Under the pieces are notes generated by a model that did no database searches, was not told where the DNA came from, and was given only the letters and a program-made list of their open reading frames with translations. Both the position numbers and the translations under genes were made by a program. This document shows positions 1-64,000 of a DNA stretch of 64,000 nt, piece by piece. This DNA comes from Candidatus Binatia bacterium. Lineage in GTDB: Bacteria > Desulfobacterota > Binatia > HRBIN30. The stretch is from assembly GCA_038245295.1 (NCBI GenBank), contig JBBRSP010000014.1, forward strand, positions 1 to 64,000. Direction: 5' to 3'. Each line of letters starts with the position of its first letter. Position 1 is the stretch's first letter.

Positions 1-87
1 GAGGACTATCTGTACCCTCAAAAATTCTTCCACCCGATCGAGCTATCGCATGCCCTTGAGGTGGCGGTGCGGCGGGCGGCGGGGTGA
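1..87 (+). CDS. 3' end of a small hypothetical cassette protein (..EDYLYP.. type), partial
   Basis: Frame 1 reads EDYLYPQKFFHPIELSHALEVAVRRAAG* and stops 11 bp before an attC site. Confidence 0.55.
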   Translation, partial: EDYLYPQKFFHPIELSHALEVAVRRAAG

Positions 88-98
88 CACCGTCCAAG

Positions 99-156
99 GC
101 CGAACAACAGCATGGTGCTGACGCGCATGGCGCGCGGCACAGGCTCAGCGTTAGGC
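99..156 (+). mobile_element. attC: attC site 1 (58 bp)
   Basis: R'' GCCGAAC ... R' GTTAGGC; internal inverted repeat AGCATG(G)TGC/GCACAGGCT with an extrahelical base. Confidence 0.8.
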
Positions 157-246
157 GCACCAGACACGCGAAGGGGGCGACAGACAAGAATGCGATGGTA
201 CGAAAGCCCCAGCCAATGACCCACCAACTACCAAGGGGTATCTGAC

Positions 247-1941
247 ATGCAGAAAGTGAAGACTGTTCTGCTCGCTTCCTGCGTTCTGGCCATCGCGGGC
301 TGTGCCGGGCTCGGCGCGGGGCCGGAACTCATCATCGACGGTGGCCCCATCCTGACCATGGAAGGCGACACGCCGACCTCTGTAGAGGCCGTGGCGGTCG
401 ACAAGGGGCAAATCGTCTATGCCGGCGACAAAGCCGGGGCCATGAAATTGAAGGGCACCGCAACTCGCCTCAAGGACCTTGGCGGGCAAACGATGATGCC
501 CGGCTTCATTGATGGGCATGCGCACTTCATGCAGCTCGGCGCGCAGGCGGTCGGGGCCAATCTGCTTCCTTCGCCCGACGGCAAGGCGGACACCATCGAT
601 GCGCTGGTCGACGAGCTCAAGGTTTTTGCCAAATCGCCCGACGTCGCGCAGACGGGCTGGATCTACGGCATGGGCTACGACGATTCCGTGCTGGGCCGTC
701 ATCCGACCAAGGCCGACCTGGACCGCGTCTCGACGACGGTGCCGGTTGCCATCATCCATATCTCCGGACACTTCAGCGTGATGAACAGCGTTGGCCTGGC
801 CAAGGCCGGGATCACCGCCGCGAGCAAGGACCCTGTTGGTGGCACGATCGGGCGGATGCCCGGCAGCAGCGAGCCCGAAGGTTATCTGGCGGAAACAGCA
901 CATTTCGCAGCGGCGTTGCCCGCCCTTACCCCGACCAGTCCGGCAGGTAGGGACTACTTCGTCAAGCGTGCGTTGGAATTGGCCAAGAGCTTCGGCCAGA
1001 CAACGGTGAACGAGGGCCGGGTGTTTGATGCGGCGACGGCCAAGTACATGGAGAGCCTGGCGGAACGCGGCATGTTCGACATTGATGTGATCGGCTTTGC
1101 CGATTACACCGATACCAGCGAGCTTGCAGTTTGGGGACAAGAGTATCGCTCGCGGCTGCGCTTCGCCGGCAGCAAGATCACGCTCGACGGCTCGCCGCAG
1201 GGTCGCACGGCGTGGCGCACCACGCCCTATTTGATCCCGCCTGACGGGTCGCCAGCCAACTACAAGGGCATCCCATCCATCCCGGATACCGCGATCGTCG
1301 CGGCGCAGATCGCCGAAGCCTATGACAACAACTGGCAGATCAAGGTCCACGCCAATGGCGATGCGGCCATTGACCAGATGCTTGAAGCTGTCAGCCAGGT
1401 TACTGCAACACGGGGCGTGAAGCCCGGCCAGGTCATCCTGGTCCACGGCCAGTTCCTGCGTCCTGACCAGATCCCGCGCCTGAAGGAACTCGGTATCTTC
1501 CCGTCGATGTTCCCGATGCACACCTTCTACTGGGGTGACTGGTACGGAAAGATCATCGGCCCCGAGAAGGCGGCGCAGATTTCGCCGATGCGCTCGATTC
1601 TCGATGCCGGCATGATTGCCACCTCGCACACCGATGCGCCCGTGGCGCTGCCTAACCTGCTGCAGGTGGCTTGGGCGACGGACAACCGCACCACGCGCAG
1701 CGGCCAGGTTATCGGGCCGAACGAGCGGGTAACAGCCTATGAAGCGATGAAGATGATCACGATCTGGACTGCCCAGCAGTTCCGCGAGGGCGAGCAGAAA
1801 GGCTCGATCAAGGTAGGCAAGCTTGCCGATTTCGTCGTGCTGTCGGCCAACCCGTTGGCGATCGACCCCATGCAGATCAACAAGATCAATGTCATGGAAA
1901 CCATCAAGGACGGCCGCACCGTCTGGACCCGGAAACAGTAA
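247..1941 (+). CDS. Amidohydrolase-3 family (YtcJ-like) metallohydrolase, predicted lipoprotein; gene cassette
   Basis: PGFIDGHAH, VHANGDAA, HTDAP and GSIKVGKLADFVVL motifs; lipobox-like IAGC; flanked by attC sites. Confidence 0.88.
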   Translation: MQKVKTVLLASCVLAIAGCAGLGAGPELIIDGGPILTMEGDTPTSVEAVAVDKGQIVYAGDKAGAMKLKGTATRLKDLGGQTMMPGFIDGHAHFMQLGAQAVGANLLPSPDGKADTIDALVDELKVFAKSPDVAQTGWIYGMGYDDSVLGRHPTKADLDRVSTTVPVAIIHISGHFSVMNSVGLAKAGITAASKDPVGGTIGRMPGSSEPEGYLAETAHFAAALPALTPTSPAGRDYFVKRALELAKSFGQTTVNEGRVFDAATAKYMESLAERGMFDIDVIGFADYTDTSELAVWGQEYRSRLRFAGSKITLDGSPQGRTAWRTTPYLIPPDGSPANYKGIPSIPDTAIVAAQIAEAYDNNWQIKVHANGDAAIDQMLEAVSQVTATRGVKPGQVILVHGQFLRPDQIPRLKELGIFPSMFPMHTFYWGDWYGKIIGPEKAAQISPMRSILDAGMIATSHTDAPVALPNLLQVAWATDNRTTRSGQVIGPNERVTAYEAMKMITIWTAQQFREGEQKGSIKVGKLADFVVLSANPLAIDPMQINKINVMETIKDGRTVWTRKQ

Positions 1942-2015
1942 CGTGCGGGGCTAGAACTTCGGTGTCCGCGGCCGCAGTCTCGCCTCAGCAGCCTGCATCC
2001 AAGTGTCGAAGGGGC

Positions 2016-2074
2016 GCCTACAACAGCATGCAGCTGACGGCGCTTCGCGCCGCCGCTGATGCTGGGCGTTCGGT
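2016..2074 (+). mobile_element. attC: attC site 2 (R'' lacks one A)
   Basis: GCCTA-C ... CAGCAT(G)CAGC ... GCTGATGCTG ... GTTCGGT; perfect L''/L' pairing with an extrahelical G. Confidence 0.8.
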
Positions 2075-2154
2075 TTGCAGATCATAACGACTTAAGCACC
2101 GCGACCGGTGGAAACACGGTCGCAATTTTCGGTAGCGTGGTCGTCGGCTTCGCC

Positions 2155-2292
2155 GTGAAGACGACACAGTATTTCAAGCACATGCGACAGCGGGCGGATC
2201 GGGCTACGATCCGCGACGAGTCGATCCGTTACGTACTCGAACACGCGACGAAGACCGAGGTTCAGTCCGACGCATGCGACGTCCTAGGATGA
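2155..2292 (+). pseudogene. Truncated small toxin-like cassette gene (MKTTQYF..RADR..)
   Basis: GTG start; N-terminus resembles small TA-associated cassette proteins, and the frame ends early after EVQSD. Confidence 0.4.
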
Positions 2293-2311
2293 AACTTCGG
2301 AAGAGACGATC

Positions 2312-2410
2312 ATGCCGATTCTGTCCATCTTCTACGGTATCGTGGTGCGGATGTACTTCTTCGATGACAAACAGCACCATGAGGTCTTCAAGATCGACCC
2401 GTTGAAGTAG
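2312..2410 (+). pseudogene. DUF4160-family protein with an in-frame internal deletion (32 aa)
   Basis: MPILSIFYGIVVRMYFFDDKQHH joined directly to the family-type C-terminus FKIDPLK; directly upstream of a DUF2442 gene. Confidence 0.7.
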
Positions 2411-2418
2411 GAGGCCCC

Positions 2419-2703
2419 GTGAATCCACACGTCAAATCTGTCCGCCCGTTGGAAGGCTACGAACTGGAGGTGTCGTTCGACAACGGCGAGTCCCGTCGTT
2501 TCGACGTCAAGCCGTACCTCGATCGCGGTGTCTTCGTTCGCCTCCGCGACTATGATGCGTTTCGAGCCGTCCGAGTTGTTGCTGGGTCCGTGGAGCGGGC
2601 CAACGGTCCCGACGTGAGTCACGACACCCTCTACATCGAAGGCCACCCGATGCAGACAACGGAGCGGAAAGCCGAACAGAACAATCCAGCGGACGCGCGC
2701 TAA
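2419..2703 (+). CDS. DUF2442-family protein (putative antitoxin partner of DUF4160)
   Basis: VKSVRPLEGYELEVSFDNGESRRFDVKPYL..F..LRD...F; GGAGG RBS; usual EW-NG-D motif reads ERANGPD; ORF runs into attC 3. Confidence 0.75.
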   Translation: MNPHVKSVRPLEGYELEVSFDNGESRRFDVKPYLDRGVFVRLRDYDAFRAVRVVAGSVERANGPDVSHDTLYIEGHPMQTTERKAEQNNPADAR

Positions 2704-2735
2704 AGACCGCGCGCCGCTGACCGCCAGCGTTCGGC
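2671..2735 (+). mobile_element. attC: attC site 3 (65 bp)
   Basis: GCCGAAC ... T(C)CAGCGG(A)CGCGCG ... CGCGCGCCGCTGA ... GTTCGGC. Confidence 0.78.
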
Positions 2736-2769
2736 TTGTGCCCACCGTGAGAGCGCGAGTGCAGATATA

Positions 2770-2876
2770 TTGCCACAGATGAATGGGATGAACACAGATG
2801 GCTTGTAAACAGCCATCGACCGCATCGCAGGCCCGACGGGCCTGCATCTGGGTGCATCCCTGTCCATCCGTGGCAA
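2770..2876. repeat. Long imperfect inverted repeat enclosing two inner hairpins (REP-like element)
   Basis: TTGCCACAGATGAATGGGATGAACACAGATG pairs with CATCTGGGTGCATCCCTGTCCATCCGTGGCAA; inner stems GATGGCT/AGCCATC and GCAGGCCCG/CGGGCCTGC. Confidence 0.75.
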
Positions 2877-2986
2877 AGAGCGGCTGGTGGTGTGTAGGTC
2901 GCTCAATCTTCGCGCGCCGCGACGAATTCGAACGTAAGTAATACGAAGTTCACGAAGAGAGAATCGTCGAGGAGGTATCCTCTACC

Positions 2987-3690
2987 ATGACGACACCGAC
3001 AGCCCATTGCCAATCTCGACCAATACCGCATCGTGTGGCGTCATCGGCGCCGCAGGTAGTCTCGGCCAGGGAATACTAGGCGTGTGCCGAGCAGTAGGAG
3101 TGAGTTTCACTGCCATCGTCCGTTCTCGGCCGGAGCGAATAACCGACGTGCCGGGCGGATCTCGCGTTGCTGTTGTCCAGTCTCTCGGCGATCGTCCCGC
3201 CCTCATGGAGGCATTCGCCGGTGCAGATGCCGTTCTCACTGCACTGGGAGTTACGGCAACGACCCATGAGCACTCCGCCTTGCTCTCAGCGAATATGGCC
3301 GCGGTTGAGGAGTCAATGTTGGCTGCGGGCGTCGACCGCATCGTCATGATCAACACGTTGCTCACCTCACTACCAGGGCAACCTGCCAGTCGACTCATGC
3401 GCTTCTTCACGTGGATGCCCGGAACCATGGGCCGCGGAGCTCGTGAACAGCAAGCCGTAATAGATGGGCTCGGTAACGGGGCGTTGTCATCGCTTCGCTG
3501 GACCCTCGTCCGTGGCGGCCTGAACTCTGGCGGCAAGAACGAGCGCCCCGTGGCCTCGGCGAACTGGAACGGCGCGCTAAACTCCTAGTCACCCGTTTCG
3601 TATGAGGCGATTGGCCGATGGATGCTTGTGGAGGCGGCGGCTAATGAGTTCGTCCGCGCAGCACCGCTTGTGTCACGGCGTCGCACGTGA
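2987..3690 (+). pseudogene. NAD(P)H-binding (flavin-reductase-like Rossmann) protein with a frameshift and premature stop
   Basis: GGAGG RBS then ATG at 2987; one base missing near 3039 before VIGAAGSLG; in-frame TAG at 3586-3588 followed by a plausible C-terminus to TGA 3690. Confidence 0.7.
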
Positions 3691-3706
3691 CCACTGCCTA
3701 CGAGCG

Positions 3707-3728
3707 GTCTAACAACTGAGCGTTCGGC
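3707..3728 (+). mobile_element. attC: Collapsed attC remnant (R'' and R' boxes only)
   Basis: GTCTAAC-AACTGAGC-GTTCGGC, 16 bp after the pseudogene stop. Confidence 0.5.
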
Positions 3729-3807
3729 GGGTCGCGTCACAGCTTCCGAGGTTCTTGCTCGGCTACATGTTCATCCGCGGATGAAGCGCTGTTCTCCGCG
3801 GCCAAAG

Positions 3808-3916
3808 GCTGAACAGGCGGTTGCATCCGCCGGCGGGGACGGGCTCGTTCGATCACCCGTGCTTCGAGTGGAACTTAGTGGAAGTGCGTCGCCGCGCCTG
3901 AGCCGCGGCGTCCGGC
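3808..3916 (+). mobile_element. attC: Degenerate long attC site (109 bp)
   Basis: GCTGAAC ... GCGGTT(G)CA ... TGAGCCGC ... GTCCGGC (GTT core mutated to GTC). Confidence 0.55.
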
Positions 3917-3991
3917 TTGAGTTCGCGAGCGGTCGACGAGCAGTTGCGGCTCGCGTTCGGAATTGTGTACGGTCACCGCGGCATTCACGGT

Positions 3992-5053
3992 ATGACATCC
4001 TTCGATCGATGGCCCGAGTTGGCGCGCAACGTAATCGGCGAACCAGAGCTGACAGCTCCCGAGGTCGCGGCGCAGGCCGGCGTCGACCTTGAACAGGCGC
4101 GCCGGCTCTGGCGCGCCCTTGGTTTTCCGCCACTCGCCGATGATCAGCGCGTCTTTACAAAGGCGGACGTGGCGACGCTGCAGGCGGTCGAGCAGTTGGT
4201 TGCCATGCGCGGCACCGACCCGAGTATTGTCCTGCAGCAGACCCGCGTCATGGGTCAGTCCCTGGCGCGTGTTGCCGAGGCGCAGGTGCGCTCCAATACG
4301 GCGATCCTTGAAGCGCTGCAGTCGGCCGTCGCCCCGGATGACGCGACGATCGCTCGCATCGTTCCTCTGCTGACCACCCTCGAGCCGATTCTCGTGCACA
4401 TCTGGCGCCGTCATCTGCTCGCCTCTCTGCTGCGGGTCGGTGTAAGCAATGAGGCAGACTCGCTCACCGCGCCAACCCTCGTCGTCGGCTTTGCCGATCT
4501 GGTCGGCTTCACGGCGATCAGCCAGCAACTCAGCGAGGGTGAGCTGGCGACGATGGTCGATCGCTTCGAGGCTCTCGCCTACGAGCACATCCCCGAACGC
4601 GGCGGCCGGGTCATCAAGATGATCGGTGATGAGGTGATGTTCTGCGTCGAGGATCCGCGCATCGCCGCCGAGATCGCTCTGGCGCTCGTCGCTGCCTATG
4701 CGGGAGACGATACGTTGCCGGAGGTGCGAGTTGGTTTGGCGCTTGGGCCGACCTTGACGTGGGCGGGAGATCTGTTCGGACCAACGGTGAATCTGGCAAG
4801 TCGATTGGTCAACATTGCACGCCCCGGGACAGTGTTGGCGTCCGAGTCTTTGGGACAGGTACTCCAGACGCAGGGTATCCAAGGAGATCCCGGCGTTCAC
4901 CCGGATGACGATACGGGTCAGACCTTTGAACTGCGACATCTGCGCCGCTTGGAGTTGAAGGGGATCGGCGCGGTGCGCTCGTGGGTCGTGCGAACCGCCG
5001 CCAGCCCAGATGCCGCCTCCGCGAAGTCGAGCCGTCGGCGCCGGCGCGAATGA
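3992..5053 (+). CDS. Class III adenylate cyclase with N-terminal regulatory domain (Rv1264/Rv2212-like architecture)
   Basis: FADLVGFT, VIKMIGDEVM and DLFGPTVNLASRL catalytic motifs intact; N-terminal LWRALGF motif; ATG 3992 preferred over TTG 3917. Confidence 0.88.
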   Translation: MTSFDRWPELARNVIGEPELTAPEVAAQAGVDLEQARRLWRALGFPPLADDQRVFTKADVATLQAVEQLVAMRGTDPSIVLQQTRVMGQSLARVAEAQVRSNTAILEALQSAVAPDDATIARIVPLLTTLEPILVHIWRRHLLASLLRVGVSNEADSLTAPTLVVGFADLVGFTAISQQLSEGELATMVDRFEALAYEHIPERGGRVIKMIGDEVMFCVEDPRIAAEIALALVAAYAGDDTLPEVRVGLALGPTLTWAGDLFGPTVNLASRLVNIARPGTVLASESLGQVLQTQGIQGDPGVHPDDDTGQTFELRHLRRLELKGIGAVRSWVVRTAASPDAASAKSSRRRRRE

Positions 5054-5104
5054 TTTGACCGAGCCGCGGCATCGGCTAGAGAGGGCGGCACTGGAGATTT
5101 GAGC

Positions 5105-6259
5105 ATGTACACACCCGGTGAAGACGTTTACGGCAGCCCCGAGCACCTCGCCTTCCGCGACACCTGTCACAAATTCATCCAATCGGAGATCGCGCCGCGG
5201 GCGCGCGAGTTCGACGAGATGGGCCGTTTCGACAAGGCGATCTACAAGAAGATGGGCGACCTCGGCTTACTCGGGATCCGCTACGATCCCAAGTACGGCG
5301 GTCTCGGCCTCGACTATTCCTACCACGCGATCTTTCTCGAAGAGCTGGCGTTGTGCGACAACGCCGGCGTCTCGATGGGCATTTCGGTGCAGACCGACAT
5401 GGCCACGCCCGCCCTGCACCGCTTCGGCAGTGAGGATCTCAAGCAGAAGTACCTGGTGCCGGCGATCAAGGGAGAGATGGTCGCGGCCATCGGTGTCACC
5501 GAGCCAGGCGCCGGCTCCGACGTGGCACGGATCAAGACCCGTGCCGTGCGCGACGGCGACCATTGGGTGATCAACGGCTCCAAGATGTACATCACCAACG
5601 CCGCGACAGCAGACTGGATCTGCCTGCTGACGGTCACCGACCCCGACGCCGGCTACAACGGCTTCAGCCAGATCGTCGTGCCTACCGATTGCCCCGGCTT
5701 CAGTTACAAGCTGCTCGACAAGATCGGCAACATCGGCTCCGACACCGGCCTACTGTTCTTCGATGAGGTGCGCGTGCCCTACTCGAACACCATCGGCGAT
5801 CCCCAAAAGGGCTTCCAACAGCAGATGATGCAGTTCCAGGACGAACGCATGGTGCCGGTGGTGAGCGGCCCGGTCAGCTCCAGGCAACTGTGGGAGGTCA
5901 CTCTCAAGCACGCCCAGGAACGCATCGTGTTTGGCAAGCCGCTGTCAAAGATGCAGGTCATCTCGCATCGCTTCGTCGACATGCTGACGGAGATCACCGC
6001 CGCCCAGGAAATGTCGCTGCGCTGCATTCGATTGATGACCCGCGGCCTCGACGCGACCCTCGACATCTCGATGGCCAAGCTGTTCATCGCCAACGTCCAG
6101 CAACGCGTCGCGACCGAATGCGTGCAGATCTTCGGCGGCGCCGGCTACTGCTGGGAGAACCCGGCGGCGCGCGCTTTTGTCGACTCACGCTTGATCACCA
6201 TTGGCGGCGGCGCCGATGAGGTCATGAAGCAGATCGTCGCCAAGATGCTTGGCATCTAG
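5105..6259 (+). CDS. Acyl-CoA dehydrogenase (AtuD-like)
   Basis: AIGVTEPGAGSD, NGSKMYITN, QIFGGAGY and IGGGADEVM motifs; atu context. Confidence 0.92.
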   Translation: MYTPGEDVYGSPEHLAFRDTCHKFIQSEIAPRAREFDEMGRFDKAIYKKMGDLGLLGIRYDPKYGGLGLDYSYHAIFLEELALCDNAGVSMGISVQTDMATPALHRFGSEDLKQKYLVPAIKGEMVAAIGVTEPGAGSDVARIKTRAVRDGDHWVINGSKMYITNAATADWICLLTVTDPDAGYNGFSQIVVPTDCPGFSYKLLDKIGNIGSDTGLLFFDEVRVPYSNTIGDPQKGFQQQMMQFQDERMVPVVSGPVSSRQLWEVTLKHAQERIVFGKPLSKMQVISHRFVDMLTEITAAQEMSLRCIRLMTRGLDATLDISMAKLFIANVQQRVATECVQIFGGAGYCWENPAARAFVDSRLITIGGGADEVMKQIVAKMLGI

Positions 6260-6357
6260 CTGTGATGGCGCTCGGCACCTTGCGATCCACAATCGGAGCG
6301 CGACGCTCCGCCACGTCTACTGGGGCAGCCACGGTTGGGAACTAGGGAAGGCGGGGC

Positions 6358-7953
6358 ATGGCGATCCTTGAAACGAGAGTTGATCGGAAGTCGGAAGCCT
6401 ATCGCGTCAACTACGACGCCATGCTCGCCCAGGTGCGCCTTCTCGACGAGCAACTTGCTCTGGCGACGGCGGGCGGCGGCGCCAAGTACGTCGAACGGCA
6501 CCGGCAGCGGGGCAAGCTGCTGCCGCGGCAACGCATCGAACTGCTCCTCGATCGCGACAGTCCGTTTCTCGAGCTGTCACCACTCGCCGCGTGGGGCAGT
6601 GAGTATACGGTCGGGGCCGGCATCGTCACCGGCATCGGCGTCGTCAGTGGCGTCGAGTGCGTCATCATGGCCAATGACCCGACGGTCAAAGGCGGCGCCA
6701 TCAATCCCTACACACTCGACAAGAATCTGCGCGCCATGGAGATCTCGGCAAAGAATCGCCTGCCGATGATCAACCTCACCGAGTCGGCCGGCGCCGACTT
6801 GCCGATTCAATCGAAGATCTTTGTCCCCGGCGGTCGCTCTTTCAAAGAAATCACGCGGCGCTCGGCCGAGCGCATCCCGACGGTTTGTCTGGTGTTCGGC
6901 AGCTCGACGGCTGGCGGTGCGTATGTGCCGGGCATGTCGGACTATGCGGTGATGGTGAAGGGGGGCGCCAAGGTGTTTCTCGCCGGCCCACCGCTGGTGA
7001 AGATGGCGACCAACGAGGATACCGACGAGGAGTCGCTCGGTGGAGCCGAAATGCACAGTCGTGTATCGGGTGTCTCCGACTACCTCGCGGAAGACGAGCT
7101 CGACGCCATCCGCATCGGCCGTGAGATCGTTGCCCACCTGAACTGGCGTAAACTCGGCAGCGCCAAGATGCAGACGCCGGAAGAGCCGCGGTACGACCCA
7201 GACGAGCTACTCGGCATCGGCTCGATCGATGTGCGCAAACCGTTCGATGTGCGCGAAGTGATTGCCCGCATCGTCGATGGTTCGCGCTTCGAGGAGTTCA
7301 AGACCAACTACGGCACGACTCTTATTTGCGGCTGGGCTCACCTGCACGGCTACCCGCTCGGCATCATCGGCAACAACGGCATCTTGTTCTCCGATTCGTC
7401 CCAGAAGGCGGCGCAGTTCATCCAGTTATGCAACAAGATCGATGTGCCGATCCTCTTCTTGCAGAACATCACCGGCTACATGGTCGGCACGCAGTACGAG
7501 CAGGGCGGCATCATCAAGGACGGCGCCAAGATGATCAACGCGGTGTCGAACTCGACCGTCCCGATGTTCACCGTGATGATCGGCAGCTCCTACGGCGCCG
7601 GCAACTACGGCATGTGCGGCCGCGCCTATGATCCGCGCTTTCTGTTCACGTGGCCAAACCATCGCATTGCCGTCATGGGCCCGGAGCAACTGGCCGGCGT
7701 AATGTCGATCGTGCGTCGGCAGGCCGCCGAGCGCGCCGGACAGGTGTACGACGAAGAGCAGGATGCCGCCATTCGTCAGATGGTCATCGGCCAGATCGAA
7801 CAGGAGTCAAATGCCTTCTTCGCCACGGCGCGCGTCTGGGATGACGGCATCCTGGATCCACGCGACACACGCAGCGCTCTCGGCATGGCGATCAGTGCCT
7901 CCTTCAACGCGCCGGTACGCGGCGCCGATTCGTTTGGCGTCTTCCGAATGTGA
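6358..7953 (+). CDS. Acyl-CoA carboxylase carboxyltransferase subunit (AtuC/MccB-like)
   Basis: [25 protein letters not shown] and [16 protein letters not shown] motifs. Confidence 0.93.
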
Positions 7954-7965
7954 GGCGGGGGTTGC

Positions 7966-8010
7966 TTGACCCGACCGGGCCGAATCAATAGGTTGGTCAA
8001 GCTTGACCAA
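7966..8010 (+). promoter_or_regulatory. Sigma70-like promoter overlapping an 18-bp palindromic operator
   Basis: TTGACC (7966)-17 bp-TAGGTT (7989); perfect palindrome TTGGTCAAGCTTGACCAA at 7993-8010, just upstream of the antitoxin. Confidence 0.65.
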
Positions 8011-8020
8011 GGGAAGGCAA

Positions 8021-8269
8021 ATGGACGAACGGATCGTCAACCTCTACAAGGCTAAATCGTCGCTCTCTGAATTGGTTGACCGCGCCGCGGCGGGCGAAGA
8101 GATCATCATCGCCAAGGCGGGAAAACCAATGGCCAAGCTGGTCCCACTCGAACCAAACAAGCAGACACGCACGCCCGGATTGTGGAAGGGTCGAGTCATC
8201 ATCGGCAAACACTTTGATGCGCCATTACCACGGGCGCTTCAACGCGCCTTCGCCGGGCACGCCAAGTAA
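8021..8269 (+). CDS. Phd/YefM-family antitoxin
   Basis: VNLYKAKSSLSELVDRAAAGEEIIIAKAGKPMAKLVP. Confidence 0.9.
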   Translation: MDERIVNLYKAKSSLSELVDRAAAGEEIIIAKAGKPMAKLVPLEPNKQTRTPGLWKGRVIIGKHFDAPLPRALQRAFAGHAK

Positions 8270-8644
8270 ATGAGACTATTGTTGGACACCCACGTGCTGC
8301 TTTGGTGGCTCGCTTCCGGTTCGGCGATTACCAAGTCGGCCCGCTCGGCGATCCGCACCGCCGATGTCGTATTCGTCAGTGCGGCCTCGGCGTGGGAAGC
8401 CTCCATCAAGGCAGCGTTAGGTCGGTTGCGCCTCCCTGAACCCGTATCCGACGCGGTGACGAAGTGTAGCTTCCAGAAGCTGCCCATCTCCTTCGCCCAC
8501 GCGGAGGCAGCAGCGGCCCTGCCGCTCCACCATCAGGACCCCTTCGATCGAGTATTGATCGCACAGGCGCGCCTGGAGAATCTCGTCCTGGTAACCCACG
8601 ACCGGCAACTCAACGCCTACGATGTCGAGATACTATGGACCTGA
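8270..8644 (+). CDS. vapC: VapC-family PIN-domain toxin
   Basis: MRLLLDTHVLLW, SAASAWE and HQDPFDRVLIAQA motifs. Confidence 0.92.
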   Translation: MRLLLDTHVLLWWLASGSAITKSARSAIRTADVVFVSAASAWEASIKAALGRLRLPEPVSDAVTKCSFQKLPISFAHAEAAAALPLHHQDPFDRVLIAQARLENLVLVTHDRQLNAYDVEILWT

Positions 8645-10626
8645 GTAACACTAACATCCGCAAGCTTCTGGTCGCCAATCGGGGCGAGATCGCCCGACGT
8701 ATCATTCGGACGTGCAAGGCGATGGGGATCGCCACAGCGGCGATCTACTCCGACCCGGACGCCAACGCACCGTTCGTCGGCGAAGCGGATGAAGCTCTGT
8801 ACATCGGGCCGCCGATGACGGGATCGTCTTTCCTGGCCATCGAGAAGATCATCGCTCTAGCGCGCTCCATCGGCGCCGACGCGGTCCACCCCGGCTATGG
8901 CTTTCTCTCGGAGAACGCCGACTTCGCCCAGGCCTGTGGTGATGCCGGCCTGATCTTTGTCGGTCCGTCGCCGGAAGCCATCCGACGTATGGGTTCGAAG
9001 ATTGCCGCCAAGGAAATTGCCGCGGCCGCCGGTGTACCGACGGTACCGGGATTCGCGACCGCTGGCCTGAAGGCGAAGCAGATTGCCGAGCATGCCAAGG
9101 CGATCGGCTTCCCGGTTCTGATCAAGGCGTCGGCTGGCGGCGGCGGCAAAGGCATGCGCATCATCCATGCGGCCGTAGCATTGCCAGAAGCGCTTGCGGC
9201 TGCCGAGCGCGAGGCCAAGAGCTCCTTCGGCGATGGGGCATTGCTCGTCGAGCGCTACATCGAGTCGCCGCGCCATATCGAGATCCAGATTCTCGGTGAC
9301 CAACACGGAAAGCTGCTGCATCTTTTCGAGCGCGAGTGCTCGATCCAACGGCGTTACCAGAAGATCATCGAGGAGGCCCCTTCCCCTGTTGTCGACGACG
9401 ACTTGCGCGCCCGCATGGGCGCCGCCGCCGTCGCCATGGGCACGGCGCTCAACTACAGCAACGCCGGCACCGTTGAGTTTGTCGTCGACAAACGAGGACG
9501 CTTCTACTTCCTCGAAGTAAACACGCGCCTGCAGGTGGAGCATCCGGTCACCGAAGAAATCACCGGGCTCGACCTGGTGCGCCTGCAGATCGAAATCGCC
9601 GAAGGATCCCCGCTGCGGCTCGAGCAGGCCAACCTACGGCACAGTGGCCATGCGATCGAGTGCCGCGTCTACGCCGAGGATCCGGCAAATCAGTTCCTGC
9701 CGTCGACGGGCACGCTTCATGTCTGGGAAGAGGCCTGCCTGCCCGGAGTGCGATGGGAGAGTGGTGTATGCCGCGGTTACGAGGTCAGCATCTACTACGA
9801 TCCAATGCTGGCCAAGGTCATCGCCCATGCTGCGACTCGCGCCGAGGCGGCGCGTCGCCTCGATCACGCGCTGGCAAAGCTGCGTGTGCATGGCGTCAAA
9901 ACCAACATCGCCTTCCTGCGCCAGGTGCTGCGCCATCCGGCGTTTCTAAAGGGCGAGCTCGATACCCATTTCCTTGAACGACACGCCGATGCGTTGAGGG
10001 TCGTCGAGGCGCCGGCCGTAACGCGGCAGCACGCCATTGCGGCGGCCTTGTGGCAACAGGCGCAAGAGCGCGCACAGGCGCCGGTGTTGGCCGCCCTGCC
10101 CTCCGGCTGGCGCAACAACCGCAGCCAGGCGCAAACCGTAGAGCTCAAGGCCGGCGATATCGTCGTCCGCGTCGACTATTCTCTCCGCGGCGCACACGCG
10201 GACGTCGTGATCGACAGCCAGTCCTCCTCGGTTGCCATCCACGCCGTTGATTCCACCTCCATCACGCTGCGAATCGACGATTGCCTGCGGTCTTACGGCG
10301 TCGTTGCGGCCGGCAGTCTGCTTTTCGTCGACAGTCCGCTGGGAGGGTCGGAATTCACCCTGCTGCCGCGCTTCCCCGAGACCACAGCCGATGCCGTCGC
10401 CGGCGGCTGCACGGCGCCGATGCCGGGCAAAGTGTTGGCGGTTAAGGCGGCTCCGGGAGATACGGTCTCGAAAGGAGACACCCTGGTCATCCTCGAAGCG
10501 ATGAAGATGGAACATACGGTCGTGGCCCCTCACGACGGTATCATCGAGGAGATCCGCGTCGAGGTCGGCCAACAGGTCGCTGCCGGCGAGATCCTGGTGG
10601 TCATGCAAGCTTCACCGCCGGCGTGA
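8635..10626 (+). CDS. Biotin carboxylase / biotin carrier subunit (AtuF/MccA-like)
   Basis: LVANRGEIA, HPGYGFLSEN, GGGGKGM, ERECSIQRR, EVNTRLQVEHPVTE; biotin site EAMKM. Confidence 0.94.
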   Translation: MDLSNTNIRKLLVANRGEIARRIIRTCKAMGIATAAIYSDPDANAPFVGEADEALYIGPPMTGSSFLAIEKIIALARSIGADAVHPGYGFLSENADFAQACGDAGLIFVGPSPEAIRRMGSKIAAKEIAAAAGVPTVPGFATAGLKAKQIAEHAKAIGFPVLIKASAGGGGKGMRIIHAAVALPEALAAAEREAKSSFGDGALLVERYIESPRHIEIQILGDQHGKLLHLFERECSIQRRYQKIIEEAPSPVVDDDLRARMGAAAVAMGTALNYSNAGTVEFVVDKRGRFYFLEVNTRLQVEHPVTEEITGLDLVRLQIEIAEGSPLRLEQANLRHSGHAIECRVYAEDPANQFLPSTGTLHVWEEACLPGVRWESGVCRGYEVSIYYDPMLAKVIAHAATRAEAARRLDHALAKLRVHGVKTNIAFLRQVLRHPAFLKGELDTHFLERHADALRVVEAPAVTRQHAIAAALWQQAQERAQAPVLAALPSGWRNNRSQAQTVELKAGDIVVRVDYSLRGAHADVVIDSQSSSVAIHAVDSTSITLRIDDCLRSYGVVAAGSLLFVDSPLGGSEFTLLPRFPETTADAVAGGCTAPMPGKVLAVKAAPGDTVSKGDTLVILEAMKMEHTVVAPHDGIIEEIRVEVGQQVAAGEILVVMQASPPA

Positions 10627-10673
10627 GATTGCAAATCAGAACCCAGACCAACCGACAGCACTCAGGAGCACTC

Positions 10674-11435
10674 ATGGATGACATCGTTCTTCACGAATTG
10701 CGCAATGGCGCCGCATGGCTGACCCTCAACCAACCCGAGAAGCGTAACGCGCTGAGCAACGGCCTGGTTCAAGGCATCCTGGCAGGCGTGGATCGGGCGA
10801 TTGCTGATCCGAGCGTGCGCGCCATCGTCATCACGGGAAACGGACCAGCTTTTTGCGCCGGCGCCGATCTCAAGAGCGGCGGCATCCAAGCCAGCGACGG
10901 CGAGACGCCGTTCGTCACCCTGATGAAGCGGATCTGGAACGCCCCCAAGCCGGTGATCGCGCGCATCAACGGTCCGGCCTTCGGCGGCGGCGTCGGCCTG
11001 GCCGCAGCCTGCGACATCGCGGTGGCGGCGGACAGCGCCGTGTTCAGCTTTAGCGAGGTGCGCATCGGTGTGATCCCGGCGATGATCTCCGTGGTCGTCC
11101 TGCCTAAGCTCGGCATTCAGAATACCATGTGGCTGTTCCTGACCGGCGAGCGCTTCAACGCGGCGCGCGCTGTAGATCTGGGGCTGATTCATCGGAGCGT
11201 TCCCGCAGATCAGCTGGACGCCGCGGTTGACGACGTCATCGCCATGCTGCGCCTCGGCGGGCCGAAAGCCCTGCGCGCCGCCAAGGAGCTTATCCGCCGC
11301 GTACCCGCGATGTCGATGGACGATGCGTTCCGCTACACACAGCAGATCATCGCCCCGCTCTTTGCTTCGGACGAGGCGGCTGAAGGCATGGGTGCCTTCG
11401 TACAGAAGAGAAAGCCAAAGTGGGCCGAAGATTAA
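10674..11435 (+). CDS. Enoyl-CoA hydratase/isomerase (AtuE/methylglutaconyl-CoA hydratase-like)
   Basis: AFCAGADL, AFGGGVGL and FSEVRIGVIP motifs; AGGAG RBS before ATG 10674. Confidence 0.9.
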   Translation: MDDIVLHELRNGAAWLTLNQPEKRNALSNGLVQGILAGVDRAIADPSVRAIVITGNGPAFCAGADLKSGGIQASDGETPFVTLMKRIWNAPKPVIARINGPAFGGGVGLAAACDIAVAADSAVFSFSEVRIGVIPAMISVVVLPKLGIQNTMWLFLTGERFNAARAVDLGLIHRSVPADQLDAAVDDVIAMLRLGGPKALRAAKELIRRVPAMSMDDAFRYTQQIIAPLFASDEAAEGMGAFVQKRKPKWAED

Positions 11436-11528
11436 GCCGGAGCGCGCCACTACGTCGCGCCCGGGTGTGGCGATCACAGCAGCAAACAATATCGCGCCGC
11501 GCCGCGTTCCGAGTTAAGGACACAACCA

Positions 11529-13289
11529 ATGAGTGACGTACTTCGAATTGCCAACTGCAGCGGCTTTTACGGTGATCGCCTGAGCGCGGCGCGCGAGGTG
11601 GTGACCGGCGGGCCGATCGATGTTCTGACCGGCGATTACCTCGCCGAGCTCACCATGATGATCCTGTTCAAGGATCGCATGAAGCAGCCCGACGGCGGCT
11701 TCGCGAAGACATTTCTGCGTCAGCTCGATGAGGTGTTCGACGCGTGCGCCGAGCGCAAGATCAAGATCGTCGTCAACGCCGGCGGGTTGAATCCGGCCGG
11801 CATGGCGGCTCAGGTCGAGGCGCTCAAGAAGAAACACGGGCTCAACGTCAAGGTGGCGCATATCGAAGGGGATGACCTGTTGCCGCGACTCGACGAGCTG
11901 CAGAAGCAAGGCGTCGAGCTGCGCCACATGGACAAGGATATCCCGCTGTCGCAGCTCAAGGGCCAGGTCGTGACCGCCAACGCCTACCTCGGTGCCTGGG
12001 GCATCGTCGAAGCGCTCAATCGCGGCGCCGACGTCGTCATCTGCCCGCGCGTCACCGATGCCGCCCTGACGCTCGGGCCCGCGGCGTGGAGGTTTGGCTG
12101 GAAGCGCACGGATTGGGATCAGCTGGCAGCCGGTGTCGTCGCCGGGCACATCATCGAGTGTGGGGCTCAGTGCAACGGCGGGAACTATTCGTTCTTCAAA
12201 GAGGTCCCGAGTTTCGATCACATCGGGTTTCCAATCGCCGAGATGCACGCCGACGGCAGCTTCGTGATCACCAAGCACCCCGGCACCGGTGGACTCGTCT
12301 CGGTCGGCACCATCACGGCGCAACTGCTCTACGAGATTCAGGGGCTACGTTATTTCAATCCCGACGTCACGACGCGCTTCGATTCGATTCGTCTGGCGCA
12401 AGACGGCCCGGATCGCGTGCGCGTGTACAATGTCAAAGGCGAACCACCGCCACCGACGACGAAGGTCTGCATCAACTACCTGGGCGGGTACAAAAACTCG
12501 ATGACGTTCGTGATCTGCGGTCTCGACATCGAAGCCAAGGCCAAGCTCGCCGAGGACACCTTGTGGCGGCTCCTGGGTGGCAAGGAGAGATTTGCCGAGA
12601 CCAGTGTGCGTCTCGTGCGCTCGGATCATGCGGATCCGAACAGTAACGAAGATGCTTCCGCTCTCCTGCATGTGACGGTAAAAGATTCAGACATGAGCAA
12701 GGTCGGCCGCGCCTTCAGCGGCAAAGCCATCGAGATGGCCCTGGCGAGTTACCCTGGATTCCACGTGACCTCGCCGCCCGGAGACGGCAATCCGTTCGGC
12801 GTCTACTGGCCGGCACTGGTGCCGGCAGAATTGGTCGACCATACGGTCGTGATCGACGGCGAACGCATTGCCATTCAGCCCGCACCGCTCGGTACCGCCG
12901 GCACCGAGGCCAAGGTCGAAGCAACGCCGATCGCCAAGGCACCCGCAGGCCCGACTCAGCGCCTGCCGCTGGGCACGATCTGCGGCGCCCGTTCCGGCGA
13001 CAAGGGTGGCAACGCCAACGCCGGCCTGTGGGTGAAACGTCCAGAAGCCTACGCCTGGTTGGCGCAATACATGACGGTCGAGCGTTTCAAAGAACTGATT
13101 CCGGAGTCGCGTCCGTTGCGTGTCGAACGCTTCGAGTTGCCAAATCTGCTGAGCTTGAACTTCATCGTACAGGGCCTGCTGGGCGACGGAGTGGCCGCAT
13201 CAACCCGCGCCGATCCGCAGGCCAAGAGTTTTGGTGAATACGTGCGCGCCAAGGTGGTCGATATCCCGCAGTCGCTGCTCGCGGAGTAG
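11529..13289 (+). CDS. atuA: Acyclic terpene utilization AtuA-family protein
   Basis: IANCSGFYGDR, DYLAELTM, NAYLG, GHIIECG, QLLYEI, ARSGDKGG and DPQAKS motifs. Confidence 0.9.
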   Translation: MSDVLRIANCSGFYGDRLSAAREVVTGGPIDVLTGDYLAELTMMILFKDRMKQPDGGFAKTFLRQLDEVFDACAERKIKIVVNAGGLNPAGMAAQVEALKKKHGLNVKVAHIEGDDLLPRLDELQKQGVELRHMDKDIPLSQLKGQVVTANAYLGAWGIVEALNRGADVVICPRVTDAALTLGPAAWRFGWKRTDWDQLAAGVVAGHIIECGAQCNGGNYSFFKEVPSFDHIGFPIAEMHADGSFVITKHPGTGGLVSVGTITAQLLYEIQGLRYFNPDVTTRFDSIRLAQDGPDRVRVYNVKGEPPPPTTKVCINYLGGYKNSMTFVICGLDIEAKAKLAEDTLWRLLGGKERFAETSVRLVRSDHADPNSNEDASALLHVTVKDSDMSKVGRAFSGKAIEMALASYPGFHVTSPPGDGNPFGVYWPALVPAELVDHTVVIDGERIAIQPAPLGTAGTEAKVEATPIAKAPAGPTQRLPLGTICGARSGDKGGNANAGLWVKRPEAYAWLAQYMTVERFKELIPESRPLRVERFELPNLLSLNFIVQGLLGDGVAASTRADPQAKSFGEYVRAKVVDIPQSLLAE

Positions 13290-13386
13290 TGGCCAGTTGC
13301 CCGGCTCGTCCGAAAGGAGAGTTGAGATGGCGAAGACAGCGAAGACGGGTATGATTCAGGCGCTAGTCATAGGGAGCTAGCCACGG

Positions 13387-14424
13387 TTACGTGGCGGTCA
13401 GGGCGAGTTGCCCGCAGGCGGCGGCAATGTCGCGGCCGCGGCTGCGGCGCACGGTCGCATTGAGATCGTGGGACAGGATTCGTTGTTGAAAGCGCCGGAC
13501 GGCGTCGTCGGTGGGACGTTCAAAGCCGGAGCCTTCGAACGGATTGAAGGGGATCACATTTACTTTGGCACGGATGCCGTGCAGCAGGCGAGCCAGACGA
13601 TCGGCGTCGGCGAGTGAGTCGTTGACGCCGGCGAGTAGAACGTACTCAAAGGTGATGCGACGGCGCTGTGGAATCGGCAGACGCCGGCACAGACCGATCA
13701 ACTCTTCGAGCGGATAGCGCTTGTTGACGGGCATCAGCGCGTCGCGTTGCGCGTCTGTCGTGCCGGTGAGGGAGACAGCCAATTGCACCTGCGTCTCGGT
13801 CACTAGACGTTCTATCTGCGGCACCAGACCGACGGTCGAGACGGTAATTCGGCGGGCCGAAAGATCGAGGCCCCAATTGGCCGTGAGTACTTCGATGGCC
13901 TGCAGCACCGCGTCGAAGTTGGCAAGCGGTTCGCCCATACCCATGAAAACGACGTTGCTGATCTGTTCGCCTTCGCGTAGCTGAGCTTGAGCCGCTTGCA
14001 CCTGGCCGACAATTTCGCTGGCCGTGAGGTTGCGCAGCAACCCTAGCCGCGCCGTGGCACAAAAGGCGCAAGCCATGCCGCAGCCGGCCTGCGACGAGAT
14101 ACACAGGGTCAAGCGCGGCGGATCGGGAATGATCACCGACTCGATCGCGACGCGCGCGTCGAGCTTGAACAACAGCTTGCGCGTATCATCGGCCGCGTGG
14201 GCGACGATGTCCGGATGTAGGAACGGAAGATCAAAGTCGGCCGCCAGTTGCTCACGCAGCTTGCCGGAGATGTTGGTCATCGCCGCAAAGCTGGTGGCCC
14301 GCTGCCGATAGGCCCAGGAAAGGATCTGCGCCGCTCTGTAGGATGGAAATCCTCGGGCCGCGAGCCAAGCGCGCAACGTGCGGGGCGTGAGCGTCGACCG
14401 CTCCGCCGTCCCGCCGACGTTCAC
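13387..14424 (-). CDS. rlmN: 23S rRNA m2A2503 / tRNA radical-SAM methyltransferase
   Basis: CISSQAGCGMACAFCAT, FMGMGEP and IAAACGQL motifs; follows ndk; GTG start inferred. Confidence 0.95.
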   Translation of the reverse strand: MNVGGTAERSTLTPRTLRAWLAARGFPSYRAAQILSWAYRQRATSFAAMTNISGKLREQLAADFDLPFLHPDIVAHAADDTRKLLFKLDARVAIESVIIPDPPRLTLCISSQAGCGMACAFCATARLGLLRNLTASEIVGQVQAAQAQLREGEQISNVVFMGMGEPLANFDAVLQAIEVLTANWGLDLSARRITVSTVGLVPQIERLVTETQVQLAVSLTGTTDAQRDALMPVNKRYPLEELIGLCRRLPIPQRRRITFEYVLLAGVNDSLADADRLARLLHGIRAKVNVIPFNPFEGSGFERPTDDAVRRFQQRILSHDLNATVRRSRGRDIAAACGQLALTAT

Positions 14425-14425
14425 G

Positions 14426-14842
14426 TCAGTGGATCTCGGATTCGCTGAAGAAGAATCCGATTTCCCACTTGGCTGTATCGGGGGCGTCGGAACCATGGGC
14501 AGCATTCTTCTCCACGTCGGTACCGAGATCCCCACGAATGGTGCCCTTCGGCGCCTTCGTCGAATCTGTCGGTCCCATGATCTCGCGATTCTTCAAGATC
14601 GCGTTGTCGCCTTCGAGGACACTCACGACGATCGGCCCGGAGGACATGAAGGCCACGAGATCCTTGAAGAAGGGCCGCTCTTTGTGAACCGCGTAGAACT
14701 TGCCGGCGGTCTCCGCCGACAGATACAGCTTCTTGGTTGCGGCGATCCGCAGTCCCGCCTTCTCGAAGCGCTGCAGGATGTCGCCGATGGCGTTCTTGGC
14801 GACAGCATCGGGTTTGACGATGGACAATGTACGTTCGGTCAT
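14426..14842 (-). CDS. ndk: Nucleoside-diphosphate kinase
   Basis: [18 protein letters not shown] and NAAHGSD motifs. Confidence 0.97.
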
Positions 14843-14885
14843 AGGTAGCTTCTTTCGTTCAACGGCCAGGGCCGGCAGAGCGGCG

Positions 14886-15770
14886 CTAGTTCTTGCCGCG
14901 CTCTTTGAGAGCCTTGATCATGGTCTCGCCCAGCTCGGCGGGACTCTGGGAGACAAAAATGCCGGCCGCTTCAAAAGCCTTCATCTTCTCGGCGGCGGTG
15001 CCCTTGCCGCCGGAAATGATCGCGCCGGCGTGGCCCATGCGCTTGCCCGGTGGCGCCGTTTGACCGGCAATGAAACCAACAACCGGCTTGGTCATCTTCG
15101 CCTTCACATACTCGGCGGCCGCCTCCTCGGCTGAGCCACCGATTTCGCCGATCATGATGACACCTTCGGTGCCTGGATCCTTCTCGAACAACTCGAGCAC
15201 GTCGATGAAGCCGGTGCCGGCAACCGGGTCGCCACCGATGCCGACACAGCTCGACTGGCCTAGCCCACGCTGCGTCAACTGATGGACGGCCTCGTAGGTC
15301 AACGTGCCGCTGCGCGAAACGACACCGATCTTGCCCGGCTTGTGAATGTAGCCCGGCATAATGCCGATCTTGCACTCGCCCGGCGTAATCACGCCTGGGC
15401 AGTTCGGCCCGATCAGTCGTGTATTGCGAGCGTCAAGGAAGCGCTTCACGCGCACCATATCGAGCACCGGAATGCCCTCGGTGATGCAGATCACCAGCGC
15501 CACGCCGGCGTCTGCCGCCTCCATGATCGCGTCGGCCGCAAACGGTGGCGGCACATAGATGACCGAGGCGTTGGCACCGGTCGCCGCAACCGCCTGGGCC
15601 ACCGTGTCGAAGATGGGAATGCCTTCGAAATCGCTGCCACCCTTGCCTGGCGTGACTCCGGCAACCATCTGCGTGCCGTACTCCTTACACGCCCTGGTGT
15701 GAAACTGCCCGGTCGAGCCGGTGATCCCCTGCGTCACGACTTTCGTCGCTTTGTTAACCAGAATACTCAC
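14886..15770 (-). CDS. sucD: Succinyl-CoA synthetase alpha subunit
   Basis: [21 protein letters not shown] and RMGHAGA motifs. Confidence 0.97.
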
Positions 15771-15829
15771 TGTTTATCCTCGGGTGACGTTTGGTAGGGC
15801 GTCGAGCCTAACGGCCACGTCGGGTGAAG

Positions 15830-16777
15830 TCAATTTTTCGGATGATCACCGATCTCACCTTTGATCCACTCAAACGTGAGCCGCATACCTTGGGCGAAAT
15901 CCACCGTCGGCTTGTAGTTCATCATCCGCTGCGCCTTTTCGATCGACGCATGAGTGTGGCGCACATCGCCCGAGCGCGCCGGCTCGTGGACGACAGCTAC
16001 CTTCCGTCCAAGAAGCTTCTCGGTGGCCTGAACGATGTCCATGATGGTGTGCCGCGAGTTGCAAGCGATGTTGAAGACTTCACCACCAATCCCGGGCGTC
16101 GTGCATGACAACAGATTCGCCTGCACGACATTGTCAATGTAGGTGAAGTCGCGCGACTGCAACCCGTCACCGTGTACCGTCACCGGTTCATCGAACAGTG
16201 CCGCACGCATGACGATCGGGACGACCGCCGCATACTTCGATTCCGGGCTCTGTTTGGGACCAAACACGTTGAAGTAGCGCAGGCTTACCGTCTCGAGCCC
16301 GTAGAGATGCGAGAACGTTCGGCAGTAGTGTTCGGCCGCCAGCTTCGCCACGGCGTAGGGCGAGATTGGCGCCGGCGTCTGATCCTCCACTTTGGGGAGA
16401 AGTGGTGAATCGCCATAGGCCGACGACGAGGAGGCATACACCAGGCGCTTTACCTTGGCGTCGCGTGCGGCCACCAGCAACTGCAGCGTGCCATGCGTGT
16501 TGACCGAATCGGTGCTCATCGGGTCATCGACCGACCGAGGGACCGACCGCAAGGCCGCCTGGTGGCAGATGTAGCTCACGTCTTTGACGGCGCGACGCAA
16601 CGCATCCATATCGCGCAGATCGCCCTCGAGAATTTCGATCTTGTCCTTGGCGCCCTTGAGGTTATCGAGACTACCGGTCGAAAAATCGTCGAAGATGCGC
16701 ACGCGCTCACCGCGCTTCAACAACGCATCTACGATACTCGAGCCAATGAATCCCGCTCCGCCGGTAATCAGATACAT
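15830..16777 (-). CDS. NAD-dependent epimerase/dehydratase (WbpP-like UDP-HexNAc 4-epimerase family)
   Basis: GGAGFIGS, HQAALRSVPRS, YAVAK, RYFNVFGP and QSRDFTY motifs. Confidence 0.88.
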   Translation of the reverse strand: MYLITGGAGFIGSSIVDALLKRGERVRIFDDFSTGSLDNLKGAKDKIEILEGDLRDMDALRRAVKDVSYICHQAALRSVPRSVDDPMSTDSVNTHGTLQLLVAARDAKVKRLVYASSSSAYGDSPLLPKVEDQTPAPISPYAVAKLAAEHYCRTFSHLYGLETVSLRYFNVFGPKQSPESKYAAVVPIVMRAALFDEPVTVHGDGLQSRDFTYIDNVVQANLLSCTTPGIGGEVFNIACNSRHTIMDIVQATEKLLGRKVAVVHEPARSGDVRHTHASIEKAQRMMNYKPTVDFAQGMRLTFEWIKGEIGDHPKN

Positions 16778-16792
16778 CGCACTCCTCCTCTA

Positions 16793-17134
16793 CTACCCTC
16801 GTTGGGCTCTCAATCGTCGCTCGTGCCCGACCCCATTCAGGGCCGCAGCACCCTCGGCACGCGCCGCCAACTTGCGCGGCGCTGCGGGGTTCACGTGCAG
16901 CACGGTTTCGAGGGCGCTTACGCGCGCTTCCAGATCGCGCGCACCGCGGCCTCGCTCGCGCCCCCCGGATAGAGCGCTACGCCCACCCTCCAAGAACGCA
17001 TTGCGAATCTTGTAGGCGGTCGTGTGGCTGACCCGGTAGTGCTCGCGAATCTCATCCAGGCTGCGTTCGCGCTTGATCAGATCGAGCGCCAAAGCAAACT
17101 TCTCTTCGAGAGTCAATTTTCCCCTGGTACGCAT
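16793..17134 (-). CDS. Small helix-turn-helix protein (IS3 OrfA-like HTH with a short coiled coil)
   Basis: LTLEEKFALALDLI..RSLDEIREHYRVSHTTAYKIRNAFLEGG..DLEARVSALE; overlaps the upstream GT2. Confidence 0.65.
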   Translation of the reverse strand: MRTRGKLTLEEKFALALDLIKRERSLDEIREHYRVSHTTAYKIRNAFLEGGRSALSGGRERGRGARDLEARVSALETVLHVNPAAPRKLAARAEGAAALNGVGHERRLRAQRG

Positions 17135-18153
17135 TCGCCCCTCCCCAACTGAGGTGGTGGCTGCTCACTTGAGAGCCACCGCGGCCAGAATTTCAACAGG
17201 CCAACCACAAAGCCGGCCCCCCAACACAAATGCATCGTGGCGATCGCCACGATGGTCAGCGGAACGATGGCAAATCCGTGCTCTCGTCCGGCCTGCAAAC
17301 CGGCTACTCCCAAGATCCCCGCATAGGCAAGCAAAGTGACGGCCAGTAGCCAGCCACCACCCGGCACAACCAGCGCCGCCACCGCCGCCACCAACAGCGC
17401 CACGACAAACACAGGCGGAACGAAGTGGCGCAGGCTCATCTGCTTCGGATGCTTTTGGAGAACACGAATCTTCCACACCCCGTACTGATAGAATTGTTTC
17501 GCCAGCGTCTTGAGACTCTGACGGTTCTGGTAACTCGAACGCATGCTCATCGTCAGAAAGATACGGCCGCCGGACTTGCGCAGCCGGTAGTTCAACTCGT
17601 CGTCCTGATTGCGCACCAACTCTTCGTCGAAGAGGCCTATGCGTTCGAAGGCGCTGCGCCGCCACATCCCCATATAGACCGTGTCGACTTCGCGATCGTC
17701 GCTAGCGAAGTGGAAGTAGGCGCCGATCCCCAAGCGCGAGGCCATCGCCGCGGCGATCGCGTTCCCAACCTGCCCACCGCCGATCGAGATCATCGGCCCG
17801 CCCACGTTGTCGGCGCCGGTGCGTTGGAGCGTCGCGACGCCGCAGGAAAGATAGTCGGTGGCCAGCGTTGTGTGGGCGTCGACCCGGACGATGATCTCGC
17901 CAAGGCTAGCGCGAATCCCGATGTTCATCGCCGTCGGCACGATGCGGCGCGGATTCTGCAACACCTGTAAACGCGCCCCGTACGACGCCAGCATCTCGAG
18001 CGAGGCGTCGTCGGAATTGCCATCGACGATGATCAACTCGCGGCGTTCGAGCGGGTAATCCTGGGCCAGAATGGAATTGATACACGCCGCGAGGTGACCC
18101 GCCTCGTTGCGCATCGGCACTATTACCGAAACGAACGGCAGTTCGCCCTTCAC
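17113..18153 (-). CDS. Glycosyltransferase family 2 (ExoA-like)
   Basis: SVIVPMRNE, IIVDGNSDD, RVDAH and RNQDDELNYRL motifs; C-terminal TM helices. Confidence 0.9.
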   Translation of the reverse strand: MKGELPFVSVIVPMRNEAGHLAACINSILAQDYPLERRELIIVDGNSDDASLEMLASYGARLQVLQNPRRIVPTAMNIGIRASLGEIIVRVDAHTTLATDYLSCGVATLQRTGADNVGGPMISIGGGQVGNAIAAAMASRLGIGAYFHFASDDREVDTVYMGMWRRSAFERIGLFDEELVRNQDDELNYRLRKSGGRIFLTMSMRSSYQNRQSLKTLAKQFYQYGVWKIRVLQKHPKQMSLRHFVPPVFVVALLVAAVAALVVPGGGWLLAVTLLAYAGILGVAGLQAGREHGFAIVPLTIVAIATMHLCWGAGFVVGLLKFWPRWLSSEQPPPQLGRGECVPGEN

Positions 18154-19226
18154 CGTCGCACCTCGTCGTACACCGACTCCATACGTTCGACCATTTTCCC
18201 CACCGAGAACTCCTGCGCCGCCAACCGTGCCGCGATCGAAAAACGCCGCTGCCGCTCATCGTCCCGCAGGAGCTCGCGTGTATGCCCCACAAACCCTTCG
18301 GCATCCCCGCTCGCAACCACGAAGCCGGTCTGCGCCGAACGGATCAGCTCGCGGGCTCCGCCAACGTCGGTAACAATTGCCGGCACGCCGCTAGCGAGAG
18401 CCTCGAGGACCACGTTCGGCATCCCCTCCCATCGCGACGTCAGCCAAAATAGACTCGCCTCGCGGAGAATGTTGTCGACATCCGAACGCTCACCGGCGAA
18501 CGTGACATGATCCGCAACACCCAGCTCTTCCGCGCGTCGCCGGAGCATGGTTTCCAAGGGACCGCCGCCGACGATGACGAATCGTAACCACGGGAACTCG
18601 TTCGCCAGACGAGCGGCGCACTGCAAGAACAGCTCATGGTTCTTTTGTTCGACCAACCGCCCAATGGTCACGATCGCCCCGTGTTTCGCGTATTCCGCTG
18701 CCGGCCGGAAACGCGTCGTATCAATTCCATTGAAGATCGTCCGGATGCGTTGGGGTGGCGCGCCGTAGGCCTCCCGAATGTACGTCGCGACATCGACCGA
18801 GTTGACGACGATGGCCCGGCTACGGTGGAACGCCAGGCGATTGAGCCACCAATTGAGTCGCCCCTGCACCTTGCGGTTTCGCGCCGACGTGATCAGTCGG
18901 AGATGCGGGAAGCGAACCGACGCCAGACCCGCCGCCGCATTGGCGAGAAAGAGCCAGGAGTGTACGATCTCGATCCGATCCTCGTCCAGGGCGGACGCAA
19001 AGGCCCGCATTCTTGCGACGGCGCTGCCGCGGAACACGGTTACCGGGATTCCCTGAGCCTTCAACTCCGCCCCATAGGGCTCACTGGCCGCCGATAGGCA
19101 GTAGACTCGCGGCACGAAGCGGCGCGGGTCCAATTGTCGAGCCAGGAGTACCAATTGCCCTTCGGCACCGCCGCGTGTCAGCTGGCCAATGACCAGGCCG
19201 ACACGGGTCGCCGCATCGTTCGTCAC
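18150..19226 (-). CDS. Glycosyltransferase family 4
   Basis: GGAEGQL, NGID, GRLVEQKNH and EGMPNVVLEA motifs; GTG start overlapping the upstream stop inferred. Confidence 0.9.
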   Translation of the reverse strand: MTNDAATRVGLVIGQLTRGGAEGQLVLLARQLDPRRFVPRVYCLSAASEPYGAELKAQGIPVTVFRGSAVARMRAFASALDEDRIEIVHSWLFLANAAAGLASVRFPHLRLITSARNRKVQGRLNWWLNRLAFHRSRAIVVNSVDVATYIREAYGAPPQRIRTIFNGIDTTRFRPAAEYAKHGAIVTIGRLVEQKNHELFLQCAARLANEFPWLRFVIVGGGPLETMLRRRAEELGVADHVTFAGERSDVDNILREASLFWLTSRWEGMPNVVLEALASGVPAIVTDVGGARELIRSAQTGFVVASGDAEGFVGHTRELLRDDERQRRFSIAARLAAQEFSVGKMVERMESVYDEVRR

Positions 19227-19822
19227 GCGTCTTGCCCAAGTGCGCCTTCGACCAGCTCTTGCGGGCTTGCCAGGGTATCGTCCGGCCGTTGACCGATCAC
19301 CTTGGCGGGAACCCCGCCAACGATCGCATACGCCGGCACGTCGCGATTGACGATCGAACCGGCGGCAACAATCGCTCCGGTCCCGATCCGTACTCCTTTC
19401 AGGACACGCACGCCGCAGCCAATCCAAACATCGTCCTCGACGATGATCCGTTCACCAACCTTGGGCTGCAGCCGGATCGGCAGGCGCCGCGTCGAAAACC
19501 CATGATCCTCTGAGATCAACGATGTATTGTGCGCCACCAGAACATCCCTGCCAATTGCCAATCCACCGAAGCCATCGAGGAAACAGTTCTCGCCGATCAT
19601 ACTCCCGGCGCCGATGCTGACGCCCTCGGGGAACCAGATTGTGACGTTGTCCCGAAACCACACCCAACCTTCGATACGGCGCAGGAACAGCTTGAGCACG
19701 CCGTAGCGCAGCACATCCCCCGTGAGCATCGGCAAATACTTCACCAGGCCGTACACGAAGTGGAAGACCAGGTACCGCAGGCTTTGCGCAGGACTGAGAC
19801 TGGCTTTACGCTCAGGCTGCAT
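19223..19822 (-). CDS. Hexapeptide-repeat (LbH) acyltransferase
   Basis: IIVEDDVWIG, VRIGTGAIVAAGSIVNRDVP and GGVPAKVI motifs. Confidence 0.9.
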   Translation of the reverse strand: MQPERKASLSPAQSLRYLVFHFVYGLVKYLPMLTGDVLRYGVLKLFLRRIEGWVWFRDNVTIWFPEGVSIGAGSMIGENCFLDGFGGLAIGRDVLVAHNTSLISEDHGFSTRRLPIRLQPKVGERIIVEDDVWIGCGVRVLKGVRIGTGAIVAAGSIVNRDVPAYAIVGGVPAKVIGQRPDDTLASPQELVEGALGQDA

Positions 19823-19828
19823 CCGTAC

Positions 19829-20578
19829 TCACGCGTTCAAGGGTTTGCGCGCCACGCACAGCAGCGACACGCCGACCGGGAGATTCCAGCGCCGAATGAG
19901 CAGCGCCTCGGCACCAAACAGCTTGCCGAGTAGTGAGTTCACCAGCCCCGGCTTGTTCATCGTAAAGTCCGACACCAGCTCCGTCCCCTCGGCTTCCGGC
20001 ACGAAGCGCCGAAAGAGGCGAACTGCAGCGACAACCGGGAAGAGGAACGTGTTGATATAAGTGAAGCGGCGAATCTCCAGGCCCTGCTGGCGGAACAACT
20101 CGGCGAACTCAGCGCCGCGATAACGCCGCTTGTGGTGATTGATCGTGTCCTGACGTCCCCACATCCACGGATAGGCCGGCACGGTGACCATCAAGTAGCC
20201 GCCCGGCTTGCAGACGCGGGCCAACTCCCGCGCACACTGCTGATCATCGGTGATGTGCTCGACGAGATCGAAGGCGGTAATCAGATCGATCGAACCGGTT
20301 TTGAATGGCAGCGTCGTCACGTCGCCACGCAGCACCGGAACCGAGGCGCGAGCCCGCGCATACTTGGCGGCAACCGCACCCCAATCGAGGCCGACGGCCC
20401 GCCCATAGGTGGTCAGGAAGTTGAGATTGACGCCGGTGCCGCAACCAAGATCGACGAGCAGTGCATCCTTCGGCAAATTGAGTGAGCGAAGCAGCGTGTC
20501 GAAAATCGTCCGCCGTCCTTCAAACCACCAGTGCGTCGCTTCGATTTGCGCGTATTCTTCGTAAAACGTTTCTTCCAA
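19829..20578 (-). CDS. Class I SAM-dependent methyltransferase
   Basis: HWWF, VDLGCGTG, DLVEHI, TVPA and HKRRY motifs. Confidence 0.88.
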   Translation of the reverse strand: MEETFYEEYAQIEATHWWFEGRRTIFDTLLRSLNLPKDALLVDLGCGTGVNLNFLTTYGRAVGLDWGAVAAKYARARASVPVLRGDVTTLPFKTGSIDLITAFDLVEHITDDQQCARELARVCKPGGYLMVTVPAYPWMWGRQDTINHHKRRYRGAEFAELFRQQGLEIRRFTYINTFLFPVVAAVRLFRRFVPEAEGTELVSDFTMNKPGLVNSLLGKLFGAEALLIRRWNLPVGVSLLCVARKPLNA

Positions 20579-20580
20579 TT

Positions 20581-21558
20581 CTATACCTCTGCCGGCGGGG
20601 CCGACTCGTCATCGAACCCGACACGGTCGCGCACGATGTACAGCGGGCGGCGTTTCACTTCATCGAAAATCCGGCCCACGTATTCCCCAAGGATCCCCAA
20701 CGACATGAGTTGCACACCACCGAGAAACAAAATGATCACCACCGTCGACGTCCACCCCAGCAACAACTGCTCGCCACCAAACAATCGCAAGGCCAGAAAG
20801 CAGACAATCAGCAGGAAGGCGATCAGAGAGATCAGAAACCCAAGCTGTGTCGCCAGACGCAGCGGCACAAACGAATGCGAGATGAGCCCGTCGTATGCCA
20901 GTCGTATCAGTTTCGACAGCGGATACTTCGATTCGCCGGCAAAGCGTGGATCGCGGTCGTACTCGAAGCCCACCTGTTTGAAGCCGGTCCACGCGCGGAT
21001 ACCACGCACGAAGCGGTTGCGTTCGGGCATCTGGTTGAGAACATCGACGACCCGGCGATCGAGCACCGCGAAATCACCCGAATCGAGCGGGATCTCGATG
21101 CTCGAGAGACGGCGCAGCAACCGATAGAAGACGCGGTAGGCAGTGCGTTTGAAGATGTTCTCGCGGCGCGTTCGACGCACGGCGTAGACCACCTGGTAGC
21201 CCTCGCGCCAGCGCTTGAGCATCTCGGGCACGAGCTCGGGTGGATCCTGCAGGTCGCCGTCGATGACCGCCACGGCCTGGCCGCGTGCATGGTGTAAGCC
21301 GGCGGTCACAGCGGTCTGATGGCCGAAGTTGCGCGAGAAACTCAGCACGCGCACGGTCGGCTCCGTCGCCGCCAGCCGTGCCAGCTGCTCGAATGTCGAA
21401 TCGGTGCTGCCGTCGTCGACAAAGATGATCTCGTAGGACTCTCCGCATCCGCGTAAGGCGGCCTGGGCGCGGGCGTGAAACTTGGCCAACGTCTCTTGCT
21501 CGTTGAACATCGGCACCACCAACGAGAGGGTGGGCCGCTCTTTGCCGCGTGCTGTCAT
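20581..21558 (-). CDS. GT2 polyprenyl-phosphate glycosyltransferase (GtrB/ArnC-like)
   Basis: FVDDGSTD, SRNFGHQTA, DGDLQDPPE, GDF motifs; two C-terminal TM helices; GEYVGRIF. Confidence 0.92.
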   Translation of the reverse strand: MTARGKERPTLSLVVPMFNEQETLAKFHARAQAALRGCGESYEIIFVDDGSTDSTFEQLARLAATEPTVRVLSFSRNFGHQTAVTAGLHHARGQAVAVIDGDLQDPPELVPEMLKRWREGYQVVYAVRRTRRENIFKRTAYRVFYRLLRRLSSIEIPLDSGDFAVLDRRVVDVLNQMPERNRFVRGIRAWTGFKQVGFEYDRDPRFAGESKYPLSKLIRLAYDGLISHSFVPLRLATQLGFLISLIAFLLIVCFLALRLFGGEQLLLGWTSTVVIILFLGGVQLMSLGILGEYVGRIFDEVKRRPLYIVRDRVGFDDESAPPAEV

Positions 21559-23264
21559 GATTCCTTCGAGACGTAGATGTTGATTTCCGGGTTCAGGCTA
21601 TTGATGCGGGGCTTGATCCAATAGAGAGGGGTCTGCATCTGAACGACACGGTGATAGCCGAGAGTCTCGCCGCGCAGTCCAAGCATGAACTGCTTGGCCG
21701 CGTCGGAATCGCTGAAGATGGCATCACCCGGCTTCCAGTCCTTTGCATAATGCCCCGTCAAACCTGCCTTTCCCCCGCCGCTCAGAACGACAAACTCAGG
21801 ACGCCGCTTGGCGAACGCGTCGATGCGACGCTCGGCTTCGGGAACCTTGGTGACACGTAGATCACTGGCGAAACGCGGCAGATAGGTCTGCGGCTGGTAG
21901 ACCTCAATTCTTTGGCCAGCCCGGGCATGCGCCCGCAACCACTCCTCGGCGGCATACCGCGGGTCACGCAGCAGTAGGTGGTCGACTTCCAATCCGGGGA
22001 GAATCGCCAGAACGATCACCACCGCCTGAGCCAGGGCACCGACAAACGGGATCCGCACCGTCCACTGGACAATTTCCTGAACCGTCGCCGCGGCCAGAAG
22101 CAAAGCGAAGAATGAGAGCGGCATAACGTAGCGCACCGGCAACAACTCCAAGGCGCGCAGCGACAAGGCGTAGTACGCCGCGACGACCGTGAACAACAAC
22201 AACAGGGCGCCGCGGCGACGCAGCAAGGCGACGACCACCCCGAGGCTCGCCAAGACGGCGACAGGTGGTGTCAAAGCCTGCAACGCCACCCCAAACGCTT
22301 TCAGGATGTGCCGCCCCTCGCGTTCGAGCGAAAGGCCTTTCGGCACCTGCACGAGGAACTGATAGGGCGCATATTTCTCGCGTAGCTCGGCCGGAAGAAT
22401 GCCGAGGAGGAAGCGCCAGCGATTCCAATAGCCGGCGGGATTCCACCAGACGTTGCCGACCACCACCGTAACGATCACGGCACAGATCACGGCGCTGAAC
22501 GTTTGCCCTCGCCAGCCACGAAACAGTGGCTTGCCGAAGTTCCACCGCCATATGAGCCACACGAACGGTAGCGCCGCGAGAAGTCCTACGGCTTGCTCTT
22601 TCGTGAGCAGAGCCATTGCCGCCGCCACACCGGCAATCGCCGCCGACAGTCGAGAGTCGCCCTCTGCCGCCCCGACCACAGCCAGGATGGCAAGGACGCA
22701 CCAGAACAACAGTGCCACATCGACATTGGCTGTGTGTGAGTAAAAGACCAGCGGGTAGAAGCCGGCAACCAGAAAGCCGCTGAGCTCGCCGGCCACCACA
22801 CCAAACAACCGCCAGCCCAGGACGATGGCCACGGCGGTCACTCCGACACCCATGAGCGCCGATACCAGCCGGGTCAGGACCGCAAGAATTGCCAGGCTGC
22901 GTTCCGGGTCCTTGAAACCGTAGGGATACGTCGACGACGGCGACTTGAGCTCGCCGCGGAAATGCGCCCATGCCAGGTAAGGGGACTGAGCCATCAGCAG
23001 AACGGTCGGATGACCAAGAGGATACTTAAAATAGAACCAGCCGGAATTGCGGCTGTCTCCCATCAGAACGTGTTTGCCGACGGCCATCGGTGTCAGAGGC
23101 TGCAGCGAATCGGCCGCCCAGGTGTTGTTGTCGTTGGGCAAGCCCCACTGGATCCCGACCAGATTGAGAACCAAGCTCAGCACGAGCGCCAGTAGCACGC
23201 GGCCGAAGCGCGGTGAATGCAGCTCGTCGGGGCGGATCCTGACCTTGGCTGACTTAGCTGACAT
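21555..23264 (-). CDS. Multi-TM GT-C fold glycosyltransferase (ArnT/PMT-like)
   Basis: About 11-12 TM segments, WGLP..WAAD loop, TKE and RY motifs; adjacent to the GtrB-like gene. Confidence 0.7.
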   Translation of the reverse strand: MSAKSAKVRIRPDELHSPRFGRVLLALVLSLVLNLVGIQWGLPNDNNTWAADSLQPLTPMAVGKHVLMGDSRNSGWFYFKYPLGHPTVLLMAQSPYLAWAHFRGELKSPSSTYPYGFKDPERSLAILAVLTRLVSALMGVGVTAVAIVLGWRLFGVVAGELSGFLVAGFYPLVFYSHTANVDVALLFWCVLAILAVVGAAEGDSRLSAAIAGVAAAMALLTKEQAVGLLAALPFVWLIWRWNFGKPLFRGWRGQTFSAVICAVIVTVVVGNVWWNPAGYWNRWRFLLGILPAELREKYAPYQFLVQVPKGLSLEREGRHILKAFGVALQALTPPVAVLASLGVVVALLRRRGALLLLFTVVAAYYALSLRALELLPVRYVMPLSFFALLLAAATVQEIVQWTVRIPFVGALAQAVVIVLAILPGLEVDHLLLRDPRYAAEEWLRAHARAGQRIEVYQPQTYLPRFASDLRVTKVPEAERRIDAFAKRRPEFVVLSGGGKAGLTGHYAKDWKPGDAIFSDSDAAKQFMLGLRGETLGYHRVVQMQTPLYWIKPRINSLNPEINIYVSKES

Positions 23265-24636
23265 AGTGCTCACGCGTTTGGCCCGACCGCAAGGATAGCG
23301 GACGTCCGCGCAGGCCGGATGGCAGCGGAACCCCGAAGCTCCGCAGTACTGTCGGCGTGATGTCGAGGAGATCGATGGCATCGGTGCGGCCGACCGGTCC
23401 GGTGCCGGTGCGGTCGCTCAGAATGAAGATCCCGTCGGGGTGATGGTTGGCGCCATCGGGGCCGGTATCGTTTTCCGCGCTGAAGCACGACTCGTATCCA
23501 ACACCGCCCAGGATCCGCCACGCCAGTTCACCACCATACAACATGAGATCAGGAGCCATCCCTTCGACCCGGGCAAAACGCTGGCGCGGCAGGAAGGCCT
23601 CGTTGCGCATTGCCTGCCCATCGTCGCCGTGCAGCGCCTCGAGGTCGCGCTGCAGTCCCACGAGCAGCGTCTCAGCATCCCGCGGATCCACAACACCCTG
23701 CGGCTCACGGCCGCGCATGTTGAGGAAAAGACGACCGGCATATCCGCCGTCAGCCCATACTCGTGTGCGCGGCCAATCGATCAGTTCCGGCCGCAGCGGC
23801 GTGGCGCGCTGCGCCTTTTCCTTGAGCACAAGATCACCCCGCTCCATCAGCCATTGATTGATTCTAAACCCGCCGCGCATCGTCTGCGCCCCATGGTCGG
23901 ACACAACGAGGATGAGCGCATCCGGCGGCAGCGCCGCGCACAACTCACCAACGCGCCGATCGAGGAACGCGTAATAGTCAAAGAGGACGCGCTCGCTGGC
24001 CTCGTCGTCTCCCCAGAACGCATGATGCAGTCGATCCGGACCCATCTCGACCATCATGAAGAAATCCCACTCCTCGGCACCAACCAGATACTCCGCCAAA
24101 TCGAAATGGCCCGCCGTCTTGCGGTAGAGGCGCTGCAACAACGCCGCACGATCGTCCGTCCGATACTCTCCCACATCAAACTCGTAGTCGGGAAACCTCG
24201 CCTCGATCCGCGACCGCAGTTGTGCCGGGTAGGTATACTCGCTGCCTCGTGACGGCGTCAGGAAGCAACTGACCAGACTGCCGCGCAACGGCAGCGGCGG
24301 ATAGGTCAGCGGCACACCCACAATTAGCGAGCGCAACCCTTCGCGCCCGAGCCAATCCCAGACACGCGGGTGGGAAACGCAATGCGAATCGGCGATACGA
24401 ACGGCATCGTACGCCGGGCCGCTGCGATTGCGAAATCCGTACAACCCGAGCTCTCCCGGATCGCGCCCGGTCACCATCACCTGCCAGGCGGGCACGGTGA
24501 TCGGCGGATCGCAGCTGCGCAAGGTTCCCCACAGTCCTCCCTGGCGCAACGCGTCCAGATGGGTCAACTGCCCGCCCCAGCGCTCGAACACCAGCTCGGG
24601 CGGCACACAGTCCAGTCCTATGATGGCGACCTTCAC
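23254..24636 (-). CDS. Alkaline-phosphatase superfamily protein (type I phosphodiesterase/nucleotide pyrophosphatase-like)
   Basis: IIGLDC, PPITVPAW, DRLHH, VVSDHG and GPDGANH motifs. Confidence 0.85.
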   Translation of the reverse strand: MKVAIIGLDCVPPELVFERWGGQLTHLDALRQGGLWGTLRSCDPPITVPAWQVMVTGRDPGELGLYGFRNRSGPAYDAVRIADSHCVSHPRVWDWLGREGLRSLIVGVPLTYPPLPLRGSLVSCFLTPSRGSEYTYPAQLRSRIEARFPDYEFDVGEYRTDDRAALLQRLYRKTAGHFDLAEYLVGAEEWDFFMMVEMGPDRLHHAFWGDDEASERVLFDYYAFLDRRVGELCAALPPDALILVVSDHGAQTMRGGFRINQWLMERGDLVLKEKAQRATPLRPELIDWPRTRVWADGGYAGRLFLNMRGREPQGVVDPRDAETLLVGLQRDLEALHGDDGQAMRNEAFLPRQRFARVEGMAPDLMLYGGELAWRILGGVGYESCFSAENDTGPDGANHHPDGIFILSDRTGTGPVGRTDAIDLLDITPTVLRSFGVPLPSGLRGRPLSLRSGQTREHYVS

Positions 24637-24755
24637 GGACCCGCCAACTCTCGATCTTCCAGGCTCTTCACGATGGGCACACCATTCGCGTCAACGATCC
24701 GCGACTCACCGTTCGCCCCGTGCGACGCAACGTAGCGCGATACCATCGGCCAGCA

Positions 24756-26021
24756 TCACACCGCGCGCACGGCCTGACCGGTCACAGTCGGCGCCTCAAA
24801 GATCTCGACGCCGGCGAGGAAGTCGAACATCTGCCGGCGCAACAGGTCGGCCCGCTCGGCCTCCGCCTCGATGACGTTGTAACGCTCCATCGGATCTTCG
24901 TGCAGATCGAAATATTCGTTCGCCTCGTTTGAGCGCCAGACGAACTTCTCGCGTCGGGTCCAGAGCGCCCGCGAGCGCAGAGCGTGCTCGCTTGACGCGC
25001 CTTCCTGGCGGAAACGCTCAGCGAACGCGAACGGGCGCTGCATCGTCGCACGGCCCTCTTCGATGAACGCTTGCCCGTGCAGGCTTGCCGCCTCGTAGGG
25101 CAATCGCGCCAGCGCAAGCATCGTTGGCGCAACATCGATCGACTGCAGGAGACCATCGAGTACAAAACCCTGCGGCACGATCTGCGGACAGCGGGCGATC
25201 AGCGGAATATGGAGCGCATCGTGGCCTAGATCAGCGCCGTGATCGACACGTGTCTTCGCACCGAGGTGAATTCCATGATCGGACGTCACGACAATGAGCG
25301 TGCGATCCAGGTCGCCGCGCGCCGAAAGAAACTGCACAACGTCACCGATTCGTTCGTCGACATAGCGAATCGCCGCGTCGTAGGAATCCACCCGCTGCGC
25401 CGCCGCGTCGCCGGCATGCGCCGGGGTAGCGAAAAAATGCTGATACAATGGGGGCAACTCGGTCGTGCAACGCGTGTCATCGAAGTGCACGAATGCAAAA
25501 TACGGTTGCGTCGCTTCCGACACCCAACGCCGCAAGGCATTGACCGAACGTCGCGCGCCGGCATCGCTGCGTTTCAAGAGCCGGTCGGCGGCGCGCCGCC
25601 CGAGATGCGCTGCCCGCGTCGCCAGGCGAGAGCGATAGCGTTGCGTGTAGAATGCGTCGAAGCCTCTCCCTAGCCCCGTCTCCACACTCACCTCACTGTG
25701 CGTGCAGAACGCCGCCGTGCGGTAACCCGCCGCTTTCGCCAGACCCGCCAGGGTGGGAACGGCCGGGGACAACATAGGATGCTCGCTGGTAGCACCGTGA
25801 GTAACCGCATAGAGGCCCGTGAACAGGGAGGCATGTGCCGGCAAGGTGGAGGGAGCAGACGCGTAGGCCTGTGTGGCCCGCACTCCTTCCCGCGCGAGAC
25901 CATCGATCACCGGTGTGGTAGCGCGGGCATAGCCGTAGGCCGACACGTGATCGGCACGTAATCCGTCGATGACGATCAACAGAAGGTTCAACGGCTGGCG
26001 TTTCGCTTCACTCACATCCAC
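24756..26021 (-). CDS. Sulfatase-like hydrolase/transferase without the CxPxR motif
   Basis: LIVIDGLRADH, TPVID, STLPAHASLFTG and TSDHG motifs. Confidence 0.8.
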   Translation of the reverse strand: MDVSEAKRQPLNLLLIVIDGLRADHVSAYGYARATTPVIDGLAREGVRATQAYASAPSTLPAHASLFTGLYAVTHGATSEHPMLSPAVPTLAGLAKAAGYRTAAFCTHSEVSVETGLGRGFDAFYTQRYRSRLATRAAHLGRRAADRLLKRSDAGARRSVNALRRWVSEATQPYFAFVHFDDTRCTTELPPLYQHFFATPAHAGDAAAQRVDSYDAAIRYVDERIGDVVQFLSARGDLDRTLIVVTSDHGIHLGAKTRVDHGADLGHDALHIPLIARCPQIVPQGFVLDGLLQSIDVAPTMLALARLPYEAASLHGQAFIEEGRATMQRPFAFAERFRQEGASSEHALRSRALWTRREKFVWRSNEANEYFDLHEDPMERYNVIEAEAERADLLRRQMFDFLAGVEIFEAPTVTGQAVRAV

Positions 26022-26036
26022 CTCGTCTCGGCTGGA

Positions 26037-27293
26037 TCACAGTTTGCACAACCAGGTCCAGAATTCCTTATTGTAGCGGTCAGGGTTGCGAGCCAAGCGC
26101 ATACGATAGGACAGGATGAGATCGTCCCACACTCCTTGCCCGCTAACGCCTTGATAGACCAGCTCCGAAGGAAACTTGAGCCGCAGATTCCACGCCGCCG
26201 GCGTGCCCCGGTACACCCAGTCGCTCTGGCGTGTAAAATCGATCACCCAGTCGCCCCCGTGCGGCCCGTCGACGATCCAATACGAGACGATGTTGATCCG
26301 TTTGGCGAGTGTCGGATCGCCTTCGAGAAGGCGAGTGAAGTAGGCGTGGAATTGCTCGTAGAGATCCGCCGGCGCCGGCGGTTCGCTAGCGCGCTGCGCC
26401 GCGATACGCTCTTCCCATTCGCGACTGAGCTCCTCGATATGTGCCAGCCGGTTGCCCCACTCGGGCGGCGCCTTGTGGCGCGCCACGCGACCCGACTCCC
26501 ACACGTCGCCCGGGTTGAGCTGCAATCCTTCGATCTCTGGCGCCTCGGCCGCCAGGCGCTCAACAGCGTCTTGCGGTGTGTTCACGTAGTGCGATGTGTT
26601 CATGAACAGCTGATCCGGAGCCAGGAACGCAACGTTGCCGGCCGCCGGAACCACCTGTTTGGCGCCTAGAAGTTTGGCCCAATTGACGAACTCCTCGACA
26701 TGCGACTCCTTCGAGGCACGCCAGCGTTCGATCTTCGAAGCTAAAGGAAACTCGAAGCAGCCAGGATACTGGCTGGCTCCGGTGAACGTGATGAAGGCCA
26801 GGTCGATGTTCTCCTGCTCCCCCAGTCGCTCGAGCGTCGCCTCGTCGAGATGACAATCGTTGACGTTGAGAACGGACCGTTCGCGATCTTTGACGAGAAT
26901 GGCGCTGTCATCCCAGGCGCGATCCGGTGCGATCAATCGCACCGCCAAGCCACTGCCGTTGAGCTTCGTTTCCTTCCCGAACTCCAACTCGGTGATACTG
27001 TGAAAACCGATCGCCTTGATCCGATCATGGAAGCGACGCCGTTTGAACTTGGCAATCAGAATCTCGGTGCTCTTATCGAGCTGCGCCAACGCCGGTGGAT
27101 CGAAATGGTCCGGATGCTCATGCGAGATGTACAGATAGTCGATCTTCGGCAGATCCTGCGGCGTGGTCTCCAAGGGTGGATAGTGCCACCACGTACCATG
27201 GTACGTCGGATCGACGAGCCACGGGTCCATCAGCAGGCGCGTGCCGCCGGATTCGACAAGGATGCACGCGTGACCGATATACGTAACCTTCAT
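26037..27293 (-). CDS. Metallo-beta-lactamase-fold protein (CMAH/NamH-like, no Rieske motif)
   Basis: GHA, DPWL, ISHEHPDH, DSAIL and NVNDC motifs; SCP2-like C-terminal region. Confidence 0.75.
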   Translation of the reverse strand: MKVTYIGHACILVESGGTRLLMDPWLVDPTYHGTWWHYPPLETTPQDLPKIDYLYISHEHPDHFDPPALAQLDKSTEILIAKFKRRRFHDRIKAIGFHSITELEFGKETKLNGSGLAVRLIAPDRAWDDSAILVKDRERSVLNVNDCHLDEATLERLGEQENIDLAFITFTGASQYPGCFEFPLASKIERWRASKESHVEEFVNWAKLLGAKQVVPAAGNVAFLAPDQLFMNTSHYVNTPQDAVERLAAEAPEIEGLQLNPGDVWESGRVARHKAPPEWGNRLAHIEELSREWEERIAAQRASEPPAPADLYEQFHAYFTRLLEGDPTLAKRINIVSYWIVDGPHGGDWVIDFTRQSDWVYRGTPAAWNLRLKFPSELVYQGVSGQGVWDDLILSYRMRLARNPDRYNKEFWTWLCKL

Positions 27294-28463
27294 TCATACT
27301 CCTCGAACAACACTCTCCGGAACCACCGCGAAGTCTGCATCGCGCTGGCCCAGGAGGTGCAAATACATCGTCTCCATCTGTCGCACCATCGATCGCGCCG
27401 AGAAGCCGACGACGACGACACTGCGACTGCGGCGGCCCATCTGCCGCATTTTCTCCGGTTCGGCAAGCATCGCCGCGATGGCAGCGCTGAGAGCCGGCAC
27501 GTCGCGCGGTGGGACCAGCAGCCCCGTCTCACCGCGGCGCACGACTTCTCCGGTGCCACCGACGTCGGTCGCCACAACCGGCTTCTCCATCGCCATCGCT
27601 TCCAAAATTGCGTTCGACATGCCCTCGTCGTGCGAGCTTTGGACGAACACATCGAACGCCGAGTAGACCTCCGGCATGTCGTTGCGCCGGCCAACCAGAC
27701 TCAAGTAATCCTTCAAGCCGCGTTCGTTGACCAACGCCTGCGCCGCCTCATCCAAGCGCACGTCGCCGACGATCACACCGTGGGCCAGGGGGTACGTGCG
27801 TCGCACTTCGGCGAGGGCGCGAAGGAACTCCTCGACTCCCTTACGCACCGCCTGACGGGTGACAATGCCGACCACCAGACGCTCCTCGGGCACACCGAGG
27901 CGGCGCTTGAACTGAATCGGCGGTAAGGGACTAAAACGATCCGTATCGACGCCGCTCGGAACAACGAACATCTTCTCTTTGGCGAGACCTTCGTTGTCGT
28001 GGACGAAGTCACGCACCGCCTCGGCGTTCACCATGACACGGTCAGCCAAGGCATTCCCAAGCTTGGCGCTGATCAACTCGAAGCCGCGGCGCTCGTGACA
28101 GCCACGTTTGGACCCGATAACGACCGGTACCCGGGCCAGCCGACCCGCAACGGCCCCGACCATGTTGGCGCGCAACAGGTAGTTGTGAACGATGTCGATA
28201 CGCTCACGACGCAACAGTTGCGCCGCCGTGCGAAAGCGGTTCAGGAGATCGATCCCACGGAAGCCGGCTTCCTCACCGGGTGTGAAAACCGGAATGCCGA
28301 GCGACCGCACATCGTCCATCAACGCGCCCTTGCCGGTAAGGCAAATGAGTATGGGCTCGAAGCGCTCTCGGTCCAACAACTGCAGCACCTGACGCAAGTG
28401 CGTCTGACTGCCGCCCACCACCATTTCCTTGATCGCGTAAGCGATCCGTACGCGTCGCTTCAT
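27294..28463 (-). CDS. Glycosyltransferase family 4
   Basis: GGSQTHL, SGVD and EGMSNAILEAMA motifs; ATG overlaps the upstream stop. Confidence 0.9.
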   Translation of the reverse strand: MKRRVRIAYAIKEMVVGGSQTHLRQVLQLLDRERFEPILICLTGKGALMDDVRSLGIPVFTPGEEAGFRGIDLLNRFRTAAQLLRRERIDIVHNYLLRANMVGAVAGRLARVPVVIGSKRGCHERRGFELISAKLGNALADRVMVNAEAVRDFVHDNEGLAKEKMFVVPSGVDTDRFSPLPPIQFKRRLGVPEERLVVGIVTRQAVRKGVEEFLRALAEVRRTYPLAHGVIVGDVRLDEAAQALVNERGLKDYLSLVGRRNDMPEVYSAFDVFVQSSHDEGMSNAILEAMAMEKPVVATDVGGTGEVVRRGETGLLVPPRDVPALSAAIAAMLAEPEKMRQMGRRSRSVVVVGFSARSMVRQMETMYLHLLGQRDADFAVVPESVVRGV

Positions 28464-31400
28464 GGCTGAAAATGATATCCCAGGTCCACAGTCCCCGTGT
28501 CCAAGCCGCGATCCGTGCGGGTCGATGTTCCCTGCAGACCGGCAGCGATGACATCGATACCGCCGGCATCTACGGCCGGACTCTGCGGAGTCTGCCCGGC
28601 CGCCACCTGTCTCAAATGGAAATCTCCTGTGCCCGGCGTGCCGCACGCACCGCTCAGCGGTGCGACGAATTGCGGGTTGTCGAGAATGTCGTGGGCGCCG
28701 AGCGGCGCCGCATAGCGGTCCAGACTCAAGTTGTAGTCGCCCACATATCCGGCCTCGGATTCACGATTTACTTGAATGCCGGCGGTGCCGTTGCCCTGCA
28801 AGATGTTGCGCATCACCGTCGCTCCCGGCGAAGCGGGATTGAGCCGGGTGCCGCGCACAAAAATGCCGCGATCGACATTGCCGACAACGGTGTTGTTGAG
28901 CACCTGGACACCCATGGAGCCGATCTCTTCGGTGCCGATCAACACACCGGTCGAACAGTTTCCGTAGAGTAGATTGTTCCAGATCGTCGCGCCGGGAGCA
29001 TCCACAAGGGTGACACCGTCACCGTTATTGCCAAACAACTCCGAACGGCTCACAGCGACATTGGCCGTGCTCGCCACCTGGGCGCCGTTCTGCCCGTTGT
29101 GAAAGATTCGACTGTCGCTAATCGTCGCCCGGGTCATCAGCGTGGAGCTCATGCCGTTGCCGATCGAGTCGCGCACCGTCGTCTTGGCGACGTCGATGCT
29201 ACCGCATGCCGTCGACACGCCGCCGGCGACATGCCCGCACGCACTCCGCACTCCATCCTCGCCACTGCCGGTGATCAAGCCACTCATCAATCGCACCGCA
29301 CTGGCAGTGGCGCTGATACCGCTGCGGCCATTGTTGCGCGCCCGGACTCTTTGGACATTGGCATCCGCGACCTCGGCGAGCAAAACGCCGACATCGTGAT
29401 TGGAATCGATCAACACGTCATCCAGTTGGAGTGACTGCGTAGTCAGCACCGATACCCCGTCCTTGCCGTTGCGCAGGACCCCTCCCCCGGTGATCGACAC
29501 GGGAGATGCCGATGTCGCAACGACTCCCCCGGCGTGATTGTCGCGCACGTTGGTCTGTTCGAGGGTCAGCGATGCAAGGTTTTGACGAATCCCCGCATCG
29601 TCGTTCTCACACACCGTCGACCCCGTCAGGTGAATCGCAGCCGCATCGCCACGCACGCCAATTCCTTGCGTCCGGCAGATACTCGACCCCTCAATCGTTG
29701 CGTTCGCCGGGTCACTACTGGTCGCGTCAACCAGGGCTTCCAGACCAACACGGGTGTTGCGATCGAGACGCGAGCCGATGACATTGAGAGAAGCGGAGAC
29801 GACCTGCACACCGGCGTCGACATTCAGCGCAACCGTACTGTCCTTGATGATCGTCAGCCCGCCGCCGGAGGCGCGCACACCGCCGCTACCGCTGCCGCTG
29901 ACGCGCGATTGCTCCACCGAGACCGTGCCGCCCTGGGTCATCACGCCGGCGCCGCTGTTGCCCTGCAGCGTCGTACGTTGGATCGAGACCACGCCGGTGT
30001 TGCGAGAGGCGGTAACCCCGTTCCCTTGATTCTCCGAAATCTCGCTGTCGGTGATGCTGGCGCTCGTTCCGTTGGCGATTTGCACCCCGGTGTCGAAGTT
30101 ACCGGTGATCACACCCGACGTCAGGCTGAAGGCCTGCTGGCCGCTGGCGCTGATCCCCTTCTTGCTGTTTTGTGTCACCGTCACACGCACGAGCGCCGCG
30201 CTTCCGTTGGCCTGACGGATCCCGTCGTTCTCGTTGCGGCACACGGTTACATCGGTGAGCACCGCCGCACTATCCTGCAAACGGACACCAACCGCCGGGT
30301 TGTCGCAAACCGTCGTGCGCGACAGGCGGGTCGTAGCGCCGCCAATGACCAGCACGCCGGTATCCTGGTTGTGATCGATCATGCCGTCTTGGATATCGAG
30401 CAGCGTCGCGTTGACACTCGAGATACCTTTTTGGGCGTTGCCACGCACCGTCGGCCGCGCCAACTGGGCCGAGGATCCGTCCTGGCGGAACCCTTCGACG
30501 GTGTTCTCACACAGCAGAAGATCGTTGGCGGCAAGCGTTGAATCTTGAACCCGCAATCCCGCCGCGCCATTGCGACACAACTCCGTCATGGATGCGGTCA
30601 TACTCGACGAGGCCGCCTGGACCCCGTTGCCGACATTCGCGTCCACCTTGCTGCCTTGCAGGTTAAAAGTCGCCAGCATCGCGACGCCTATGCCGTCCTT
30701 GCCATTGCCGCTGATCTCGGAGCCGACGATAGAGAGCTGCCCCTCGCTCTGAGTCAGCCCTTCGCCGGTGTTGTCGCACAACAGAACCTGGCTGAGATTG
30801 ATCTGGGCGCGATCGCCGGTCATGCCCGCGTCGCCATTGTGGCACAGGGTTCCGCCCGACACGTTGGCCGTCGCGCGTTGTGCCCACACACCCGAGGCTT
30901 GGTTCCCAGAGATGTCGACGCCGGTGAGCTGTACCTGGCTCGTATTCGGCGTCGCGGAAATCAGGACCTGGAGCCCATCGCGCTGATTGACCGCGATGCG
31001 GCCCCCGGTCACCGTGACGGCGCTATCGAAAATTCGCATGCCGCCGCCCGCGTTGTCGTGCACATTGTCGCGTGTATGCGACGCGGAAGCACTATTGACG
31101 AACCGAACTCCGGCGGCGCCGTTGCCGGTGAGCTCGGAATCGGTCGAACGTAACATCGAACCGTCGATCAGGGCGCCTTCGGCCAGCGAGCCCCGGATGT
31201 GGCTGCGCGTAAGCACAACCGTCGCTCCCTCTGTCGCCCAAAGCCCCTGATCAGGCGCGCCATCGATGACGGAATCAACGAGTTGCAGTGAACTGACGCC
31301 GCTGACCTGCGCGCCGCGCGATGTACTGGCATTGATTGTGACGTGATCGGCGGTCGCTTCGCCACCACCGTTCACATAGATGCCGCGGCGCGCGCCGCTA

Positions 31401-32887
31401 ATCTCGAGGTTGCGCAACGTCACCCCTTTGGCTGCGTTGCGGACCTCGATCGCGGCGTCGCCGCCGCCCAGGATCGAGAAATTTTCGACCAACACATCGG
31501 ATCGTGTCGACAGCAGAAGCCCGCGCTGCAGACTGCGGGCGTCAATGACTGGCTTGCCCTCGCCATGCAGGACGAGCGGACGGCGTGGCTCACCCGAAGC
31601 CGGAAAGCCGATTCCTCCTTCGGGATACGTCCCCGGCAGGACAACGATGCGAGCCCCTTCTTTTGCCTGTACGAGGGCCGCGCCAATGGTCTTGAACGCC
31701 AGGCTCGCGGTGGAGCCGTCGTTGTTGTCGTTGCCGTCGGCGGCACTGACGAACACATCGCGACTGCGGATCGAGCCTGCCGGGTTCGTCGGTGCCTTTC
31801 CGAAGTACCCATAGTGATACCCGGCATCGACCCACGATCGATCACTGCGCCCGTCGGTCCGCGTGCTGGCGCGGCCAAAGCCGATGGCGCGGGCCCGATC
31901 CGTGCCGGCGTCGACGGCCGGGCTATCAAACGCCTGGCCCGCATTGACCTGGGATAGTTGAAAGCGATCGTCGGCATACGCGGCGCCACCAAGTTGACCG
32001 TCGGCGCCAGCCGGGTCGACGAACTGGGGGTCGGTGACGACGTCGGTCGCGTCAATCGGTGTGCTCGAGGCGAAACGATCGGCGGTAATATTTCCGCCGC
32101 TGACGTATCCGGATCGCGACGATGCGTTCACCTGGATACCCACCGGAGTGCCGTTCGAGGTCACGTTACCGCTCAGCGCGTTGTTGATGATCAAACCATC
32201 CGCCGACCCAACCGTGGTCCCCGAGACGAAGATGCCGCGATTTCCGTTGCGGAACACCGTATTGTTGACGACGCTGAATCGCGGCGATCCACCAACACTG
32301 CCGGTAATCAGAACGCCGCTGCCGCCGTTGGCATAGGCGAGGTTATTGAACACAGTCACGTCTTCGCTGTCCTGAACGTAGATGCCGTTGCTACCGCAGC
32401 GCGACACCCGGTTGTTCGAGACGACGGCGCGATGCGCCTGGCTCTTCACATAGATCCCGACGCTGCTGCCATAGATGACAAAGCCGTCGACCGTGAAGGC
32501 GAGGTTATGATTGAGCTCGATGCCGCTGCCGAAGCCGGTCGCGTCGAGCACGACATCTCCCGCGGAAACGCCGAACTCGATACCCTGCCGGTCGGCGATA
32601 AGGGCGATGCGGGCGAAACCCTGGGGCCGAATATCGCCCTCGTGGTAGATTCCCGGTGCGACCACGATGCGGTCGTCGGCCCGCGCCTGTTGCGCCGCGA
32701 ACCCAACGGTGCGCAGCGCCGCGGTTGGCGACTGGCCGCTGTTCGAGTCAGCTCCGGAGGGGCGGACGTACCATGTCGTGGCTCCGGCGCTGGTCGTGTT
32801 GGCGCACAGGCAGGCCACGGCGAGGAGCGCCCAGCACAGATGGCGCGGCCCTCGCGCGCCGGCACCCTGCCACCAAGCGCTCTGCAC
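28460..32887 (-). CDS. Very large secreted right-handed beta-helix (pectin-lyase fold) protein with two modules
   Basis: Signal-peptide-like LCWALLAVACLCA; two DUF1565-like starts (YVRPSGADSNSG and FVSAADGNDNNDG); many N-xx-G-I rungs; start moved to GTG 32887 to clear the DUF5989 gene. Confidence 0.85.
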   Translation of the reverse strand: MQSAWWQGAGARGPRHLCWALLAVACLCANTTSAGATTWYVRPSGADSNSGQSPTAALRTVGFAAQQARADDRIVVAPGIYHEGDIRPQGFARIALIADRQGIEFGVSAGDVVLDATGFGSGIELNHNLAFTVDGFVIYGSSVGIYVKSQAHRAVVSNNRVSRCGSNGIYVQDSEDVTVFNNLAYANGGSGVLITGSVGGSPRFSVVNNTVFRNGNRGIFVSGTTVGSADGLIINNALSGNVTSNGTPVGIQVNASSRSGYVSGGNITADRFASSTPIDATDVVTDPQFVDPAGADGQLGGAAYADDRFQLSQVNAGQAFDSPAVDAGTDRARAIGFGRASTRTDGRSDRSWVDAGYHYGYFGKAPTNPAGSIRSRDVFVSAADGNDNNDGSTASLAFKTIGAALVQAKEGARIVVLPGTYPEGGIGFPASGEPRRPLVLHGEGKPVIDARSLQRGLLLSTRSDVLVENFSILGGGDAAIEVRNAAKGVTLRNLEISGARRGIYVNGGGEATADHVTINASTSRGAQVSGVSSLQLVDSVIDGAPDQGLWATEGATVVLTRSHIRGSLAEGALIDGSMLRSTDSELTGNGAAGVRFVNSASASHTRDNVHDNAGGGMRIFDSAVTVTGGRIAVNQRDGLQVLISATPNTSQVQLTGVDISGNQASGVWAQRATANVSGGTLCHNGDAGMTGDRAQINLSQVLLCDNTGEGLTQSEGQLSIVGSEISGNGKDGIGVAMLATFNLQGSKVDANVGNGVQAASSSMTASMTELCRNGAAGLRVQDSTLAANDLLLCENTVEGFRQDGSSAQLARPTVRGNAQKGISSVNATLLDIQDGMIDHNQDTGVLVIGGATTRLSRTTVCDNPAVGVRLQDSAAVLTDVTVCRNENDGIRQANGSAALVRVTVTQNSKKGISASGQQAFSLTSGVITGNFDTGVQIANGTSASITDSEISENQGNGVTASRNTGVVSIQRTTLQGNSGAGVMTQGGTVSVEQSRVSGSGSGGVRASGGGLTIIKDSTVALNVDAGVQVVSASLNVIGSRLDRNTRVGLEALVDATSSDPANATIEGSSICRTQGIGVRGDAAAIHLTGSTVCENDDAGIRQNLASLTLEQTNVRDNHAGGVVATSASPVSITGGGVLRNGKDGVSVLTTQSLQLDDVLIDSNHDVGVLLAEVADANVQRVRARNNGRSGISATASAVRLMSGLITGSGEDGVRSACGHVAGGVSTACGSIDVAKTTVRDSIGNGMSSTLMTRATISDSRIFHNGQNGAQVASTANVAVSRSELFGNNGDGVTLVDAPGATIWNNLLYGNCSTGVLIGTEEIGSMGVQVLNNTVVGNVDRGIFVRGTRLNPASPGATVMRNILQGNGTAGIQVNRESEAGYVGDYNLSLDRYAAPLGAHDILDNPQFVAPLSGACGTPGTGDFHLRQVAAGQTPQSPAVDAGGIDVIAAGLQGTSTRTDRGLDTGTVDLGYHFQP

Positions 32888-32894
32888 GCGCGCC

Positions 32895-33074
32895 TCAGAA
32901 CAACGTGTAGATGAACGGTCCGAGGGCAGTTCCACCAGCAGTTACCATCAGCCCCCCGAACACGAGAAGGACAAGTACCATCGGAATGAGCCACCACATC
33001 TTGCGTTGCCACAAGAAGCTCATCAATTCTCCGGCGATCCCCGCTCGTTGCCGCACGCTCTCCGTCGTCTTCAT
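32895..33074 (-). CDS. DUF5989-family small membrane protein (59 aa, absent from the ORF track)
   Basis: MKTTESVRQRAGIAGELMSFLWQRKMWWLIPMVLVLLVFGGLMVTAGGTALGPFIYTLF*; AGGAG RBS; characteristic WWLxP and PFIYTLF. Confidence 0.88.
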   Translation of the reverse strand: MKTTESVRQRAGIAGELMSFLWQRKMWWLIPMVLVLLVFGGLMVTAGGTALGPFIYTLF

Positions 33075-33084
33075 GCCTCACTCC

Positions 33085-34275
33085 TTAGGGACGCACCGGC
33101 AACAACCGGTTACGTTCCAGAAAGTCCCTCAAATTAACCGCCGCCAAACGGTGTCCCGCTACCGTCCAATGGCCGTCATGCCGGAAGTGCAACGGCTCCT
33201 GGACGCTCTGCGCCTGCATCTTGAAGATCGGCCCGTACGCCAGGAACGGCACCGCATGATCGGTGCACCACTGCTGCACTCGCTTGTGCGGCGCCTCGAC
33301 GTCCCACGTCTGCCCCTGCATTGCCGGATTCGACTTCAAAATCTCTTGCCATGTATCGGGGTACACCTGATCTCGACTCGACAATATTGCAAGCGCGAAA
33401 GTTGCGCCCGAAGCGGTCACTTCTTGCTGCAACTGGCCCAACATCTTCTCGGTGTGGACCCAGGCGTCCTGCCATTCCGCATCGAGGCTGGGGGCGTAGA
33501 CCCCGTAGTCGGCGGGTACGCCGCCATGGCTCACCGTCGCATGCACGGCATCGCCTTTGAGGAGACCAAGGCGAACCAACTGGGCCGCAAGCTTGGGCTG
33601 CCGCACGATCAGGAACTGACGCAGAAACTGATAGGCGCGCGATCGCGCGATCAGACCGCGCCAGCCCGTGACCTTCGTATCCTTCTTCAACGACACAACT
33701 TTGATGATCGAACCGTCCGGCGCGTACTCGGGCCGCAACGTGTCTTCCAGGGTGGGCGAGTTGTTCTTGATGTCGTTGCCCGGATAGAACGCCAGGATCA
33801 CAAGATTGGGGCGATAGCGCAGCCCCTTGTCGCGAAACATCAACAACGCACCGGCCGTGCCATACCCACTGACGCCGGCGCTCAACACTTCGACGTGTTG
33901 CGGTCGCGGCGTCAAATCGAGCAGGTCTTCCAACTGACGCGGAAAGGTCGCCATCAACGGTACCTGCATTGCCTCGACGAAGGAATCGCCGAGGACGAGG
34001 ATGCGAAACGTCCCGTCCGGTTTGTCGTACGCATGCTCGACGTCACGCAGTCCATGCGTATTGACTTGAACCGGAGTGACGAACTCGCGGTCCTCCTGTG
34101 TCCAGTACCCTTCCTTGCTCGGGATGAGTCGCGAGCCGCGCAACGGATCAGGCTCCCAGAAGCGATCTGGAACGAGGTGCAGAACGCGCACGCCGACTTC
34201 AAGCAGCGCGAGGGGGAACAGCACTCCCATGGTGGCGAGCACAAGGCCCGCAACGAGTTCACGCCAACGCTTCAT
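33085..34275 (-). CDS. Membrane-anchored SGNH/GDSL-family protein
   Basis: N-terminal TM; LGDSF, GVSGYGT, GND and DGHW blocks. Confidence 0.88.
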   Translation of the reverse strand: MKRWRELVAGLVLATMGVLFPLALLEVGVRVLHLVPDRFWEPDPLRGSRLIPSKEGYWTQEDREFVTPVQVNTHGLRDVEHAYDKPDGTFRILVLGDSFVEAMQVPLMATFPRQLEDLLDLTPRPQHVEVLSAGVSGYGTAGALLMFRDKGLRYRPNLVILAFYPGNDIKNNSPTLEDTLRPEYAPDGSIIKVVSLKKDTKVTGWRGLIARSRAYQFLRQFLIVRQPKLAAQLVRLGLLKGDAVHATVSHGGVPADYGVYAPSLDAEWQDAWVHTEKMLGQLQQEVTASGATFALAILSSRDQVYPDTWQEILKSNPAMQGQTWDVEAPHKRVQQWCTDHAVPFLAYGPIFKMQAQSVQEPLHFRHDGHWTVAGHRLAAVNLRDFLERNRLLPVRP

Positions 34276-36053
34276 GTCGGCTTGCGAACGATCGTGTTGC
34301 CAAGGAGGAGCGCGTCCATCCCGCTGCGGGCGAAGGTGCTGAACGCGTCGGCCGGCGTCGTCACGATGGCCTCGCCCTTCAGGTTGAACGAGGTGTTCAT
34401 GACACACGGTACGCCGCTCGATTGGCCAAACCGCTCGATCATCTTGTAATACAGCGGGCTCTCCGCCTTATGCACCGTTTGCAACCGCGCTGAGTTGTCG
34501 ACGTGGGTGATCGCCGGCAGTACTTCGCCCTGCCCCGGCTTTACCGGGACGACGAACAGCATGTAGCGGGCTGGGTAGTGCTTCGCCGCGTCGGGCAGAT
34601 CGAAGTAGCGTTCGGCTGCTTCCGCCAGGACCGACGGCGCGAACGGACGAAACGGCTCGCGGAACTTGATCTTGACGTTGACGATCTCCTTCATGTCGGC
34701 ACGCCGTGGATCGGCGATGATGCTGCGCGCGCCCAGGGCTCGCGGGCCCCATTCGAAACGCCCTTGAAACCACCCCAGCACATGGCCTTTGCCGAGATGC
34801 TCGACGACGGCGTCGACCATGTCGTCTTCGCTCGAGTATGTTTGCGCCGGCATGCCACAGGTGCGCGCGAAGTCGGCCGTCTCACCTTCGGTGAAATCCT
34901 GCCCCCAATAGGCGTGCTTCATGATGAAATTACGCGGCTTACCGAGGACCAGGTGATACGCATAGAGGGCCGCGCCGAGAGCTCCACCGCCGTCACCGGC
35001 AGCCGGCTGCACGAACACTTCCTTCATCGGTGTTTCGCGGATGATACGCCCGTTGGCGACACTATTGAGGGCCACACCGCCGGCGAGACAGATCTTGTCG
35101 AGACCCGTCTCCTTGTGGAGATGGCGCACCATCGTCAGAACGATCTCCTCGGTGACCTTCTGGATGCTGGCGGCGATATCGGCGTAGTGCTGATTGCGCG
35201 CACACATTTCCTCGTAGTTCGACGGCTTGTCGCCGAAGTACGATGGGTAACCGGAGGTTTTGGTAAAGAAGAGCCACGATGGATCGCGCGGTTCGCCGAA
35301 CAACTCGACGAACTTCGGCTTGTAGGTCTGGGTCGAGGAGTGATGGAAGCAGAAATAGTCCATGTCGAGCCAGAAACTGCCGTCCGGCTCGACGTGGATC
35401 AGCTTGTAGACCTTGTCCATGTACTTGGGCTCGCCGTAAGGAGCCATGCCCATGACCTTGTACTCACCCTCGTTCACCTCGAACCCGAGGAACGCGGTAA
35501 AGGCGCTGTAGAGCAACCCGATCGAATGGGGGAAACGAATCTCGTTGGTCAGCTTGATCTCGTTACCGCGGCCCACGCCCATCGTCGCGGTTGACCATTC
35601 GCCGACACCATCGACGGTCAGAATCGCTGATTCCTCGAAGGGTGAGCAAAAAAACGTACTGCAGGCATGCGACAGATGGTGTTCGCTGAACAGGATCTTG
35701 TCGGCCGAGATGCCGAGCTCGGAGCGGATGATGTTCTTGACCCAAAGCTTGTCGAGAAACCAGGTCGTCATGGCGTCGCCGAACACCTTCCATGACTTCG
35801 GCACGACTTGCAGGGCCGTCGTCAGGATGCGTTCGAACTTCACGAAGGGTTTCTCGTAGAACACGACGTAATCGAGATCGTTGATACCGATCCCGGCGCG
35901 GTCGAGGCAGAACTGAATCGCCAGCTTCGGGAACCCGGAGTCGTGTTTGTTACGGCTGAAGCGCTCCTCTTCCGACGCCGCAACGAGGACGCCGTCTTCG
36001 ATCAACGCCGCCGCCGCATCGTGGTAAAAGCAGGAAATTCCCAAAATCCGCAT
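34272..36053 (-). CDS. O-carbamoyltransferase (NodU/CmcH/TobZ family)
   Basis: YHDAAA, EEERFSR, HHLSHA, DGVGE, GEYKVMG, EWGPRALG, KFREPFRPFAP and NTSFN motifs. Confidence 0.95.
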   Translation of the reverse strand: MRILGISCFYHDAAAALIEDGVLVAASEEERFSRNKHDSGFPKLAIQFCLDRAGIGINDLDYVVFYEKPFVKFERILTTALQVVPKSWKVFGDAMTTWFLDKLWVKNIIRSELGISADKILFSEHHLSHACSTFFCSPFEESAILTVDGVGEWSTATMGVGRGNEIKLTNEIRFPHSIGLLYSAFTAFLGFEVNEGEYKVMGMAPYGEPKYMDKVYKLIHVEPDGSFWLDMDYFCFHHSSTQTYKPKFVELFGEPRDPSWLFFTKTSGYPSYFGDKPSNYEEMCARNQHYADIAASIQKVTEEIVLTMVRHLHKETGLDKICLAGGVALNSVANGRIIRETPMKEVFVQPAAGDGGGALGAALYAYHLVLGKPRNFIMKHAYWGQDFTEGETADFARTCGMPAQTYSSEDDMVDAVVEHLGKGHVLGWFQGRFEWGPRALGARSIIADPRRADMKEIVNVKIKFREPFRPFAPSVLAEAAERYFDLPDAAKHYPARYMLFVVPVKPGQGEVLPAITHVDNSARLQTVHKAESPLYYKMIERFGQSSGVPCVMNTSFNLKGEAIVTTPADAFSTFARSGMDALLLGNTIVRKPT

Positions 36054-36057
36054 AACG

Positions 36058-37278
36058 TCAGTGTCCTTTACTCAACGAAGTGTACAACTCGGCAAACGAG
36101 GTAGTGTGTCGGGTCAGAGAGAACTGGTCGCGAGCCCAGGCCTGGGCTCGTTGCCCCATTGAGACGCGGAGCGTCGGATCCTGCAGTAGCGTTTGCAGTC
36201 GCTGCGCCAGCGTTGCCGCATCCCCGGGTTCCGTGAGGAAACCCGTCTGGCCGTCTTGAATCAGCTCCGGGACGCCGCCGGCGTTGGTCGCCACGACCGG
36301 CTTGGCCAGCAGCATGCCCTCGAGGATGACGCGGCCGAACGCCTCCGGCCGTACCGACGTGTGCACTACGACGTCGAGCGCGTTCATGACATCGGCAATG
36401 TCGGAACGAAATCCGGTTGTCATTACATGGTCCGTCAGACGCAATTCAGCGATCCGTTCCTGTAGCCGCTGGGCATAGTCGCCGCCAGCACGATGAACGC
36501 CGCCAATAATCAGCGCTTGGGCGTTCGGAATCGCGTCGACGACCAGGCGCATGGCTTCGACCAGCACCAGTTGCCCCTTCCATTCCTGGATGTTGCCGGC
36601 GACGCCGACCACGAGGGCCGATGGCGCGAGCTTGAGCTCGGCACGCACCGCCGCCGCGTCACTGCTCGGCCGGTATGCGGCTTCATCCAGGGCGTCGTAA
36701 ATCACCAGATTGCGACGCCCGCGCACCCCATTGGCCGCACAGTGCGCGTCGACCGCCTTGGTCATACTCACCAGCGCATCGACGGAACCGGCGGCTCGGC
36801 GCTCGCGGTCGCTGTATTTCTCGAAGCCTTTCACGTGGCAAACGCACGGCGTTCGGGTAAGACGGCAGGCCAGAAAGCCATCGAAGTTGGCGCGTAACCC
36901 ATTGCCGAGATGGACCACATCGGCGCCCGAGGCGCGAATCACGCGTGCCAACCGAAGGGCCGCGGGAAGCTCTTCCATCAGCAATCGCGCACTCTGGCGC
37001 GCCAAACGCAGCGTCTGCCGAACCAGACCGACCGAGCGCGCCCGATGATACCCATCATAGTGCAGCAGCGCGTGTTCCTTCGGCAACTTGCGCCGCGACA
37101 CGTGGTACACGGCGACACCGCGCGCGGCGAGATCCGCTTCGATCCCCTTGGTTTCGTAGAGCACAATCGCCGCGGCAATTCGCTGCGCATCGAGGCCGTA
37201 GATCTCGTGCAGCAAGCCGGTGAGTGATCCACCAACGACGCCGCCACTCGATGCCTCGACGAAGAGTACACGGATCAT
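36058..37278 (-). CDS. Glycosyltransferase family 4
   Basis: WKGQ, TGFRSD and EAFGRVILEGM motifs. Confidence 0.9.
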   Translation of the reverse strand: MIRVLFVEASSGGVVGGSLTGLLHEIYGLDAQRIAAAIVLYETKGIEADLAARGVAVYHVSRRKLPKEHALLHYDGYHRARSVGLVRQTLRLARQSARLLMEELPAALRLARVIRASGADVVHLGNGLRANFDGFLACRLTRTPCVCHVKGFEKYSDRERRAAGSVDALVSMTKAVDAHCAANGVRGRRNLVIYDALDEAAYRPSSDAAAVRAELKLAPSALVVGVAGNIQEWKGQLVLVEAMRLVVDAIPNAQALIIGGVHRAGGDYAQRLQERIAELRLTDHVMTTGFRSDIADVMNALDVVVHTSVRPEAFGRVILEGMLLAKPVVATNAGGVPELIQDGQTGFLTEPGDAATLAQRLQTLLQDPTLRVSMGQRAQAWARDQFSLTRHTTSFAELYTSLSKGH

Positions 37279-37285
37279 GCCCTCG

Positions 37286-38395
37286 TCAGCTCCGCTGCAG
37301 CGCCGGTTCGGCGTGCCGGTTCAAGAGATCACCCACCATCGCTACGGCTCGATCACAGGTGACATCCTCAGAGAGAACAAGCTCGAAACTAGGTACCGCC
37401 GAAGCCAACTCGTCGAGCTGTGTCTCACGCTGCAACATCAGGCCGCTCGGTAGCAGTTGTTCGAGCACCGCGGCGTAAGCGAAATAGCGGCGCAAGTCAT
37501 TGATCAACAGGTCGCCTGAACTGAGGCGATGGCGTGCTTCCCTATCATCGAGTTGGCGCACCATGCTCGGCGCTCCGCGTCGCGGAAAGAGCAACAATGC
37601 CGCGCGACCGCGATCGGCGAGATGTGACGGAGCAACGCGGTAACCGCCACGATGCAAGCCATAGGAATGCGGAATCGCCTCCAGTACCCCGGCCCGCGTA
37701 CCGAGCCAGTCCTGACTGAAGCGATCGAGAAGAATCGGTTCGTGAACCGCCCAGACCTGTGTCGCGTGGTGGAGCACGAAACTGTCCGACAACAGTCGCG
37801 CCCCTTTTTCGGCGCCGAGAGCCACCGTCAGGGTGGACTTGCCGATGCCGCTTGCTCCGGCCAACAGCACCACCTGATCATTCATCAGCGCCGCACCGGC
37901 ATGCAGCGGATGGCGCCCCTGCATGTGTTCGAGCCACCACCAGCACGGGTAGTAGACCAGATAGGCAAGGATCGTCGGGAAGCGGCGGCGGCGCATTACG
38001 TCGCGACGCTGCCACTGGCGCACGCGGCGGATCGTGTCACTCAGACGACTGTTGCCGAGGCGGAAATAGAAGTCGGCTTCGATCTCGAGACGCGCGCCAT
38101 CCCAGGTCAGGCGCAGGAACAGATCGCGCAGGTCGTCGACCCGAAACCAGTGCAGGGTGTTGCCGTAGTGATACAGATCGCGATCGATGCGCAACGCCGC
38201 CGGCGCCACCTTGCGGATCGATTCCGGCGGCTGCCCGTCGTGCCAGCGCAGGCGCGCACAGATCGTTGGGGTCTCCGGTACCTCGGACAACAGGGGCGCG
38301 AGGTGCGACCTGGAATACTCCGTCAGGTCATCGGCATCCGACTCGAAGAGAAACGGAACGCCCGCCAACGTGCCGGTGACCGGCTTACGGCTCAT
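37286..38395 (-). CDS. HPr-kinase-like P-loop protein of unknown function
   Basis: LHAGAA..VLLAGASGIGKSTL..LLSD. Confidence 0.65.
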   Translation of the reverse strand: MSRKPVTGTLAGVPFLFESDADDLTEYSRSHLAPLLSEVPETPTICARLRWHDGQPPESIRKVAPAALRIDRDLYHYGNTLHWFRVDDLRDLFLRLTWDGARLEIEADFYFRLGNSRLSDTIRRVRQWQRRDVMRRRRFPTILAYLVYYPCWWWLEHMQGRHPLHAGAALMNDQVVLLAGASGIGKSTLTVALGAEKGARLLSDSFVLHHATQVWAVHEPILLDRFSQDWLGTRAGVLEAIPHSYGLHRGGYRVAPSHLADRGRAALLLFPRRGAPSMVRQLDDREARHRLSSGDLLINDLRRYFAYAAVLEQLLPSGLMLQRETQLDELASAVPSFELVLSEDVTCDRAVAMVGDLLNRHAEPALQRS

Positions 38396-40803
38396 GCCGC
38401 CGCCCCGGCTGACGGACCACCGCGTCCCGTCCAGCGTTGGGCGGCGTGCTGCATGGCGCGTCCGGCGGGCGCCAGACGCGCGTAGGCGCCACGTGCCAAG
38501 CGCGTCACCGGACCGATACTGCGATGCGCATAGGTGTACGGAACCTCGGTTGGGCCAAAGGTGCGCTTGAATCGCGCCACACTCTCGATGCCGGCACCGA
38601 CCATGTCGTACGTGGCAATCCCTTGTGAGCAGGCCCAACGAATGACCTCCCAGTGCAATAGATTGTTGGGACGCGCATCCTGCGTTGCTGAGTCGCTGGC
38701 ACCGTCGAGGTAGTAGATGCCGCGTGAGTCGTACGGGAAGATGCCGCCCGAAATCAGCTTGTCATCGAGATAGGCGAAGAACACTTTGACGGGCCCGCCT
38801 TTGGCGGCCAGTTCACCGATGGCGCGATAATCGTCCTTGCTGAGCCACGGTGGGCGATTGGATTTGGCGAAGACCTGTTGCGCCATCTCCCAATAGCGAT
38901 CGAGATTCGCGAGCAGGTCACCCTCGACGATCGTCACGCCGCTGTTCTGTCCCTTGCGCACGGCGCGCCGGCACGACGAGCTCAGCGAGTCGCGCCACAA
39001 GGCTTCTTCACCCGGGCGCATGTCCAACAGGAACGTCGCTCGCTGCTCGGTTTCGAAGCCGGCTTCCGCCAGCGCCCCCGTCTCCACTTCCTTGGCGAAG
39101 CGAATCTCGATGTAGGAAACCTTCTGGGCGCGCAAATGCCGGACCACCTCGCGCATGACGCTCGGCAAGAGCGCCGGGGCAACCATCGGCCCGAGGTACG
39201 GCGTGCCCGCTTGTGGCGGTGGCGAGGCGGCGATCTTGAACACACCTTTGCGAAACAGGAACAGAGGCAGTAGGCCGGCTGGTCGCTCCCCATCCAAGAT
39301 GCGTAGCAGCTTGAGCTCGGCACGGCGTTGCGTCGCTACCAATTGCAGCCACGCCAGACGATGAAAGACGCTGGCGTCAGGAAACGCCGCGAGCAACGTA
39401 TCCCACTCGCTCTCTTCGCACGGCAGTAGACGGATCACCTGTGGCGCGACGGTCTTGGTGACCGTGGTCGCTTTCGACACCAGGCCGGTGGAACGCAACC
39501 GCTTCTCCGTTGCCCCGCGTACGGCGGCCCAGATGAACTCCACGTCGGATCGCCGCGGAATCAACACTTCGCGAAAACCCATGCCGGAGTCGCGCCGGAA
39601 GGCAATCAGCAACATCACCGCGGCAAGCGTATAGGCCATGCTCGTAGCGATCGCCGCACCAACGATGCCGTAGCGCGGGATCAGTAGGATGTTAAACAAG
39701 ACGTTGCTGACCAGGGCGACCATGCCAGACGAGATGTTGATGGCCTGCTTATTCCGACTCGTGAAATCACGCGACAAGATCGTGAACACGGACATCATGA
39801 CCGCGCCGAGCATGGCGTAGCTGAGGGGCCGCGCCGCGGCGGCAAAATCGGCGCCATACCAGAGCGGTATCAAGAACGGCCCACCAATCGCGGCAACCAT
39901 GCCGCTCGTGGCGGTCAGAAGAATGGTGCCGCGGCTCGCCTGCGCCGTGAGCGCATGCACGTCGGACTTATCCAGCGAGGCCATCTTGGGATAGATGACC
40001 CAGCCAATGGCTTGCGGGATCTCGAGAACAATCTCTGTAAAGTGGAGGGCGAGGCTGTAGAAGCCAGCCTGCGTGGCCCCGAGAAAGTACGACACGATGT
40101 AGACGTCGCTGCGGAACAGCATGTGCATCGTCAGGATCTGCGCGTACGACAACAAACCGAAACTCATCTGACGGCCAAGCAGCGCACGGTCTGGGCGCAG
40201 GCCGAACGGGATCATCTGACGGGTCGTGTAGAGCAAGGACAACACGACGATTGTCGTCGTTGCGGCGTAGATCCAACTGGCATTCCACAGCGTCAGTCCA
40301 ACAGTGAAACGCGCTCCGACAACCATCACCATGACCAGCGCTGCGCCGGCCAAGGTACGCCGATTGTAGAGCGAGAAGTTCCCCTTGGCCTGCAGGACAC
40401 CCCAGAAGAAGTTGTCCACCAGCAGCAGCGGTACGCGCCAGAGGGCCAGCAGAAGGGCCCACCCCGGCACGCCGCCGAGGATCGTACTCAACAAGGCGTC
40501 GCGTAGGAACCAGGTAGCGGCGCAGACGACGAGACCGAGCACCATCCCCAGGAAGAGCGAGTTGGTGGCAACGCCGGAGAGCGAGGCGCCCTCGCGCCGC
40601 ACACAGTACACGTTGGCCGGAGTGATCCCGAGCTTGGTAATCGTCAGGAGTGTCGTCGGCAGCAATGTGACGAGCGCGAACAGACCGCGTTTGTCCGGCC
40701 CGAGGCCGCGCGCCAAGAAAATCGATGTCAACGTGCCCAACAACGCGACGCCGGCGCGCGAGCCCAGTAGGCCGAGAACATCGGAGGTCATGCCACGTTT
40801 CAT
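38392..40803 (-). CDS. wzx: Wzx-type polysaccharide flippase fused to a C-terminal FemAB-like GNAT domain
   Basis: About 12 TM segments with ARGLGP and LLIPRYGIVGAAIAT, then SVFHRLAW, RRAVRK, NNLLHWEVI, YDMVG and FKRTFG. Confidence 0.85.
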   Translation of the reverse strand: MKRGMTSDVLGLLGSRAGVALLGTLTSIFLARGLGPDKRGLFALVTLLPTTLLTITKLGITPANVYCVRREGASLSGVATNSLFLGMVLGLVVCAATWFLRDALLSTILGGVPGWALLLALWRVPLLLVDNFFWGVLQAKGNFSLYNRRTLAGAALVMVMVVGARFTVGLTLWNASWIYAATTTIVVLSLLYTTRQMIPFGLRPDRALLGRQMSFGLLSYAQILTMHMLFRSDVYIVSYFLGATQAGFYSLALHFTEIVLEIPQAIGWVIYPKMASLDKSDVHALTAQASRGTILLTATSGMVAAIGGPFLIPLWYGADFAAAARPLSYAMLGAVMMSVFTILSRDFTSRNKQAINISSGMVALVSNVLFNILLIPRYGIVGAAIATSMAYTLAAVMLLIAFRRDSGMGFREVLIPRRSDVEFIWAAVRGATEKRLRSTGLVSKATTVTKTVAPQVIRLLPCEESEWDTLLAAFPDASVFHRLAWLQLVATQRRAELKLLRILDGERPAGLLPLFLFRKGVFKIAASPPPQAGTPYLGPMVAPALLPSVMREVVRHLRAQKVSYIEIRFAKEVETGALAEAGFETEQRATFLLDMRPGEEALWRDSLSSSCRRAVRKGQNSGVTIVEGDLLANLDRYWEMAQQVFAKSNRPPWLSKDDYRAIGELAAKGGPVKVFFAYLDDKLISGGIFPYDSRGIYYLDGASDSATQDARPNNLLHWEVIRWACSQGIATYDMVGAGIESVARFKRTFGPTEVPYTYAHRSIGPVTRLARGAYARLAPAGRAMQHAAQRWTGRGGPSAGAAA

Positions 40804-42047
40804 GTCGTGGGTCCCTCGGATGCAGTCGTCATCGTCGATTGGCGCATCACCTCCGGCAGCAGCGCCGCGGCCGGAGGCGGCTTGTGGCGCAAGCGACGGA
40901 AGAAACTCAATGTGTCGTGCACCAATGCTAAACTCCAGTCGCCTGGTTGCCGAATCGCGGACACTTTTTCCTTATTGACCAACAGCGTATCGATTAGCCG
41001 CCTCTCGTCGGCGCGCTGATTGAGCTTCACGTGATGTTCGAAGACAAAGAAGCGCGCATCGTTTTGTGGGCTTTCGAGCAACTCCGGCAAGCGCGGATCA
41101 CCGGTCAGATCGTAGTATTGAATGAGGGGCAAATTGACTCCGGAGAATGCGGATAGCTTCACCCACAACCACGAACGCCCATTGATCTCGAGTAGTTTGT
41201 ATTCGTCGTCCCGCGCATCGTACTTGAACTCGACCTGACTAATGCCTTGGAAACCCGCCGCATCGAGGAGGCGCCGCGCCGCGTCGAACACACGCGGCGG
41301 CAGGGTCATCGTCTCGGAGACACTCGCCATGCCGTGGTAGTAGGGATATTGTGTGCGTTTGCGTCCCGAATACGAACGCATGACCTTGCCGTCGCGGCCG
41401 CTGTAGGACCCGATCGTGTAGAGCTGGTCCGGTTCGCCCGGGATGTTCTCGGCCACCTGAAACTCGCGGCCGGCAAACTCTGCGGCGATCTCTGCCAGGG
41501 TGGCGCGCAACTGTTCCGGGGTTGCCAGGATGCGCAAGCGAAACACTTGATCACCGGCGGTCTCGGCACGTGAGGACGGCTTGATGATCAGTGGAAAGCG
41601 AAAGCCGTCGACGTCGGGAGTTGTACCCGCCGCGAACCGAACACAGCGCGGAATTGCCACACCGCTACGCTCGGCCAACTCATACTGCCAGTTCTTGGCA
41701 AAGATCTGCGTGCCGATCTGCGGCGCCGCCGGGACGTGGTAGCGCGCCGACAGGCGGTCGTAATTGAGAATCAGATCTTCCAGATCAGCGTCCGTGCTCG
41801 GGAACAGGATGCCGCGTCCCTCGAAGCGCTGCGCCAGACGAAGCAACGCATCCGTCAGCGTCTCACCGCGGCGGGGGTCGAAAGTCACCCGCTGCTTGGC
41901 AAACTGCGAGAAGCGTCCGTACGTCGGCGGCCATCGACGGTCGACCGTGATCATGTCCACGCCACCCAACTGCAGGGCATGGATGATCCCGATCCCAGCC
42001 GTCTCGGCGTTTACAACAACCGCCGGATTGCGGAGTGGTCGAGACAT
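40800..42047 (-). CDS. ATP-grasp carboxylate-amine ligase (D-aspartate-ligase-like)
   Basis: FPSTD, FPLIIKP, ENIPG, QVEFKYDARD and LLEINGR..GVNLP motifs. Confidence 0.85.
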   Translation of the reverse strand: MSRPLRNPAVVVNAETAGIGIIHALQLGGVDMITVDRRWPPTYGRFSQFAKQRVTFDPRRGETLTDALLRLAQRFEGRGILFPSTDADLEDLILNYDRLSARYHVPAAPQIGTQIFAKNWQYELAERSGVAIPRCVRFAAGTTPDVDGFRFPLIIKPSSRAETAGDQVFRLRILATPEQLRATLAEIAAEFAGREFQVAENIPGEPDQLYTIGSYSGRDGKVMRSYSGRKRTQYPYYHGMASVSETMTLPPRVFDAARRLLDAAGFQGISQVEFKYDARDDEYKLLEINGRSWLWVKLSAFSGVNLPLIQYYDLTGDPRLPELLESPQNDARFFVFEHHVKLNQRADERRLIDTLLVNKEKVSAIRQPGDWSLALVHDTLSFFRRLRHKPPPAAALLPEVMRQSTMTTASEGPTT

Positions 42048-42053
42048 TGGCGA

Positions 42054-42809
42054 CTACTTCATCAAAAGCGTATCGGCCCGCAGGCCCTGGCGGATCGTCT
42101 CCAGCGAGATCACTTCGTTGGGCGGGATGTTGCCGAGGTTGACGTTGCAACCGAAGTGCTTGACCATCCAAACCTGCTGCACCTTCTGAGGAGCCTCAAA
42201 GATGAGGCGGCTCGAGTCGATTTGAACCTCGATCTCCTCGATCAGTCCGTGACGAATCTCGCCGCTCTCGCGATACAGGCCCACCGTACCGGATTCGCGG
42301 CCTTCCGTGACGACTTTTGCGGCGCCCGCTTCGAGCTCAGCCTTGATCTGCTTCACCCAGCGGTACGGCGCGACGACAACCGCGCTGTCCTTGCTGCCGA
42401 CCTCGGAAAACACCTTGAAGTCCTTGGCAAGGCGCTCGATGTACCCGAGCTTTTGGGCCTCGTTCATTTCGACGACACCGTCTGAAACCTCTACCAGACG
42501 TAGGCCCTTGTCCTTGAGGAAGGCGATGTACTCGTCGACCTTGCCGCGATGCACCGCCAACTCGAACATACTGCCGCCGCAGCACACTTCGACACCGTGT
42601 TTCTGCAACAGCGCGATCTTGGCGTCGAGATTCCCGACCACAACCGCCGTCGCCCAGCCGAACTTGACGATGTCCACGTACGGCGCGGCCACCTCCATCA
42701 TCTGCTCGATCTCGGCGATGGACATGCCTTTATCGAGCACGTGTGTGAGGCCCTTCTCGCGTGGTCGCAGGGTCCTGGTTGGATCACCGAAGAGGTCCTG
42801 AATACTCAT
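42054..42809 (-). CDS. comA: (2R)-phospho-3-sulfolactate synthase
   Basis: PREKGLTHVLDKG, VDIVKFGW, VEVSDG, SEVGSK, TEGRESG, IFEAP and VNLGNI..LETIRQGLRADT motifs. Confidence 0.92.
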   Translation of the reverse strand: MSIQDLFGDPTRTLRPREKGLTHVLDKGMSIAEIEQMMEVAAPYVDIVKFGWATAVVVGNLDAKIALLQKHGVEVCCGGSMFELAVHRGKVDEYIAFLKDKGLRLVEVSDGVVEMNEAQKLGYIERLAKDFKVFSEVGSKDSAVVVAPYRWVKQIKAELEAGAAKVVTEGRESGTVGLYRESGEIRHGLIEEIEVQIDSSRLIFEAPQKVQQVWMVKHFGCNVNLGNIPPNEVISLETIRQGLRADTLLMK

Positions 42810-42813
42810 AGTC

Positions 42814-44322
42814 TCACCATGCCTTGCCGATTCGTTGGGCGATCGCCGCGCGCAGCACTTCTGGGAAGCGCGTCGCCGATGCCTGCCTCTCGATCGCGCC
42901 GGTGTCCCGGCTTACTTGCTTCTGTAATTCGTTGGCCATGCGCCGCACTTCGCGCGGCGCACAACCACCGCGTGTGGCGCGTTGATGGACGATCTGGGCG
43001 GCGTCTAGCTCGCGCACCAGATCGCGCACGCGAGTCTTGAGGGCGCGCCCCGTGCGCTCCTTGAAACACCGGCTGAGTACGTCGGCCTCTGGTTGTTGAA
43101 CTTGTCGTTGCACCAACTCGCGCACTACGGCCCCAACAATCTCGTGCGCCGTGCGCGCATCGACACCCTCGTGCTGCAGCAGTAGGTCGGCGAGCTCAGT
43201 CGCCCAGGTTCCACCCGAGCGCGCCTGCTGCTCCAGGCGTGCGACGTCGAACTGCGCCTGCGCCACGACTTCGCCGAGCAGGTTCAGTATGGCGCGCACG
43301 GTTGCGGTGGCACGCGGCAACAGGTCATAGGCCGTGTTACGGTTGTCGAGCTGCCCCGAGGGCGTCTGATTGGTGGTGATGACGCTCACCAATTGCCCAA
43401 CCAACTCACGGGCTTTGCCACGGATGTGCGACAGCGCGTAGGGATTTTTCTTGTTCGGCATGATCACGCTGGTGCGGCAGTGGCGATCAGCCAGTTCCAC
43501 GAACCCGAATTCCTCGGTACTCCAGATCTGCAATTCCTCGGCGAGCCGGTCAGCGGTGGTGGCAAGCGACACCAGGATCGCCATGGCATTGATCGGCACA
43601 TCCGTCTGCCACATCGCGTCGCGGTTGTGTTCGGTCAGGGAAGAAAACCCGAGCAGTCGGCACAACCGGGCTCGATCCAAGGGCAGCAGCGAACCGTTTG
43701 TGCTGGCGCAACCGGCGGGTGAGGCGTTCAGCCCGGTTATCTCCTGACGCAGGCGCGATAGATCGCGAGCCAACGGATAGGCAAAACCCAGCAGGTAGTG
43801 GCCCAGCGTCGTTGGGTGGGCATGCTGAAGGTACGTGAAATCGGGCATGAGCGAGTCGACGTGACGGCGCGCCACATCGGTGATGGCATCGACGCAGCTC
43901 GAAACGTCATGCGCCAACGTCCGCATCGCGCCGCGCAGGTGGATGAGCCAGGCAATCGTCAGGGCCTCGCGGCGTGCCCGGCCGGCATGTATCCAACCAG
44001 CGGTCGCGCCCAGGCGTGCCTCGAGCGCGGCATCACGGTTGTTGTAGAGGTCACCCCATTTGGCATCGAGGCGAAGGGCCATCAGCCCGCCTTTGTGCAA
44101 GTCCACCAGGGCCCGCAGCAACTGGTGACCGGGCTTCTCCGGGATCACACCCTGCTCGATGAGCATCAGGGCGTGCGCCAGATCGGCGTAGCTCAGTCCG
44201 TCGAACAACACGTCGGCATATTCGAGCTCGGTGCGAAACGTGTCGACCAATGCCGGCGATGGTGGTTCGACGAGTCGCGAGCCGACTCCAAGCTGATGTT
44301 TACGCTGACGTTGAACGGCCAT
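42814..44322 (-). CDS. Aspartase/fumarase-superfamily lyase, argininosuccinate-lyase-like but non-canonical
   Basis: IHAGRARRE, MPDFTYLQHAHP, TSVIMPNKKNP and RTAHEIVG motifs. Confidence 0.85.
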   Translation of the reverse strand: MAVQRQRKHQLGVGSRLVEPPSPALVDTFRTELEYADVLFDGLSYADLAHALMLIEQGVIPEKPGHQLLRALVDLHKGGLMALRLDAKWGDLYNNRDAALEARLGATAGWIHAGRARREALTIAWLIHLRGAMRTLAHDVSSCVDAITDVARRHVDSLMPDFTYLQHAHPTTLGHYLLGFAYPLARDLSRLRQEITGLNASPAGCASTNGSLLPLDRARLCRLLGFSSLTEHNRDAMWQTDVPINAMAILVSLATTADRLAEELQIWSTEEFGFVELADRHCRTSVIMPNKKNPYALSHIRGKARELVGQLVSVITTNQTPSGQLDNRNTAYDLLPRATATVRAILNLLGEVVAQAQFDVARLEQQARSGGTWATELADLLLQHEGVDARTAHEIVGAVVRELVQRQVQQPEADVLSRCFKERTGRALKTRVRDLVRELDAAQIVHQRATRGGCAPREVRRMANELQKQVSRDTGAIERQASATRFPEVLRAAIAQRIGKAW

Positions 44323-44331
44323 TTTCGTCTC

Positions 44332-45531
44332 TCAGTGCAGCACAAACTCGGCCGCCGACGCGCCGGCGATACGGCCGTGAACCAACGAATCGGTGATGCC
44401 GTTTCCCATGAGCCGATTGCGACCGTGTAGTCCGCCGGTCATCTCGCCGGCCAGGAACAATCCCGGAATCGCCGAGGCGCAGCGCGGCGTGATCCGAAAT
44501 CCACCAAGGTGATAGTGCAGGAACGGGTAGATCAGGATGTCCTGTCCGAGCCGACCGGTACGCTCGAGGTACTGGTGAACTTTAGGGAAGACTCCGACGA
44601 GTGTCGACTCCGGCACGTCGCCGATCGTTAGCCACACGCCCGGACCGTCGTCGCTCTCCACCATGTCGCCCGAAGCCAGCAGCTCGAACATATGCTGCGT
44701 CAACGCGTAGCGATCTTGACCGGGTTCGCCGACTACGCGGCGATGGCGGTCCAGAATCCGCACCGGATAGTTCACGATGCTTTCCGGCACACACTTCCCG
44801 ATGTCATCGCGCTGCGAACCAACGATCCCAAAGGGTTGATACTGAAAGAATTCGGCGTGTACTGTTTCCAATCCCAACGCCTTCAGCAGGTCGATCATCC
44901 GATGATTGATGTTCTCTGGATTGGTGGTCGGTTGATGGCGGCGTTGTGATTCATGAAATGTCATGCCGCCGGTGCAGACAACGACGCTGCGAGCCTCGAT
45001 CTCGGAATCCTCGCCCTTGGGATCGCGCAAGCGTAGGACAAAGGAATGCTGACGCACGTCGATGGCAACAACTTCACGGTTTGCCATGGGTTCGACACCA
45101 GACTCCTGCATACGCGAACGCAGCACCTTGATGATCGCCGGGCCAATCTGATCCTTGACGGAAACGATGCGCGGCTCACTGATGCCGCCGGCCCGACGGC
45201 GTACAAGGCGACCATCTTGATCGCGGTCGAAGTCGAGCCCCCAACCTTCGAGAAGCGCAACGGTGGGCGCGACATGCGTCACAAAATTCCGCACCAGCTC
45301 GAGGTCGAGATCGATCCGCGCCGAACGCACGATATCGTCCACGAAGCTTTGCAGCGAATGTTCCGCAGGCAACGGCAACTGCAGACCGCCTTGCGCCATG
45401 CGCGAGTTCGACTTCCCAAGCGGGCCGTCGGAAACCACGGCACAATCGGTGCGTTCCACGGCGGCGATCGCCGCCATCATGCCGGCCGCTCCGCTTCCAA
45501 TTACGACAACGTTGCGCACGACACCAACCAA
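44332..45531 (-). CDS. FAD-dependent flavoprotein of the fumarate reductase/L-aspartate oxidase family lacking the C-terminal helical domain
   Basis: GSGAAG, SNSRMAQGG, CTGG, HYHLGG and GLFLAGE..GLHGRNRL motifs; 399 aa. Confidence 0.85.
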   Translation of the reverse strand: MVGVVRNVVVIGSGAAGMMAAIAAVERTDCAVVSDGPLGKSNSRMAQGGLQLPLPAEHSLQSFVDDIVRSARIDLDLELVRNFVTHVAPTVALLEGWGLDFDRDQDGRLVRRRAGGISEPRIVSVKDQIGPAIIKVLRSRMQESGVEPMANREVVAIDVRQHSFVLRLRDPKGEDSEIEARSVVVCTGGMTFHESQRRHQPTTNPENINHRMIDLLKALGLETVHAEFFQYQPFGIVGSQRDDIGKCVPESIVNYPVRILDRHRRVVGEPGQDRYALTQHMFELLASGDMVESDDGPGVWLTIGDVPESTLVGVFPKVHQYLERTGRLGQDILIYPFLHYHLGGFRITPRCASAIPGLFLAGEMTGGLHGRNRLMGNGITDSLVHGRIAGASAAEFVLH

Positions 45532-45544
45532 GTCCGCAGACGGT

Positions 45545-46294
45545 TCAACCTCGTTTTTCGCAGACCAACATCCAGGTATTCACATCCTTCCCTGGAATCG
45601 CCTCGAGTGCGTGAATGAGCAGGCGCGCCAATCCGCCCAACCGGAAGCGCAAGCGGTTGATGCGGCGCTGCAGCGGGAAATGGCGCAGAATGCCGTCCAT
45701 GCGCTGCACCTCGAAGCCGTTCTGAATCATCTCCTGGCGCAACTCTTCGGGAGAATAGAGAACGTCGAAAATCTTGTAGGTATCGACGCCCTGGCGCTCG
45801 CGTTCGGCCTGCGAAACGTCGCGGTTGAGCGCGTCAACCAGCAGTGCTCCGTGCGGCCGCAAGACGCGTTGGATCTCGCGGTACAGACGCACCCGATCCT
45901 CCGCCTGGAAGTGCCGAATGAAACGACAGGTGTAGACGACATCGAACGACGCATCCTGGAACGGTAGGCGGAACGCGTCCGTGCGCAAGAACGACCACAC
46001 ACCGGCTTGCCCGCCCATTCGTTGTTGGGCCGTTTCGAGCATCGGCTGGCTGGCGTCGATGGCGACGCCGAAGGGCACGGCGCGCATCTCGGCGGTGAGG
46101 CGACCGGGGCCACAGGCGATCTCGAGCGCGGTACGGACGCCGCGCGCCGCCATCACCTCGTTGAGGAACGTGATCTGCCGATCATGCAGCAGGCCGTTCA
46201 GCGGCTGAGCGGTGCGTTTGTGCATGTACGCATCCACCACACCGCGGTCTTGGTAGTAGGACTTGAGGTCGTCCGGTCGATCGAGGGGGCTCAT
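45545..46294 (-). CDS. Class I SAM-dependent methyltransferase
   Basis: LEIACGPGR, LPFQDASFD and RVLRPHG motifs. Confidence 0.88.
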   Translation of the reverse strand: MSPLDRPDDLKSYYQDRGVVDAYMHKRTAQPLNGLLHDRQITFLNEVMAARGVRTALEIACGPGRLTAEMRAVPFGVAIDASQPMLETAQQRMGGQAGVWSFLRTDAFRLPFQDASFDVVYTCRFIRHFQAEDRVRLYREIQRVLRPHGALLVDALNRDVSQAERERQGVDTYKIFDVLYSPEELRQEMIQNGFEVQRMDGILRHFPLQRRINRLRFRLGGLARLLIHALEAIPGKDVNTWMLVCEKRG

Positions 46295-47286
46295 GCGGTA
46301 ATTGAATCCAGTTGAGGTTGTTGGCGCAACGAGGCGAATGTTCGCCGCAGGCCTTCCCCGACATCCACTGCTGGTTGCCAGCCGAGCTCCTGGTGGGCAC
46401 GGGTACAATCGAACCAGGCGCGATCGGTCGCGCGGCGCACTTGATAGTACGTCACCGGTGAACGACGACGCGCCAAACCCAATATCCGTTCGGCCAGACG
46501 CGCGGCAGCGGCGACCGCTGGAACCGGCAGGTACACCGCCTTCCAGTGCTCCTCGGCAGCTGCCTGGTAGAGCGCAACATACTCGCGCTGCGGCACGTTC
46601 GCGTCGACGATTGTGTAGGCTCGGCCTTCTATGCCCGGAACCGTGAGAGCCAGCCAGACGGCATCCGCTACGTTGTCGACGTAGGTCATCGGCAATGGAT
46701 ACTCGGGGCGCGCCAACAGCAGCTTGTAGCCGCCGCGCGAAAAGCTCTGACGCGCCAGCGGCGGACGTTTACCCGGGCCGTAGAGCAGCCCCGGACGCAA
46801 CACGACAACCGGGGCGCCGTGTTGCGCTTCCCAAACGGCGACACGATCCGCGGCAAGCTTCGATCGGCTGTAGTGGCCGCGAGCGTTCGACTCACTTTCG
46901 TACGGGCTATCCTCGCTGATCGTCACGCCGTCCTGGTCGACGCCATAGATCGCCAGCGAACTGATGTGCACGATGCGTTTGACACCGGCAGCACGTGCAA
47001 GACGGATCAGGCGACGCGTGCCGCGAATGTTAGCCTCGGCAAACTCCTCCCAGGGGCCTGTCGTTTCGACGCGCGCCGCCGCATGCACGACGGCATCGAC
47101 ACCCTGCAAGGCGTTGCGAATCGACTCTTCGTTGGCAAGGTCACCTTCGGCCAGCTCAACGCCGGGGCAATTCTGACTGCGGCCCGGGCGCACGAACGCC
47201 CGCACCTCGACGTCGCCTTGCCGTTGCAGCCGAGCCACGATCGCTCGCCCAAGGAAACCGTTCGCTCCAGTAACGAGAACTCGCAC
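46291..47286 (-). CDS. NAD-dependent epimerase/dehydratase family protein
   Basis: TGANGFLG, HAAA, YSRSK and RPGLLYGP motifs. Confidence 0.88.
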   Translation of the reverse strand: MRVLVTGANGFLGRAIVARLQRQGDVEVRAFVRPGRSQNCPGVELAEGDLANEESIRNALQGVDAVVHAAARVETTGPWEEFAEANIRGTRRLIRLARAAGVKRIVHISSLAIYGVDQDGVTISEDSPYESESNARGHYSRSKLAADRVAVWEAQHGAPVVVLRPGLLYGPGKRPPLARQSFSRGGYKLLLARPEYPLPMTYVDNVADAVWLALTVPGIEGRAYTIVDANVPQREYVALYQAAAEEHWKAVYLPVPAVAAAARLAERILGLARRRSPVTYYQVRRATDRAWFDCTRAHQELGWQPAVDVGEGLRRTFASLRQQPQLDSITA

Positions 47287-47295
47287 GCAACCTTC

Positions 47296-48366
47296 CTACG
47301 CGGCCGCCAACGATGCCGGACGCATTGCGACGCCCGCTCCGGCCCAGACCTTTTCCAAGAGCGCCACTGCCTCGCGTCCCTCCATGGCCGAGACCGGAGG
47401 CGGCTCGCCATGCGCCAGGGCGCGATAAAGAGCCCGGAAGTGCATCCCCATGCCCGGGTAGAAGCGCTGTGTGCCGGTAACGAAGCCGATGCCGTTCACC
47501 ACGGTCGCGCGCATCAGCTGGCTCGCCTCCTCTAGATTCGGCAGCACTTTGCCGACGAGTTTGGGAGCCTTACGGGTCTGGCGCGTCACCAATGTCATGT
47601 TGTTCAAATTCACTTCGGCGGTGATCTTGGAGCCGAACAATGTGACGCGATTCTGCGGCGGACGGGTGTTGGTTGTAATCGTCAAACTCCCCAAGGCATT
47701 GGCCCCATCCACAACGGCGCGCACCTCTTCGAGACTGCCCTGCGGCGTCTTACGAGCGACAACATGTACGTCGGCGATGCTGCCCACCAGGCCTCGCAGC
47801 AAGTAGATGGGATGTGGCGCCAGATCGTACAAGATGCCGCCCGGCAGAGATGCCTTCCAGTGGCCGGGATCAGGTAGATCCGCTTCCCCGACCGCCGCAC
47901 CGGCGAAGACGTCGACACCCACCAGATCTCCGAGCTTGCCACTCTCCAACAATCCGCGGGCCGCCTGCATCACGGGGTCGAACCAGCGATTGTGATCGAC
48001 CGTCAGGAAGCGGTTGGCGCTCTTGGCGGCGGCAATCATCGCGTCGGCCTCGGCCGCCGTGAGAGACATGGGCTTCTCGACCACAACGTGCAGACCGGCA
48101 GCCAACAATTCCATCGCGAGTTGGGCATGGCTGGCAGGCGGGGTCAGGAGGTGGACGACATCGGGCTGGCCGGCAGCCAGCAACTCCTCGATGTCGGCGT
48201 AACTCGGAACCTGCCAGCGGCTCGTGAAGCGCTCGCGACTTTCACGACTTAGGTCGCAGGCCCCGATAAATTCCACCTCCGGCACCTGACGCAGGTAACC
48301 AGCGTGTACATCAGCGATCCGCCCGCACCCGACAAGGGCGACGCGGAAACGCGCAGAAGCAGTCAT
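47296..48366 (-). CDS. Gfo/Idh/MocA-family oxidoreductase
   Basis: VGCGRIA, TPPASH, VEKP and DLAPH motifs. Confidence 0.9.
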   Translation of the reverse strand: MTASARFRVALVGCGRIADVHAGYLRQVPEVEFIGACDLSRESRERFTSRWQVPSYADIEELLAAGQPDVVHLLTPPASHAQLAMELLAAGLHVVVEKPMSLTAAEADAMIAAAKSANRFLTVDHNRWFDPVMQAARGLLESGKLGDLVGVDVFAGAAVGEADLPDPGHWKASLPGGILYDLAPHPIYLLRGLVGSIADVHVVARKTPQGSLEEVRAVVDGANALGSLTITTNTRPPQNRVTLFGSKITAEVNLNNMTLVTRQTRKAPKLVGKVLPNLEEASQLMRATVVNGIGFVTGTQRFYPGMGMHFRALYRALAHGEPPPVSAMEGREAVALLEKVWAGAGVAMRPASLAAA

Positions 48367-48392
48367 CTATTTGAAATCGACTCTCGTTTACT

Positions 48393-49424
48393 TCAGGCCG
48401 GGACGCGCTGGCGGCTATTGCGCTGCAGCTGCTTGACGTTGTGGTAGACCTCGTCGCCGTAGTTGTGGACCTCGCCACGCTGCAAAACCGAGTGCACTTC
48501 ACGGATGGCGTCGTCCACCGTGCGTAGCGGCACGAAGCCGAGTTTGGCGCGAATGTGATCGAAGGATACCTTGTAGCTGCGACGATCCTCGATGTGATCG
48601 AAGTTTTCGATCTGCGTCCCGGGAATATGGGCAGCCACACGCTCGGCAATCTCGCCGACGGTGTAATTCAAATGTTCGCCGCCGACATTGAAGATGCCAC
48701 GGTTGGCCACATCGGCAGGCGCCTCGACGGAACGCAAGAAGGCTTCGGCAGCGTCCTGGACGTGGATATGCGGGCGCCACTGTGCCGCACCGACGATCCG
48801 TACACGTCCTTCAACGCTCGCACGCGCCGTGATGGTGTTGACCATCAAGTCAAAGCGCATGCGCGGTGACAGTCCGCAGACCGTCGACAGACGCAGGATC
48901 ACGACCTCGACCTTGCCATGCTCCTGGAGCAAGACATCTTCCGACATGATGCGGGTCCGAGCATAGAGAGAAACCGGGTTGAGGTGGGACGATTCGGTCA
49001 ACAACTCGCTGCCGTTGGCCCCGTACACGCTGCACGAGGAGGCAAAAACGATACGTTTCGCATCCGCTTCGCGGCAAGCCTCGAGCAAACAACGCGTCGA
49101 TTCGTAATTCGTGGTCAGGGCCTCGCGCGGGTCGAGATCGCAGGCGGCGTCGCCGACGAGAGCAGCCAGGGCGACAACCGCACGCACGCCCTTCACGGCC
49201 TGAACGACGTCGCGAATATTACAGATGTCGCCGTAGCGCAGTTCGAAGTTGGGATCACCGCGGAGTTCGGAAACGCCATGCTCGCCGTACAGGAACTTGT
49301 CCAGGACTCGGACTTTGTAGCCGCGCTGTAGAAGCTTGCGCACGAGGTGCGAGCCGATATATCCCGCGCCTCCGGTAACGAGCACCGTTTCCTTGTCCAT
49401 GACCCCTCCCTGAATACTCTTCAT
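48393..49424 (-). CDS. NAD-dependent epimerase/dehydratase (extended SDR)
   Basis: GGAGYIGS, LAALVGD, SSCSVYG, SPRMRFDL and WRPHIHV motifs; YARTR in place of YxxxK; start may be ATG 49400. Confidence 0.88.
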   Translation of the reverse strand: MKSIQGGVMDKETVLVTGGAGYIGSHLVRKLLQRGYKVRVLDKFLYGEHGVSELRGDPNFELRYGDICNIRDVVQAVKGVRAVVALAALVGDAACDLDPREALTTNYESTRCLLEACREADAKRIVFASSCSVYGANGSELLTESSHLNPVSLYARTRIMSEDVLLQEHGKVEVVILRLSTVCGLSPRMRFDLMVNTITARASVEGRVRIVGAAQWRPHIHVQDAAEAFLRSVEAPADVANRGIFNVGGEHLNYTVGEIAERVAAHIPGTQIENFDHIEDRRSYKVSFDHIRAKLGFVPLRTVDDAIREVHSVLQRGEVHNYGDEVYHNVKQLQRNSRQRVPA

Positions 49425-50860
49425 ACTTGAGACTCACCAGGACCCGCCGCCTGTACTTGCCACTCCATACCGTACACCCCGAGCCATTCACTCAAAGCCG
49501 GCAAAATCCGACAATCCACACCTGCCGACTCACAAGCCGCCTGCACTTCGCTGATCGTGCTGGAGGCCATATCGGAGCGGCAGACAAACACGGCTTGAAC
49601 GTTGTTGACCGATATTGCAAGCGATAACTCAGCCACACCGCCCAAAACCTTGATCCCGTGGATCCTCGAACCCCACTTCTCATGGGACTCATCAACGAAA
49701 GCGATGGGCTCATACCCAGAATTGGGGTCGTCGAGCAAGACTCGGCTAAGTAATTCCCCCCAGCTTCCGGCGCCCACGATGATGACCCTCGTCCGCTGGT
49801 TGGTCGCATCTTTCGGGTGCCGCCGCACCCAGGCGCGCAAGGTAACGCGGGTTCCGGACATCAGGCAAAGCAACAACGCCCAATCGTAAACGAAAACCGA
49901 ACGGGGGTGATACTGCAATCCGACGAAATACGTCAGACCGCCCATCACGATCGATCCCACCGTCACCGCTTTGAAGAGAGCGATGAGGTCCCAGTAACCA
50001 AAGTAGCGAGCCAGGTGCTGGTATGCGCCGAAATAGACCAGCAGCGGTGGTCGCACGAGGACAATGAGCAGCATCGTTTGCGGCAAGTAGCCGGCGTGTG
50101 GCCACTCCATATCGAAGCGCAAGAGCACCGCGAGAGAATATGTGAGCAAAGATATGGCAATATCAACGGCCATCAGCGCGGCGCGGCGGCGCCGACGCCA
50201 GATGTATTTGGCGTGGAAGGCACCAACGACGGTGACCCAGACACCATGGAAGAGCAGACGCAGGTCCCCCCCAAATGTCGCCGTGCGGACGTACTCTAGG
50301 TCGCGTGCCAGCTTGGGGGGCAAAATGTGATCGACGTAATAACCTTCCGTGTCCGCAAGGCCGTCGGGATAGTCCTCGACTTCATCTCGACCCTCGATCT
50401 GACTGGGGCCGACGATCCCGGGCCGCAACGACAGCACCTGGCGTTGCAACGGACTGTAGTACTGGACGAAGTGTGGATCCTCGGGGCGGGGACCGATCAT
50501 GCTCATCTCGCCGCGCATCACATTGAGGAGTTGCGGCAACTCATCCAACTTGGACCAGCGCAAAAGTTTACCCAAACGAGTGACGCGCGGATCCCGTTTG
50601 ACGGTCAGGCGCGAACCCATCTTGTGCGCCCCGTCGACCATCGTGCGGAACTTGAAGATGTGAAAGGGCTTCCCGTACTGGCCAACACGGCGCTGACGAA
50701 AGAAAATCGGTCCAGGGGTATCGAGCCTGATGAGAATCGCCACCAGGATGAACACCGGCATCACACACAACATGCCCAGTGAGGCGAGCAGAAAATCCAG
50801 CAGGTGCTTGGCGAACAGACCCGATGCCGATAGCGCGCGCGTCGCACCCACCGCTTTCAT
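49421..50860 (-). CDS. Initiating phosphoglycosyltransferase (Bac_transf) fused to TM helices and a Rossmann-like domain
   Basis: KFRTM, DPRVT, LDELPQL and GPRPE motifs, then four TM segments and IIVGAG. Confidence 0.88.
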   Translation of the reverse strand: MKAVGATRALSASGLFAKHLLDFLLASLGMLCVMPVFILVAILIRLDTPGPIFFRQRRVGQYGKPFHIFKFRTMVDGAHKMGSRLTVKRDPRVTRLGKLLRWSKLDELPQLLNVMRGEMSMIGPRPEDPHFVQYYSPLQRQVLSLRPGIVGPSQIEGRDEVEDYPDGLADTEGYYVDHILPPKLARDLEYVRTATFGGDLRLLFHGVWVTVVGAFHAKYIWRRRRRAALMAVDIAISLLTYSLAVLLRFDMEWPHAGYLPQTMLLIVLVRPPLLVYFGAYQHLARYFGYWDLIALFKAVTVGSIVMGGLTYFVGLQYHPRSVFVYDWALLLCLMSGTRVTLRAWVRRHPKDATNQRTRVIIVGAGSWGELLSRVLLDDPNSGYEPIAFVDESHEKWGSRIHGIKVLGGVAELSLAISVNNVQAVFVCRSDMASSTISEVQAACESAGVDCRILPALSEWLGVYGMEWQVQAAGPGESQV

Positions 50861-50897
50861 ATCGCCAGCGTCGAAGGCGAGGCCTTCGTCGCCGAGA

Positions 50898-52094
50898 TCA
50901 GCGCCGATTCGCACCAAGTATCCTCCGTAGGGCGTCGGCAACATGGGCTACGTCATCATCGGTCATGAGCGTAAAGAACGGCAACGATAGAATCGTCTCG
51001 GCGGCGGCGGACGCCACCGGTAGATCTCCCAGTTCGAGCCCGAAGGCATCGCGATAGAACGAGTGCATATGCAGCGGGATGAAGTGCACCTGGCTGCCAA
51101 TGCCGACGGCCTTGAGCTCTTCGATCACGGCATCTCGATGGATGGTGAGACGCTCCGGCCGCATGCGGATTACGTAAAGGTGCCAGGCGTGCTCGACGTC
51201 CGGCCGGGTTACCGGCAACTCGATCGTATCGACATCCGCCAGATACCGGTTGTAGAGCGCGGCGATCTCCTGGCGGCGGCGGTGAAGATCGGGCAGGCGG
51301 CGCAGCTGGACGATGCCCATCGCCGCGTTGATGTCGGTCATGTTGTACTTGAAGCCCGGATAGGAGACGTCGTACCGCCAGGACCCCTCGCTGCTGTAGC
51401 GGCGCCAAGCATCTCGGCTCATGCCGTGCAAACGACGTGTTCGCATGCGGTCGGCCCATTCCTGGTTCTCGGTGGTCAACATGCCACCCTCGCCCGTGCA
51501 CAGGTTCTTGGTGGCGTAGAAGCTGAACGCCGTAATGTCGCCGATGCTGCCGATATCGCGGCCGCGGTATTTTGCCGGCAGCGAATGTGCGGCATCTTCG
51601 ATCACGACCAGACTCTTGGCCTTGGCAATTTCGAGGATGGGCGCCAGGTCGACTGGATGCCCCGTATAGTGAACCGGCACAATCGCACGCGTCCGCGGCG
51701 TGATCTTTCGTTCGATATCGGCGGGGTCGATGTTGAGCGTGTCTGGCTGAACATCGGCCAAGACTGGCTTGGCGCCGGCATGAATGATCGTCGCACCCGT
51801 CGCCGTAAACGTCATTGTTGTGGTGATCACCTCGTCGCCGGCATCCAGATCCAGGGCGTCGAGCGCCAGATGCAACGCGGAGGTACAGGAGTTGACCGCG
51901 ATGGCGTTGCTGGCGCCAAAGCGAGCCGCAAATTGTTGCTCGAACTCGTGGGTTCGGGGTCCCACTGTGATCCAGCCGGAGCGCATCGTTTCGACAACGG
52001 CAGCAATCTCTTCTTCCCCGAGATCCGGTTTGTAGAAGGGTATTTGCCGCTGCACGGCCGGGGGTGGGGCGACCACCGCGCTGGGTTTGCTCAC
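50898..52094 (-). CDS. DegT/DnrJ/EryC1/StrS PLP-dependent sugar aminotransferase
   Basis: NSCTSALHL, EDAAH, SFYATKNL..GEGG and GFKYN motifs. Confidence 0.94.
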   Translation of the reverse strand: MSKPSAVVAPPPAVQRQIPFYKPDLGEEEIAAVVETMRSGWITVGPRTHEFEQQFAARFGASNAIAVNSCTSALHLALDALDLDAGDEVITTTMTFTATGATIIHAGAKPVLADVQPDTLNIDPADIERKITPRTRAIVPVHYTGHPVDLAPILEIAKAKSLVVIEDAAHSLPAKYRGRDIGSIGDITAFSFYATKNLCTGEGGMLTTENQEWADRMRTRRLHGMSRDAWRRYSSEGSWRYDVSYPGFKYNMTDINAAMGIVQLRRLPDLHRRRQEIAALYNRYLADVDTIELPVTRPDVEHAWHLYVIRMRPERLTIHRDAVIEELKAVGIGSQVHFIPLHMHSFYRDAFGLELGDLPVASAAAETILSLPFFTLMTDDDVAHVADALRRILGANRR

Positions 52095-52137
52095 AACATC
52101 ACCACCTTCTTCACCAAATGTTCGCGCATCGAGAGTC

Positions 52138-52935
52138 TCATCGTTGTGCGCCTACCGCCGCACGCGGCACGTCGGCACCGGCAACCACCTCCGTCGCTTG
52201 ACCGCGCACGAACACGCCCAGCATATCGGCCTTCAGGACATCCAGGCCCAGGCGATCAATCAGGCGCTCGAAGAGTAGAGAGAGCGCGTACAAGGGGCGC
52301 ACAAAACCGAACGAGTGTGCCAGGGCGAGGCGTTCGAGCCGATCTTCACGGAAGTTGGAGCTCGCCGCCAGGCGTCGCAGCGCCGCGGCGGAATTGGCGC
52401 GGTAGAAGGTCGGGAACAGCTCCTCTTCAAAATCCTGCCATTCGCCGCGCGCGAAGTAATACGAGACCTTCTTGAACAGTAGGTGGAAGCGGTAGGGGGT
52501 CAACGACGCGACGATCATCGCATAGTTGAAGCGATTGGGAGTGAAGGCAATGAAACGCCCACCCGGGCGGCTGATGCGTGCGACTTCACGAAACACAGCG
52601 TCCGGATCCTCCAGGTGTTCAAACACCATCGCTGCCGTCACCAGGTTGAAGGTGCCGTCGCGGAACGGCAACGCCGCCGCGTCACAGACCACCAGATTGC
52701 GGATGCTCGTATGCTTGGACAAGTACGGGTCGCGATCACAACCAACCGCCAGGGTGGCGCGCCGCGGTAGATCCTGGTTGAGGTCGTCATCGGGACAGAT
52801 CTTCTTGCCGCAGCCGATATCGAGCCAGCGGGTCTGGGTTCCGACAGTGGCGTCGAGGAGCCCCTGGTAGATCGCCTTCGGAGACTTGTAGTCCGGATAG
52901 AAGCGCCGAATCATTGCGGCGTTGCGGCCCAACAT
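52138..52935 (-). CDS. Class I SAM-dependent methyltransferase
   Basis: LDIGCG, LPFRDGTF, VFEHLEDP and FPTFYRAN motifs; start inferred. Confidence 0.85.
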   Translation of the reverse strand: MLGRNAAMIRRFYPDYKSPKAIYQGLLDATVGTQTRWLDIGCGKKICPDDDLNQDLPRRATLAVGCDRDPYLSKHTSIRNLVVCDAAALPFRDGTFNLVTAAMVFEHLEDPDAVFREVARISRPGGRFIAFTPNRFNYAMIVASLTPYRFHLLFKKVSYYFARGEWQDFEEELFPTFYRANSAAALRRLAASSNFREDRLERLALAHSFGFVRPLYALSLLFERLIDRLGLDVLKADMLGVFVRGQATEVVAGADVPRAAVGAQR

Positions 52936-54284
52936 CAGGCGCGTCCTCCCACCGCCGCAAGACGCTCGGAGGCGACAGTCCACTCGGGCACGAGCATTTG
53001 AATTAGGCGTTGTACGTTGGCGTCGCCGTCGAACTCGGCGAGGATGCGTCGCCGGGCGGCACGCCCAAGGCGTTGTCGTTCCTCTCGACTTTGCGCCAGC
53101 CGCCGTACCGCGTCGACGATCGGCTCGACGGCATTCGGCTCCACCAGAAAGCCGCACTGGCTGTCGTCCACCAACTCTTCCGCGCCGGGAATACGCGAGG
53201 CAATCACCGGCAACCCCATTGCCATGGCTTCGACGATGACATTGGCGATCACGTCGCGGCGACGTGATCGGCCGGCCAACTCGCTTGCCAGGACAAACGC
53301 GTCACTCATCGCCAACATCTCGACCAATTCTTTGTGAGGCCGTCCGCCGAGCAGGCGAATGTGGTCCTGTAGGCCGAGCTCGCCGATCTGCCGTTCGAGG
53401 TTAACGCGTTCGACACCTTCGCCGACAATCCAACAGCTGACGTCGACACCTTCGCGGCGCAGTCGGGCACATGCTTCGACCAACAGATGCATGCCCTTGT
53501 AGCGTTCGAGTTGCCCGCAGGAGCCGATGACAAGACGATCTGACAATTTGCCCTCTTGGCTCACCGGGGTGAAGCGCGAGATATCAACGCCGTGATAGTT
53601 GACGTGGATCTTCGCCTGCAGCGGGGCGGCAACCAGTTTTGACAAGAAACGCTGATTCGTTTTGGCACATGTGACCACGAACTCAGCCGCGGCAATCTTC
53701 GCCGGCAACATGCGCTGGGTCATGTAGATATCGTAGGCGTGGGCGCTGATGCTGAACGGTAGGCCAGAAAGCCGATTCACCAAGAAGGCGACCGTCGCCG
53801 GGTATGTCGCCCAGTGCACGTGCAGATGGGTAATCCCGTCCTTCTGCAAACGCTCGTTGAGGTGGATCGCCGTCGGGATGAGCGCCAACGATTTGATGAG
53901 ATACGGAAAGGGATGTCCATTGAGCCAGCCACGCAAGCGATTGTAGAGCGTGGCGCGGCTACGTGCGGCGGTCGACTCTTGCTGCGGCGCCTCGGCGCCG
54001 GTACGCCACGCACTGACGACGGCGGCGATAAGTCCGAAAAACCTCCGCGGCGAGCGAACGAGCAAACCGGCGGTTGCCGCCAATGCCTCAGCCGACGCCA
54101 TCGCCGGCAGGTAGGCGACTGTCTTGGCGATAGCGGCGCCCTCGGGTTGTTGGCGCTCGGTACCGGGCCACATCGAGTAGATCAGCGGCTGGACACCGTG
54201 GCGCTTGAGTCCCAGGACCTCCCAGAGCACGAAGGTCTGGTGAAACACCGGAAAGGCTGGGAACAAGTAGCCGAGCTTCGTCAC
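52935..54284 (-). CDS. Glycosyltransferase family 4 (WcaL-like)
   Basis: FP..QTFV, HLHVHWA, SAHAYDI, YHGVD and IVEAMAMG motifs. Confidence 0.9.
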   Translation of the reverse strand: MTKLGYLFPAFPVFHQTFVLWEVLGLKRHGVQPLIYSMWPGTERQQPEGAAIAKTVAYLPAMASAEALAATAGLLVRSPRRFFGLIAAVVSAWRTGAEAPQQESTAARSRATLYNRLRGWLNGHPFPYLIKSLALIPTAIHLNERLQKDGITHLHVHWATYPATVAFLVNRLSGLPFSISAHAYDIYMTQRMLPAKIAAAEFVVTCAKTNQRFLSKLVAAPLQAKIHVNYHGVDISRFTPVSQEGKLSDRLVIGSCGQLERYKGMHLLVEACARLRREGVDVSCWIVGEGVERVNLERQIGELGLQDHIRLLGGRPHKELVEMLAMSDAFVLASELAGRSRRRDVIANVIVEAMAMGLPVIASRIPGAEELVDDSQCGFLVEPNAVEPIVDAVRRLAQSREERQRLGRAARRRILAEFDGDANVQRLIQMLVPEWTVASERLAAVGGRA

Positions 54285-54286
54285 GA

Positions 54287-55162
54287 TCAGAATCCACCCT
54301 CTTCGGCAAAACGCAACAAGCCCGCGGCCTTGCGCCAGAACGTGTCATCGCGATGCGCGGTCCAGCGACGCACCATGACGCGGCTCATCGGCGTGCGCAG
54401 GAAAGCCGCCAGCAACGGATGGAAGACGACGCGCTGGCGCAGCGGACGAGCCTCGAACCCCATGCCGAACTTGAACTGATCCAGCGGTCCAACCGGCTCG
54501 AGCGATTCCAACCCGAAGGTGATCTTTTCGACCTGGCGTCGGACGAGCATCTCCTCGGTCACGGAGTAGATCAACGCGTTGTTCGGATAGGCACCGAGGT
54601 CATCACTGCACGAGCGCGCCAGCATGAACTCGACGCCATCCTCGAAGCTGACGCTCACCAGGAAGGCGGCAACACGCCCGTCGACCCGCGCTGCCCAGCC
54701 TTCAAATCCCGGCGCTGCGTCGGCGGCACGCCAGAAGCGATCCCATCGATCCTCGCCCATCCCACCGTCGCGGCCCTGGCGCGCCAACGTGTCGGTATGG
54801 GCTTGACGCCCTTCCACAGCCAGATCGGAGAACGAGATCGGTCCGACTTCGCAACGACGCAGCCCACGTCGCACCTTACTGCGGAGGTTGGCGCTCAGAC
54901 CGGCAAGGCCATAGTCGCGATTGTCACAGACGATCTGATAGCTCAGCTTGCCGCTCGCCGAGAGCGGTGCCGCATAACGCGCACCGAGGCATTGCCGTAG
55001 GACTTGTCGAACTTCGACGTCGCTCGGTGCGTACTCGCGGTGCGACGGAGCACTCAGGAAGAAGAACCGGTTCGCGTTGTACCACTGCGCCGACGGCGTT
55101 TGGACAATCCGGTGCCCCAAAGCGCGCAGAAACTTCGCGTATGCATCGGCACTCATCGACAT
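54287..55162 (-). CDS. FemAB-like GNAT-family protein
   Basis: RSKVRRG, YPNNALIY and LDQFKFGMGF motifs; start inferred. Confidence 0.7.
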   Translation of the reverse strand: MSMSADAYAKFLRALGHRIVQTPSAQWYNANRFFFLSAPSHREYAPSDVEVRQVLRQCLGARYAAPLSASGKLSYQIVCDNRDYGLAGLSANLRSKVRRGLRRCEVGPISFSDLAVEGRQAHTDTLARQGRDGGMGEDRWDRFWRAADAAPGFEGWAARVDGRVAAFLVSVSFEDGVEFMLARSCSDDLGAYPNNALIYSVTEEMLVRRQVEKITFGLESLEPVGPLDQFKFGMGFEARPLRQRVVFHPLLAAFLRTPMSRVMVRRWTAHRDDTFWRKAAGLLRFAEEGGF

Positions 55163-55169
55163 CGATACC

Positions 55170-56606
55170 TCAGAATGCCTCAGAGTAGGGCCTTGGTTGG
55201 TGCATGATGATGCGGCGCATAACCATCGATAGACCAACCAACCAGAAGAGAATCACGAGCTGCCAGAGATCAGCAAACGCCGAGAAGAAGACCATGACCA
55301 AGAAGCTCGTCTTCGCGGCTTTGATGACCCACTGAAGGTCGTGCGCCTCCGTATCCGGATCCGCCGCCGCGAACTCACACCAACGAAGGTTACGCCATGT
55401 ACTCCATAGCAGTGCCAGGAAGGCGAACAGGCAGAAGATCCCACCCTCGACCATGGCCAGCAGATACGAGCTGTGTGGCGCGGTCGTGGAACGCGCCGGA
55501 TCCTTCAGGTAACGCGCCACCTCCCAGTTTCCCATTCCGACGCCAAGAAGCGGGTTGTCCAAGAAGATATCGAAGGCGACCCCCCAGGTTCGGGCGCGAC
55601 GTTCGAGAGAACCGGACCCCTCACCCGATTGCCCGGCTTCTGTTCCGGGGAGGTTGGTGATGCGGTCTAGACTACGCTGTGGAACAAACGCGACCGCCAA
55701 CAATACGAGCATCGCTCCGGCAATGGCCATGCTCAGCAGGCTGGAGATGCTCAATCTTTCGTCGATGATGATCACGATCATGCAGACGGCCATACCCAAC
55801 ATCCCGGAACGCGAGGCAGTCATCATTACCGCCAGAGCCAGAACAACAATCGTCGGAATGATCAGATAGCGCAGCCCCGGGGTCTGCAGGGACCGCATCA
55901 GGTACCACAAGCCGGCGATCGCCATGATCGCGAACATGGCCAGACGATTCGGATTGTACGCCGAGGCGATGAGTGCCGCCTCAGTGGTGGCGCGATAGCC
56001 GTACAAACCGCCACCGGACAGAACGCCTTGGACGCCGCTCAGCGCGCTGGCCACCATGAAGGCGACGGCGAGCAGATAAATCATCCGAACGTGTTCGGCG
56101 GTGCGGATGAAGTTGATGAAGAACACGGTAAACAAAACCCGGTTGATGAACGTTCGCAGGTTCGACGCGGCATGCTCTTGAACGCCGAGAAGGTCGCGTA
56201 AAGAGTCGTCGGGGCCATTCAGGCGGTCAGACAACAGGTACAGCAGGATGATCACGATGAACAGGCGAATCTCCGGGGAACGGATGAACCACCAATCCTC
56301 TTCCCGATAAAGCTTGTAGACCAGGAGGATGAGGAAAAGGCCGCCCATCGCGTTGTTGATGGTCAGAAGTCCCGAGCCTTGCAACGACGCGGGGTACGTC
56401 ATCAAGAACGTCGACAGGAAGAAGGCAATGCCGTACTCGGGACGCGCCACCACGACGGCAACAAACAGCATGCCGATCAGCGGCAGCAGCGCGAGGGTGC
56501 CGAGAACAACCGTACTGGTCGCCACCAAAGCGGCGAATACGACGAACGCGACTACCGGAAATAGACCTCGTGACCTAGTGTTTTGCGGCGAACCAATGGC
56601 CTGCAC
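55170..56606 (-). CDS. Wzy polymerase / O-antigen-ligase family membrane protein
   Basis: Multi-TM; NPN, TASRSG, NPLLGVG and PHSSYL motifs; follows wza and the wzc-like genes. Confidence 0.85.
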   Translation of the reverse strand: MQAIGSPQNTRSRGLFPVVAFVVFAALVATSTVVLGTLALLPLIGMLFVAVVVARPEYGIAFFLSTFLMTYPASLQGSGLLTINNAMGGLFLILLVYKLYREEDWWFIRSPEIRLFIVIILLYLLSDRLNGPDDSLRDLLGVQEHAASNLRTFINRVLFTVFFINFIRTAEHVRMIYLLAVAFMVASALSGVQGVLSGGGLYGYRATTEAALIASAYNPNRLAMFAIMAIAGLWYLMRSLQTPGLRYLIIPTIVVLALAVMMTASRSGMLGMAVCMIVIIIDERLSISSLLSMAIAGAMLVLLAVAFVPQRSLDRITNLPGTEAGQSGEGSGSLERRARTWGVAFDIFLDNPLLGVGMGNWEVARYLKDPARSTTAPHSSYLLAMVEGGIFCLFAFLALLWSTWRNLRWCEFAAADPDTEAHDLQWVIKAAKTSFLVMVFFSAFADLWQLVILFWLVGLSMVMRRIIMHQPRPYSEAF

Positions 56607-56618
56607 GCGAAGCCTCCG

Positions 56619-57344
56619 CTACAGGATCGCCTCCAGGAACGTGGGGATGTAGGACCGACGCCGGTTGAGCACAACGCCTAGAATTCGCCCACCTACCTTA
56701 TCGAGTTGGCGCTTGGCTGCCTCGGCCTCTGTCACCGGCGTGCGGTCCGCCTCGACCACAAGAATGACACCGTCGACCTTGGTCGCCATTACGCTCGTGT
56801 CGGCATAATTATTTACCGGCGGAGCATCGATGATAATGAAATCGTACTGCGACTGGAGTCGCGCCAACAACGAATCGATGACATCCAAGCCAAGCGTCGG
56901 GTTGGGCGCATTGCCGGCCGCAATCACCGACAGATTTAGATCTTCGATACGTGTGGCCAACGCTTCCGGAGCAACACGGCCGGCGGCATAGTCGGTAAGG
57001 CCGGCCGTCGTCGAGAGCGGCAACAAGACGCTGAGGCAAGGTGTCCGAACGTTGCCTTCCACCAGCAGTACACGCGTCTCTCGTTCTTTCGCTAGCGCCG
57101 TGGCCAAACCAATCGCCACCGTTGTCGTGCCTTCACCGTGCTGCGGCGCCGTTACCAAGATCGTGTGCAAGCCCGACGGAACCGCCATGGAGACCAGACT
57201 GGCGCGCAGGCGCTGATAGTCCTCCTGCACGGCCCCGTCCGTCTCCGCCGGTGCCAACAGGGAGACCGGGCGTTGAGGCACCCGGGTGCGACTCCGCTCG
57301 CGTTCTTGTTCCGCCTTCTTCAGCGCCTCGTAGATCTTGCTCAC
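56619..57344 (-). CDS. CpsD/CapB-family BY-kinase homolog with a degenerate Walker A
   Basis: MSKIYEALKKA, GEGTTT, IIIDAPP and ILGVVLN motifs. Confidence 0.85.
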   Translation of the reverse strand: MSKIYEALKKAEQERERSRTRVPQRPVSLLAPAETDGAVQEDYQRLRASLVSMAVPSGLHTILVTAPQHGEGTTTVAIGLATALAKERETRVLLVEGNVRTPCLSVLLPLSTTAGLTDYAAGRVAPEALATRIEDLNLSVIAAGNAPNPTLGLDVIDSLLARLQSQYDFIIIDAPPVNNYADTSVMATKVDGVILVVEADRTPVTEAEAAKRQLDKVGGRILGVVLNRRRSYIPTFLEAIL

Positions 57345-57364
57345 GGCTCCCTCGTTCGCCTAGC

Positions 57365-58963
57365 TCAGACCTTTTGCGCTTCACCGATGCTGGCCAGCAA
57401 CGGTAGCCCAAGATGACGCGCGACATCCGTCTCCGAACGCAATGTACGTGTCATAAACTCGCGGCCAAAGGCGCCGGCGATTCCAACCACGAGCCCGGCG
57501 ATCACCGACAACATCGCCGAGGCGCGCTGTGTGTCGCTCTTCGGTAGAGGCAGAGCCGGACGCTGGACGACGTCCACGTTGACCAGCTTCTGCTCATCCA
57601 TCGCCTGCGAAATGCGCGCCTCTTGCTCGCGTTTGACGTACAGATCGTATGCCTCGCGCTTGTTCCGCACTTCCTGGTCGAGGTGGTCATAATCGACACT
57701 CTTCTGGCGCAGGGCGATCAGCCGTCGATTCGATCGGCTGACTTCATCTTCAAGGCTTGCCTGGCGAGCCCGCAACTCGCTCAGCGAGCTTTCCAACTCT
57801 AAAATGTTGCGCAGGCGATCCTCACGAATCGGATTGGTACGAAAGAGTTGATGCTGGATGATTGTCGGGCGGTCACGCAATTCCGCATCAAGCTGCCCGC
57901 GCAACTCCGAGATCTCATCGGCATTGTCGCTCACGTGACGATCTTTGTCGGTGTATTTGCGCATCAACGTGACACGATCGACCGTGCGGTCCACCAATTG
58001 AGCCGTCAATTGGGTCACGACCGGATTCACTTCGAGATACTGCGATCGCTTGACGATTTCCGGCTGGGCCGCCAGCTGATCACGCAGCACCCGCAGTCGC
58101 TCTTCGGCTCCTGAGACGGCGGTGCTGATCTCGCGCAATTGGCCGGATGCCTCGCCCGTCATGTGTACGGTCGTCGAGATCTCGTCGGTGGGCGACACGA
58201 CCCCTTCCGCCGTCGAGTAATCGATCAGCGTTTGCTCGGCCTTGCGCAGCGACTGTTCCAGCGCCCTCTTCTGCTCGTCGTAGAAACGCGACAACCCTTT
58301 ATTGCCGTGCACTTCCGCATGGTATCCGAGGTACTCGTCGACGACCCGGTTGACGACGCGAGCCGCCTTACTGGGATTGGTGTCGCGATACTCCACCTGG
58401 ATGATGTTGGAGGCTTTGACCGGCGTAATCATCAAGCGCGTCGCGAGGTCGTTGATCTGCGTCCCCAGCATCGCGCTGGCCACCGGCAGAGCCCCGTCAC
58501 CATTGCTGGCCAAGGAGCGCACTACCGAATCCAACAGGTCGCGGCTGCTCATGACGTGAACTTCAGAATTCACCAGTGACTCGTTGAGCTGGATGTTGTC
58601 CAACTTGGTCACCTCAGTGGGCTGGACCGTCGGGTCGGTACGCGACGTCGAGATCATCACCTTCGCCGTGGCGATGTATTTGGGCTTCTGCAGGCACGTG
58701 CTCAGCAATCCCGGCAACGCCACAGCCAGGAAGAGAATCCCGATCAGGCGTTTGCGTTTAAAGACGACGTGAAAGATGTCGCGGATCTGCTCGCCACCCG
58801 TCGGCGACCAACCGCCACCGTAGCCACCAACGTTACCGCCGTTGCCATTGTTCGAGCCGTTGCCGCTGTTCCCACCGTTGCCGCCGTTGGGACTACTGGG
58901 GCCGAAGGTATTGCTGTTTGCGTTGCGGCCCCCGTTGGGGCGACGTTGCGGTTCAAACGCCAT
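57365..58963 (-). CDS. Polysaccharide co-polymerase / chain-length determinant (GumC/Wzc transmembrane part)
   Basis: Two TM helices flanking a long coiled-coil periplasmic region; C-terminal LGLPLLASI. Confidence 0.88.
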   Translation of the reverse strand: MAFEPQRRPNGGRNANSNTFGPSSPNGGNGGNSGNGSNNGNGGNVGGYGGGWSPTGGEQIRDIFHVVFKRKRLIGILFLAVALPGLLSTCLQKPKYIATAKVMISTSRTDPTVQPTEVTKLDNIQLNESLVNSEVHVMSSRDLLDSVVRSLASNGDGALPVASAMLGTQINDLATRLMITPVKASNIIQVEYRDTNPSKAARVVNRVVDEYLGYHAEVHGNKGLSRFYDEQKRALEQSLRKAEQTLIDYSTAEGVVSPTDEISTTVHMTGEASGQLREISTAVSGAEERLRVLRDQLAAQPEIVKRSQYLEVNPVVTQLTAQLVDRTVDRVTLMRKYTDKDRHVSDNADEISELRGQLDAELRDRPTIIQHQLFRTNPIREDRLRNILELESSLSELRARQASLEDEVSRSNRRLIALRQKSVDYDHLDQEVRNKREAYDLYVKREQEARISQAMDEQKLVNVDVVQRPALPLPKSDTQRASAMLSVIAGLVVGIAGAFGREFMTRTLRSETDVARHLGLPLLASIGEAQKV

Positions 58964-58974
58964 ACAACGAAACC

Positions 58975-59709
58975 TTAGAACGTGGTCCCGGCGCCGATGC
59001 GCGGTTCGATGGGGAGAACTCCCCGAATATAGAGACGAACAAAGGTGTTTACGTCGCCAATGAAGGTCCGCGGTATGAAGAGAACATCCCCCGCCTGCAA
59101 GTTCGTTCCCTCCGGATCGCCCGCGGTTAGCGGTCGGGTAAAATCAAGACGCGTGCCTTGATACTCGTTCTGCGCCGGCGACAATCGCAGCACACTGTCG
59201 AGGCGCGCCGTATCGTTGAAGCCGCCGCGATCAGCGATCGCTTGCAGCGGCGTCATGCCCTCTCGATAGGGCACAATTCCCGGCAGACGCACCTCGCCCA
59301 TCACGTACACCTTCAGGTCCGCCACTTGCGCCACCAGGACGGAAACTTCGGGATTTTTCAGACGGTCCGACGTGCGTTCGACGATCAGCTTCTCAAGCTC
59401 CCCCGAGGTCAATCCCGCCGCTCGCATATCGCCGCCCGCCTGCAGCGAGATGCCGCCGTCGGGACGGACCAGAACTTTCACGTCGTATTCCGGGTGGTAG
59501 GTGAACTTCACGCGCAATAAATCACCCGGCTGAATGCGATAAATGCCGATCTGGCCCGGGATCGGCGGCGCCGGCGCATCGAGCGGCGGCAATGGCAACA
59601 TCACCGGCGTCTGGCTGGCGCAGCCTTGCAACCACGCCAGACTCGCGATGCACAAGATCAGCAATCTGTTTGCCACTCTAAAACCGCCTCGACGCATGCC
59701 TAGACTCAC
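58975..59709 (-). CDS. wza: Polysaccharide export outer-membrane lipoprotein (OPX/Wza family)
   Basis: Lipobox-like LQGC; YRIQPGD, VRPDGGISL, AAGLT, VMGEV and GGF motifs. Confidence 0.88.
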   Translation of the reverse strand: MSLGMRRGGFRVANRLLILCIASLAWLQGCASQTPVMLPLPPLDAPAPPIPGQIGIYRIQPGDLLRVKFTYHPEYDVKVLVRPDGGISLQAGGDMRAAGLTSGELEKLIVERTSDRLKNPEVSVLVAQVADLKVYVMGEVRLPGIVPYREGMTPLQAIADRGGFNDTARLDSVLRLSPAQNEYQGTRLDFTRPLTAGDPEGTNLQAGDVLFIPRTFIGDVNTFVRLYIRGVLPIEPRIGAGTTF

Positions 59710-61010
59710 CCCACCCTGTCCACGGACTTGGCGCTTATACGATCTCTCGAAAAAGCTATCAATCCCTCGATATCAAAAGTTTTCTGCACCAACGCACCAT
59801 TGTTTTGCAAATCCGCAGAACAGATCGACGCATAGACGCGTTCCACGAGAGCCGCCGACTCTGCCCAATCCGGAAGCGCCGCGGCGGTGGCGCGGGCTGC
59901 GTCAGCAAGTTGCTGGCGGTATTCCGGATCACGCGCCAGCGCTGCCAACAGCGCTGCCAAATGACGACTATTTCCGTTGCGGAACACCAATCCGTTTTCC
60001 CCATGGCGAATGCTCTTCGCCGCGCCTTCGGCCACCACGACGGCGCGCCCCGCGGCAAGATAGTTGAGGATCTTGATCGGATAGCCTGACCAGGAACGGC
60101 GTGGACAGAGGAGGACGTCGGCGGCCGCTAGATGTCCCAAAACTTCCCGGAAGCTGCGCACGACAACAACCCGGGCACCGCGCCCGCACAGCAGTCGCAG
60201 CAACGCGGGGTCAGAATGCCGTTGCCACTCGGCGTCATGGGTCACGACGAGCAACTCCGCCGACGGAATGGCGAGGCGCAACTCTCCGAAGGCGGTCCAT
60301 AAGACGTCGAGATCCTGGTAGCCGTCGAGATTGCCCGCATAGACGACGCGGAAACGCGCCTCGCTCGTCTCGCTCGTGGCATCAGGCAACCCCTCAGGTG
60401 GCACGAATGGCTCCGGTCCACCCGGTGGAATGCACACAATCCGACTCGCCGCCCCCCCGCAGCGCACCAGATACTCCGCAACTTCGGTGGCCAACGCGAT
60501 GCTGCGATCCGCACGGCGCGGCACGTGCCGATCAACAAAGCCCCCAAGTTTGGCCATCAACGCGCGCCAGCGCGGCTGAAAGTACCACGGCAACTCATCG
60601 GCGAGGACGTTATGCGCGTGGTAAACGATCGGCACGCCGGTCAAGCGCCGTACGACCAGGGCGACGAGCATTCCCTCGTAGTTGTGGGCGTGCAAAACCT
60701 CGATGCGCTGACGACGCACGACCCGGAACAGCTCGCGCATCAAGGCGATGTCCAGAATCGCCTTACGACGCCAGGACAATCGCTTTGGTGGGCGGTCGAA
60801 TAGCGGCAGTCGACTGCGATGTACGACCAGACCTCGCAGGGGTACGAGGTTTTCACCGAATGGGTAGGTCACCACGTGCACTTCGTGCCCGCGATCGGCC
60901 AACGCCGTCGCGGTCTCACGAATCAGGACCTGCGAGCCACGTGCGGAGGGGAACGGACACGCCGCCACCATGGCGATGCGCAGGACTCGCCGCGGGCTCG
61001 TCTGACTCAC
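59706..61010 (-). CDS. Glycosyltransferase family 4
   Basis: ACPFPSARG, HAHNYEG, YAGNL and YPIKILNYLAAG motifs; GTG start inferred. Confidence 0.88.
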   Translation of the reverse strand: MSQTSPRRVLRIAMVAACPFPSARGSQVLIRETATALADRGHEVHVVTYPFGENLVPLRGLVVHRSRLPLFDRPPKRLSWRRKAILDIALMRELFRVVRRQRIEVLHAHNYEGMLVALVVRRLTGVPIVYHAHNVLADELPWYFQPRWRALMAKLGGFVDRHVPRRADRSIALATEVAEYLVRCGGAASRIVCIPPGGPEPFVPPEGLPDATSETSEARFRVVYAGNLDGYQDLDVLWTAFGELRLAIPSAELLVVTHDAEWQRHSDPALLRLLCGRGARVVVVRSFREVLGHLAAADVLLCPRRSWSGYPIKILNYLAAGRAVVVAEGAAKSIRHGENGLVFRNGNSRHLAALLAALARDPEYRQQLADAARATAAALPDWAESAALVERVYASICSADLQNNGALVQKTFDIEGLIAFSRDRISAKSVDRVG

Positions 61011-62713
61011 TGCAGATACCCCATCGAGGCTAATCGGTCGGCGATCTCGCGCTCTTCGGCGCTGGTGTATTGAGTTTCCTGCCATGGTATCGGCGTCGCA
61101 TTGTCCGCAACGACCACGTCGGCACTTATACCGGTCAGAACGGTTCTGCCATCGAATTCGTGCGGAACATCGAGATCGCAGCAGCTCAGGATCGTTGCGG
61201 CCATGTCGGCGATAGCCGCACGCCGACCAGACGCCGGGACACTCACGGCCGTCTCAAGAAGATAAATTCCGTCCGTTCGATGTGTCCCGTCCATGCCGGC
61301 CAGCTTGCCGCCGCGGCACAGCTGCGGATCGAGGCGATGCATCGGGTTGGTTGCGGCCCCGGTAGGTAGGCACGCGTACGAATAACCATCGTCGAGCGCC
61401 ATCTCGAAGATCACGTCGGGAGCGTACTTTACCCAGTCGCCCTGGTAGAGTTCTTCGCGCCGCCAGGCGCGGCGAATCACCGAACGACCGCTCTCGCCAT
61501 CAGTCAAGGTCGCGGCGGCGGCACAGATATCGTCGCGCACGCGCTCGTAGTCCGCTACGTCCACGATGCCCTGCGGCTCGCGACCGCGCAGGTTGATCCA
61601 GGCACTCGGGAAGTATCCGAGCTCCTCCGAAAACACGCGCGTTTTCGACCATTCAATTTGCGCGAAGCGCGACCGCGACTCCAATCGTCCCGCCACCGCG
61701 CCGCCACCGAGTCGAAATAGCGGCGCTTGCCACGGCGCCGGTACACGCCGCAACGCCGCAGTCTTCAGTCGTCCGGCCAGACCCGCTCCGCGAGAAACGC
61801 GGCGCGTCTGCAGACCAAGGCCAGTCAGCCATTGGTTGAGGTGAACAACTTTGAGCCCGGCGCCACCAAACCCATGGTCCGAAACCACCAGCACCTCGGC
61901 CTCGGGTACGGCATCCCGCAGGCGACCGAGGGCCGCGTCGAGGGCGCGATACACGCTCGGCAAAACGTCGCCGTAGGACTCCGCCCCAACGGCATCGAAA
62001 CGCGGCGAGGCCTGGTCGCTGAAGCGCCAGAAATGATGCGCCGCGGTGTCCGACTCGCCGAACATGATCAGGAATGCGTCCCACTCTTCTCGCGCCAGCA
62101 AACGCAGCGCCAGGCCGGTCTTGATGTCGATGCCCCGCAACAGGCGATCACGCGCCGTCGCATACCAGTCGCCGTCGACACGAAACTCCTGAAAGTCAGC
62201 GAACGGGAACCCGCCCTGCTCGCGCACCAACGCTGCCAGCTCCGGTGGCCACACGAAGCGATCGTCGGCGCGCAACGTCACCGGCGTATCGAAACCGCAC
62301 ACCATACAGCCATTGAGCGGCTCCGGCGGATATGTGCCGGGCAGCCCTAGAACGCAAACGCGTTTGCCGGCGTCGCTTAGTCGCTGCCAGATGGTCGGGA
62401 CCTTGCGAAACGTCGAATTGACGAAGCGAACGTTGTAGGTGCCCAGGTCGCGGCGCGTGAAGTCGAAGATGCCGTGTTTGCCGGGATTGACGCCGGTCAT
62501 GAACGTCGTCCAGCTCGGCAGCGTCACCGGCGGTACCGTCGACGTCAATGGCCCCGAAATGCTGCGCTCGCGCAGCCGCTGCAGGTTGGGTAACCACCCC
62601 CGATCGATCCACGGGTTGATGAGATCCCACGTCGCGCCGTCGAAGCCAACGATCAGCAGCACACGCGACTCCTGCGTTGGTCCGGCTTGGCGAACCCGTT
62701 CATGGTGCCCCAC
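61007..62713 (-). CDS. Alkaline-phosphatase superfamily protein (type I phosphodiesterase/nucleotide pyrophosphatase-like)
   Basis: VGFDGATW, PPVTLPSW, NPGKHGIFDF and VSDHGFG motifs; C-terminal RLASMGY; start uncertain. Confidence 0.87.
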   Translation of the reverse strand: MGHHERVRQAGPTQESRVLLIVGFDGATWDLINPWIDRGWLPNLQRLRERSISGPLTSTVPPVTLPSWTTFMTGVNPGKHGIFDFTRRDLGTYNVRFVNSTFRKVPTIWQRLSDAGKRVCVLGLPGTYPPEPLNGCMVCGFDTPVTLRADDRFVWPPELAALVREQGGFPFADFQEFRVDGDWYATARDRLLRGIDIKTGLALRLLAREEWDAFLIMFGESDTAAHHFWRFSDQASPRFDAVGAESYGDVLPSVYRALDAALGRLRDAVPEAEVLVVSDHGFGGAGLKVVHLNQWLTGLGLQTRRVSRGAGLAGRLKTAALRRVPAPWQAPLFRLGGGAVAGRLESRSRFAQIEWSKTRVFSEELGYFPSAWINLRGREPQGIVDVADYERVRDDICAAAATLTDGESGRSVIRRAWRREELYQGDWVKYAPDVIFEMALDDGYSYACLPTGAATNPMHRLDPQLCRGGKLAGMDGTHRTDGIYLLETAVSVPASGRRAAIADMAATILSCCDLDVPHEFDGRTVLTGISADVVVADNATPIPWQETQYTSAEEREIADRLASMGYLQ

Positions 62714-64000
62714 CGCCGACCACCGCCAGGTGGCGGTTCATGGCTTCGTGCATGGCACCGGCGCGCGCCGATTCTTCTTTCGCCAGGTTCTTCTTCTCGC
62801 CCGGATCGCTAGCCAGATTGTAGAGCGACAACGCCGGTAAGCCGCGTGGGTTGTCGGCGTTGGCAACAATCAACTTCCAGTCGCCGTCGAGCCACGAGAA
62901 CAACCGATTGCCTTCAAAGTCTTCTTCCCCGAGCAGCGTCGTGCGCTCGGTGACGGCGAAGAGATCGTGCCCTTGCAGCGTGGCATTGCGGGTATCGGCT
63001 CCGGCCGCGGCCAGGAGCGTTGGGGTAATATCGATGTTGCCGGCAAGCGCATCGACCACCCGCCCGGCGGGCTCCGCTCCCGCCGGCTTGATGATCAGCG
63101 GCACGCGCACCTGCTCTTCGAAAAGCGAGGTCCCGTGCCACCAACTGCCGTGCTCGAAGAATTCCTCGCCGTGATCCGAGGCGACCGCGATCACGGAATT
63201 CTCAAACAGTCCCTTGGCTTTCAGGCGATCGAAAAGGTTGCCCAGATAGGTGTCGAGGTAGGTGACATCCTCGCCATAGAGGCGGCGCATCTCGTCGGCG
63301 CGGGCCTGCGGAGGGTTCGGTTCGGACACACGGGCGATGCCATACCCGGAATATGGGATCTCAAAGTACGGATCGTGCGGATCCATATAATGGATGAGCA
63401 GGAAGAACGGCGCCGGCAGCGGTTGGTCGAGCCAACGCATGACCCGCGCGTCGACGTCGGCGGCGTCCTCATAGTAGTTGTCATGGTAGATGCGATCCTT
63501 CCACAAGCGCTCGCGCAGGACGCGCAGCACCCGGTAGACGGCCAGACGTGTCGCCGAATCGCTGGCACCGAAATAGAAGTCCGGGGGCAGGTAATAGTAC
63601 TCGTCGAATCCCTGCTGGAAATTGAAGATCGGCGCCAGGTTAATGTTGCTGACGAACCCAGCCGTCCAATAGCCGTGCGCCTTGAGCAGCTCCGCCAGCG
63701 TTTGGGCCGAATCGTTCAACACGTCGGCTTTGCGGAACGCACCGTGCGTCGCCGGATATTGCGATGTCAAAATTGTCGCGATCGACGGCCGGGTCCAACT
63801 CGACTGCGCATACGTACGCGAGAACCGCACAGCCGTCCGGGCGAATTCATCAAGACGTGGACTGGCGGTCGGCGAGGCGCCGTACACCCCCAACGCGTCG
63901 GCGCGCAGAGTGTCAGGAATGATCAGGATAATATTGGGCGACGTCGCCTTCTGGCGCAGCGTCGGGCGCGACACCACAGGTTCGACAGCCACCGACCGGG
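62700..64000 (-). CDS. Sulfatase-like hydrolase/transferase without the CxPxR motif; 5' end beyond the window
   Basis: DTLRAD, SSWTRPSIATILT, HYMDPHDPY and SDHGEEFFEHG..HG motifs. Confidence 0.87.
   Translation of the reverse strand, partial: RSVAVEPVVSRPTLRQKATSPNIILIIPDTLRADALGVYGASPTASPRLDEFARTAVRFSRTYAQSSWTRPSIATILTSQYPATHGAFRKADVLNDSAQTLAELLKAHGYWTAGFVSNINLAPIFNFQQGFDEYYYLPPDFYFGASDSATRLAVYRVLRVLRERLWKDRIYHDNYYEDAADVDARVMRWLDQPLPAPFFLLIHYMDPHDPYFEIPYSGYGIARVSEPNPPQARADEMRRLYGEDVTYLDTYLGNLFDRLKAKGLFENSVIAVASDHGEEFFEHGSWWHGTSLFEEQVRVPLIIKPAGAEPAGRVVDALAGNIDITPTLLAAAGADTRNATLQGHDLFAVTERTTLLGEEDFEGNRLFSWLDGDWKLIVANADNPRGLPALSLYNLASDPGEKKNLAKEESARAGAMHEAMNRHLAVVGGGAP

Follow-up and report, generated by a model that had tools for sequence, protein, structure and literature searches.

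On the minus strand of the window, by which we mean the whole stretch of 64,000 nucleotides analysed here, five genes encode a flavoprotein, a lyase, ComA, an ATP-grasp ligase and a Wzx flippase. Earlier work on the letters alone (the sequence-only reading) had described them as tightly coupled and placed them in a Wzx/Wzy polysaccharide cluster. Both points held: all five reading frames are intact, with gaps of 9, 4, 6 and -4 bp, and the cassette lies inside a co-oriented glycan operon of ~48 kb. This run of glycan genes occupies the window from about 15830 up to its end (63992) and includes wza, wzz/wzc, a kinase, a wzy-like gene, a PGT, DegT, several GT4/GT2 genes and a carbamoyltransferase. 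A Wzx/Wzy locus is recognized by Wzx, a Wzy-like protein, Wzz/Wzc, Wza and an initiating PGT, all of which were found in this one cluster. The GC and GC3 of the cassette are in line with those of neighbouring genes. The host genome, which is 96.6% complete, also encodes an APS/PAPS reductase, on another contig.

Table 1. Features of the cassette and selected neighbouring genes
Feature	Position	Strand	Remarks
FAD_binding_2 flavoprotein, distinct ~400-aa family	44332..45531	-	399 aa; FAD_binding_2 4.9e-42; proposed sulfoacrylate reductase
XcbC-like phosphosulfolactate phosphate-lyase (aspartase/fumarase superfamily), predicted	42814..44322	-	502 aa; Lyase_1/ASL_C2; tree and motifs
ComA/XcbB phosphosulfolactate synthase	42054..42809	-	251 aa; PF02679 2.6e-85
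ATP-grasp carboxylate-amine ligase, uncharacterised family	40800..42047	-	415 aa; Pfam 2.9e-6 (weak), AlphaFold/Foldseek, profile; proposed sulfo-acyl ligase
Wzx flippase (N-terminal ~440 aa) with FemAB-like GNAT domain	38392..40803	-	803 aa
GT4 glycosyltransferase	52935..54284	-	orthologues (41-44% identity) adjoin wzx in other cassette copies
DegT aminotransferase	50898..52094	-	possible amino-sugar source in this genome
Gfo/Idh/MocA oxidoreductase	47296..48366	-	could make an amino sugar with DegT

The four enzymes of the cassette

ComA aligns at full length to PF02679 (residues 11-246; 286 bits, cut-off 25.2), scores 253.6 against the archaeal model TIGR03849, below its cut-off of 280, and is 36% identical to Xanthobacter XcbB. 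The lyase is labelled argininosuccinate lyase by automatic annotation. The sequence-only reading had called it argininosuccinate-lyase-like and linked it to XcbC, and model scores, motifs and the XcbC/ArgH tree it had proposed all agree. XcbC is the best model (NF052535, 501.7 bits), although the curated cut-off of 575 is not reached, which we count against our preferred reading; the argH score, 279.4 bits, is marginal to the cut-off of 279.5. The protein is 43% identical to Xanthobacter XcbC and 31% to the host's own ArgH, a true ArgH of 620 bits on another contig (C26). In a quick-search IQ-TREE phylogeny of 52 rows, with long branches flagged, it joins three XcbC proteins, separate from ArgH (branch support 95). 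Its motifs are of XcbC type, namely an Arg-rich GR.RRE, a Tyr replacing the ArgH His and a signature Ser; by the same token it lacks the His of T-H-L-Q, the R-S-R-N-D motif and orthology to ArgH. XcbC of pXAUT01 is among its top six plasmid matches, those inspected sitting in CoM operons, and a CoM-type lyase gene in genome G268 passes the NF052535 cut-off. These data support an XcbC-like phosphosulfolactate phosphate-lyase rather than an ArgH.

The flavoprotein, annotated automatically as aspartate oxidase or succinate dehydrogenase, resembles the FrdA/NadB fold without its C-terminal helical domain, aligning to the first ~415 residues of FrdA; it would start at TTG 45531 or at a GTG a few codons on. 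Its best NCBIfam score, to nadB (TIGR00551), is 150 bits against a cut-off of 452.75, with Ala, Gln and Pro at key NadB sites, and an Asn replaces the covalent-FAD His of SdhA/FrdA. A true nadB (593 bits) and an SdhA-type gene lie on other contigs (C3 and C9). For positions in the flavoprotein we adopt what we take to be the FrdA residue numbering. Residues aligned to Arg287, Glu245, His355 and Arg390 are invariant in 114/114 homologues, so that the proton donor of fumarate reductase and one carboxylate site are kept throughout. The second site is remodelled: the His232 position is Gln in 105 of the 114 homologues and the Thr244 position Pro in all. At the position of NadB Glu121, Ala is found in 111/114. 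All 26 metagenome copies show the same residue pattern. In other words, motif I and the proton-donor Arg/Glu are retained and motif II is changed, as expected of an alkene-acid reductase; in the available part of bioRxiv 2022.01.20.477176, an altered C1-carboxylate motif marks reductases of other alpha,beta-unsaturated acids. The remodelled site and the loss of NadB Glu121 therefore fit a reductase of an alkene acid other than fumarate, bearing out the suggestion that this protein is neither NadB nor SdhA.

Among 301 genomes of the same class the flavoprotein occurs in 10, all of which have ComA, and lyase or comA adjoins it in 22 of 32 metagenome loci. Seven low-GC metagenome homologues have neither gene in view, which counts against the preferred reading; in the six of them whose length permits alignment, the motif is unchanged. 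We also considered as electron donor a fused ETF gene found upstream in one family (f3), and set it aside because it flanks HAD-type loci too and is not beside the window's cassette.

The ligase has a confidently predicted fold (pLDDT 90) whose Foldseek matches are all ATP-grasp proteins. Its nearest solved relatives are distant (best profile match 2pn1 at 7.6e-13; Foldseek identities <=18%), and its ESM Atlas matches are generic carboxylate-amine ligase clusters only. K118, K156, E200 and R291, in the Lys, Glu and E-x-N-x-R motifs, are invariant in 24 rows. The host has a single member of this family, yet an ATP-grasp gene lies within 10 kb of comA (the limit also used for Wzx and DegT neighbours) in 46/55 same-class ComA regions, a pairing above chance.

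Three ligase columns (207, 240 and 294) separate 16 loci with lyase and flavoprotein from 7 with a HAD protein and a dehydrogenase; one of them, three residues after the catalytic Arg, is Leu/Phe/His in one set and Ser in the other. The split suggests different substrates, or may instead reflect shared ancestry. A claim of convergent residues was dropped after an AU test in which a single clade for the HAD-type ligases was not rejected (p 0.142). One locus (L045) carries both modules, a point against the preferred reading. The ligases of loci that lack the flavoprotein form a clade of their own (about 25% identity), and in a second lineage the three other enzymes occur with an unrelated ATP-grasp subfamily and GT2/PMT neighbours (L119, L120, L122, L123 and L130).

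Conservation and partners

A neighbourhood search of the kind proposed earlier found comA, lyase, flavoprotein and ATP-grasp genes conserved together, usually beside wzx or a glycosyltransferase. All four occur in 19 distinct loci. Wzx is present in 15 of these, and 17 have either Wzx or a GT; of the two remaining, one is a decayed copy and one lies on a short contig. Locus and genome counts include kin and hence non-independent entries. Lyase and flavoprotein stand apart from argH and nadB, and none of the sequence-level outcomes that the sequence-only reading had named as refuting it was observed.

ComA and ATP-grasp remain constant among relatives, and the middle step is variously represented by the lyase on its own, by ComB, or by a HAD protein with a dehydrogenase. 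Lyase and ligase occur without a flavoprotein gene at 21 loci, and at one further locus only remnants of it are left. Wzx is near just 1 of the 22 flavoprotein-free ComA, lyase and ATP-grasp trios, so that its function is not necessarily tied to a Wzx polymer, and we count this against the preferred reading. In family f9 the trio is near-universal (XcbC-like match in 19/20 genomes). Within the class, ComA is present in 59/301 genomes, commonly without the remainder of the coenzyme M pathway, and all 33 genomes with an XcbC-like match are among these 59. Among 351 Bacteroidota genomes the seed alone gave such a match, and among 350 from Gammaproteobacteria there were two, the seed and G694, which passes the XcbC cut-off. 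The cassette spans phyla but is sporadic outside the host's class. No RNA data set is listed as containing it, which weighs neither way.

Orthologues of the Wzx domain and of the GT4 accompany the cassette, and the GT4 is a candidate for transferring the sulfo-acylated sugar or building its acceptor. The reported Wzx-GNAT fusion is real, as a relative has it (799 aa at 62%), but it is confined to close relatives. DegT had been put forward as the source of the amino sugar; this did not hold up for the cassette in general, DegT being near comA in only 1/19 four-gene loci (2 with a longer copy of L009). DegT and GNAT were therefore rejected as fixed partners. DegT is encoded elsewhere in 5/5 relatives checked, although it is common anyway. 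A DegT-made amino sugar as acceptor is thus a guess, and the Gfo/Idh/MocA oxidoreductase could join DegT in amino-sugar synthesis. The cassette has no conserved amine-supplying gene, which also counts against the preferred reading.

Predicted pathway and alternatives

On balance we favour a reading of these genes in which the cassette would make a C3 sulfonic acid from PEP and attach it to the surface glycan exported by Wzx. ComA, by homology to XcbB/ComA, almost certainly adds sulfite, which would come from APS/PAPS reductase, to PEP and so forms phosphosulfolactate. By homology to XcbC, elimination of phosphate by the lyase very likely follows, yielding sulfoacrylate. Sulfoacrylate is the sulfonate analogue of fumarate. 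The residues of the flavoprotein and its gene context suggest that it would reduce the C=C bond, with the conserved His/Arg site binding the carboxylate and the remodelled Gln/Pro site taking the sulfonate; the acid is probably 3-sulfopropionate. Its single carboxylate would be phosphorylated by the ATP-grasp enzyme and joined as an amide to a putative sugar amine, on a nucleotide sugar or on a lipid-linked repeat unit, that the conserved GT4 and Wzx would build and export. Ligation to the glycan is likely, and would give an N-(3-sulfopropionyl) glycan.

The same sulfonate chemistry might instead serve a lipid, a protein glycan or a small solute, the place in a glycan operon being incidental. 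The rarity of wzx beside the f9 trio points this way, as do several second-lineage loci that adjoin PMT-type rather than Wzx genes. We nevertheless consider it unlikely: Wzx stays within 10 kb in 15 of the 19 four-gene loci despite shuffled gene order, the Wzx loci include one from a gammaproteobacterium and one, marine and divergent, that also has a deacetylase and a wzy-like gene (L008, L134), and Wzx and GT4 orthologues move with the cassette. Somewhat less probable still is a route through cysteate, which the earlier reading had raised as an alternative, or through sulfopyruvate. Here sulfoacrylate would take up ammonia, the flavoprotein would work as NadB does and the ligase would couple the cysteate amine to the carboxylate of a uronic acid. 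The nadB score fits this idea, Cj1438 gives a precedent for such polarity with other amines, and HAD plus 2-hydroxyacid dehydrogenase, used with the same ligase clade, could reach sulfopyruvate. The Ala at the NadB Glu121 position disfavours it, the cassette has neither an aminotransferase nor a second lyase among its conserved genes, and the three ligase columns suggest that the two modules handle different substrates.

A further possibility, which we regard as improbable, makes the flavoprotein a side branch that clears excess electrophilic sulfoacrylate or oxidises scavenged 3-sulfopropionate, sulfoacrylate itself being ligated. Loci that lack the flavoprotein, flavoprotein homologues with no ComA nearby, and the degradation of 3-sulfopropionate via sulfoacrylate (a thesis cited in the available part of PMC11489063) are in keeping with it; against it stand the separate ligase clade of the flavoprotein-free loci and the coupling of the flavoprotein to the cassette in three different arrangements. 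Bacterial coenzyme M synthesis, suggested by the XcbB and XcbC homology of comA and the lyase, is largely refuted. The later CoM enzymes and ComB, noted earlier as missing from the window, were also looked for across the 96.6%-complete genome, with no match to ComB (PF04029), as an archaeal-type ComABC route would need, nothing at the XcbD cut-off and no DUF7714 (taken as XcbA-like from gene position), as an xcbA-E pathway would need, and no match to an XecA fragment. The sole XcbE-like match, at 34%, is to a PLP enzyme encoded on another contig, and true CoM-type operons (L010, L085) have xcbD and no ATP-grasp gene. That housekeeping argH and nadB/sdhA paralogues lie here by chance is scarcely credible; the lyase is marginal at the argH cut-off, but true argH and nadB and an SdhA-type gene lie elsewhere and the cassette is conserved across phyla.

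More tentatively, the preferred reading may be one case of modular sulfo-acylation of surface glycans, a plausible generalization that we would not yet call probable. ComA and the ATP-grasp ligase would form a fixed core, swappable middle enzymes would set the acyl group and the ligase pocket would be tuned to each. XcbC with the putative new reductase, as in the window, would give 3-sulfopropionyl. With XcbC on its own the group would be sulfoacryloyl, which is a reactive Michael acceptor; with ComB it would be sulfolactyl, and with HAD and a D-2-hydroxyacid dehydrogenase sulfolactyl or sulfopyruvoyl. If so, many orphan comA genes would be explained, and there would be a PEP-derived route to sulfatase-resistant anionic coats.

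Significance and relation to known systems

The sequence-only reading knew of no description of such a system, and our literature search, which covered main texts, mostly outside subscription journals, found none; the cassette would apparently be an undescribed way to give the cell coat a permanent negative charge. Because automatic annotation is misleading here, the system is easily missed. Many bacteria have comA but not the other steps of coenzyme M synthesis, and the cassette offers it a testable role, de novo synthesis of C3-sulfonates for surface glycans. It also predicts a new reaction, sulfoacrylate reduction by the FAD_binding_2 family, and a biosynthetic source of 3-sulfopropionate, a compound that the available part of PMC11489063 treats solely as a product of degradation. 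As soluble proteins, the four enzymes lend themselves to reconstitution from PEP and sulfite.

The following comparisons draw on the available portions of the sources cited. In Xanthobacter autotrophicus Py2, XcbB/ComA gives phosphosulfolactate and the ASL-like XcbC then gives sulfoacrylate (PMC9457059). The window shares this pair (36% and 43% identity), but in place of XcbD, XcbE and XcbA the cassette has a fumarate-reductase-like flavoprotein, an ATP-grasp ligase and Wzx. Like the FAD_binding_2 reductases of acrylate, methacrylate and urocanate, the flavoprotein keeps the carboxylate and proton-donor motifs, has a changed C1-carboxylate motif and lacks the C-terminal helical domain of FrdA/NadB (bioRxiv 2022.01.20.477176). 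It differs in its new Gln/Pro motif, its lack of a fused electron-input domain and its context, which is biosynthetic and not respiratory; the available portion of that preprint does not report sulfoacrylate as a substrate.

Cj1438, the Campylobacter jejuni capsule amidoligase and the only characterised capsule ATP-grasp that our search turned up, is TupA-like and activates the carboxylate of glucuronate (PMC11800379). Compared by description, it and the window's ligase would both be ATP-grasp enzymes forming an amide on a surface polysaccharide. The polarity is opposite, the small acid being the likelier acyl donor in the window, and we count this difference against the preferred reading. In the flagellin glycan of Clostridioides difficile type B, taurine ends a peptide on a protein glycan (PMC8498110), and sulfonated bacterial glycans as such are therefore already known. 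Both that glycan and the predicted product carry a C-S sulfonate on an amino sugar via amide bonds, but the group there is taurine, not a ComA-derived C3 acyl. Finally, N-aspartyl amino sugars in O-antigens bear a four-atom diacid amide-linked to the sugar amine (PMC10609480), and the predicted 3-sulfopropionyl group would be the sulfonate analogue of these sulfur-free N-aspartyl groups.

Five coupled genes within a glycan operon

The five genes that the sequence-only reading had placed in one tightly coupled unit are indeed intact and contiguous, with spacings, in order, of 9, 4, 6 and -4 bp. The cassette is one part of a series of some 37 glycan genes that all run in the same direction (window 63992 to 15830). 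Among them are wza, wzz/wzc, a wzy-like gene, PGT, DegT and many glycosyltransferases, and the base composition of the cassette is like that of its neighbours. The closest named relative with identical gene order is locus L009, labelled Candidatus Binatia. The GNAT domain is joined to Wzx in close relatives only, and is probably a separate modification.

Cassette genes and their positions in the window
Gene	Position	Strand	State
flavoprotein	44332-45531	minus	intact ORF
lyase	42814-44322	minus	intact ORF
comA	42054-42809	minus	intact ORF
ATP-grasp	40800-42047	minus	intact ORF
wzx-GNAT	38392-40803	minus	intact ORF

Elsewhere in the operon, a NodU-type carbamoyltransferase (34272-36053) and an SGNH protein (33085-34407) point to additional glycan decorations, and a 1491-aa right-handed beta-helix protein (28460-32935) may cleave polysaccharide as a lyase or else bind it. 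After wzx-GNAT comes an HprK-related kinase-like gene (TIGR04352, weak match; 37286-38638), kept in loci L009, L068 and L111. The operon is flanked by two gene pairs from the sulfatase/alkaline-phosphatase superfamily (PF00884, PF01663; 23254-26021 and 61007-64000), whose products may be transferases or hydrolases that modify glycan. A cluster of acyl-CoA dehydrogenase, carboxylase and AtuA genes (5099-13289), with a PIN-domain gene within, resembles acyclic terpene utilisation genes.

The lyase, the flavoprotein and coenzyme M synthesis

PMC9457059 demonstrates that XcbB makes phosphosulfolactate from PEP and sulfite and that XcbC turns this into sulfoacrylate. A PF02679 match spans the full length of the window ComA. 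The lyase had been proposed as XcbC-like rather than ArgH, and the tree agrees: it shares a branch with three XcbC proteins, separate from ArgH, with support of 95 (quick maximum-likelihood search, 52 rows, long branches flagged). It scores 501.7 bits with the XcbC model (cut-off 575) against 279.4 with argH, and is 43% identical to Xanthobacter XcbC versus 31% to the genome's own true ArgH (contig C26, 620 bits). XcbC of pXAUT01 was its top match among 72,556 plasmids, and two other leading matches, when opened, also lay within CoM operons. Its motifs are of the XcbC type: an Arg-rich segment, a Tyr where ArgH has His, and the signature Ser. Housekeeping paralogy, for which the residual argH score might speak, is scarcely credible beside these data. 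CoM synthesis would share ComA and the lyase and is highly improbable: the lack of later CoM enzymes and ComB, first seen in the window, holds across the genome (96.6% complete), where XcbD had no match above cut-off, no DUF7714 or ComB was found, and the nearest XcbE-like candidate is a PLP enzyme (34%) elsewhere in the genome. Complete-looking CoM operons (DUF7714, comA, xcbC, xcbD, xcbE-like) occur at L085, in same-class genome G268, and L010, in an Anaerolineales genome. An APS/PAPS reductase on contig C36 could be a sulfite source.

The flavoprotein was ruled out as NadB or SdhA; the genome's own copies are on contigs C3 and C9. Of 8000 candidates scored, 179 matched its family (about 400 aa) at E <= 1e-40, and labels among the 120 listed include Binatia, Gammaproteobacteria, Dormibacteraeota, Myxococcota and Acidimicrobiia. 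The predicted structure (pLDDT 94) aligns with FrdA over its FAD and capping domains (TM 0.89) and lacks FrdA's C-terminal domain. In those of the listed proteins that exceed 370 aa, 114 in all, no variation is seen at Arg274 (proton donor), Glu250, His339 or Arg373. The second carboxylate site is altered, His to Gln in 105 and Thr to Pro in all 114; the covalent-FAD His position is Asn in 113, and the position of Glu121 in NadB numbering is Ala in 111. All 26 metagenome copies long enough for alignment have Gln/Pro, and a Bacteroidota copy (L011) retains His together with Pro. The same motif determines specificity among reductases of fumarate analogues, according to the acrylate reductase paper (bioRxiv 2022.01.20.477176). 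Because the adjacent lyase would make sulfoacrylate and the specificity motif is changed, the simplest reading is that the flavoprotein would be a sulfoacrylate reductase.

Seven low-GC metagenome homologues (L124, L126-L129, L131, L136) have neither comA nor lyase nearby; with neighbours including aldehyde dehydrogenase, sulfatase and CoA-transferase, they are possibly catabolic 3-sulfopropionate enzymes.

Distribution of the cassette and divergence of its ligase

Of 301 same-class genomes, 59 have ComA, 33 the lyase and 10 the flavoprotein (tallies include the window's genome and, for ComA and flavoprotein, unpublished G177); every lyase and flavoprotein genome falls inside the ComA set. For the neighbourhood survey, 56 regions were drawn from 55 of the 59 ComA genomes (omitting G000, G177 and two weak partial matches) and extra loci were added; with seven duplicates and unpublished L012/L013 removed, it covered 93 regions, 89 of them with an anchor gene. 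Because kin are not independent, its counts are patterns, not statistics. Among the 55 comA regions from this class, 46 include an ATP-grasp gene no more than 10 kb away; the remaining nine comprise five truncated by the end of a contig, a single CoM-type operon and three divergent comA paralogues. The conserved four-gene neighbourhood on which the sequence-only reading turned recurs as type A.

Cassette arrangements and associated genes
Type	Genes	Loci	Accompanying genes
A	comA, lyase, flavoprotein, ATP-grasp	19	Wzx 15; Wzx or GT 17; DegT 1
B	comA, lyase, ATP-grasp	22 (including L068, flavoprotein remnant)	Wzx 1; GT 9
C	comA, ComB, ATP-grasp	9	Wzx 5; GT 7
D	comA, HAD, D-2-hydroxyacid dehydrogenase	8	ATP-grasp 7; Wzx 3

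Type A shows at least three gene orders. Locus L045 combines genes of types A and D; searches of genomes with type D loci for lyase and flavoprotein gave no match to either. In a second lineage ComA, lyase and flavoprotein are paired with a different, unrelated subfamily of ATP-grasp, and GT2/PMT/ABC-transporter genes lie alongside; marine locus L134 has them with wzx, sulfotransferase, deacetylase and a wzy-like gene, and a Bacteroidota locus sets ATP-grasp, flavoprotein and lyase amid DegT, GT2 and PAPS reductase, with comA on a separate contig. Beyond the class the cassette is rarely found. Copies in decay, with stops, frame breaks and deletions (L068, L094 and the type A copy L088), show the cassette to be an accessory unit, subject to gain and loss.

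In family f9 (e.g. L052, L058, L059, L070-L074, L079-L082), nearly all genomes (19 of 20) have ComA, XcbC-like lyase and ATP-grasp. The three genes mostly stand apart from wzx, frequently close to DUF218, PP2C or sulfotransferase genes; this trio would make sulfoacrylate for a core product. Genomes G237 (L097) and G002 (L098) carry 6 and 8 divergent ComA-family paralogues, some of them in tandem, without lyase or ATP-grasp.

The ligase is ATP-grasp by fold and motifs, and a search for characterised proteins found no close relative. Since the ComA-ligase core is constant and the middle enzymes are swappable, its substrate would be a C3-sulfonate acid. In the ligase tree, types A and D share a clade, with B and C apart. 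Between 16 A and 7 D ligases, column 207 is Asp versus Ser/Thr, 240 Met/Val versus Asp/Ser/Glu and 294 Leu/Phe/His versus Ser; a fourth disjoint column, 391, is in the variable tail. Shuffling the labels 2000 times, a procedure blind to kinship, gave one strictly invariant column in 4 cases. Position 294 aligns 3 residues beyond the conserved Arg, in a region that in biotin carboxylase forms part of the wall of the carboxylate pocket; the difference there fits a C2 methylene for A and, for D, oxygen at that carbon. At L068 and L110, where an exosortase-associated acyl-CoA ligase and a PLP decarboxylase join the cassette, column 294 is His. D ligases occupy three places in the tree; a single clade was not rejected (p 0.142), so a claim that their residues converged was dropped.

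A proposed route and its relation to known systems

We lean, by a little, towards a route in which ComA would convert PEP to phosphosulfolactate, the lyase would yield sulfoacrylate, the flavoprotein would reduce this to 3-sulfopropionate, and the ligase would form an acyl-phosphate and then an amide with the amine of a sugar in the repeat unit that Wzx exports. Several observations count against it. A DegT-derived amino sugar had been suggested as acceptor; this is a guess, and the amine acceptor is not conserved: DegT is near the cassette in only one type A locus, though 5/5 relatives have it at other sites. Type B is mostly without wzx, and the seven low-GC homologues are apart from comA or lyase. 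An acceptor other than a polysaccharide would suit these type B loci and sits poorly with Wzx in type A; we regard it as unlikely. Cj1438, a known capsule ATP-grasp, activates the carboxylate of the sugar, according to PMC11800379, which also counts against the route; a cysteate/uronamide route seems a lesser prospect. Ligation of sulfoacrylate itself, as type B might have it, is less probable again.

For the 3-sulfopropionyl-glycan route, parts are familiar. Sulfonated bacterial glycans are already known, via taurine (PMC8498110), and the ComA and XcbC-like steps are known too. Interconversion of sulfoacrylate and 3-sulfopropionate appears, in the literature searched, in a degradation context only, from a thesis cited in PMC11489063. 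That literature contained no description of the cassette, which is real and conserved and forms an apparently undescribed branch of the Xcb pathway.
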